Of a stretch of 26,737 bases of DNA, positions 1 through 26,737 are shown piece after piece; position 1 is the stretch's first letter, and every line of letters starts with the position of its first letter. The notes beneath the pieces are model-generated. The model did not search any database and was not told the DNA's origin. It saw only the letters and a list, made by a program, of their open reading frames with translations. Source of the stretch: a virus. Lineage: Duplodnaviria; Heunggongvirae; Uroviricota; Caudoviricetes. The position numbers were made by a program, and so were the translations under genes. The stretch covers positions 1-26,737 of the IMG/VR virus record IMGVR_UViG_3300041955_001975, one strand, 5' to 3'.

Positions 1-876
1 ATGGACTTCCACACCTACACCACGATGCGTGACTGGACTCGGCGGGTATCGCCGGAGGACCGCTTCGCCCAGGACATCGGCCAGTTCTACAAGCGGGCGA
101 TGGACGATGCGATCAAGGTACGCTCCGCGCAATTTTTCGCCCAACTCATCAACGAACGGGACTGGGAAAAGGCCCGGCGGCCCTACTACAACCTGTGGCC
201 GTCGATCATCCCGATGCTCACCCGGCTGGACCTGGACCTCGATTCCGAACTGATCCGGCTCCCATTGCCGGCCCTCTGCGTCCGTCTTCCCAAAGACTCG
301 GCGAAGAACCCGCTCAAGTTCGAGTGGAAGGGCGACGACGTTTCCGTCCGCTGCATTATGATGGGCGACATGAACCAGGGCGAAGGTATTTCCGTGCTGA
401 TCGACGTGGGCGAATTGGTGGACGAGATCGGGGTGCCGGTCTACACCTACCGCAACTTCCCTCGCAAGCCCGGCCTGACCGTCCAACAATCGGTGGCCAG
501 TCTTGGAAGGAATGTGTTTGCCGACCTGGGCATCCAAGTCCCGGATTCCCTGGTCATGGACTGCGTGCGGCTGTGCTGCTCCCTTTGCCTGCTGGAAAAC
601 GATCCCGAGATCATTTCTCCCGATGTCCTGGCCGATGACCGGGCCAAGTACGAGGCCACCAGCGACCAGAAGTTCGTGGACAAGGCTCACCGGCGTGGCA
701 AGGTCGGCTGGGATGTGGGGAAACAAATCGAAGTCATCCCGCACTACAGAAGGCCGCACATGACTCTCGTTTGGACCGGGCACGGGCGGGTGACGCCTCG
801 GGTGGTGCCCAGGCGGGGAAGTGTTGTCCATCGGGAGGCGGTGGAGAAGTTGCCGAGCGGGTTTGGGGGAGGGTGA
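1..876 (+). CDS. hypothetical protein (291 aa, possibly 5'-truncated by window edge)
   Basis: Long ORF convergent on cas9; C-terminal PHYRRPHMTLVWTGHGR resembles His/Arg motifs seen in uncharacterised phage proteins; no family recognised. Confidence 0.7.
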   Translation: MDFHTYTTMRDWTRRVSPEDRFAQDIGQFYKRAMDDAIKVRSAQFFAQLINERDWEKARRPYYNLWPSIIPMLTRLDLDLDSELIRLPLPALCVRLPKDSAKNPLKFEWKGDDVSVRCIMMGDMNQGEGISVLIDVGELVDEIGVPVYTYRNFPRKPGLTVQQSVASLGRNVFADLGIQVPDSLVMDCVRLCCSLCLLENDPEIISPDVLADDRAKYEATSDQKFVDKAHRRGKVGWDVGKQIEVIPHYRRPHMTLVWTGHGRVTPRVVPRRGSVVHREAVEKLPSGFGGG

Positions 877-926
877 ACATGAAGTCCTTGTGCCAGCCGC
901 CTAGATTGCGCCCTCGTAACCCAGGG

Positions 927-3896
927 CTAACGCCAGTCGTGTGAACATCCAGTCGTTCGGGTGGCTCCAACTTCTTCCGCGTCGTTGGCTTCGACTGCCT
1001 CGATGTTCGGCTGCTTTGTTTCTTGTGTTTCTTGGGCGGCTGCAACATTGCCGCTGGCATGGTCGCGGGGAACGCTGTTGCTGAGCTGTTTTGCTTGCTT
1101 GTTGACCACGGCCGCGCACAAGGGGGACCGAAAAACATTCTTGATGTCGCGCAGCGCCGCGGGGGTGAGCGAATTCTTGGATAGGTCCAAGTTCTGCACA
1201 TAGAAGCGGCTGCCGTCGCCTCGCTCGATCACGCATCCTTGCGTCACTCGCTCCACTCGCTCGATGCCTTGGGTCCGGCAATAGTCGCGGAAGGCGGCGA
1301 CCCAGCGAGCAGAGAAGTCGGCCTCCTTCTCCTGTGACCCCAGCGGCCGGCCTGTCACCAGAGGGCTGTCATTCGGCACCTTGACCTTGGGCTCCGTCAC
1401 CTGGAAGATCCGGTTGAGCTTAAAGATCACCAGTTTCTCCTCCAGGACTCCCTTTTCGCACTGGTAGCCCACGTAAAGGCATTGCAGTGACGAGTGTGCG
1501 GCCTGGAATCGTCCTAGCCGTTGTGAATCTGTCTTGCGCGGGACGGTAAAATTGCCGCCAGCTTTGGTCAGCGAGATCCCCATCTGTGGGATCTCGTCGT
1601 TCTTGCCAGCCCGGAAGTCATCCAGCAGTCGCCGGCGATTCAAGTCATTCGGGTGCGTGCCCATCCCCTCGGTGTTGATAGAAGCCCGGAGGTGCTCCAG
1701 AAGTCGGACATCGGCGTGTAGCATGTCTGCCAAGAGATACGTGCGGAGACCGCTGGAAGTGACCTTACGGATGGACTGTTCCAGCATCTTCAGGGCCGGC
1801 TTCTTCTTTCGCTTCTTTTGCTTGCCTGACCCCTCTTCCGGCAGGGCCGTTTCCGCTTCCACTTCGGGCGGGGCCGCCGCCTCCTTGGCCACCAGGGCGA
1901 TCAGATCCTTTAGCTCCTTATGGAACTCCGCGGCGGACGCCTGCTTCTGATCTTTCCCGGTGAGTCTGTTGGTGCCCACGGGGTCCAGTTTGCAGGTGGC
2001 CTGGTTCTTCTTGTTCCAGTTGAAGGAACTCAGCCGCACTCGCACATAACCTCCGGGCAGGAGCGTCTCAAAGCCGGGAATGATCTCCAGGATGGCGTCG
2101 GCAGGCACGGCGGGCCGCTTCTCGAAAAGCAGCGGAGATGCCTTGAGCACCCGTTCCCTCCAGCGGCAGGCGTGTGACTGGCTGACCCGTCGCAGGGGAG
2201 CGCTCCAAGCGCCAAAGGAAGGCACTTTGCAAGCCAGGATAGCGGCGTCAATGGCGTGATTGTAGTCGTCGCCGTGGTCCTTGGCGTACTCGGGCAGCAT
2301 GATGGTGCGGTAAAGGGCTGTAAGACGCCCCGACTGGGCTCGAATCGCACAGGGCTTTCCTGTGCGGGTCTCGATGCACTGGGCGAGGTAGCGGGCCAAC
2401 GGCCGCGGGACCCGTTGGCTGTTGCCGATATGGGTCAGATCGGAGAGGATCATGGCCAGGGCCTGCTCGGCGTCCAAGGCCGAGCCCGCGTGACGCATCC
2501 GATTCAAGAGGCCCTTCTTGGTATCGTGATAGGGGTGCCTGGCGCGGAAGCCGTCGATCTTACGCTTGCCCACGTATTTGCCGTAGGCTTCGTAGGCGTC
2601 GTCGTGGATTGTCATGCCGGCCTCGGCCGCCGTGCGGGAACCCTTCCTTGCGTTGCAGGCGGGACAGGCAGGCACGATGTTCAGGTAGGCGTCGAAGGGG
2701 AATCGACTTTGCGGTAGCAGGTGCTCGACCTCCGTCAGCGGCGACCTCTTTCCGCAGTAGGCGCATCGGCCGTCAAACTCTTTGGTAAGCATTTCCCGCC
2801 GGTCCTGGAAGCCGTAGGCAGGTCCCTGCTGGTAGTGCTTGTAGGCTTCCGCCTCGTTGATCGACTTGTCCTGCTTGCGGTCCGGGTGGTAGCCCCGCAA
2901 CACGTCGAAGGCCACGCGCTCCACGACGATTTCGTCGATTTGGCCGACCAGGGGCAGCACGCGGGCTTCAAGGTAGCGCCACAGGTCGGTGAAGATTTTC
3001 TGCTCGATGCGGCCCACGTCGGCCGGCGAGAAGTCGGTCTTGGTCGGAATCGTCCGCCCCGTGACAACATACTGGATGTAGACATTAGAGTGTTCACAGC
3101 AAAAGCGAGTACGTCCCGCGGATTCCCCCTGAAGTATGTCGCGTATGTTCTTCTCGTAGACGGCCTTGTGCTTCTGAAAGGCCGGCTCCGGGACCAGCGT
3201 GTATAGCGCCTTGAACGGCACCCTCTTGGGCGATGCAAGGGCCCTGTCGATCCACGATTCCAGGGCTTGCCAGAGTTGGGCCGGGGACTCCCGCCGGCGG
3301 ATGATGTCGGTGAGCCAGGCGAAAAGTGCCTGCTGCAACCGTTCGCGCTTGGCATTCTTGGCCCGCCGGACATTGCGGTCACAACCTTCCCAGGCGCATT
3401 TTGACGGCTTGCGGTTCTCGACCCGCATAGGGCGGATTTCGCGGCGAAGGTGCCGGCGGCATACGGCCAGAACCCGCTCCTGATCTTCACTGGCGATGAG
3501 ACGCTTGATCTCCTGGGTCAAGGCGGTTAGAAATTCATCCCGGGAGATAGCAAACGGCATCTCTTTCTGGTCCTGCTCCTGGTCTTCCTTGGCAGGGTGG
3601 CCGAAGCCGCGACCGCTACAATAGCGGAGCAACTCGTCAGCCTGCTTAGACGGCAGACCCAGGCTGAGGAAAGCCGCCCCCAGCCTTTTCAGCCGGCGGC
3701 GTTTCGTCTTCCTCGTTCTGCGCGCCCGTCGAGCCAAGGCGCGGCTGTCCAGGGTCGTTTCGATAGGCTTCCGTTGGACTTCCATCGTGCCGAGGAACCG
3801 CGGGATGTTGCCTTCCGCCGTTTGCTCCACGACGCTGAAACCGATGTACTTTTCGCCGTAGTCGATTCCCAAGCAGAAGGTCATGGTCATCCTCAC
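927..3896 (-). CDS. cas9: compact Cas9 nuclease, type II-D (Cas9d/SMART-I)-like; true start probably ATG 3884 or 3890
   Basis: N-terminal RuvC-I (CLGIDYGEKYIGFSVV), Arg-rich bridge helix (SRALARRARRTRKTKRRRLKRL), REC Cys/His motifs (KCAWEGC ... GRTRFCCEH), RuvC-II (EIVVERVAFD), HNH with CxxC pairs (CAYCGK...EVEHLLPQS...NIVPACPACNARKG), RuvC-III (YNHAIDAAILAC); adjacent anti-repeat and array. Confidence 0.92.
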   Translation of the reverse strand: MRMTMTFCLGIDYGEKYIGFSVVEQTAEGNIPRFLGTMEVQRKPIETTLDSRALARRARRTRKTKRRRLKRLGAAFLSLGLPSKQADELLRYCSGRGFGHPAKEDQEQDQKEMPFAISRDEFLTALTQEIKRLIASEDQERVLAVCRRHLRREIRPMRVENRKPSKCAWEGCDRNVRRAKNAKRERLQQALFAWLTDIIRRRESPAQLWQALESWIDRALASPKRVPFKALYTLVPEPAFQKHKAVYEKNIRDILQGESAGRTRFCCEHSNVYIQYVVTGRTIPTKTDFSPADVGRIEQKIFTDLWRYLEARVLPLVGQIDEIVVERVAFDVLRGYHPDRKQDKSINEAEAYKHYQQGPAYGFQDRREMLTKEFDGRCAYCGKRSPLTEVEHLLPQSRFPFDAYLNIVPACPACNARKGSRTAAEAGMTIHDDAYEAYGKYVGKRKIDGFRARHPYHDTKKGLLNRMRHAGSALDAEQALAMILSDLTHIGNSQRVPRPLARYLAQCIETRTGKPCAIRAQSGRLTALYRTIMLPEYAKDHGDDYNHAIDAAILACKVPSFGAWSAPLRRVSQSHACRWRERVLKASPLLFEKRPAVPADAILEIIPGFETLLPGGYVRVRLSSFNWNKKNQATCKLDPVGTNRLTGKDQKQASAAEFHKELKDLIALVAKEAAAPPEVEAETALPEEGSGKQKKRKKKPALKMLEQSIRKVTSSGLRTYLLADMLHADVRLLEHLRASINTEGMGTHPNDLNRRRLLDDFRAGKNDEIPQMGISLTKAGGNFTVPRKTDSQRLGRFQAAHSSLQCLYVGYQCEKGVLEEKLVIFKLNRIFQVTEPKVKVPNDSPLVTGRPLGSQEKEADFSARWVAAFRDYCRTQGIERVERVTQGCVIERGDGSRFYVQNLDLSKNSLTPAALRDIKNVFRSPLCAAVVNKQAKQLSNSVPRDHASGNVAAAQETQETKQPNIEAVEANDAEEVGATRTTGCSHDWR
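952..1046 (-). CRISPR. degenerate second mini-array (repeat-30 nt spacer-truncated repeat) inside the cas9 3' end
   Basis: 1002-1046 matches the array consensus at 30/36 after removing a 9-nt tandem duplication (tgtttcttg); 952-971 equals repeat positions 1-12 plus 29-36 (gtcgttcgggtg+gctccaac); the gap 972-1001 is exactly 30 nt, the modal spacer length. Confidence 0.72.
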
Positions 3897-3898
3897 TC

Positions 3899-4030
3899 AA
3901 AAGGTCGTTTCAGGACTCACCGAATAAGCCAAGGGAGTTGTGCAGAGCAGGGGTCTGTCCCGACCACTGGTGCGTCCCCGGGCAACGGCTCTTTGTAGTC
4001 AACCGGAAACAAAGCATTCGTTCGTTGTAC
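3899..4030 (-). ncRNA. putative tracrRNA (ends approximate)
   Basis: Anti-repeat at 3992-4020 (+ strand tttgtagtcaaccggaaacaaagcattcg) is complementary to the crRNA repeat over about 23 Watson-Crick pairs with one bulge; followed by a nexus-like CUACAAAGAGCCGU, a GGCUUA-UUCGG-UGAGUC hairpin (3914-3930) and a U4 tract (3899-3902). Confidence 0.8.
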
Positions 4031-4054
4031 GGGTCATGTGCCCCTGCCCATACT

Positions 4055-4082
4055 AAGAGTTGCAAAATCTGGAAAAGTGGTT
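4055..4082 (-). promoter_or_regulatory. bipartite conserved motif copy 1 (AACCACTTTT-CCAGA-TTTTGCAACTCTT), upstream of tracrRNA/cas9
   Basis: Same motif, spacing and strand at 7889, 12569 and 24465. Confidence 0.7.
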
Positions 4083-4162
4083 TTGGCGGAGGGAGATTTT
4101 CTGGGAGGTTCCGCCGCTAGCTCGATGCAAGGACTCATACGGCAGCCTGTTGCGGCGGACAG

Positions 4163-4451
4163 ATTGTTCGGGTGCTTTGTTCCCCGGGCGGCTACAACAA
4201 GCATTTGTTTCCGGCCGCAAACTGGAATACTGTTCGGGTGCTTTGTTTCCCGGGCGGCTACAACTCTACGCGATCAAGCAGAAATTGTTCGGCTGCTTTG
4301 TTTTCCGAGCGGCTACAACTGCTGGATCGTTCGGATCTGTGACTGGTGCGTTGTTCGGGTGCTTTGTTTCCCAGGCGGCTACAACAAAGTGACGAGAGGA
4401 ACAGGCAAGAGTAGTATTGTTCGGGTGCTTTGTCTCCCGGGCGACTGTAAC
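4163..4451 (-). CRISPR. type II CRISPR mini-array, 5 x 36-nt repeats (consensus GTTGTAGCCGCCCGGGAAACAAAGCACCCGAACAAT), spacers 30/19/30/30 nt
   Basis: Repeats at 4163-4198, 4229-4264, 4284-4319, 4350-4385 and 4416-4451; GTTGTAG...AAT termini resemble type II-C repeats; orientation inferred from the GTTGTAG 5' end and tracr complementarity. Confidence 0.95.
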
Positions 4452-4453
4452 AC

Positions 4454-4481
4454 AACTTAGAAACTGCTAGGACTGACGCAA
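4454..4481 (-). promoter_or_regulatory. possible sigma70-like promoter for the array (TTGCGT-16 nt-TAAGTT)
   Basis: Hexamers read on the minus strand directly upstream of the most degenerate repeat; weak consensus match. Confidence 0.3.
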
Positions 4482-4675
4482 TAGACGGCGTACTCGTGGC
4501 CGTATCAGTCGGAACAACAGGTACGACTGTCAGAAAATACTCGCCATAATTCAGACAGATTCCGGTGGGTTCCGGCAGGATTCATAGTTAGCTATCACGG
4601 TTTGTGATCCCTTGGTGTTTGGCTAGAATGTTGTGGGGTTCAACCCGCAGGCGACCATTTTCTCGATCCCCTGCA

Positions 4676-4954
4676 TCAAGGGCGAAGGTAGCGATCCACC
4701 TTGCGGTAAGCAGGCTGTGCTTCAGAATCCTCTTGCATCGGCCCTTGCGCGCCAACCTGCCGGAGCCCGGCCACCGCCCTCTTGTGCCCGTTGACCAGGC
4801 TCTCGTAGGCTTGATCCCGTTGTCGCTCACTGGCGTACCAGCCATTGGAGAACCATTGCTGGAACCAGTTGCCCCAGTATTCGATGCCCCATTTCTTCTT
4901 CCGCGAGGGCATGGCCTTCTTCTTGTGGCGGGGAATCTCGGGGTCGCGGAACAT
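4676..4954 (-). CDS. hypothetical protein (92 aa, Trp-rich)
   Basis: ATG 4954 preceded by RBS-like GAGAGGGAG; MFRDPEIPRH...WGIEYWGNWFQQWFSNGW. Confidence 0.6.
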   Translation of the reverse strand: MFRDPEIPRHKKKAMPSRKKKWGIEYWGNWFQQWFSNGWYASERQRDQAYESLVNGHKRAVAGLRQVGAQGPMQEDSEAQPAYRKVDRYLRP

Positions 4955-5024
4955 GGCTACTCCCTCTCGACGAAGCCGTCCTCTTCGGCCCAGGCTTCCA
5001 GGTGAGGTCGCCGGGTCTCGTCGG

Positions 5025-5456
5025 TCATCGGAAAAGGCCGCCATTGAAGAGCTTGTGCATGGCCCGGCGGGTGATCCTGAAGTAACGCACTGCACCGCCG
5101 AGAACACCGGCACCGAGGGCCAGGCCGAAGCCCTGGGCCAGGGAGGGGCCGTTCGTGTATATGAGCCACATTGCGCCGCCGATGATCCCCAGCAGCACCA
5201 GGACCGTGACGCCGGCCAGCAAGCACTCGGTCAGGACCATGAGGGTCTTCTTGCAAAGGCCCTGCGGGCGGAAGTGGCTCTCGGCCCAGTCGGTCAGGAT
5301 GCTCGTGACCATCGGGCCGTGGTTGCTGTTGTTCAGGGAGAGGGTGGCCGTCCGGCCGCCGAACTCGACATTGAGCCAGGTCCCCTCGGCGTTTTTCGTC
5401 AGTTCCACGCTCGCTTTCGCCGTCTTGGTCTTGGCGTCGATCTTGCTGTCGGTCAC
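5025..5456 (-). CDS. hypothetical membrane protein (two TM segments)
   Basis: Hydrophobic VLTECLLAGVTVLVLLGIIGGAMWLIY and LAQGFGLALGAGVLGGAV; start overlaps the upstream stop. Confidence 0.7.
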   Translation of the reverse strand: MTDSKIDAKTKTAKASVELTKNAEGTWLNVEFGGRTATLSLNNSNHGPMVTSILTDWAESHFRPQGLCKKTLMVLTECLLAGVTVLVLLGIIGGAMWLIYTNGPSLAQGFGLALGAGVLGGAVRYFRITRRAMHKLFNGGLFR

Positions 5457-5980
5457 GTCGTCTCTCCTTGAGATGGCTTCCTTGCCAGGCGGTTGTAGTG
5501 GAGTAGCTTTTCGGCACGTTCGCCGGCGCTAGGCACCTTGGCATCTTGCATCAGTTCAGCGGCCGATTGGTCCGTCGGCCAGGCGTCATCGCCTGCGCGG
5601 CGATAGAGCGACGTGAAGGCGACAGGCATGTCCGGTGGAACCGGATTGGGATTGGTGACGGTAATGACCGGGCCTGGAGCCTCCTTGGCTTGGGAGGCGC
5701 TGGCACAATCGTCAATGCCCTTGCCGACAGTCGGGTCGATTGGGCCGGCCCGCTTCCGGCGAACGATCTTCAGGGCCTCTTCCAGATCGGCCACGAATTG
5801 CTCGGTGTCCGCGTGCATTGTGCCGGGGCCGCCGACCCGGTTAGCGTAATGAACCTCGTCCGGTTCGGCCTTGATGGCGGTGCCGTCCGGCTTGATGATG
5901 GTGCAGAAGCTCCCAGGCATTTCCAACTTGTGGAGGAGGGAGAGCAGGTTTCGACGACTCAGAACGACTTCGCTGGGCAT
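5453..5980 (-). CDS. hypothetical protein (175 aa)
   Basis: ORF with RBS-like AAGGAG upstream, in the co-oriented run. Confidence 0.65.
   Translation of the reverse strand: MPSEVVLSRRNLLSLLHKLEMPGSFCTIIKPDGTAIKAEPDEVHYANRVGGPGTMHADTEQFVADLEEALKIVRRKRAGPIDPTVGKGIDDCASASQAKEAPGPVITVTNPNPVPPDMPVAFTSLYRRAGDDAWPTDQSAAELMQDAKVPSAGERAEKLLHYNRLARKPSQGETT
5680..5710. repeat. 31-nt element, copy 1 (27/31 identical to 26691-26721)
   Basis: cctccttggcttgggaggcgctggcacaatc vs cctcgttggcttgggaggctgcggcacaatc; contains a GCCTC(C)...(G)GAGGC stem. Confidence 0.6.
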
Positions 5981-5999
5981 GGTGCAGCTCCTTGGTCAG

Positions 6000-6068
6000 T
6001 ACAACCAGCGGGAATCGAACCCGCATTGCCGGCTGGAAGCCGGTGTCCTGCCGTTAGACGATGGCTGT
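6000..6068 (-). tRNA. tRNA-like gene with anomalous anticodon arm; identity uncertain (Gly-TCC if read as 4-bp stem + 7-nt loop; Glu-like body)
   Basis: Acceptor ACAGCCA/TGGTTGT, D arm GTCT-AACGGCA-GGAC, anticodon arm CCGGC-TTCCA-GCCGG, T arm GCGGG-TTCGATT-CCCGC; no encoded CCA. Confidence 0.8.
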
Positions 6069-6076
6069 TGTTGGTA

Positions 6077-6307
6077 CTAGCTCGCCGGGGTGGCCGGCGG
6101 CGTGGCCAGGGTGGCGGCGGCGGCGGCTTCGAGCTTGGTGGTGGCCTGCGCGACGGCAGCTTCGGCCGTGGCGACGGTGGGCTCGGCGGCGGTCACGGCC
6201 TTGGCGGCCTCCGTCTTACCGATGCCGATGGCCTTCTTGACGGCTCCAACTCCGTTGCTGATGGCGGTCTCGATCTTCTCTTTGATCTGGTCCAACTTGT
6301 CGGACAT
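6077..6307 (-). CDS. small Ala-rich hypothetical protein (76 aa)
   Basis: ORF with RBS-like GGGAG; amphipathic Ala/Lys/Thr-rich sequence. Confidence 0.6.
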   Translation of the reverse strand: MSDKLDQIKEKIETAISNGVGAVKKAIGIGKTEAAKAVTAAEPTVATAEAAVAQATTKLEAAAAATLATPPATPAS

Positions 6308-6470
6308 GAACGTTACTCCCGAGGGAAACAGGACAGTGTTTCAGTAGTTCATCGGCCCCGGTCTCGCCAGCGTCACTGGTCCCCGGTCACGTCGGCCGTC
6401 TACGGCGGTTTGAGGATTGAGCCTTACGGCAGCCGCGAACTACAACATCCGGCTTGAGTTGCCTGGACGG

Positions 6471-7832
6471 TTAGTTGGGACATTTAGCAGCCCGCGGCTC
6501 GGCCGGCAGAACGCCGGTCGCCCGCAGCAGCAAGAGGTTCATCAAGGTCTCGGTCAGGCTCGCGCCCTTGCCGTCCTTGCCATCGCCGCCGACGATCACG
6601 ACGCCCGGCACCTTGATCCCCGCCAGGGCCTCGGCGACCTTGGCGTCCCGGTCGGCCTTGATCGTGGCGAGAATCCGGTCCTTCTCCGCTAGGCCGCCGC
6701 CCAGTTCGATCTCTTTCTGCTTGGCCTCGGCAGCCGATATGGTCGCCTTCTTGTCGATCTCGGCCGTGTCGGCCTTGATCTGGGCGATCTTCTTGAGGGT
6801 CTCGGCCTCGGCCTGGGCCTTGGAGGCGACTTCGACCTTCTGCTCGGCGGCGGTCACGGCCTGGGTCTTGGTAATCACGGCGACTTCGGCCGCCTGGGTG
6901 GCCTGGATCAGGGCCCGCTCTTTCTTCTGGTTCTCCTCGGCCTTGATTTCGGCGACCTGCCGGAGTCCCTTTTCCGTGACCATGAGCCGCTGTTGGTACT
7001 CTTCCTGCCGCTGGGCCTTGGCTTGCTCGGCCTTCAGGTAGGATTCCTTCTTGGCCGCAAACTGGGCCAAGGTCTGCTCGTCGTACTGGGTCTCGGTGAC
7101 GCTGAATTGAAGGATACCGATCCGGTAGCGGTCCAGAGGAGACGCTTGCACGATGACCGGCTTCCCGTTGTCGCCCAGGACAACCTCCGTCGCCATGACG
7201 TGGGCCTTCTTCTCCGTGGTGATAGGCTTGCCGTCCGGGCCGGGCTGCGGAGTGCTCTCGGAAACGTCTTTCAATTCGACTTCGGTACGCCGCATCTCGA
7301 AGAGGCCCTTGGCAAGCTGCTCCTCGACGACCTGGTTGAACTCGGCCTTGCGGCTGGCCTGGTTCTCGCTGGCGGACATCATCGGGCCCGTGCTCTTGAT
7401 GCAGTTCGTAAGGTGCGAGCGCACGGCGTCCAGGATGTTGGCCGGGTTGGCGTTGAAGTCCTGGTGCATGAGCATACGGTGCTCGTTGTCGGTCGGCAGT
7501 TGGATCTTGACGAAGCTGCTGATGTGGGCCGTGCCGCCGTCGTTGAACGTGACCCGGATCGAGTCGTCCTGCGGGCCGCCCTCTTTTGTGCTCGCCGAGT
7601 AGTAGGCTTGCATGGCACGCGGGTAGGTCCAGATCGTGGCGAACCCCTTGAAGTAGTAGCCCGAGGAGTCGATGATGGAGACCTTGCCGGTGATCGACTG
7701 GCAGACCTGCCAGTTCTGGGAGTCGTTGTGGCCGATCATGCCGGACCAGAGGATGCCGGTGACGATCAGGACGGCCATGACGGCGAGAAGGGCACAGGTG
7801 ATTTTCACCTTTGCGGGAAGAGACAAGGACAT
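6471..7832 (-). CDS. SPFH/band 7 domain membrane protein (453 aa)
   Basis: N-terminal TM helix, SPFH-like core (SIRVTFNDGGTAHISSFVKIQLP...), long Ala/Glu/Lys coiled coil, C-terminal IKVPGVVIVGG typical of this family. Confidence 0.85.
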   Translation of the reverse strand: MSLSLPAKVKITCALLAVMAVLIVTGILWSGMIGHNDSQNWQVCQSITGKVSIIDSSGYYFKGFATIWTYPRAMQAYYSASTKEGGPQDDSIRVTFNDGGTAHISSFVKIQLPTDNEHRMLMHQDFNANPANILDAVRSHLTNCIKSTGPMMSASENQASRKAEFNQVVEEQLAKGLFEMRRTEVELKDVSESTPQPGPDGKPITTEKKAHVMATEVVLGDNGKPVIVQASPLDRYRIGILQFSVTETQYDEQTLAQFAAKKESYLKAEQAKAQRQEEYQQRLMVTEKGLRQVAEIKAEENQKKERALIQATQAAEVAVITKTQAVTAAEQKVEVASKAQAEAETLKKIAQIKADTAEIDKKATISAAEAKQKEIELGGGLAEKDRILATIKADRDAKVAEALAGIKVPGVVIVGGDGKDGKGASLTETLMNLLLLRATGVLPAEPRAAKCPN

Positions 7833-7888
7833 TGGTGTAGCTCCAGAAGGAAACTTGGAATAGGTGCGTCAAGCACCAGGCTCACATA

Positions 7889-7916
7889 AAGAGTTGCGAA
7901 AACTCTCAAACTGGTT
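7889..7916 (-). promoter_or_regulatory. bipartite conserved motif copy 2, upstream of SPFH gene
   Basis: AACCAGTTTG-AGAGT-TTTCGCAACTCTT, 56 nt before the SPFH start. Confidence 0.65.
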
Positions 7917-8212
7917 TTAGCGTTCCTCGCTTTTCTTACGGGCGACGCGCTGCTTGCGCGGTTTGGTGATTTCCGACCGGAGGGCTTCTGCGGTCTGGGC
8001 GATCTCCACCGCTTGCAGATCGGCGGCGCTGGCGGCCTGCCGGGCGTCGATTTGGTCGGCGCGAAGACGAGCGACGACCTCCTGGCTGCTGGCGGCGGTT
8101 CGACGATTTCGCTCACGAATCGGGTGAACCACCGGCTGCGTATCAGAAGCTTGTAGACGAGAAGCCCCAAGAAGACTACGACGAGCGTTGCCAGAACTTC
8201 GATGGTTGCCAT
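7917..8212 (-). pseudogene. probable frameshifted small membrane protein (TM + helical tail)
   Basis: TM N-terminus (MATIEVLATLVVVFLGLLVYKLL) in one frame; helical C-terminus (ASSQEVVARLRADQ...KKSEER) in another; junction near 8095-8100. Confidence 0.5.
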
Positions 8213-8228
8213 CAGCGTGACTCCTGGT

Positions 8229-8765
8229 TCAGATTCTCGGGTTTACGTCCAGCACCTTCCCAAAACGAGTGAAAGATGCCCTGAAGGAGGGCGCTCTTCG
8301 TCCCCAGTACACGAAGCAACAGGACATGGGTGCTCCCTTCTCGACCACCTTGCCGGCGAGCAGGAACTTCAGCCGAGGCACCCGCAAGAAGCAAATACTC
8401 CTTGCTCTTAGAAACACGTTGTCCTGCCAATGGCGCGTGTTGGTTGCCACGGGGATCAGGGCGATGATTTCCGACTCATGTTGCTCGTAGGCATTGCTGC
8501 ACCTCAACAGCCAGTCCTTGATGCTGGTCCCGTTTGCATTCCTGCCGTAGGGCGGGTTGACGTAGATCGTGGGGAAGTTCCAGGTCTCTCGCAGTCCGTC
8601 GTGTTCCGGCAGCTTGTACTCCACTTTCGCTCCGACGAGGGCGTAGTCATTGGAGCACGGGTCAAGAGCAATCCAGCCACCGAAGAAATCCCGGACGACC
8701 TGGACATATTCCGCGGGCGTATTCCAATCCGTCGTCAGTGAGGTGACGTGTCTTCCGGCGGTCAT
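8229..8765 (-). CDS. phage Dam-like DNA N6-adenine methyltransferase
   Basis: WNTP...IALDPCS motif and catalytic YVNPPYG; 178 aa with no obvious TRD. Confidence 0.85.
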   Translation of the reverse strand: MTAGRHVTSLTTDWNTPAEYVQVVRDFFGGWIALDPCSNDYALVGAKVEYKLPEHDGLRETWNFPTIYVNPPYGRNANGTSIKDWLLRCSNAYEQHESEIIALIPVATNTRHWQDNVFLRARSICFLRVPRLKFLLAGKVVEKGAPMSCCFVYWGRRAPSFRASFTRFGKVLDVNPRI

Positions 8766-8805
8766 GCGGTCTTGCCGCCGATCTTGTGGATTGCTCTCAT
8801 TGCCT

Positions 8806-9699
8806 TCACTGCGCCTTTCCCGCGCAGCGGACGCCGATTCGGATAAGGCGGACCACCATTTCTGCGTCCTCCACGGCGGTGTGGGCGACTTCGCCCTTGA
8901 TCCCGGCCCGTTCCATGCAGGTCTTCGAGTCGGGCAGCCTTTCGTCCGTGCCGGGCAGCCAGTAGAAGAGGGTCGGGTCGAGGACGCGGTGGTTCAGCTT
9001 GACCGTCCGCTTGAAACCGGGCAGCCTGTCGAGAAACGGCTTGTCGAAGCTGGCGAAGTTCTTGCCCGCAGGCGTCAAGCTCGTCTTGCCGTCCCAGCCC
9101 TGCGCCCGCAGCCAGGAGCAAAAGCTCTCGGCAACCTCGCCCGGCGACAGGACGGAGTTGTCGCGTGGCCCGGACAAACGTTTCAAGATTTTCGAGTTGA
9201 GGGCCAGGGCGTAGGGCTCGCCGGTGTAGACGGGATGGGCGATGTAGCGGTGGAAGATCGGCAGGGTTTCGAGCATACCGCCGTTGTCATAGATGGCCCC
9301 GATCTCAAGAATCTGGCAGGTCTCGGGGTCAAGGCCAGTCGTCTCCAGGTCGATGGAGACGTAGGGCATCTTGATCTTGGAGGACAGTTCCTTGAGGCCC
9401 TTGCTGGCGTGGCCGTTCCAATGGCACTGGCAACACTCGAAAATTGCTTCGTTCTCTGCCCTCTGCGTGAGCACGGCATGGCATACGGGACAGTACATGA
9501 TGGCCTCGACGATGATGGCGTTATGGGCTGCGAGTACGTCGCGCACCCAGTCTTCGTTCTCGCTGTGAGTAGCCCCGCAGGCACATGGGCCCACCAGCAT
9601 GTCGCACGGCGTACTGCCGTTGAAGCGTCTGAAGGTCCAGTCGGCGGGCCAAGGCACCATGCCGCTGCGCAGATACTTTCGCAGGACTCGTGGGTTCAC
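8806..9699 (-). CDS. DEDDh 3'-5' exonuclease (DnaQ/oligoribonuclease-like) with Cys-rich N-terminal extension
   Basis: ExoI SIDLETTGLD, ExoII GKNFASFD, ExoIII HTAVEDA; GTG start 9699 overlaps the upstream TGA; CPVC and CCQC motifs. Confidence 0.85.
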   Translation of the reverse strand: MNPRVLRKYLRSGMVPWPADWTFRRFNGSTPCDMLVGPCACGATHSENEDWVRDVLAAHNAIIVEAIMYCPVCHAVLTQRAENEAIFECCQCHWNGHASKGLKELSSKIKMPYVSIDLETTGLDPETCQILEIGAIYDNGGMLETLPIFHRYIAHPVYTGEPYALALNSKILKRLSGPRDNSVLSPGEVAESFCSWLRAQGWDGKTSLTPAGKNFASFDKPFLDRLPGFKRTVKLNHRVLDPTLFYWLPGTDERLPDSKTCMERAGIKGEVAHTAVEDAEMVVRLIRIGVRCAGKAQ

Positions 9700-10088
9700 T
9701 TCGGGCCTCTCAAAAGTGTCTTTGCGGCTTTGTAGTCGGCGTCTACTGTGGCGGCGTGCCACTGTACAAAGTCCATTTCGTCCGTGGCGTCGGCCGTTGT
9801 GACCGCTATCAACCGTTGCACAGTCTCCATGTCATGCCGAAGCTGCTCAGCGGATAGAATCGCGTTGATCTGGCCGGTGCCCGGGACAACCGCGGCTTCA
9901 TATTCCACCAGGAAGGAGGCGGCTAGCTCGCGGTAGATGGCGACCAGGATCTTGAGCCTTTCGCTGAGTTGCTTAATGCGGACAAGGTGCCTCTCACTCA
10001 GCCGCACGGTTGCCTGAAAGGTCTCCAGTGCCTTCGTCATTTCCGGCGTGGCAGGTGTCGCGTTAGGGTCGGAGTCCAGGTTGCTCAT
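9696..10088 (-). CDS. hypothetical helical protein
   Basis: ATG 10088 overlapping the upstream stop; helical composition. Confidence 0.6.
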   Translation of the reverse strand: MSNLDSDPNATPATPEMTKALETFQATVRLSERHLVRIKQLSERLKILVAIYRELAASFLVEYEAAVVPGTGQINAILSAEQLRHDMETVQRLIAVTTADATDEMDFVQWHAATVDADYKAAKTLLRGPK

Positions 10089-10432
10089 TCCGTCTTCTCC
10101 TCGGACTCGTCCAGAGGACCGACCTCGGGGTGCGCGACCCCGAAAATCCTCAGTAGGCTTTCCAGGCACGAGGCGACGGCTCCTCGAACCTCTTGCATCT
10201 CGTGGCGCTCGACGTTGCCGTGCTCACAGGCCAGTTCCACGAGAAGTTCCTTGCGGCAAATGTCCCGGTACAAGTCGAGTGCCTGCATGACGCTGGTGGC
10301 CAGTTCGCCGGTGTGCGGCGGCTTCTTCAGAGCCTCGCACTGTCCGCCCCACCAGCCGCACGCGAGACACAAACGGTCCGGCTCAGGCGTTACCTGGAGC
10401 GGCTTGCCGCACTTGGGACAGAATTCGCTCAT
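10085..10432 (-). CDS. hypothetical Zn-ribbon protein
   Basis: CPKC...CLAC motifs at the N-terminus. Confidence 0.7.
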   Translation of the reverse strand: MSEFCPKCGKPLQVTPEPDRLCLACGWWGGQCEALKKPPHTGELATSVMQALDLYRDICRKELLVELACEHGNVERHEMQEVRGAVASCLESLLRIFGVAHPEVGPLDESEEKTE

Positions 10433-10441
10433 GGCGATCTC

Positions 10442-10822
10442 CTACTGGACCGGCCCCATGCCGGGCCCGACGTTGCGGACTAGGTTCACGTCCTGGATGC
10501 CCTTGAAGGTCAGGTTGAACTCGCGGACCGCGCGCTTGAACTCGGGGTCCCCGAAGCGCTGGCGAATCTGCGCCAAGGCCAGTTTCACCTTGTCCTTGGA
10601 GGCTTTGGCCGCCGCACTCCGGCCGCCCATCGTGCCAGCATCGGTCTTGATCTGCTCCCGCAGGGCGGCGAGCTGCGCCTTACCGCGGTCCTTCTGGTTT
10701 CCGACCAGCTTGAGTTGGGCGCGGGCCTCGCGCTGACCGCCGCTGGAGGCCGCCGCCTTGAGGGGCATTACCACGTCGAGTTTCCGGGCTCGGGCAGGGT
10801 TGCTCGCTTTCGCTTTGGCCAT
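10442..10822 (-). CDS. hypothetical basic protein (126 aa)
   Basis: ORF with RBS-like AGGAG, co-oriented. Confidence 0.65.
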   Translation of the reverse strand: MAKAKASNPARARKLDVVMPLKAAASSGGQREARAQLKLVGNQKDRGKAQLAALREQIKTDAGTMGGRSAAAKASKDKVKLALAQIRQRFGDPEFKRAVREFNLTFKGIQDVNLVRNVGPGMGPVQ

Positions 10823-10873
10823 TTTCTGGCTCCTGGTTTAGTGGGTTGCTTGTTTCCGGGCGACCGCGTGAAA

Positions 10874-11266
10874 TCACACGCCTAGCTCCCGGAGGGCTTG
10901 GACTTCGTCTGCCGTGAGCTTCTTGAGCGCTTGCCGCCGGGCTTTGACGAGCCCTTCGTACTCTTTCGCTTCTTGGCGGAACCGAGCGATTGCCTCTTGG
11001 TAGGCTTTGCGGCAGGCTTCCTTCGTCCCTTGGCCGGAGCCTCCACAGGCGGCGCAGGGGACGGTGCGCCGGTCTCGGTTGCCTTCGACCGGGCACGGCG
11101 GGTCTTGCGGGTCGTAGTTCCATCCTCGGCCGGAACAAGCGAGACAGGGCCACTTGTCGGCAGGGTGCAGTCCGAGCCAGTGCTGCTTGGTGGCAAACTC
11201 TTGCAGGCTTCGATAGGGTCGGACGGGCTTGACATGCTTCCATCCGGTGCTGAAGGTGCAAGGCAT
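10874..11266 (-). CDS. DnaJ-type zinc-finger-like protein
   Basis: Two CxxCxGxG motifs (CLACSGRG, CAACGGSG) and a C-terminal helix; purine-rich RBS upstream. Confidence 0.7.
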   Translation of the reverse strand: MPCTFSTGWKHVKPVRPYRSLQEFATKQHWLGLHPADKWPCLACSGRGWNYDPQDPPCPVEGNRDRRTVPCAACGGSGQGTKEACRKAYQEAIARFRQEAKEYEGLVKARRQALKKLTADEVQALRELGV

Positions 11267-11694
11267 TCGTCTTCCTCTTCGTAGCGCGGCGTGACGTATC
11301 GCGTGAGAAGCTCAAAGGTCTTGCGGCTGAGCTTCTTGCGAGCCCACACAGGAATCCCCGTGGGCAGCTTGCCGAAGATTTCCACCAGGCCCCGCACACC
11401 CGTCGCTTCACAGGCTTTGGTCCAGAGCCGCTTGTGGCGTTCGCAAGATTCCCGGGCCTTCGCCAAGACCTTGAAAAGGCGATGGCCGGGGTCCGTGAAG
11501 TCCCACATCGGGAAGTTCTCGCCCTCCTTACCGCCGAAGTTCGGGACGATGATGCGGACGGTCGCCTGATAGCGGCCGGGCATCCGCACGCCGTCGTACT
11601 CCCTGCGCCAGACGATTCGGTATCCGTCTTCGGAGAGCCAGGTCCGCCGGACCTTTCCTTTCTGGCCGCGTTTCTTCTTGCGCGTGAACTCCAT
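10882..11694 (-). CDS. hypothetical protein with Lys/Ser/Pro-rich tail overlapping the next gene
   Basis: Globular-looking N-terminal ~140 aa (MEFTRKKKRG...); tail runs 385 nt over 10874-11266 in another frame. Confidence 0.6.
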   Translation of the reverse strand: MEFTRKKKRGQKGKVRRTWLSEDGYRIVWRREYDGVRMPGRYQATVRIIVPNFGGKEGENFPMWDFTDPGHRLFKVLAKARESCERHKRLWTKACEATGVRGLVEIFGKLPTGIPVWARKKLSRKTFELLTRYVTPRYEEEDECLAPSAPDGSMSSPSDPIEACKSLPPSSTGSDCTLPTSGPVSLVPAEDGTTTRKTRRARSKATETGAPSPAPPVEAPAKGRRKPAAKPTKRQSLGSAKKRKSTKGSSKPGGKRSRSSRQTKSKPSGS

Positions 11695-11833
11695 CACTTG
11701 GGCTCCCCGTGAACACAACCGAACTCGGGACCGGGGATTATCCCCCAGCCCTTGTCGTCTTCAATGCACATGGTTCGCACCTTTCTTAGCGGGCCGGACG
11801 AGCGCCCCGCCAGGGTTTGCTGGAGGCCGGCGA

Positions 11834-12034
11834 TCAGTAGCCCCGGCCGCGATTGGCACGAGGGTGCATCGGCGAGTAGTGAGAGTGAAACGCCGGCAGG
11901 CGCGTCAGCATCTTGTGCGGTTTCTTCTTGGTTCCGCACCTTTTGGGACACCTCTGCGGTCCCGGCTCATTGATGCCGTGGAACACCTCGAACTCAGCTC
12001 CGCACGCAGGGCAACGGTAATCGTAGGTAGGCAA
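11834..12034 (-). CDS. FmdB-family zinc-ribbon protein
   Basis: TTG start after AGGAGGTG; PTYDYRCPACGAEFEVFH...CPKRCG signature. Confidence 0.8.
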   Translation of the reverse strand: MPTYDYRCPACGAEFEVFHGINEPGPQRCPKRCGTKKKPHKMLTRLPAFHSHYSPMHPRANRGRGY

Positions 12035-12044
12035 GGCACACCTC

Positions 12045-12257
12045 CTAGACGATGGGCTCGGTGACCGGTTGGACCACGACACAGTTCTTCAGGTTGCGGA
12101 CGGTGATCCGCCGGCCCTCGGCGTTGAAGCCGGTGATGTGAGCGTCATCGACCTGGGTCACGTTCAGCTTGTTCAGCCACATCGAACTGCGGCGGCGCAC
12201 GGGGTAACAGACCGTGTCGCCGGCCGCAATGGCGCGGCCTAAGAAGTCTCGGCTCAT
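12045..12257 (-). CDS. hypothetical protein (70 aa)
   Basis: DFLGRAIAAGDTVCY, a beta-rich small phage-type ORF; ATGA overlap with the upstream gene. Confidence 0.7.
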   Translation of the reverse strand: MSRDFLGRAIAAGDTVCYPVRRRSSMWLNKLNVTQVDDAHITGFNAEGRRITVRNLKNCVVVQPVTEPIV

Positions 12258-12511
12258 GCGATTCCCTCGGGAACTAAGGACTCGAAACGGGTGATAGACG
12301 ACGGTGCAGGGACCTCGAAGATGTGCGCGTAAGGGGCAGACAGAGCCACCATCGCCTCATCCAAGGCCGCCTTGTAGTTGGTGACATGCTTCAGGCGGGT
12401 CCGCATCTCCCTGCTAGGCCGCCTGCCATGCAGAACCAGGGCAAAGAACTCCGGCCGATACTTGGGGCTCATCTCGTGACGCTCGCAGATCGCATTCAGG
12501 TCAAGACTCAT
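12254..12511 (-). CDS. hypothetical protein (85 aa)
   Basis: RBS AAGGGAG; first gene downstream of motif copy 3. Confidence 0.7.
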   Translation of the reverse strand: MSLDLNAICERHEMSPKYRPEFFALVLHGRRPSREMRTRLKHVTNYKAALDEAMVALSAPYAHIFEVPAPSSITRFESLVPEGIA

Positions 12512-12568
12512 GGTTGCGCTCCCTTGGGGTTAAGTTGCGGGGCAGCCTAGTCCGCGCTCCGCCATACC

Positions 12569-12596
12569 AAGAGTTGCAAAATCTCGAAAACTGGTT
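12569..12596 (-). promoter_or_regulatory. bipartite conserved motif copy 3
   Basis: AACCAGTTTT-CGAGA-TTTTGCAACTCTT, intergenic, 57 nt upstream of the 12511 start. Confidence 0.7.
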
Positions 12597-12602
12597 TTCC
12601 GA

Positions 12603-12944
12603 TCAGCGAATTTTGTTGCGTTCGCCGATCAAGGCGGCCAGCGAGCGGCAGAGAAGGTCCCAGGCGAGCAGTCGCTTCCGCGGGAAACCGAGGATCGTAC
12701 CGTGCCGCCAGGGACGGCCTGCCTTGTCCCGCAGGTCCACGAAGTAGTTGCCTAGGGCAGGTCCGCCTGTGCCAAGGTTGGTGATCGTGCCCGTTGCAAG
12801 GGTCGTCTTGCGGGCTTCACAGCCGCCGGGCCATATTTCAATCGTTACCTTCAGCATTACCGGCACCCTTGCGGATCGTCCGGGTTGTCGGCATCGTGCC
12901 GGCCCGCGACCGAGAAAACGCACCACGAAGAAGAGGCTACCCAA
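12603..12944 (-). CDS. hypothetical protein (start uncertain)
   Basis: MLKVTIEIWPGG...GNYFVDLRDKAGRPW core looks like a real small phage protein. Confidence 0.55.
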   Translation of the reverse strand: MGSLFFVVRFLGRGPARCRQPGRSARVPVMLKVTIEIWPGGCEARKTTLATGTITNLGTGGPALGNYFVDLRDKAGRPWRHGTILGFPRKRLLAWDLLCRSLAALIGERNKIR

Positions 12945-13133
12945 GGACGTTGAAGAGAAGACGAAGACCGTTCAGTTCGGCGGGCAGGGTTGGGGATCAA
13001 GCGGGGTAGGCCGCAAGTTCACGTTCCTCTCTCGGCTCTTGACGCCACCTATGGGGTGGGTGCGCTGAGGGGCATCCCAGCGGAAACAGTTTTATTCAGC
13101 GGTTTCTCGCGCCGTTTAGAATGGGGGGGGATA

Positions 13134-13162
13134 TTGCTTAGCACCCCGCCGTTGGCTAGAAT
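13134..13162 (+). promoter_or_regulatory. sigma70-like promoter for the WG-repeat cassette
   Basis: TTGCTT-17 nt-TAGAAT, 52 nt upstream of ATG 13215. Confidence 0.55.
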
Positions 13163-13214
13163 TGCGGTTATTCCAGGGCTTCGATGGCGTGAACCTGAGC
13201 AGAGGGTGACTGAT

Positions 13215-14873
13215 ATGGGTGTGCGTCTCAGTGTCTACTCGGGCGTTCTTGTGCCCCTTCAAAACGTGCTGGAACTGATTCCCCCCAAGCACTATTCCCA
13301 AATGCTCAAGCAAGCCAGGAATGCCTGCGAGACAGACGAGGAATTTCGGAAGGCGTTCGGCGAATTGGATAGGAGTGAGACACTTACCCTCGACGACTTG
13401 AAGGACCGTCTGTACGAGACTGCCAAGAGTCTTTTGGCCCGCGATGAGGCATCGTCATCCTGCATTGAAGAACAGGACCATCAAACGCTGTTCTCGTTAC
13501 TATTCGAGGGTCTGCCGCACAGGTTTGGCTTCGTAGACAACTTGGGGCAATGGGTAGCGGGACCACCTTTTGACGAGCTAGGTGGATTCCATGAGGGACT
13601 TTCCTCTGCAAGGAAGAACGGCCTGTGGGGTGTGATTGACAAGCAAGGGCAGTGGGTGATTGACCCGCACTTTGAGGACATCGGTGAGTTTCGGAGGGGG
13701 CTGGCAGCCGCAAAGAGCCATGAAGGGTGGGGCTTTATCGACGCCAAAGGCAAGTGGGTCATCGAGCCAATGTTCGACGACGCCAGGACTTTTGACGAAG
13801 GCCCAAACGGCGTGAACTCCAATGCGTTGTGGGGTTTCATTGATGCGCAAGGGAAATGGTTGATTGAGCCGCAATTCTCCTTTATTGGCCGCTGGTCGGC
13901 CATCGGCTATGAGGGATTCGTGGACGGCCTTGCTGCTGCGTCGCAAGATGGCCTCGTCGGCTATATCGACGAGGAAGGACGATGGGTTATCGAGCCCCAG
14001 TTCGAGAACAGCGATGGGTTCGTCATGGGGCTTGCCCGTGCAAGAAAAGGAAAATCCTGGGGCATTATTGACAAACAGGGCAAGTGGGTCGTCGAACCGC
14101 AATTTGCCGACTTATCTCGCCCTGATGCGACAGGTGTGTATCGGGCAAAGTCTGATAATCTATGGGGACTTCTGGACCGACATGGCCAATGGATCATTTC
14201 TCCAACATTTCAATGCATCGGCCAGTTTGAGAAGGGAGTGTGGTTCGCCGCTGTTGATGATAAATACGGTACAATGACCGCAGAGGGGAAATGGCTCATT
14301 ACTCCACGTTTTGAACGGCTGGGACCGTTGTGTGATGGGCTCTCTGCTGCCAAACACGAGCGCTATGGCTTTGTTGACAAGGCAGGCAAATGGGTGATTG
14401 AACCCCAATTCGAGGAAGTCGAAGAGTTTCGTGAGGGTTATGCGCTTGCAAAGAGCGAGGGGTTATGGGGTGTAATTGATCGTTCAGGCAAATGGGTGGT
14501 CGCTCCGAAATTCGACAACACATACTGCGGCTCGTGGACCTTCGAGGACGGTGTGGCAGTGTTCAAACACGAAGGAGTGTGGGCAGGCATCAATCCAAGG
14601 GGCGAATGGGTCATTGAACCCGCGTGCAGGTACGTAGCTTTGTCAAAAGAAGAAGAGCCCGCTGGCGGACATGTGTTACCGAAAATCAAGGAGATCGTGG
14701 CTTTCCACTGGTATAATGTGACGGATGGATTGCGCTACGATCTCGGTGAGCCGTTTGTCGTGTTCGACAAGTCCGATTGTGTGGTCGAGCGGCTGACCGA
14801 ACCAGGGGAAGTTCTTGCGAGGGCCCTCGGCGTGGAAGAATTGCATTCAACACACTATGCACATTATGGTTGA
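13215..14873 (+). CDS. WG-repeat (KWG-Leptospira-like) protein, paralog 1
   Basis: 11 repeats of [FWY]G[FVYI]ID.xG.W.I.P.F; start chosen by homology with paralog 2. Confidence 0.85.
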   Translation: MGVRLSVYSGVLVPLQNVLELIPPKHYSQMLKQARNACETDEEFRKAFGELDRSETLTLDDLKDRLYETAKSLLARDEASSSCIEEQDHQTLFSLLFEGLPHRFGFVDNLGQWVAGPPFDELGGFHEGLSSARKNGLWGVIDKQGQWVIDPHFEDIGEFRRGLAAAKSHEGWGFIDAKGKWVIEPMFDDARTFDEGPNGVNSNALWGFIDAQGKWLIEPQFSFIGRWSAIGYEGFVDGLAAASQDGLVGYIDEEGRWVIEPQFENSDGFVMGLARARKGKSWGIIDKQGKWVVEPQFADLSRPDATGVYRAKSDNLWGLLDRHGQWIISPTFQCIGQFEKGVWFAAVDDKYGTMTAEGKWLITPRFERLGPLCDGLSAAKHERYGFVDKAGKWVIEPQFEEVEEFREGYALAKSEGLWGVIDRSGKWVVAPKFDNTYCGSWTFEDGVAVFKHEGVWAGINPRGEWVIEPACRYVALSKEEEPAGGHVLPKIKEIVAFHWYNVTDGLRYDLGEPFVVFDKSDCVVERLTEPGEVLARALGVEELHSTHYAHYG

Positions 14874-15118
14874 ACGGACGGCCAATAATCGTCGCCACTT
14901 CCCAAACACACCAGTGGCAGATAAGGGCGCGGACACACCAACACCACTCATTGTGCGGTCGCGCCAACAAGAGCGAGGAGCCTCCTAACAGAACATCAGT
15001 TGCCAGCCGCACGGAGCAATGATGGCCCAGAAGGTGGTGGTATCGACAAGTCGAATTCATCCTGCGCTTGGTTATCCCAGGGCTCCGATGGCGTCAACCT
15101 GAACAGAGGGCGACTAAT

Positions 15119-16771
15119 ATGGGTATGGATGTCAGTGTCCACTCGGGCGTTCTTGTGCCACTCCAAAGCGTACTTCGCTTCATTCCTGCGAAGCGCTATT
15201 CCCAAATGCTCAAGCAAGCCAGGAATGCCTGCGAGACAGACGAGGCATTTCGGAAGGCGTTCGGTGAATTGGATAGGAGTGGCACAATTACCTTCGACGA
15301 GTTGAAGGACCGTCTGTACAAGACAGCCAAGAGTCTTTTGGCCACCGATTCGGAAACGCTTCAGTGGAGTGAAATCGACGAATACGAACATCAAACGCTG
15401 TTCTCGTTACTATTGGAGAGTCTGCCGCACAGGTTTGGCTTCCTCGACAACTCGCGGCAATGGGTAGCGGGACCACCTTTTGACGAGCTAGGTGGATTCC
15501 ATGAGGGACTGTGCTCTGCAAAGACGAACGGGCTGTGGGGTGTGATTGACAAGCAAGGACGTTGGGTGATTGACCCGCACTTCGAGGACATCGGTGACTT
15601 TCACAGGGGGCTGGCAATCGCATCGAGCCATGATTTGTGCGGCTTTATCGACGCCAAAGGCAGGTGGGTCATCGAGCCAATGTTCGACGGGGCCGAGACC
15701 TTCATCGAAGGCCCAAACTTTGCGAGTTCCGATGGATTGTGGGGTTTCATTGATGCGCAAGGGAAATGGTTGATCGAGCCGCGATTCAAGCCCATCTGCG
15801 TCGGTTTCGTGGACGGCCTTGCTGCCGTGAGGCAAGACCAACTCGTCGGCTATATCGACGAGGAAGGACGATGGGTTATCGAGCCCCAGTTCGTGGAAAG
15901 CTCTCACTTCGTCATGGGGCTTGCCCTAGCAGAGGCGGACGGAGGATCATGGGGCATTATTGACAAACAGGGCAAGTGGGTTGTCGAACCGCAGTTCGCC
16001 GACTTATCTCTGTCTGGTGCGCCAGGCGTATATTGGGCAAAGTCTGATAATCTATGGGGACTTCTGGACCGACACGGCCAATGGCTCATTTCTCCTACAC
16101 TTCAATTCATCGAAGGGCCGTTCACAAACGGGGTCGCGGTCGCCATTGTTGATGGTAAGTACGGTGCAATAACCGTAGAGGGGAAATGGCTCATTCCCCC
16201 GCACTTTGAATGGTTGGGACCGTTGTGTGATGGGCTCTTGTGTGCCGCCGAGAACGATCGCGTTGGCTTTGTTGACAAGATGGGCGAATGGGTGATTGAA
16301 CCTCAATTCGAGCAAGTCGAACCGTTTCGTGAGGGTCATGCTCTTGCAAAGAGCGAGGCGTTATGGGGTGTAATTGATCGTTCAGGCAAATGGGTGGTCG
16401 CTCCGAAATTCGACGACCCAGAATACGGCTGGACGTTCGAGGACGGTGTGGCAGTGTTCAAGCACGAAGGAGTGTGGGCAGGCATCAATCCAAGGGGCGA
16501 ATGGGTCATTGAACCCGCGTGTAAGTACGTAACCTTGTCGGAAGATGAAGAGCCCGCTGGGGGACATGTCTTACCGAAAATCAAGATGATTCTGGCTTTC
16601 CACCAGCCTAGATTGACGGGTACATGGGATTTCAAAGACGGTGAGCCGTATGTTGTATTCGACAAGTCCGAGTTCGTCGTCGAGCGGCTGACTGAAAACG
16701 CGGAGGCTCTCGCCAAGGTTATCGGTGAGGAAAACCTACATTGCAACCACTGGACGAATTTTAGCAACTGA
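15119..16771 (+). CDS. WG-repeat protein, paralog 2
   Basis: Same 11-repeat architecture, shared N- and C-terminal segments, and a duplicated ~50-nt leader. Confidence 0.85.
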   Translation: MGMDVSVHSGVLVPLQSVLRFIPAKRYSQMLKQARNACETDEAFRKAFGELDRSGTITFDELKDRLYKTAKSLLATDSETLQWSEIDEYEHQTLFSLLLESLPHRFGFLDNSRQWVAGPPFDELGGFHEGLCSAKTNGLWGVIDKQGRWVIDPHFEDIGDFHRGLAIASSHDLCGFIDAKGRWVIEPMFDGAETFIEGPNFASSDGLWGFIDAQGKWLIEPRFKPICVGFVDGLAAVRQDQLVGYIDEEGRWVIEPQFVESSHFVMGLALAEADGGSWGIIDKQGKWVVEPQFADLSLSGAPGVYWAKSDNLWGLLDRHGQWLISPTLQFIEGPFTNGVAVAIVDGKYGAITVEGKWLIPPHFEWLGPLCDGLLCAAENDRVGFVDKMGEWVIEPQFEQVEPFREGHALAKSEALWGVIDRSGKWVVAPKFDDPEYGWTFEDGVAVFKHEGVWAGINPRGEWVIEPACKYVTLSEDEEPAGGHVLPKIKMILAFHQPRLTGTWDFKDGEPYVVFDKSEFVVERLTENAEALAKVIGEENLHCNHWTNFSN

Positions 16772-16868
16772 GTGCGGATCGGCCTCCTGCCATCGCTTAT
16801 ATGGCGGAGAAAACACTTACCCATTCCAACCTGACATAGGGGGTCGCACGACGGCGACTGTGGTCACA

Positions 16869-16988
16869 ATGAGCCCTGGGATTTTGCTAATCATTTTAGC
16901 AGGGTTAGCTATAGCGATAGCTAAACACTTCATGGAGAAGAGAGACCACTCCGAATCTGAAAGGAAAAGGAACGGCAAGATACGTTAG
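16869..16988 (+). CDS. small single-TM peptide (39 aa)
   Basis: MSPGILLIILAGLAIAIAKHF followed by a charged tail. Confidence 0.4.
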   Translation: MSPGILLIILAGLAIAIAKHFMEKRDHSESERKRNGKIR

Positions 16989-17095
16989 AGGCACAGGTTC
17001 GCATTCGTCAATATCAATTACAGCAGAAGGGTGAATTGAGGCGAGAAGGCGAGTATTCAGGAAGCCGGTCCCTTTACCACGGGTGCATTCCTGGA

Positions 17096-17851
17096 TCATG
17101 CCCCCTCCCAGATGGCTCGGTGGACGTAGCCGCTGCGGATCAGCCCGTGTTCCGCCGCGATCTTTTCGCAGTAGCCCCTGTCGATCTCGAAAAGGGAGCA
17201 GGGCAGGCCGAGACGTTTACACACTCTCAGCGTCGTCCCCGTGCCCGCGAAGGGATCGACCACGACGCCGCCGGGCGGTGTCGTCAGCTTCAGGCACCGT
17301 TCGACTAGCCCCTCGTTCAGTTGGGTCGGGTGCCACGGGCGGCGCTGCTTGCTGTTGCCTGTGACCCGCGTGAAGTCGAAAACGTCGCCCGGCACCCGCC
17401 CGCGGGGATCAGCACGCTTGTCGCCGTTCTCCTGCCGCCAACTCGGCACGCGGATGGCGTCCGGGTAGAGCGGGGCGTCGGACCAGCGAAGTCGCAAGAG
17501 CGGCCGATGGTTATTGCCCAGGTCGTGGTGGCTATGCTGGCCGAAAGTGAACGTCTGGACGCAGGGCTTGGCCTCGATCGCGCTGCCGTGCTGGCCCTCG
17601 ATCTCGGTCACGATGCGGCCTACTTGGAAGGTCCATTTCGCGTTGTAGGAGAGCCATACCGTCTTTGCCCTCGTGATGAAGCAGTTGAGCCAGCCGCGGA
17701 GCAAGTCGATGTAATCGCTCTCGGTGCGACGATCCTTGTAGGTGTCGTAGCCCAGGCCGATGTTGTCCGGCGGATCGGCGAACAATGTGTCCACCCGATC
17801 TGCCCCGGGCATCCACTCCATGCAGTCAGCATTGACAAGCGAGTATTTCAT
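17096..17851 (-). CDS. DNA amino-methyltransferase (N4/N6, beta class)
   Basis: Motif IV variant FADPPDNIG precedes motif I VVDPFAGTGTT; HPTQLNEGLVERC. Confidence 0.85.
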   Translation of the reverse strand: MKYSLVNADCMEWMPGADRVDTLFADPPDNIGLGYDTYKDRRTESDYIDLLRGWLNCFITRAKTVWLSYNAKWTFQVGRIVTEIEGQHGSAIEAKPCVQTFTFGQHSHHDLGNNHRPLLRLRWSDAPLYPDAIRVPSWRQENGDKRADPRGRVPGDVFDFTRVTGNSKQRRPWHPTQLNEGLVERCLKLTTPPGGVVVDPFAGTGTTLRVCKRLGLPCSLFEIDRGYCEKIAAEHGLIRSGYVHRAIWEGA

Positions 17852-18507
17852 GTTGGGTCCAGTGCGGTCTCCGGCAGGAAGTAGTGGGAGCCGATGCCCT
17901 TGACGTTGAAGATCAGGATCTCGGCGTGAAACTCCACGCCGGGGAACGTGTCCAGCGGAAGCGACACGATGCTGGTCAGCTTGGCACCGCAATCCCGCAG
18001 CCATCGCCAGCGGGTGCTCTTGCGCCGTTGATTGAGACGCATCCCCATCGGTGCGAACATGACCGTTGGCGTCCCGTACCCGAACAGCTTGAACGTGTGC
18101 TCCAGGAAGACCTCCGGGTACAGCCTCCGGCCGCTGGCCCCGTTGAAGGGCGGATTGCAGAGCACGAGATCCGGGCGCGCCATGTCCGTTTGATCTTCAT
18201 ACCGGCCGTGACAAAACTCGTTGCAGTAGGCACTTCCTCGGTCGTCAATGTCGCAACCGTAGATGTAGTGGCCGCTGCTGACCCAAGGGGCCGTCAATCG
18301 GCCGGTGCCAATGGCCGGGTCCAGGACAAGATGGAACCAGTGCCGGCAGCGACCGCCCCCGGCACACGGCCCGCGAGCGGCTCGCAAGGGTCGGGCATTG
18401 CACAGCGTCGTGTAAAGAAACTGTGCAACGCTGCTCGGCGTGTAGATGTCGCTCCGCTTCGGGTTGGCGGTGTAGTCGTTTCGTTTGACGGTCAGCGGGC
18501 TCACCAT
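17848..18507 (-). CDS. DNA N6-adenine methyltransferase (gamma-type motif order)
   Basis: DIYTPSSVA, motif I VLDPAIGTG, motif IV LCNPPFNG. Confidence 0.85.
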   Translation of the reverse strand: MVSPLTVKRNDYTANPKRSDIYTPSSVAQFLYTTLCNARPLRAARGPCAGGGRCRHWFHLVLDPAIGTGRLTAPWVSSGHYIYGCDIDDRGSAYCNEFCHGRYEDQTDMARPDLVLCNPPFNGASGRRLYPEVFLEHTFKLFGYGTPTVMFAPMGMRLNQRRKSTRWRWLRDCGAKLTSIVSLPLDTFPGVEFHAEILIFNVKGIGSHYFLPETALDPT

Positions 18508-18782
18508 TACTTTGTCTCTTTGGACCACGTTGTCTGTCGTTTGCAGTACCGAACGGTCAGATAGGTCCCCAGCCAGTTTCCGAGCCCGTAGGCGACAATG
18601 GCCGCGGCGCACCGTTCGACGACCAACAGGGTTGACACCAGGCCAAGCATGTAAATCAACAAGGCGAGGTGCGCGGCCTGTGCCGCATGACGGTCGCGGA
18701 CGGAGTTCACGCAGAGTGCCCAGAGAATGTCGAAAACGAAGCCACACAGGAACGCCACGGCGACGAGCGAATAGCCGCTCAT
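18507..18782 (-). CDS. small multi-TM hypothetical protein
   Basis: Three hydrophobic stretches (LVAVAFLCGFVFDILWAL; LALLIYMLGLVSTLLVV; IVAYGLGNWLGTYLTV). Confidence 0.65.
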   Translation of the reverse strand: MSGYSLVAVAFLCGFVFDILWALCVNSVRDRHAAQAAHLALLIYMLGLVSTLLVVERCAAAIVAYGLGNWLGTYLTVRYCKRQTTWSKETK

Positions 18783-18940
18783 AATGATCCTCCCACCTCC
18801 CCGGCCATCGCGTGGCACTCGGGGCACTCCAGGTTGGACGACTCCTCGGTCGAGAACACGGCCACCCAGGTGTGGCCGCAGACCCGGCAGCAGGCGAAGC
18901 CGGTGGCCCACTGAGGCTCCTCGTTCAATTGCTCAGACAT
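18779..18940 (-). CDS. small Zn-ribbon protein
   Basis: CRVCGHTW...LECPECH. Confidence 0.65.
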   Translation of the reverse strand: MSEQLNEEPQWATGFACCRVCGHTWVAVFSTEESSNLECPECHAMAGEVGGSL

Positions 18941-18980
18941 CGGACCCTCCATCCCCCGTGCTTGCTCTCGGTCATGGCGG

Positions 18981-19634
18981 TCAGACCTTGAGGCGAATAC
19001 TGTAATCGCACGACACAACGTCGTCGGGCTTCATGGCGTATCCCATGCACTTGCCCGCCAAAGCGTTGCCGAAGCGGTCAAAGACAGCCAACGACTTCAG
19101 GTTGGCTTCCTTCACAGCCGTCAGGCGGCCGAAGTGCAGTGTGAGGGATGCGCCATCGGGCCGGATGTCGCGCGTGATTCGCTTGGGATTGCCAAGATCG
19201 TAGGTATATTGCCCGGTCACTAGCCTGCCGCGCCAAGACTCGAAGCAGTCGATCGACGCCTCGAACAGTGACAAGACCTTCCTGGTGTGCTCAAGAATGC
19301 CGCGAGGCGCAATCGCAGGGGCGCTCAGCTTAGCGGTGTCCGATGGGTCCACCTCCTTGAACTCGCTTCGCCGAGCAGCGAGGCAACTGACCTGCCAGAC
19401 CTGTCCCGAAGGGCCAGCCTCGCCAGCCTTGTCCAGGCCGACGATGTAGTTGACGGACGCAGGCGGATTGGACGAATTGGTTGCCTGCGGATCGGCAAAG
19501 CCGCTCAAGGAGTCAAGCAGATCCTCGACTTTCTTCTGGCGGCGTGTCTTCCGGGAGGCGGTCGAAGCAACCTTGGACGTTGACGTTGCCGTCTTGCGCG
19601 TTAACTTGCGCACCGTTTTGCGCATCTTCTTCAT
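18981..19634 (-). CDS. hypothetical protein with basic N-terminus (217 aa)
   Basis: Long ORF in the co-oriented run. Confidence 0.6.
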   Translation of the reverse strand: MKKMRKTVRKLTRKTATSTSKVASTASRKTRRQKKVEDLLDSLSGFADPQATNSSNPPASVNYIVGLDKAGEAGPSGQVWQVSCLAARRSEFKEVDPSDTAKLSAPAIAPRGILEHTRKVLSLFEASIDCFESWRGRLVTGQYTYDLGNPKRITRDIRPDGASLTLHFGRLTAVKEANLKSLAVFDRFGNALAGKCMGYAMKPDDVVSCDYSIRLKV

Positions 19635-19896
19635 GGGTGCATTCTCTTGAGGCGGTAAAGGACAAAGTAATAACAGGGACGAGTTCGTCCGGCCCGACGA
19701 ATGCGTCCTCGTCCCTGTAGTCGATGGTCAGGGCGAGACCGGTATCGTCCAAGTGGTTCACGGCAGCCAGCAGCTTCTGGAAGACCCTGACGAAGTGCTC
19801 CGGTGCCAGCTTGGACGTGCGGAGGCGCTCCAGGGCGGCGGGAAGGATCGTCTTCGGCTGCCTCGGTCGGTCAGTAGTGATACTCGCGTCCGCCAT
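19513..19896 (-). CDS. hypothetical protein
   Basis: ORF overlapping the upstream stop; 3' end overlaps the next gene by 122 nt. Confidence 0.5.
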   Translation of the reverse strand: MADASITTDRPRQPKTILPAALERLRTSKLAPEHFVRVFQKLLAAVNHLDDTGLALTIDYRDEDAFVGPDELVPVITLSFTASRECTHEEDAQNGAQVNAQDGNVNVQGCFDRLPEDTPPEESRGSA

Positions 19897-20083
19897 ACTG
19901 TCCCTCGCTGTAGCAGGCGTGCTTCGTTGTGCAGATCAGGATGGCGATAAGCGGCCAGACGAAAAGCGACGGCACCAGGTTCTCGTACCACTCAGTCCTG
20001 TAATTGGCGAGCATCGCATCCGCCTTGACGGTGACGGCGGCACCAATGATCCAGAGGCAGAGCAGGGCAATCAGCAGGTACAT
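19871..20083 (-). CDS. small membrane protein
   Basis: Two hydrophobic segments. Confidence 0.55.
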   Translation of the reverse strand: MYLLIALLCLWIIGAAVTVKADAMLANYRTEWYENLVPSLFVWPLIAILICTTKHACYSEGQYGGREYHY

Positions 20084-20086
20084 GGT

Positions 20087-21088
20087 TCACCATTTCTTCG
20101 TGCGGACGCATTCCGCAAAAAAGTCATCCTTCACCGATCCATCGGACATGAGGCCGCCGGCCATGTTGTCGAGCACCTCACAGCGGGACCGACTTTCCTC
20201 GGGGGTCATGTCGGTAAAGACATGGCCGCTGGTAATGGCGGTCCAGCAGCGGGCAACCCGCTTCACGAGAGCTTCCTGATGGGCCTTGCTCACGCGACCG
20301 CGGTGGTTTGCCACGCGAAGCAGCGGCCTCGCGTCGGGGCCCAGGTACTTGGCGACGATCTCGTCGATCATCAGGACGACGTTCTCATCGCCCACGGCCT
20401 CGCCCAGCAGCCAGCCGTAGAGGCAGAGCTGATCGGCGTACTCGTTGTTGCACCCCTCCATGTAGCCGGAATTGATTAACAGGCCGTGGTAGTTCATCCC
20501 CAGGAAGTTGGCGTGCTCCTTGCAATGGCTGCGGCTCGGCTTGTCGGACAAGTAGCCATCGCGGCAGAGCATATAGCCCTTGGACGGGCTCGCCCCGTAC
20601 TTGGAGCAGTAGCCGTGGACTTTCCAGTCGAGGATGACGTGGATCGGTCCGTCGCCCAGGTCGAGCACGAAGCGGCAGTCCGGTTTGCCCAAGAAGGGTG
20701 CGCCGCCGATGAGGCCCTCGACCTTGAACTCGAAGCGTGGCGGCTCGATGCTTCTCTGCAAGAGGACAAACAACTCCTCGTAGGCCCCGGTCAGCTTGTA
20801 GCACTTCCAGATGTGCTTGCCGGCCTTCAGGGCGAAGTCGCGGCACTGCGGCTCGACCTGGCTCTCGAAGATCGCGCCGAACTCGAATTGCGGATTGCTG
20901 CTCACGCCGAACAGTTGCGAGTGCAGGGCGGCCTTGACGAAGGCGTCGAAGGCGGACCCCACAGCCATCGGCGGCTCCTGGGGCAGGCGCGGGGCGGCCT
21001 TGTCCGCCAGGTAGCGCATGTAGAACTCCTCGACATCCTTCTCGAAGAGGCTGAGGGACGAGTAGCTGAGGGATCTTGGTGTCTTCAT
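20087..21088 (-). CDS. PD-(D/E)XK nuclease (RecB/Cas4-like phage exonuclease)
   Basis: SLSYSSLSLF, GSAFD, GKPDC, ILDWK, QLCLYGW motifs. Confidence 0.8.
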   Translation of the reverse strand: MKTPRSLSYSSLSLFEKDVEEFYMRYLADKAAPRLPQEPPMAVGSAFDAFVKAALHSQLFGVSSNPQFEFGAIFESQVEPQCRDFALKAGKHIWKCYKLTGAYEELFVLLQRSIEPPRFEFKVEGLIGGAPFLGKPDCRFVLDLGDGPIHVILDWKVHGYCSKYGASPSKGYMLCRDGYLSDKPSRSHCKEHANFLGMNYHGLLINSGYMEGCNNEYADQLCLYGWLLGEAVGDENVVLMIDEIVAKYLGPDARPLLRVANHRGRVSKAHQEALVKRVARCWTAITSGHVFTDMTPEESRSRCEVLDNMAGGLMSDGSVKDDFFAECVRTKKW

Positions 21089-21091
21089 GGG

Positions 21092-21511
21092 TCAGGTCCA
21101 GAGCAGGCCCCGCAGGGCGATCAGTTTGTTGAGCATCTTGGTGTCGGTCTCGTAGTCGTCGAACTGGTCGTCGTTCTTACGCTGCCGCCACCAGGAATAG
21201 AGCACCCGTAACTCCTGCCACTCGGTTGCTCGACGGCGGGCCTCTCCTTCGCCGCAGTCCAGGTAAAGCGCGTAAACGTCCTGATAGAAGTGACCTTCTT
21301 CCTGGGTCACAAAGTCTTCAAGGATCTGGAAGGCCGCGTAGAGCAGCAGGTGGTCACGGTCGCACCAGGTCGGCCCCAGGGATCGGCAAACGACGACGTT
21401 GTAGCGGTGCCAGAGTCGGCATGTGAGCCAGTACCAGCGGTCGTGCAGCCAGCGCCGGGCGTCTCCCAATCGCCGCCAAGGGCTCCGCTTTCGTATTGGT
21501 TGCTTGCTCAT
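21092..21511 (-). CDS. hypothetical protein (139 aa, Trp-rich)
   Basis: WCDRDHLLLYAAFQILEDFV...ELYSWW-like pattern; ends LIALRGLLWT. Confidence 0.7.
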   Translation of the reverse strand: MSKQPIRKRSPWRRLGDARRWLHDRWYWLTCRLWHRYNVVVCRSLGPTWCDRDHLLLYAAFQILEDFVTQEEGHFYQDVYALYLDCGEGEARRRATEWQELRVLYSWWRQRKNDDQFDDYETDTKMLNKLIALRGLLWT

Positions 21512-21840
21512 GGCTTGTTCGGGGGTCTGGATGCGATCCCGGAGTCGGGCTTGGACTCGGGTTCAGCCGCCGGCTTGACCTTGGGCTCGGCCGGCTTGAT
21601 CTGGGCCTCGATTGGCTCGATCCTGGGCTCGGTCTTGGGCTCGGCCGGCGGCGGCAGCGGTGCTGGCTCCGTGTCCGGTGGCAGCGGGAGCCGAAGAACC
21701 TCCCAATCACCCGCGGTCGCGGGCGGCTGTGGAGCCGGTCGAATGGCCGGCTTGCCCATGAAAATGGCCGCGACGATCAAGGCCGACATCGCCATGAGGC
21801 CGAGCAGGATGCTGAGGGGGTTGTCGTTGTTCCGGTTCAT
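21508..21840 (-). CDS. membrane-anchored Pro-rich protein
   Basis: TM helix LSILLGLMAMSALIVAAIF then EP/KP repeats; ATGA overlap. Confidence 0.65.
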   Translation of the reverse strand: MNRNNDNPLSILLGLMAMSALIVAAIFMGKPAIRPAPQPPATAGDWEVLRLPLPPDTEPAPLPPPAEPKTEPRIEPIEAQIKPAEPKVKPAAEPESKPDSGIASRPPNKP

Positions 21841-22475
21841 GTTGGCATTCCAGGTGGTGAGAAGATTCCCGTGAAGGCCGTGGCGTCCGACCAGAACTCT
21901 TTGAGGTGCGGAAGCCCGACTTTCAGGATGCCGCAGCCGTGGAGCCAATTCAGGATGCCTTCGGGCGTGAGAACGTGGGGGTGACAGTCGTCGGCCGGGA
22001 TGTAGAGCCACTCGAAGATGCGCAGGACGCCGTGGGGCGAGACGCGGGCGACAGCGTTGGTTACGACCTTGGCCGGGTCCTGGACGTGCTGGAGCACGTT
22101 GTACAGCCACACCTCGTCGAACAGGGCGTTGCCGAGCTGTTGGCTGCCCAGGCCCTCGCCCGGGGCCTGGATAAACTCAATCTTGTAGTTGGCGTATCGC
22201 CTATGGACTGAAGGCGGCCATTCGCAGGGGTCCGCCACAACCAACCGCTTGGCACCAATGCAGCGTAGGGTCATGCTGACCGGACCGCCGCCCACGTCCA
22301 GCACGGTCTTGCCCGGCATGTACAGCTCACCATTGAGCGTGCCGTAGTCCTCGAACAGCCCCATTTCACGGCCGTACATTTCCTGCTTGGCAAACTCGCC
22401 CCAGGCTCGCATCCCGAGACAATTGCCCCAGTATTCGGCCTCGTGCTTCTGCGTCTCATTCCAGTCGGCGGTCAT
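21837..22475 (-). CDS. class I SAM-dependent methyltransferase
   Basis: VLDVGGGP motif I, FDEVWLYNVLQHV. Confidence 0.8.
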   Translation of the reverse strand: MTADWNETQKHEAEYWGNCLGMRAWGEFAKQEMYGREMGLFEDYGTLNGELYMPGKTVLDVGGGPVSMTLRCIGAKRLVVADPCEWPPSVHRRYANYKIEFIQAPGEGLGSQQLGNALFDEVWLYNVLQHVQDPAKVVTNAVARVSPHGVLRIFEWLYIPADDCHPHVLTPEGILNWLHGCGILKVGLPHLKEFWSDATAFTGIFSPPGMPT

Positions 22476-22490
22476 GCTGCATCTCCTGGC

Positions 22491-22907
22491 CTAGCGGCCC
22501 TGGACCCCGTTTGTACTGAAGTCAAATGATCCCGACGGCCCGCTCGGCAGCTCGACAACCGCTTCGTGCGCCTGCCCGACCAGCCCGGTCGTCCCTTCCC
22601 CGGCGCGGTTGTCGTTGGGGCCTGTCTCCCCGGTCAGCCCGGCAGTGACGGCAGCGAACTTCGCGGCTACGGCGGCCGGCACTGGCTGCGGCTCTCCGAA
22701 GTGCCCCAGAATCTTGGCGACGACGACCTGCTCGCGGAGGGCTGGCGGCATGTCTTCCAGTGCCTGGATCTTCTTCAGGCAGCAGCGTTTGGCCTTCTTG
22801 CCGGAGCCACAGGGACAGAGATCGTTCCGGCCGACGTAAATCGACCCCTGTGCCGACGCCCTCTTCCGTTTTGCCTCGACGAGTCGCTTCTTGGTCTTGG
22901 TGCTCAT
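22491..22907 (-). CDS. SEC-C motif protein
   Basis: [19 protein letters not shown]. Confidence 0.85.
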
Positions 22908-22937
22908 GGTTACCTGCTGGTTACCTGCTCTGGTTAT

Positions 22938-23108
22938 TCACGAGTGGAACTCGAAGCCGAACGCATGGCCCGTCATGCCGAGACCGCCAAAGACGACGAG
23001 GATGGCAAGCATCCCGTCGATGTTCCAGAAGCGCCAGGCGGCAGCGGCTCCGAAGGCGATCACGAGTCCAAGGGTCGCTTGAACGGTTTCCTTCACAGCA
23101 TCGTTCAT
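22938..23108 (-). CDS. small two-TM protein
   Basis: Hydrophobic 56-aa ORF with ATGA overlap. Confidence 0.55.
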   Translation of the reverse strand: MNDAVKETVQATLGLVIAFGAAAAWRFWNIDGMLAILVVFGGLGMTGHAFGFEFHS

Positions 23109-23326
23109 GGTTGTCGAGCCTTTCCAAAGGGGATTTGATGCCAGAGTCGTTCGTGGAAGTAGAACAGGATCAGCTTCACGATGAAGCAGATCAGGGTGAA
23201 CACGGCACAGCCGCCGACGTTGCCGAACATGGCGAAAGCCAAGGCGAAGCAGACAAGGTTGCTGAAAGTTTCCCAAGTCAGTGCCTTGGCGACGGTACGC
23301 TTTGGTGCGCTGGGGTCGGGCTTCAT
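23105..23326 (-). CDS. DUF2061-like small membrane protein
   Basis: RTVAKALTWE ... FYFHERLWHQIPFG pattern. Confidence 0.7.
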   Translation of the reverse strand: MKPDPSAPKRTVAKALTWETFSNLVCFALAFAMFGNVGGCAVFTLICFIVKLILFYFHERLWHQIPFGKARQP

Positions 23327-23973
23327 CTCCTCCCTCGCTTCGCGGTTCGCTTGGCGGTCAGGCGATTTCTCCGGCCGATGTACCGGCTTGCAGACTCGAC
23401 GCAAGGTTTGCCCATCCAGTTGAAGAAGTACCAGCGGTTGAGCCGGTCGATCACCGGGTCGTGGTCGATGTGCCGCAGGTAGGTCTTCACTTCGTCCCAC
23501 GTCGAGAAGATCATCTCGAAGGGGAGCGTGCCGAAGAGCCAATCCGGGCAGTTCTCGATGCCCTGAGCCACGCGAACGAGGATGGGCTTCTTTTCCCGGT
23601 TGGCCAGGAACAACTCTTCGTAGGTGCCCGTTGCGTGAACTTGCAGGTCGATGTTCACGATGAGGAAGTCGGCCACGTCCACCATCCGCAGATCGACCGG
23701 GCGAATCTGCTTCATCTGGTTGCGGACGAACTCAAAGTCGCCGGATCGCTTCGCCTTGTGGCGCAGTTCGCGGTTCTCCAGGTCTTCGACGCCGATGTCG
23801 ATGGGCTTTCGGCACGGGTCGAGCCAGAGGATGTTCAGGTCGCTCAACGAGTCGATCAGGTCTTGACGCCAGCCGATGCCGCCGTCAATCACGCGGTCCA
23901 TTGCCCCGCACAGGTAGCCCCGGTTCAGGGCCAGCCGGTTCATGGCGGGCTTTCTCACGGCCTGTTTCTTCAC
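23323..23973 (-). CDS. nucleoside 2-deoxyribosyltransferase / dNMP N-glycosidase-like protein
   Basis: YLCGAMD, WLDP, DLRMVDVADFLIV, GTYEEL motifs; GTG start overlaps the deoC stop. Confidence 0.78.
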   Translation of the reverse strand: MKKQAVRKPAMNRLALNRGYLCGAMDRVIDGGIGWRQDLIDSLSDLNILWLDPCRKPIDIGVEDLENRELRHKAKRSGDFEFVRNQMKQIRPVDLRMVDVADFLIVNIDLQVHATGTYEELFLANREKKPILVRVAQGIENCPDWLFGTLPFEMIFSTWDEVKTYLRHIDHDPVIDRLNRWYFFNWMGKPCVESASRYIGRRNRLTAKRTAKRGRR

Positions 23974-24665
23974 GGGAGCAATTCCTGGAACTTGGACGAG
24001 CCGATGCGGGTGCAACCCATGTCCAGGTAACGGACTGCATCAGCGTAAGTGTTGATCCCGCCGCTGGCCTTGACTCCGCACCAATAATCGCCCCTTACGG
24101 CGTCAAGCATGATCCGCACCACGTCTGGGGTTGCTCCGTGCGGGGCGACGCCGGTCGAGGTCTTGATGTAATCCACGCCGCAATCAGCGCACAGGCGGGA
24201 GGCGTCCCTTATCTGGGACGGCGTGTAATAGCAAGTCTCCAGGATGGCTTTGACGATCGCCCCTCGCGGGCGGGCCTCGGCGACAATCTGGGTCAGCTCG
24301 GTCCTTATTGGGCCCGGATCGCCATCCAGGAGCCGGCCGTAGTTGACCACTACGTCGATCTCCTTCGCCCCGGAACCCATTGCCTCCACGGCCTCCACCG
24401 TCTTGGTAAACGGAGTGGTGTTGCCGTGCGGGAAACCGACAACAGCACACACTCGGTCCGTATAAAGAGTTGCAAAACAGACAAAACTGGTTGGGACGCA
24501 GACGGATTTTATTCCGTAGCGGTTCACCATCTCGCAGGCTGCGCGCACCTCGGCCGCCGTTGCGGTGGGCTTCAACACTGCCAGGTCCAGGGAGTCGGCA
24601 ATGCGCTTTACAGCGGTTGCGCGGTCGTCGGGTGTGGCTTCAGGCTCGATCTGATTGTTGTTCAT
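23970..24665 (-). CDS. deoC: deoxyribose-phosphate aldolase
   Basis: VVGFPHG, EIDVV, VKAILET, Schiff-base DYIKTSTG, GVKASGGI, RIGSS. Confidence 0.95.
   Translation of the reverse strand: MNNNQIEPEATPDDRATAVKRIADSLDLAVLKPTATAAEVRAACEMVNRYGIKSVCVPTSFVCFATLYTDRVCAVVGFPHGNTTPFTKTVEAVEAMGSGAKEIDVVVNYGRLLDGDPGPIRTELTQIVAEARPRGAIVKAILETCYYTPSQIRDASRLCADCGVDYIKTSTGVAPHGATPDVVRIMLDAVRGDYWCGVKASGGINTYADAVRYLDMGCTRIGSSKFQELLP
24465..24492 (-). promoter_or_regulatory. bipartite conserved motif copy 4 (inside deoC)
   Basis: AACCAGTTTT-GTCTG-TTTTGCAACTCTT, perfect match to both half-sites. Confidence 0.5.
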
Positions 24666-25486
24666 TGCTGTTGGCAGTGGTGTTGGTTGACCTCAAAGCC
24701 GAGAAACTGGTGCCCTAGCATCCGAGCTGCCCGTCCTGTTGTCCCGCTGCCCATGAATGGATCGAAGACGATTCCAGACTTCATGCCCGATGCTTTGATG
24801 CACTGGAGCGGGAGGTCAATTGGAAAGGTGGAACAGTGGCCAGTCCGGTTCGGTCGCTGAAGCAGCTTCCAAACCGACCCGAGGGGAGGCTTGACCTGGA
24901 ACAGGTGGCGTTCGCTCTTGGCGAAGATGTAGATACCCTCGTGTTTACGATGCGGTCGGCGACAGCGGCCCTCTGGCAACGGCCGTGACTTTTCCCAGAT
25001 CACTTCGCCACGGAAAAGGAAGCCAAGATCACATAGGCCGGACACCACGCGGTACGGGATTGCCAGCAGGTTGCCATATTGCAACCACGGGGTGTCCCTG
25101 CGAATACAAGCCCTCCGGCGGCCACGCTTCTTCGTGTAGGCCGAGTTGGTCGCGGGTAGACCTTTGCCGTCTTTGCCCAAGGAACTGTAGCGATAGTCGC
25201 CGGCCTGCCAGTTGATGGGCGTGTTGTAAGCGTCTCCCAGGTTCAGCCACAGTGTCGCACTTGGCTTGAGGCAGCGCATCACCTCCGCAAGGACCGCGAC
25301 CAAGTTGCGTATGTAGTCCCGAGGATCGGGCTCTGAGCCCAGGTCGGCTGAATCGCGCTGGCCCCAGTAGGGTGGGGAAGTTACCGCAACATCGAAGGTG
25401 TCTGACGGGATGCTGCGCATCCCTGCCAGGCAGTCACAGCAGTGCGTCCGGTCCATTTGCCAGTGTCCGATCTTGCCACGGCTCAT
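24662..25486 (-). CDS. DNA amino-methyltransferase (beta class, probably N4-cytosine)
   Basis: AVTSPPYW motif IV, HCSTFPIDLP, VFDPFMGSGTT motif I. Confidence 0.88.
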   Translation of the reverse strand: MSRGKIGHWQMDRTHCCDCLAGMRSIPSDTFDVAVTSPPYWGQRDSADLGSEPDPRDYIRNLVAVLAEVMRCLKPSATLWLNLGDAYNTPINWQAGDYRYSSLGKDGKGLPATNSAYTKKRGRRRACIRRDTPWLQYGNLLAIPYRVVSGLCDLGFLFRGEVIWEKSRPLPEGRCRRPHRKHEGIYIFAKSERHLFQVKPPLGSVWKLLQRPNRTGHCSTFPIDLPLQCIKASGMKSGIVFDPFMGSGTTGRAARMLGHQFLGFEVNQHHCQQQ

Positions 25487-25491
25487 GGGTG

Positions 25492-26592
25492 CTACGCGGC
25501 CTCCCCATTGTCTTCCGCGTTGTTGCGGCCGATGAAGTCGGCCGACTTGCTCTTGAGGACCATTCGGCCGCGCAACACTTCGCTGTAGGTCTCGACGAGC
25601 GGCGTGATGACGATGCCCTCCCGGTCCTTGAACTTGGACTTCACTTCCGTTGCCAGGGTCGTCGGACCGCAGGTTAGGGCCTCGACCATCTTGGGGCTGA
25701 AGGGTCCTTGATAGAGCAGTGGGACCAGTTCGACCCCGAAGTTGTTGCACATCGTTTTCACGATGCTCCAATCGAGATAGTCCCCGTCATCCGTGATGTC
25801 GAACACGCGGTAGCCCAGCTCGCCCGCAGGCACCCCATAGTCGAGATCCTGGACGCCGGGGCCGTACAACTCGCCGAAGACGACGATGTTCCGGCGCTCG
25901 CCGCAGAGCGTGTTGAGCATTGCCAGCAAGCCTTCGTTCTCCAGCGGACGCCAGTAGACGGAAGTCTGGCCCTCCCACTCGCGCTTGCGGTTCTTCTTGT
26001 GTGAGCCAGCCATGAATTGGAACTCGCCCTCGACCTGGATCACGCCGACCCGGCTGTTGGTGCCGTGGATCTTTTCCGTCACGCGGACCGGCGTGCCGAC
26101 CGGGATGGCGTCCGGGTAGCGATAGTGATTCTGGATGTCCGTGTAGATGTGGAAGGCGGGATGCTCGGGAGCCAGGCCACCCCAGGCCGCCCCTTTGATC
26201 TGGCCGTTTCGCCATGTCGGCGGCTCGTACTTCTGGCCGCGGTAGTAGCCGGTCACGTCGCAGCCGGAGCCGGTGTGGGCCATGTCCATTGGAATGTGGG
26301 CGACGAAGCCGTAGCTGGCGACGCTTCGCAGGCGGCAGGCGGCGACACGGCAGGGAATCTTCCGACCGTCCAAGAGCGAACTCTTGAGGTACTTCTGCAC
26401 GCCCAGTTTCTCGGACACGTCGCCGGGGAGAAGCATGTCGGGCGGGAAGTAGACCACCAGATCGCCGGCCTGGTACTCGCCTTTGGGCACGACGCATTGC
26501 GTGCCGAGAATCCTGGCGACCTCCAGCCGATCGGCCTGCGGGTGCGGCTCGACGGCCTTGATGCTTTCGACGGTGATGCTAATGTCGGACAT
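25492..26592 (-). CDS. ATP-dependent RNA ligase, DRB0094-like family
   Basis: N-terminal OB-like HPQADRLEVA, adenylation motif VTEKIHGTN, FGELYG, FDI, REGIV, LKSKS. Confidence 0.9.
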   Translation of the reverse strand: MSDISITVESIKAVEPHPQADRLEVARILGTQCVVPKGEYQAGDLVVYFPPDMLLPGDVSEKLGVQKYLKSSLLDGRKIPCRVAACRLRSVASYGFVAHIPMDMAHTGSGCDVTGYYRGQKYEPPTWRNGQIKGAAWGGLAPEHPAFHIYTDIQNHYRYPDAIPVGTPVRVTEKIHGTNSRVGVIQVEGEFQFMAGSHKKNRKREWEGQTSVYWRPLENEGLLAMLNTLCGERRNIVVFGELYGPGVQDLDYGVPAGELGYRVFDITDDGDYLDWSIVKTMCNNFGVELVPLLYQGPFSPKMVEALTCGPTTLATEVKSKFKDREGIVITPLVETYSEVLRGRMVLKSKSADFIGRNNAEDNGEAA

Positions 26593-26690
26593 GAGCGCAG
26601 ACTTTCAGACAGTTGGGGTTTGGGGGATCGCCAAAGACGTTCAGCGAGTTGTCAGATGCGAGAAGAGAGCAGATCGCGGTGTGCTTTCGG

Positions 26691-26721
26691 CCTCGTTGGC
26701 TTGGGAGGCTGCGGCACAATC
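26691..26721. repeat. 31-nt element, copy 2 (upstream of RNA ligase)
   Basis: 27/31 identical to 5680-5710, same strand. Confidence 0.6.
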
Positions 26722-26737
26722 TGGAATCAAACGACAG

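Follow-up and report, generated by a model that had tools for sequence, protein, structure and literature searches.

A probable decayed CRISPR array within the reading frame of a Cas9d-like gene in a Planctomycete phage

The last ∼30 codons of a cas9-like gene in a Planctomycete phage read like a small CRISPR array, with a degenerate repeat (R1'), a spacer-like stretch, and a partial repeat (R2'). Does this stretch encode a regulatory guide cut out of the cas9 transcript, or is it the relic of an older downstream array that was absorbed into the open reading frame (ORF)? Both possibilities had been put forward in a first-pass annotation of the window (the whole stretch of DNA analyzed here, 26,737 nucleotides [nt]). 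We conclude that the stretch is probably a decayed second CRISPR array that once lay downstream of cas9 and is now read through, and not a working hidden guide.

The cas9-like gene and its repeat-derived tail

The effector appears to be Cas9d-like (type II-D), as judged from its RuvC-bridge helix-REC-HNH order and from its top PDB matches, which are Cas9d structures and align over just the first 430 residues. Among solved structures, 8zq9, 9auf, and 8w2z match best (E of ∼1e-23 over residues 7 to 432). The locus resembles type II-D Cas9d loci in its compact RuvC/HNH effector, the N-terminal half of which matches the Cas9d structures, in an array that adjoins the tracrRNA, and in an element without adaptation genes (PMC9755519, PMC11706934, PMC11903963). 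It differs from them in that the protein is ∼240 amino acids longer than the solved 747-amino-acid Cas9d, the gene is borne by a provirus, and in its clade arrays flank the gene on one side, on the other, or on both. The conserved Cas9 fold ends at an RSPL motif (residues 923 to 926, nt 1130-1119), past which homologues mostly stop within 3 to 9 amino acids, and residues 927 to 989 form a lineage-specific tail. The live array upstream has a period of 66 nt (Table 1). No sigma-70-type promoter or intrinsic terminator was found in positions 700 to 1400.

TABLE 1 Features of the cas9-like locus and of the repeat remnant in its 3' end (positions in the window)
Feature	Position	Strand	Remarks
Live upstream CRISPR array	4451-4163	minus	Five non-identical 36-nt repeats; spacers of 30, 30, 19, and 30 nt
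tracrRNA anti-repeat	4028-3993	minus	Between array and cas9, same strand
cas9-like ORF (P0001)	3896-927	minus	989 amino acids; Pfam RRXRR and HNH
Tail segment between RSPL and R1'	1118-1047	minus	72 nt; length counterpart of 71 nt in L006
R1', degenerate CRISPR repeat	1046-1002	minus	45 nt; 30/35 versus array consensus without the duplication
Tandem in-frame 9-nt duplication inside R1'	1034-1026 and 1025-1017	minus	CAAGAAACA twice; only in the window's lineage
Spacer-like stretch	1001-972	minus	Exactly 30 nt; common to four lineages with 1 to 2 substitutions
R2', partial repeat	971-952	minus	20 nt; in exact array phase; without the GGGAAACAAAGC core
Last codons and TAG stop of the cas9-like ORF	951-927	minus	Similarity of relatives stops at 928

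The description given in the first-pass annotation, of a degenerate repeat, a 30-nt spacer, and a partial repeat inside the 3' end of cas9, holds in its coordinates, in the 9-nt duplication, and in the peptide that the ORF reads through all three elements. Its account of R2' as a repeat with a 16-nt internal deletion stands only in part: R2' is a partial repeat, but the deletion is one possible reading, and it may instead be a terminal repeat with a degenerated 3' half. Over its first 13 nt, R2' is identical to one repeat variant of the nearest other relative, locus L006, and its position 10 is A, the usual state across the repeats of the family. The GGGAAACAAAGC core that R2' lacks is the 12-nt segment that pairs with the tracrRNA anti-repeat.

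The tail is derived from the repeat of the locus itself, beyond what chance would produce. In local alignment against the repeat consensus it scores 36, versus a best score of 23 for the rest of the window, both strands included, and the R1' site of relatives without the duplication scores 45 to 48; the tracrRNA anti-repeat, on the complementary strand, scores 28. The motif GTTGNAGCCNCCC occurs four times over the two strands of the 113,838-base provirus (0.13 expected), at 4264 and 4198 in the true array and at 1046 and 971 in the tail, every time on the minus strand. The tail sites start 75 nt from each other, and subtraction of the 9-nt duplication leaves 66 nt, which is the array period. 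Since exactly these 9 nt are gapped in three related lineages (L005, L008, and L032) and a JGI contig of independent origin (L035) agrees with the window at every base here, duplication included, we regard the duplication as real; it is also present in cluster members P0056 to P0058 and P0062. A chance resemblance in G+C-rich coding sequence, or an assembly artifact, thus retains next to no probability: the shortness of R2' is the sole point in its favor, and it was rejected on the alignment score, on the motif count with its exact array phase, and on the independent identical contig, the remnant unit recurring in four additional contigs, all of other assemblies.

Array layout and variation among relatives

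Given that the relic reading places an array downstream of cas9, the layout of related loci bears on it directly. L006 shares 47% identity and is sister to the window in the Cas9 tree at 100/100 support. Its locus runs from a two-repeat mini-array through the tracrRNA and cas9 to a real array with a period of 66. There, RSPL ends at 6978, the stop codon lies at 7036-7038, and the first full downstream repeat begins at 7050, so that the first downstream repeat lies 71 nt past RSPL in L006 and R1' lies 72 nt past it in the window. L006, the only relative found in which the homologous position is occupied by an intact array, also has a 10-nt repeat fragment within its last cas9 codons. In the Cas9 tree, arrays follow the gene on the Nitrospirota/NC10 and Desulfobacterota-type branches and precede it on the Planctomycete branch; the pair formed by the window and L006 has arrays on both sides, or one array plus the relic. 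Downstream arrays are the commoner and, on a tree that is midpoint rooted only, apparently the ancestral layout in the family. At a score of at least 26, the other family loci showed no relic opposite their array. A further locus, L033 (49% identity), has a repeat-like stretch at its cas9 stop that scores 24 versus a background of ∼20, which is too weak to count as another relic.

The alignment of homologous loci showed that the repeats and the tail are kept in L005, L008, and L032, the three phage lineages that also carry the remnant unit, with DNA that is ∼93.5 to 95% identical. P0031 and P0053 were left out of this DNA comparison, and L036, with a truncated gene, was uninformative. The four lineages have three different ORF ends; in L005, a CGA codon of R2' has become a TGA stop, inside the second remnant. 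Past position 928, different inserts (∼790 nt in L005 and ∼570 nt in L032) precede a shared convergent gene, and the L008 insert matches that of L005 over the part compared. Within the relic, 7 of 86 sites (8.1%) vary among the four lineages, compared with 10.3% of four-fold sites, 6.4% of the gene body, and ∼4% of the first and second codon positions of the gene body; with counts this small, relic variability is statistically inseparable from that of the gene body or of neutral sites (Fisher p = 0.5 to 0.7). The tail has no excess of third-position variation, and its dN/dS is 0.42 to 0.47 versus 0.22 for the body. Taken together, and with the small counts in mind, these values suggest near-neutral variation of the remnant, under relaxed constraint. 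The reading frame is open through the remnant in all four lineages and the sole indel is in frame, which could hint at selection on the tail; from base composition, we estimate that ∼30% of random frames of the same length and G+C content would stay open.

All 15 spacers in the upstream arrays of the four lineages are unique, whereas the remnant spacer is common to all of them, indicating that the upstream array turns over and that the relic is frozen. A resemblance of the relic spacer to array spacer 2 (16/31) was judged post hoc and marginal. Viral contigs yielded no further relatives by protein, alignment, or DNA pattern; in JGI metagenomes, alignment found none and the DNA pattern recovered one contig, identical to the window. 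The collections searched held no relatives at 60 to 90% protein identity.

The claim that an older downstream array was absorbed into the ORF is therefore well supported, because in L006 a true array lies equally far past the conserved Cas9 end, because the downstream layout is the commoner and apparently ancestral one in the family, and because the stretch shows apparently near-neutral variation, variable stops, and an indel.

Pairing, targets, and other readings of the remnant

A different origin for the same sequence would be an ectopic copy, in which a repeat-spacer-repeat piece of the upstream array recombined into the cas9 3' end. R1' does resemble the current upstream repeat from end to end (30/35), and the 3' boundary of cas9 is prone to recombination, with inserts that differ between relatives. 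However, the position of R1' agrees within 1 nt with that of the first downstream repeat of L006, the G5 and A10 of R2' occur in repeats of L006 and the family but in 0 of 19 upstream repeats of the four lineages, and the relic spacer matches no upstream spacer, so that we consider such a copy quite unlikely. The other rival concerns function: the remnant might still work as an RNA, with the tracrRNA pairing to R1' near the 3' terminus of the cas9 message and cas9 expression coupled to the tracrRNA level. RNase III and Cas9 would then either release a crRNA-like guide with 1076-1047 as its guide part or cleave and destabilize the cas9 mRNA. R1' lies within the gene and is necessarily part of its mRNA; type II loci are known to harbor repeat-like RNAs with a regulatory role (scaRNA and tracr-L); and cofolding with the tracrRNA anti-repeat gave an in-register 11-bp core with flanking pairs at −24.6 to −25.9 kcal/mol in the window, L008, and L032. 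Pairing is thus physically possible in three of the four lineages, but such energies are unexceptional, as they fall within the top ∼1 to 5% for ordinary 36-nt windows across this ORF. Nor is it conserved: in L005, a G-to-A change breaks the R1' pairing core, and the duplex reaches −19.2 kcal/mol versus −28 to −29.5 kcal/mol for true repeats. R2', its pairing core gone, has its best duplex with the anti-repeat out of register (−15.5 kcal/mol), and its predicted inability to pair with the tracrRNA leaves the conserved 30-nt "spacer" without a usable downstream repeat. The remnant shows apparently near-neutral variation and no compensatory changes among the lineages, its local RNA fold is unremarkable (z = 0.34), and no Rfam family matches the region.

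The search for targets likewise speaks against a guide. With the relic spacer (1001-972) and the 30 nt preceding R1' (1076-1047) as queries, the provirus itself gave only chance-level matches of 10 to 14 nt, none in a promoter; a 10-nt seed match at 4905-4896 sits within a small ORF. A 9.3-Mb Pirellulales MAG from a related host, with up to 3 mismatches allowed, matched only at the locus itself, and neither an exact scan of IMG/VR nor the INPHARED phages contained a target. The regulatory guide proposed in the first-pass annotation accordingly gains no support, and a remnant that still works as RNA strikes us as quite unlikely. The more specific case, in which the tracrRNA still binds the fossil R1' on the cas9 mRNA, so that the 3' end is cut or sequestered according to the tracrRNA and Cas9 levels or a self-derived guide (1076-1047) is made, we hold to be very improbable; if true, an absorbed array would have given rise to a feedback loop within the coding sequence of the effector itself.

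Known regulatory elements of this kind have a different setting. Francisella scaRNA and Streptococcus tracr-L lie between genes, are separately transcribed, and carry a short guide matching a promoter beside a PAM. The remnant is like them in being a degenerate repeat next to cas9 for which tracrRNA pairing is possible in principle, but it is coding sequence, its pairing core is not maintained in every lineage, and the searches yielded no target. The CreA/CreR mini-arrays of types I and V-A are reported to be intergenic and to have partial complementarity to cas or toxin promoters. The likeness lies in a two-repeat degenerate mini-array tied to cas genes; they belong to another CRISPR type, and their intergenic location and promoter complementarity are not seen in the remnant.

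From downstream array to protein tail

Under the decayed-array reading, an ancestor of this phage would have carried a second CRISPR array directly downstream of cas9, and the stop codon between gene and array would have been lost through a small change, not a large deletion. This loss of the stop codon we infer, the position of the former stop being no longer visible. The ORF would then have extended through the remnant, adding ∼60 residues to the Cas9d-like protein, which are probably unstructured and tolerated. The remnant presumably has no RNA function of its own, and the working guides would come from the array upstream of the tracrRNA.

In decaying or orphan CRISPR arrays, terminal repeats are degenerate and repeats gather substitutions and indels. 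The remnant is similar in that its distal repeat has degenerated further than the proximal one, its spacer is frozen and without a target in the searches made, and its variation seems near neutral; unlike those arrays, it lies within the effector reading frame and is translated as the Cas9 C terminus. A systematic survey of repeat-like hits retained only those without ORF overlap, so that cases within an ORF would go unrecorded in it.

Repeat-like sequences inside cas ORFs do exist, and comparative checks are needed before such matches are named regulatory guides. For work with compact Cas9d-like nucleases, our reading suggests that roughly the last 60 residues may be dispensable. The locus provides a dated, well-documented case of CRISPR locus rearrangement, in which an effector gene flanked by two arrays would have lost one of them, with the leftover becoming a new C-terminal extension of the protein.

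Repeat-like sequence at the end of the cas9-like gene

The CRISPR locus lies on the minus strand, where an array is followed by a tracrRNA anti-repeat and a RuvC/HNH ORF whose nearest solved relatives are the Cas9d (type II-D) structures (E ~1e-23, aligned across the N-terminal 430 residues). The window makes up the first 26.7 kb of a 113,838-base provirus, which does not encode Cas1. Four copies of a 37-nt motif are present (4048-4084, 7882-7918, 12562-12598 and 24458-24494), and one copy lies shortly before the tracrRNA and cas9.

Features of the CRISPR locus and of the cas9 tail (window coordinates)
Feature	Position	Strand	Description
CRISPR array	4451-4163	minus	five repeats, each slightly different; period 66; spacers of 30, 30, 19 and 30 nt
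tracrRNA anti-repeat	~4028-3993	minus	
RuvC/HNH ORF	3896-927	minus	989 aa
R1'	1046-1002	minus	45 nt, resembling a repeat; includes a 9-nt tandem duplication
Spacer-like stretch	1001-972	minus	30 nt
R2'	971-952	minus	20 nt

The first-pass annotation had placed a second repeat-spacer unit in the last codons of this ORF, and we confirmed that R1', the 30-nt stretch and R2' all lie within the ORF end and are translated as it described. Aligned to R1', the repeat consensus scores 36, versus a background maximum of 23 on both strands of the window and a score of 28 for the anti-repeat. Across both strands of the whole provirus, GTTGNAGCCNCCC occurs 4 times (0.13 expected), always on the minus strand: in two true repeats, at 1046 and at 971. 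With the duplication removed, the spacing of the tail sites (66 nt) equals the period of the array. Judged by its sequence, the repeat likeness of the cas9 tail is not due to chance. R2' may have arisen by a 16-nt internal deletion, as had been proposed, but can also be read as a degenerate terminal repeat, and the data fit both; its G5 and A10 are found in the repeats of the family and of L006, a 47%-identity relative, but the present-day upstream repeats all lack them.

Conservation and variation among close relatives

Three lineages match the window at 93.5-95% from the array to the end of cas9: L005 and L032, both ENA contigs, and L008, from a Pirellulales metagenome-assembled genome (MAG) (contig CAWJKP010000009). 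The relatives found suggest that the hosts are Planctomycetes (Pirellulales). All three lineages have R1', the 30-nt stretch and R2' (together, the probable relic), and the 9-nt duplication is in none of them, giving a repeat-consensus score of 45-48 at the R1' site. Since these relatives lack it, the duplication arose recently, by in-frame slippage in the lineage of the window; an independent JGI contig identical to the window at R1' shows that it is not an assembly error. The ORF end varies, with a TGA inside R2' in L005 where the other lineages read CGA, a stop ten codons further on in the window and L032, and one two codons beyond that in L008. Similarity to the window stops at 928, beyond which ~790 nt (L005) or ~570 nt (L032) of unrelated sequence precede the shared convergent gene (window 1-876, plus strand), and L008 matches L005 over the part compared. 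The 928/929 site has the look of an insertion hot spot for small cargo. On the other side of the locus, window 4452-5016, which separates the conserved upstream gene from the array by ~560 nt, is confined to the window's lineage, and the array of all three relatives begins a few bases past the upstream gene's stop codon. In L008, the cas9 region (3001-5965) has, compared with the window, three single-base indels and a frame break at codon 68, reflecting either a prophage pseudogene or long-read assembly errors.

Of the 86 relic positions, 7 vary between the four lineages (8.1%), compared with 6.4% in the gene body, 10.3% at four-fold sites and ~4% at first and second codon positions, although these counts are small and the differences not significant (Fisher p = 0.5-0.7). 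In the tail (residues 927-989), codon positions 1, 2 and 3 vary at 8.2%, 4.9% and 8.2%, with no third-position excess, and dN/dS between the window and L005 is 0.42-0.47, versus 0.22 in the body. These small counts show no sign of selection on RNA or protein in the four-lineage tail and relic, and would fit near-neutral drift. The upstream arrays (window 4163-4451; L005:1171-1403; L008:2498-2735; L032:2013-2370) hold 15 spacers, all different and none matching the provirus, while the relic spacer is common to the four lineages save one or two substitutions. Turnover affects the upstream array and spares the relic. No spacer is shared among lineages this similar, yet the provirus lacks Cas1; a related 9.3-Mb host MAG has four Cas1-like genes elsewhere and no further copy of the repeat.

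Regulatory guide or decaying array

Two readings had been offered, a regulatory guide carved from the 3' end of the cas9 mRNA or the absorbed relic of an older downstream array. In type II systems, a spacer operates with the repeat that follows it. Here that repeat is R2', which lacks the 12-nt core pairing with the anti-repeat and whose best duplex (-15.5 kcal/mol) is out of register; true repeats reach -28 to -29.5 kcal/mol. Pairing of R1' is what speaks for a guide, since three lineages keep an 11-bp in-register core (-24.6 to -25.9 kcal/mol), but by the standard of ordinary stretches across this G+C-rich ORF the energy is unexceptional, and a core mutation in L005 lowers it to -19.2 kcal/mol. 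Neither the relic spacer nor the 30 nt before R1' has a convincing target in the provirus, the related 9.3-Mb host genome, IMG/VR or the phage collection, and the relic region shows no unusual RNA fold and no Rfam match. A regulatory guide is therefore very improbable, given the missing R2' core, the L005 mutation and the lack of a convincing target.

In its repeat-derived sequence, its periodicity and the intact array at the corresponding place in L006, the relic resembles ordinary decaying arrays. Among the tested features, the defining target, conserved pairing and intergenic location of regulatory mini-arrays of both the scaRNA/tracr-L and the Cre type are all missing. The relic is unusual in lying within the reading frame of the effector itself. 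One large survey of repeat-like elements retained only matches that did not overlap ORFs, so that ORF-internal cases would be unrecorded there.

Array placement in the family and a proposed history

Most homologues finish 3-9 residues past RSPL, the conserved motif closing the Cas9 fold, and the window's protein runs on for 63 residues after that motif. Across 20 related loci scanned, Planctomycete genomes have the array upstream of the gene, and Desulfobacterota-type, Nitrospirota and NC10 genomes have it downstream. The nearest non-identical relative, L006 (protein P0003), has a two-repeat mini-array, tracrRNA and cas9, followed by a real array of period 66. From the end of its RSPL (6978), 71 nt lead to the start of the first full downstream repeat (7050), against 72 nt from RSPL to the R1' start in the window. 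The last cas9 codons of L006 (7023-7038) also include 10 nt that are identical to the 5' end of the repeat and lie 27 nt ahead of that first full repeat, so the gene-array junction is fluid in this clade. These positions support the downstream-array reading, and we consider it likely that the cas9-tail unit is such a relic. No comparable relic was found at other family loci. In L033, a 49%-identity cas9 fragment, weak repeat-like stretches at and past the stop codon (1718-1755 and 2203-2219) may be another relic, although their score of 24 against a background of ~20 is not significant.

A maximum-likelihood tree, with a midpoint root only, pairs the window with L006 (100/100 support) beside the upstream-array Planctomycete clade, with the downstream-array clades outside. 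The simplest history would have three steps: a downstream array as the ancestral layout, the gain of an upstream array at the base of the Planctomycete branch, and loss of the downstream array, which would have left the relic behind in the window's lineage. The L006 repeat has a different 3' half. From the 5 of 35 positions at which R1' differs from the present consensus and a pairwise synonymous divergence of ~0.08 among the four lineages, we infer that decay probably began a few times as far back as their common ancestor, but long after the L006 split.

Follow-up and report, generated by a model that had tools for sequence, protein, structure and literature searches.

The closest described systems to the locus studied here are the type II-D Cas9 nucleases, such as Cas9d-MG34-1 and NsCas9d (structures 8zq9/9auf, 8w2z, 9lgi and 9k32; PMC9755519, PMC11903963, PMC12339737). 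The 2025 classification uses a cas1-cas2-cas4 adaptation module in the II-D locus (PMC12669027), and Cas9d is accompanied by adaptation genes in a few cases only (PMC9755519). Huge phages also encode CRISPR-Cas systems, including Cas9-based type II (Al-Shayeb et al. 2020, PMC7162821); these keep their catalytic residues, lack Cas1, Cas2 and Cas4, carry compact arrays (median of six repeats) and have been proposed to attack competing phages. Vibrio phage ICP1 bears a CRISPR system for use in conflicts between mobile elements, described as a full type I-F system that includes adaptation genes in the account of Seed et al. 2013 given in PMC7162821. CRISPR systems devoid of adaptation genes are already known as weapons of phages, and Cas9d is a known, rarely sampled branch of Cas9.

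Here, we analysed a stretch of 26,737 nucleotides (hereafter the window) from a 113,838-bp viral record, in which array, tracrRNA and cas9 all lie on the minus strand (Table 1), just as an earlier note on this DNA had claimed. The locus is probably a functional CRISPR interference module resembling type II-D, borne on the accessory arm of a temperate tailed phage of ~165 kb that integrates into a Pirellulales chromosome. Like Cas9d loci, it combines a split RuvC and HNH, all catalytic residues and Zn-ribbon-like Cys motifs with a tracrRNA and adjacent array, in an operon type usually without adaptation genes. It shares with the huge-phage systems (PMC7162821) the conserved catalytic residues, the compact array, the lack of Cas1 and Cas2 and the proposed role in attacking competing phages, but differs from them in the ~165-kb size and temperate lifestyle of the phage, in an effector of the II-D branch and in a phage-specific promoter that appears to drive the locus. 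With ICP1, as portrayed in the same source, it shares a phage-borne CRISPR system with a putative use in mobile-element conflicts; it is a class 2 system and has no adaptation genes.

Table 1 Features of the CRISPR locus and its neighbourhood, in window positions.
Feature	Position	Strand	Description
AcrVA2-like gene	1-876	+	291 aa; convergent with cas9
cas9d-like gene	927-3896	-	Single ORF; 989 aa from the GTG start at 3896
Cas9 domain order			RuvC-I, Zn-ribbon/REC, RuvC-II, HNH, RuvC-III, WED/PI-like C-terminal part
Fossil second mini-array	952-1048	-	Read through by final cas9 codons
tracrRNA	about 3899-4030	-	Anti-repeat, scaffold, terminal U-run at 3899-3902
Phage promoter motif	4055-4083	-	AAACCAsTT-N8-TTTTGCAACTCTT type, directly upstream of tracrRNA and cas9
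CRISPR mini-array	4164-4451	-	Five repeats and four spacers
Repeats	4417-4451, 4351-4385, 4285-4319, 4230-4264, 4164-4198		35 nt each
Spacers	4386-4416, 4320-4350, 4265-4284, 4199-4229		31, 31, 20 and 31 nt
Upstream phage operon	4454-5980	-	175-aa gene (5453-5980), 143-aa gene (5025-5456), ORF 4676-5113

Both the window and the L009 contig have an unbroken cas9 reading frame, and an unbroken 974-aa frame occurs in a second assembly. In the copy carried by a MAG, the frame is broken into three ORFs, probably as a result of long-read error. An alternative ATG at 3884, with a GAGGA ribosome-binding site upstream, yields a 985-aa protein beginning MTFCLGIDYG and is likelier to be the true start than the GTG. 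The product is a single effector with a split RuvC, an inserted HNH (Pfam matches: HNH and RRXRR) and a full set of catalytic residues. Those that are invariant or nearly so across a 40-sequence alignment of the family, D12, E326, H392, N415, H547 and D550, are all kept, bearing out the earlier remark that both nuclease sites look intact, and so are the Zn-ribbon-like C146, C167, C172, C266, H269, C378, C381, C411 and C414. Residues 943-989 form a disordered and unconserved tail. An AlphaFold2 model of the protein (pLDDT 81, pTM 0.73) matches Cas9 folds.

A profile search returned NCBIfam CRISPR_Cas9d as the top family match, above IscB and Cas9; the HMM for II-A, II-B and II-C enzymes gave 51 bits, ranking below Cas9d, and their structures also ranked lower. 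The top solved-structure matches by sequence were the Cas9d entries 8zq9/9auf and 8w2z, and the top fold matches, with the AlphaFold2 model as query, were the type II-D Cas9s 9k32, 9lgi and 9k31. Against the curated Cas9d model NF049971 the protein scored 107 bits, under the cut-off of 375 bits; its clade member P0009 scored 124 bits, and the compact P0081 passed the cut-off with 408 bits. NF049971 is of the NCBI 'exception' type, and we therefore read it as a narrow model. Phylogenetic analysis (FastTree, 701 columns, 56 proteins, rooted on IscB-sized proteins, without II-A, II-B or II-C references) placed the protein in a long clade of about 940-1040 aa (support 0.98), sister to canonical compact Cas9d (joint node 1.0), and this sister group includes a protein that passes the curated cut-off. 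The Cas9d-like identity proposed from the sequence at the outset thus agrees with the family, sequence-structure and fold matches and with the tree, and in the profile ranking and structure matches nothing pointed to an ordinary II-C Cas9. The earlier description as a small, sub-1000-aa Cas9d holds for the length limit (985-989 aa) and fails for "small": unlike compact Cas9d, the protein is a long form, ~240 residues longer and ~20-25% identical over the aligned core, from a separate sister clade, and it is phage-located.

The chromosomal relatives come from Planctomycetota and Desulfobacterota/Syntrophaceae MAGs (loci L010, L011 and L040-L059); the Cas9d-MG102 enzymes also derive from Syntrophaceae bins (PMC9755519). 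Relatives are 31-49% identical (the L009 copy, 96%) to the window's Cas9 over about 93% of its length, and the array adjoins cas9 in 20 of the 21 related loci. As here, the chromosomal relatives carry small adjacent arrays, and the planctomycete members share the tracrRNA family. No cas1 adjoins cas9 in the planctomycete relatives examined, and a Cas1 match adjoins it in about 4-5 other relatives (3-4 deltaproteobacterial, one Nitrospirota), where the location on the same contig is inferred from coordinates. The order of elements differs: cas9 then array in deltaproteobacterial relatives, tracr, array, cas9 in planctomycete ones, and array, phage promoter, tracr, cas9, fossil array in the window.

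The tracrRNA adjoins the array, and its anti-repeat (3997-4022) pairs with repeat positions 2-26 in 12+2+6 bp with an internal bulge. A conserved scaffold follows, reading AAAGAGCC ... GGACAG ... GGTGAGTCC, with GGTGAGTCC at 3913-3921 and then the U-run; anti-repeat, scaffold and U-run agree with the bounds of 3899-4025 that had been suggested for this RNA. It aligns with the tracrRNAs beside seven planctomycete relatives, although, unlike them, it lacks one internal hairpin (alignment columns 113-136). In the nine-sequence alignment, the consensus comprises 28 pairs, 15 of which show compensatory change; 91% of cells are paired, versus 27-45% once the partners are offset by 1-3 columns, and the observed covariation was reached in 0 of 500 shuffles. 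On these comparative grounds, the tracrRNA belongs to an RNA family that is conserved, covaries and also occurs next to the planctomycete relatives. Its sequence is identical in all three copies of the locus.

Repeats begin with GTTGTAGCC, which is typical of type II, and the most degenerate one lies farthest from cas9. The three copies of the locus, 95-97% identical, have no spacer in common and hold ten different spacers in all; such complete replacement of spacers between genomes this similar speaks for recent activity. No perfect protospacer was found, unlike in huge-phage systems (PMC7162821); two spacers searched against viral contigs, and one searched against 301 genomes of the host's order, gave no match. 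Two spacers from two strains gave partial matches (24/31 and 26/32) inside one 330-bp stretch in the phage lineage's own arm, corresponding to one small gene of that lineage. Both are matches to the resident prophage and may in principle be due to chance (local E-values of 3e-4 and 9e-5 over ten queries). A further partial match (21/31) occurs in the phage relative G001. The matches to the lineage's own gene hint at phage-versus-phage targeting. In the fossil array, a 31-nt spacer lies between a degenerate repeat, which contains a 9-nt duplication, and a repeat from which 16 nt are deleted; its first repeat is almost perfect in both other copies (L009 4525-4564 and the MAG copy), and its spacer is common to all three. 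The protein tail encoded there is neither conserved nor ordered.

The absence of cas1 and cas2, noted earlier for the window, extends to the whole record: neither the Cas1 (PF01867) nor the Cas2 (PF09827) model hit any part of the 113,838 bp at E ≤ 1. At this threshold, cas1 and cas2 of the adaptation module named in the 2025 classification are missing. Because missing adaptation genes are common in Cas9d loci and in phage CRISPR systems (PMC9755519; PMC7162821), their absence alone is not unusual. Of the suggestion that this is an unusual virus-carried member of its clade, the virus-carried part stands.

The record is a genuine tailed phage, classed as a provirus. It encodes the terminase large subunit, portal, major head protein, tape measure and tail fibres, answering the earlier call for hallmark genes as proof of viral origin, along with DNA polymerase, primase and helicase. 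Relatives of 146-149 kb, one with terminal repeats, are collinear with it. The host belongs to the Pirellulales (Planctomycetota) of peat soil, and the phage is temperate and large, at about 165 kb.

Sequence context places the CRISPR locus inside this phage, because the array follows a phage operon, a phage promoter motif lies upstream of tracrRNA and cas9, and locus and phage share a purge of palindromes. The upstream operon runs into the array, and homologues of its 175-aa gene and ORF 4676-5113 occur in complete related phages. Segment 4386-5016 is missing from the two other copies, in which the array begins 8 nt past the stop codon of the 143-aa gene. On the far side of cas9, the AcrVA2-like gene has a counterpart in collinear order in G002, a complete phage (45% identity); it has more than 400 close homologues, often within defence islands, and faint PF26125 matches occur among its homologues. 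The promoter motif occurs 11 times in the 113.8-kb record, each copy facing its downstream genes, and on the MAG contig it is confined to the phage part and the surroundings of a second tracr copy, with no copy at 21-121 kb or at 122-190 kb and none in the host-like DNA examined. Past the last motif copy of the phage, the first gene is cas9, and strain-variable defence islands lie farther out. Ten palindromic hexamers occur only twice in the 104.6-kb phage core, versus 3-4 times per kb in host flanks, and the 3.6-kb cas9 locus has none of them, where 11-14 are expected (Poisson P < 2e-5). In the MAG the purge continues for another 28 kb, and in a second assembly it spans all 42 kb; at least 28-38 kb beyond the locus thus lack the palindromes. 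The locus is recent, lineage-specific cargo, since cas9 is missing from the complete relatives G001-G003 and no other viral contig holds a close relative of it.

The lack of cas9 in phage relatives would also fit an arrangement in which cas9 lies outside the packaged phage, which would itself consist of array and tracrRNA under its own promoter; a cas9 island would have joined by recombination at the tracr segment, and the phage guide RNAs would use Cas9d from that island or from the host. We regard this as unlikely. Two direct promoter-tracr copies (95% identical, 226 bp) do surround about 100.7 kb of the MAG contig, a stretch that begins exactly at cas9 and finishes beside ORF142, the integrase and attR, and there is no promoter motif past cas9. 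Removing the stretch would leave a phage of ~138.5 kb, near the size of the relatives, with their gene order (an ORF 4676-like gene, then the integrase). However, its first 28-31 kb (cas9, AcrVA2-like gene, variable island and tRNA array) are palindrome-purged like the phage core, and a host-like part appears only past 52.6 kb of contig C9, so the segment is not a single, uniform stretch of foreign DNA. Furthermore, array, tracr and cas9 are joined identically in three independent assemblies, and two substitutions mark the anti-repeat of the second tracr copy. Because host-like metabolic DNA (C9, 52.6-110 kb) lies between the purged domain and that second promoter-tracr copy, the tyrosine integrase and the tRNA-Lys att site, the prophage in the MAG may be rearranged or grounded.

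It is very improbable that the locus is simply an ordinary Cas9d locus on the chromosome of the planctomycete host, one that merely abuts the prophage, with the provirus edge drawn too far out by virus-calling software. The record does belong to the provirus class, its ends are gene-boundary approximations with the trimmed edge 0.9-3.9 kb from cas9, defence islands line the left flank, and the Planctomycetota chromosomal relatives likewise have small arrays without cas1/cas2. Yet the promoter directly upstream, the fusion of the array with a phage operon and the purge, which goes on for tens of kb beyond, all speak for the phage, as does an order (array-tracr-cas9) that departs from the tracr-array-cas9 of all seven planctomycete chromosomal relatives examined; rather than the immobile chromosomal setting that the earlier note named as a counter-indication, the context is mobile. 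That the locus is a decaying relic without present function is hardly credible: one spacer is cut to 20 nt, several repeats are degenerate, the fossil array has been absorbed into the cas9 3' end and the MAG cas9 is in three ORFs, but the 989-aa frame with all catalytic residues, the unbroken 974-aa frame, the identical tracrRNAs and the full spacer turnover argue otherwise.

Under the favoured reading of a working phage-borne module, pre-crRNA would be produced as the tail of the phage operon, and one of the phage's own promoters would drive tracrRNA and cas9. Repeat positions 2-26 would pair with the tracrRNA, and the duplex would load the ~985-aa Cas9d-like nuclease, whose RuvC and HNH sites would cut matching DNA, presumably beside a PAM. 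It would most likely be aimed at related phages, or at other mobile elements, in competition for the same host. Spacers would come from outside the locus, through acquisition in trans or exchange of array segments, and the module would presumably be packaged into virions. More doubtful is the idea that the promoter-tracrRNA segment is a portable adaptor, recombination at the 226-bp segment coupling or uncoupling guide RNAs with the Cas9d gene and cargo blocks. Such an adaptor would explain the two direct tracr copies flanking ~100 kb in the MAG, the unique gene order and the spacer turnover without cas1/cas2; if so, the phage would hijack Cas9d in trans or shuffle CRISPR modules by homologous recombination.

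Our results add a virus-borne example to the sparsely sampled type II-D branch, which is of practical interest for genome editing, and define a long-form (940-1040 aa) sister clade with its own conserved tracrRNA scaffold, which suffices for designing single guides for about 20 natural orthologues. The three near-identical genomes, with their ten different spacers, are also a tractable example from nature of spacers turning over where the locus has no adaptation genes, and the locus suggests a way for a phage to tie a CRISPR effector into its own programme of transcription.

The database ends of the provirus record are wrong on both sides: the element reaches at least 31 kb beyond one of them and at least 28-38 kb beyond the other, and restriction-site purging maps the true prophage extent better than the database call. 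The element also bears an array of 32-36 tRNAs, and one strain's copy carries a class 1 DISARM-like system.

Profile and structure comparisons agree with the Cas9d-like identity that the earlier note had given the Cas9 of this locus. Pfam matches cover RRXRR (the RuvC-I/bridge-helix region) and HNH, and the NCBIfam ranking was headed by CRISPR_Cas9d at 107 bits, a score far under the curated cut-off of 375, followed by IscB (73 bits) and Cas9 TIGR01865 (51 bits). The top solved structures by sequence were the Cas9d entries 8zq9/9auf and 8w2z (E ~1e-23), and an AlphaFold2 model built from a 40-sequence alignment (pLDDT 81, pTM 0.73) retrieved the type II-D Cas9s 9k32, 9lgi and 9k31 first in a Foldseek search against the PDB, then SaCas9, Nme1Cas9 and others. 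In the same alignment the six catalytic residues (D12, E326, H392, N415, H547 and D550) were invariant or nearly so, which bears out the impression that both nuclease sites are intact; the Cys/His positions of two Zn-ribbon-like motifs were conserved to the same degree.

Relatives were sought in 5.8 billion non-redundant proteins by word seeding and in 1.84 billion cluster representatives by exhaustive HMMER comparison. Both searches point to a modest family of ~35 clusters at E<1e-30, mostly 925-1040 aa long and 31-49% identical to the window Cas9, from Planctomycetota, Desulfobacterota/Syntrophaceae, Chloroflexota and other MAGs; a single 96% identical copy was also retrieved. An exact look-up of the protein in public assemblies returned no record, and a search of IMG/VR for close or distant Cas9d relatives gave none beyond short HNH matches. 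With IscB-sized proteins as the root, FastTree placed the window Cas9 inside a planctomycete subclade (support 0.97) nested in a 39-member long clade (0.98). The sister group of the long clade (1.0) is a set of three compact proteins, and one of these, at 408 bits, passes the Cas9d cut-off. On this tree, which has no II-A, II-B or II-C references, the protein is provisionally assigned to the II-D branch as a long form. Proposed in the earlier note as a sub-1000-aa editor candidate, the protein (985-989 aa) is not compact for its subtype. Cas9d enzymes make staggered cuts.

Array, tracrRNA and cas9 do lie together on the minus strand as had been described, and the array holds spacers of 31, 31, 20 and 31 nt. 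A likelier cas9 start is the ATG at 3884, which has GAGGA ahead of it and gives a product beginning MTFCLGIDYG, the usual RuvC-I start. The anti-repeat forms 12+2+6 bp with repeat positions 2-26, leaving an internal bulge, and the scaffold that follows it terminates in GGTGAGTCC and a U-run. Cas1 and Cas2 profiles gave zero matches against the whole 113,838-bp record, extending to it the lack of adaptation genes first seen in the window.

Features of the CRISPR locus and associated elements (window positions unless a contig is named; C9, contig of the Pirellulales MAG that carries a 97% identical phage copy; L009, contig of a second assembly with a near-identical copy)
Feature	Position	Strand	Remarks
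AcrVA2-like gene	1-876	plus	291 aa; convergent with cas9
Array, tracrRNA, cas9 (in that order)	927-4451	minus	
cas9 ORF	927-3896	minus	GTG start, 989 aa
Anti-repeat	3997-4022	minus	between array and cas9
Promoter motif copy	4055-4083		just upstream of tracrRNA
CRISPR array	4164-4451	minus	five 35-nt repeats, consensus GTTGTAGCCGCCCGGGAAACAAAGCACCCGAACAA
Second promoter-tracr segment	C9 121,632-121,857 (locus L086 9632-9857)		226 bp, 95% identical
Intact tRNA-Lys(CTT)	C9 123,832-123,905		
Array of 32-36 tRNA genes	L009 28.6-32.9 kb; C9 47.7-50.8 kb		palindrome-purged accessory arm

The 3' codons of cas9 run through a fossil mini-array (window 952-1048, minus strand; L009 4525-4640) made of a degenerate repeat, a 31-nt spacer and a second repeat that has lost 16 internal nt. 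The degenerate repeat carries a 9-nt duplication in the window and is nearly perfect in the two other copies, and the spacer is identical in all three genomes. The Cas9 tail encoded by the fossil array (residues 943-989) is unconserved and predicted by AlphaFold2 to be disordered. In the MAG the cas9 frame is spread over three ORFs (C9 21.1-24.07 kb; locus L084 1106-4081), which could be a long-read frameshift error or real decay.

Seven planctomycete relatives carry tracr-like blocks on the cas9 strand, as in the window, with a shared series of anti-repeat, AAAGAGCC, GCACC, GGACAG, CC.GC.CTGC, GGTGAGTCC and U-run. Nine aligned tracr sequences share a 28-pair consensus fold, with compensatory changes at 15 pairs; 91% of cells were paired, compared with 27-45% when the partners were slid by 1-3 columns, and none of 500 column shuffles matched the observed covariation. 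Judged by this comparative evidence, the predicted tracrRNA is real. Relative to the family, the window tracrRNA is missing one internal hairpin, and the gene order also differs: tracr, array, cas9 in the planctomycete relatives and cas9, then array in the deltaproteobacterial members, whereas the window has array, tracr, cas9. An Rfam scan gave zero matches to tracrRNA families, with tRNA-Gly as the sole match, and exact patterns for the tracr and for the repeat found nothing in JGI metagenome contigs and IMG/VR, a weak negative. Duplex energy alone was uninformative for the anti-repeat on this GC-rich background, the top-scoring site being the fossil repeat at 1005-1048.

IMG/VR lists the record as a provirus, and the viral origin claimed for the stretch is confirmed by the terminase large subunit, portal, major head protein and tape measure encoded in it, together with tail fibre-like proteins; it also encodes DNA polymerase, primase, helicase, exonucleases, RNA ligase and many DNA methyltransferases. 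Across the replication and structural modules the record is collinear with three relatives (146-149 kb; one with terminal repeats), and none of the three has cas9. The 97% identical copy in the 9.3-Mb Pirellulales MAG breaks off where contig C5 ends and resumes where C9 starts; the window's record bridges the break, which supports joining the two.

The provirus ends in the database are approximate, being sited at gene boundaries, and understate the element, which by gene homology and palindrome purge extends at least 31 kb past the right end and at least 28-38 kb past the left. To the right lie 31 kb of small co-oriented genes, some with homologues in a complete relative, reaching a 40-nt copy of the tRNA-Lys(CTT) 5' half (C5 583,390-583,429), where high-GC3 host genes start. 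Past window position 1, strain-specific islands in two assemblies are followed by a conserved, dense tRNA array that covers almost all amino acids. One strain has a DISARM-like class 1 set adjoining the AcrVA2-like gene (L009 ~7-28 kb, loci L014-L016), comprising a SNF2 helicase, an Eco57I/MmeI-type methylase, a large helicase, an MZB/DUF1998 protein and a PLD nuclease; in this slot the MAG has another island, with a DUF499 protein and a SNF2-NOV_C helicase. Logan contigs from four peat/wetland runs, compared with positions 1-20000, showed flat, low depth (~5x) and no usable junction, and so do not bear on the prophage edge. None of 23 runs listed was an RNA data set. A ~29x contig from these runs links window 6175-6192 and 10398-10421 with 7 nt between them; this joint (10421 to 6175) was set aside, its support being only 18-24-nt matches in GC-rich coding sequence, and the contig is probably coding sequence of another organism. 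In 40 relatives of the MAG compared for an empty site, the flank proteins were multi-copy or on separate small contigs.

From its sequence context, the CRISPR locus probably resides in the phage genome. The first repeat of both other copies begins 8 nt past the stop codon of a phage 143-aa gene, and the array therefore forms the 3' end of a phage operon. The two-block promoter motif AAACCAGTT-N8-TTTTGCAACTCTT occurs 11 times in the record, each copy facing downstream genes; across 190 kb of the MAG contig it was found six times up to 20.9 kb, in the phage part, and once at 121.7 kb. Sigma-70 and terminator scans stayed at chance level, and a search for the motif in IMG/VR gave zero matches. 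Ten palindromic hexamers (AGATCT, CCATGG, CTCGAG, GACGTC, GGATCC, GGCGCC, GTCGAC, TCCGGA, TCGCGA and TGATCA) are purged from the phage core, with 2 occurrences in 104.6 kb against 3.0-4.0 per kb in host flanks, and the cas9 locus (877-4500) holds none where 11-14 would be expected. The purge is unbroken in the MAG to C9 52.6 kb, where it changes abruptly to host density, and in the other assembly it spans all 42 kb examined, DISARM-like set and tRNA array included. This extent places cas9 at least 28-38 kb inside a contiguous ~165-kb domain that shares the phage's selective history.

Beyond the purged domain in the MAG lies host-like DNA with 10-20 palindrome sites per 5 kb and genes for a P-type ATPase, phosphoketolase, glycogen enzymes and a sigma-70 factor, followed by a second tracr copy that adjoins a 142-aa ORF, a tyrosine integrase and an intact tRNA-Lys(CTT). 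This copy, ~100 kb from cas9, has two substitutions in the anti-repeat, and its homology stops directly past GGTGAGTCCTG, the end of the tracr module; the two copies form direct repeats around ~100.7 kb starting at cas9. It is possible that the two copies and the host-like DNA reflect a rearranged prophage. It is also possible that cas9 sat on a separate island and that blocks of unlike origin were brought together through recombination between tracr segments, which we keep as the main rival to phage residence; this reading would draw on the repeated segment and would have to accommodate the continuous purge around cas9.

The tyrosine integrase (PF00589, 51.7 bits) has a homologue in a complete relative that adjoins a tRNA gene. 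A pattern search for the 3' half of the split tRNA-Lys found none; the intact gene lies at C9 123,832. A 45-nt copy of the 3' half (C9 136,450-136,494) bounds a separate 12.6-kb island downstream of that gene, and a 40-nt direct repeat of the 5' half brackets ~239 kb; tRNA-Lys(CTT) is an integration hot spot. Two small serine recombinases (112-113.8 kb; Pin-like, ~250-330 aa) were rejected as the integrase, for which the enzyme beside tRNA-Lys fits better, and tRNA-Gly(TCC) (window 5999-6068), within the phage operon upstream of the array, was rejected as attachment site, as it is unrepeated with phage genes on both sides. The phage also encodes tRNA-Asn, at ~41.7 kb of the record.

The three near-identical copies carry 4, 3 and 3 spacers, none of them shared, and their tracrRNA and repeat-proximal flank are identical. 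The array thus turns over fast, though no adaptation genes lie nearby. At least three Cas1 loci are present in the host MAG, with repeats unrelated to those of the phage array, so that acquisition in trans is possible, though unsupported; the alternative source is recombination that swaps array segments. Three large arrays on MAG contig C1 (L100, L102) have 42 repeats of 37 nt, 71 of 28-29 nt and 16 of 36 nt, likewise unrelated. The earlier note's suggestion that such systems target competing elements or host genes gained no exact target: patterns for two spacers had no match in IMG/VR, nor had window spacer 4, with up to three mismatches, in 301 genomes of the host's order. One 330-bp stretch of the same prophage arm, holding a small gene and its upstream region that are paralogous to window 12254-12511, is matched at 24/31 and 26/32 positions by two spacers from two strains, and a third spacer matches at 21/31 in a 146-kb relative. 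Such mismatches would be expected to spare the resident prophage copy, and perfect targets presumably occur in related phages as yet unsampled. We infer that the partial matches fit phage-against-phage use, as proposed for huge-phage CRISPR (PMC7162821).

Phage-encoded class 2 systems with compact arrays and without Cas1, Cas2 and Cas4 are known (PMC7162821), as are Cas9d enzymes with tracrRNA and Zn ribbons whose operon usually lacks adaptation genes (PMC9755519). Type II-D has been defined as a subtype with a cas1-cas2-cas4 module (PMC12669027), unlike the present record, in which Cas1 and Cas2 were not found. What is new here is the combination of a II-D-branch effector, a temperate planctomycete phage and phage promoter wiring, together with the definition of a long-form clade with its own tracrRNA family, the absorption of a fossil array into the cas9 3' end, and the duplicated tracr segment.

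An anti-CRISPR-like gene adjoining a phage CRISPR locus is worth attention. The AcrVA2-like family is very widespread, with more than 400 homologues; identity among the 120 listed runs from 60 to 96%, some lie on Mb-size contigs, and some give faint PF26125 matches. Members occur in defence islands, e.g., beside Gabija-like and GmrSD genes. A search for the gene in IMG/VR gave zero matches, and a 45% identical homologue is present in a complete related phage. Elsewhere in the window, two plus-strand WG_beta_rep paralogues of 627 and 567 aa make up a 4.2-kb island of lower GC (12877-17093). All ten purged palindromes are missing from the island, which is a recent insertion, because the 97% identical MAG copy lacks it.
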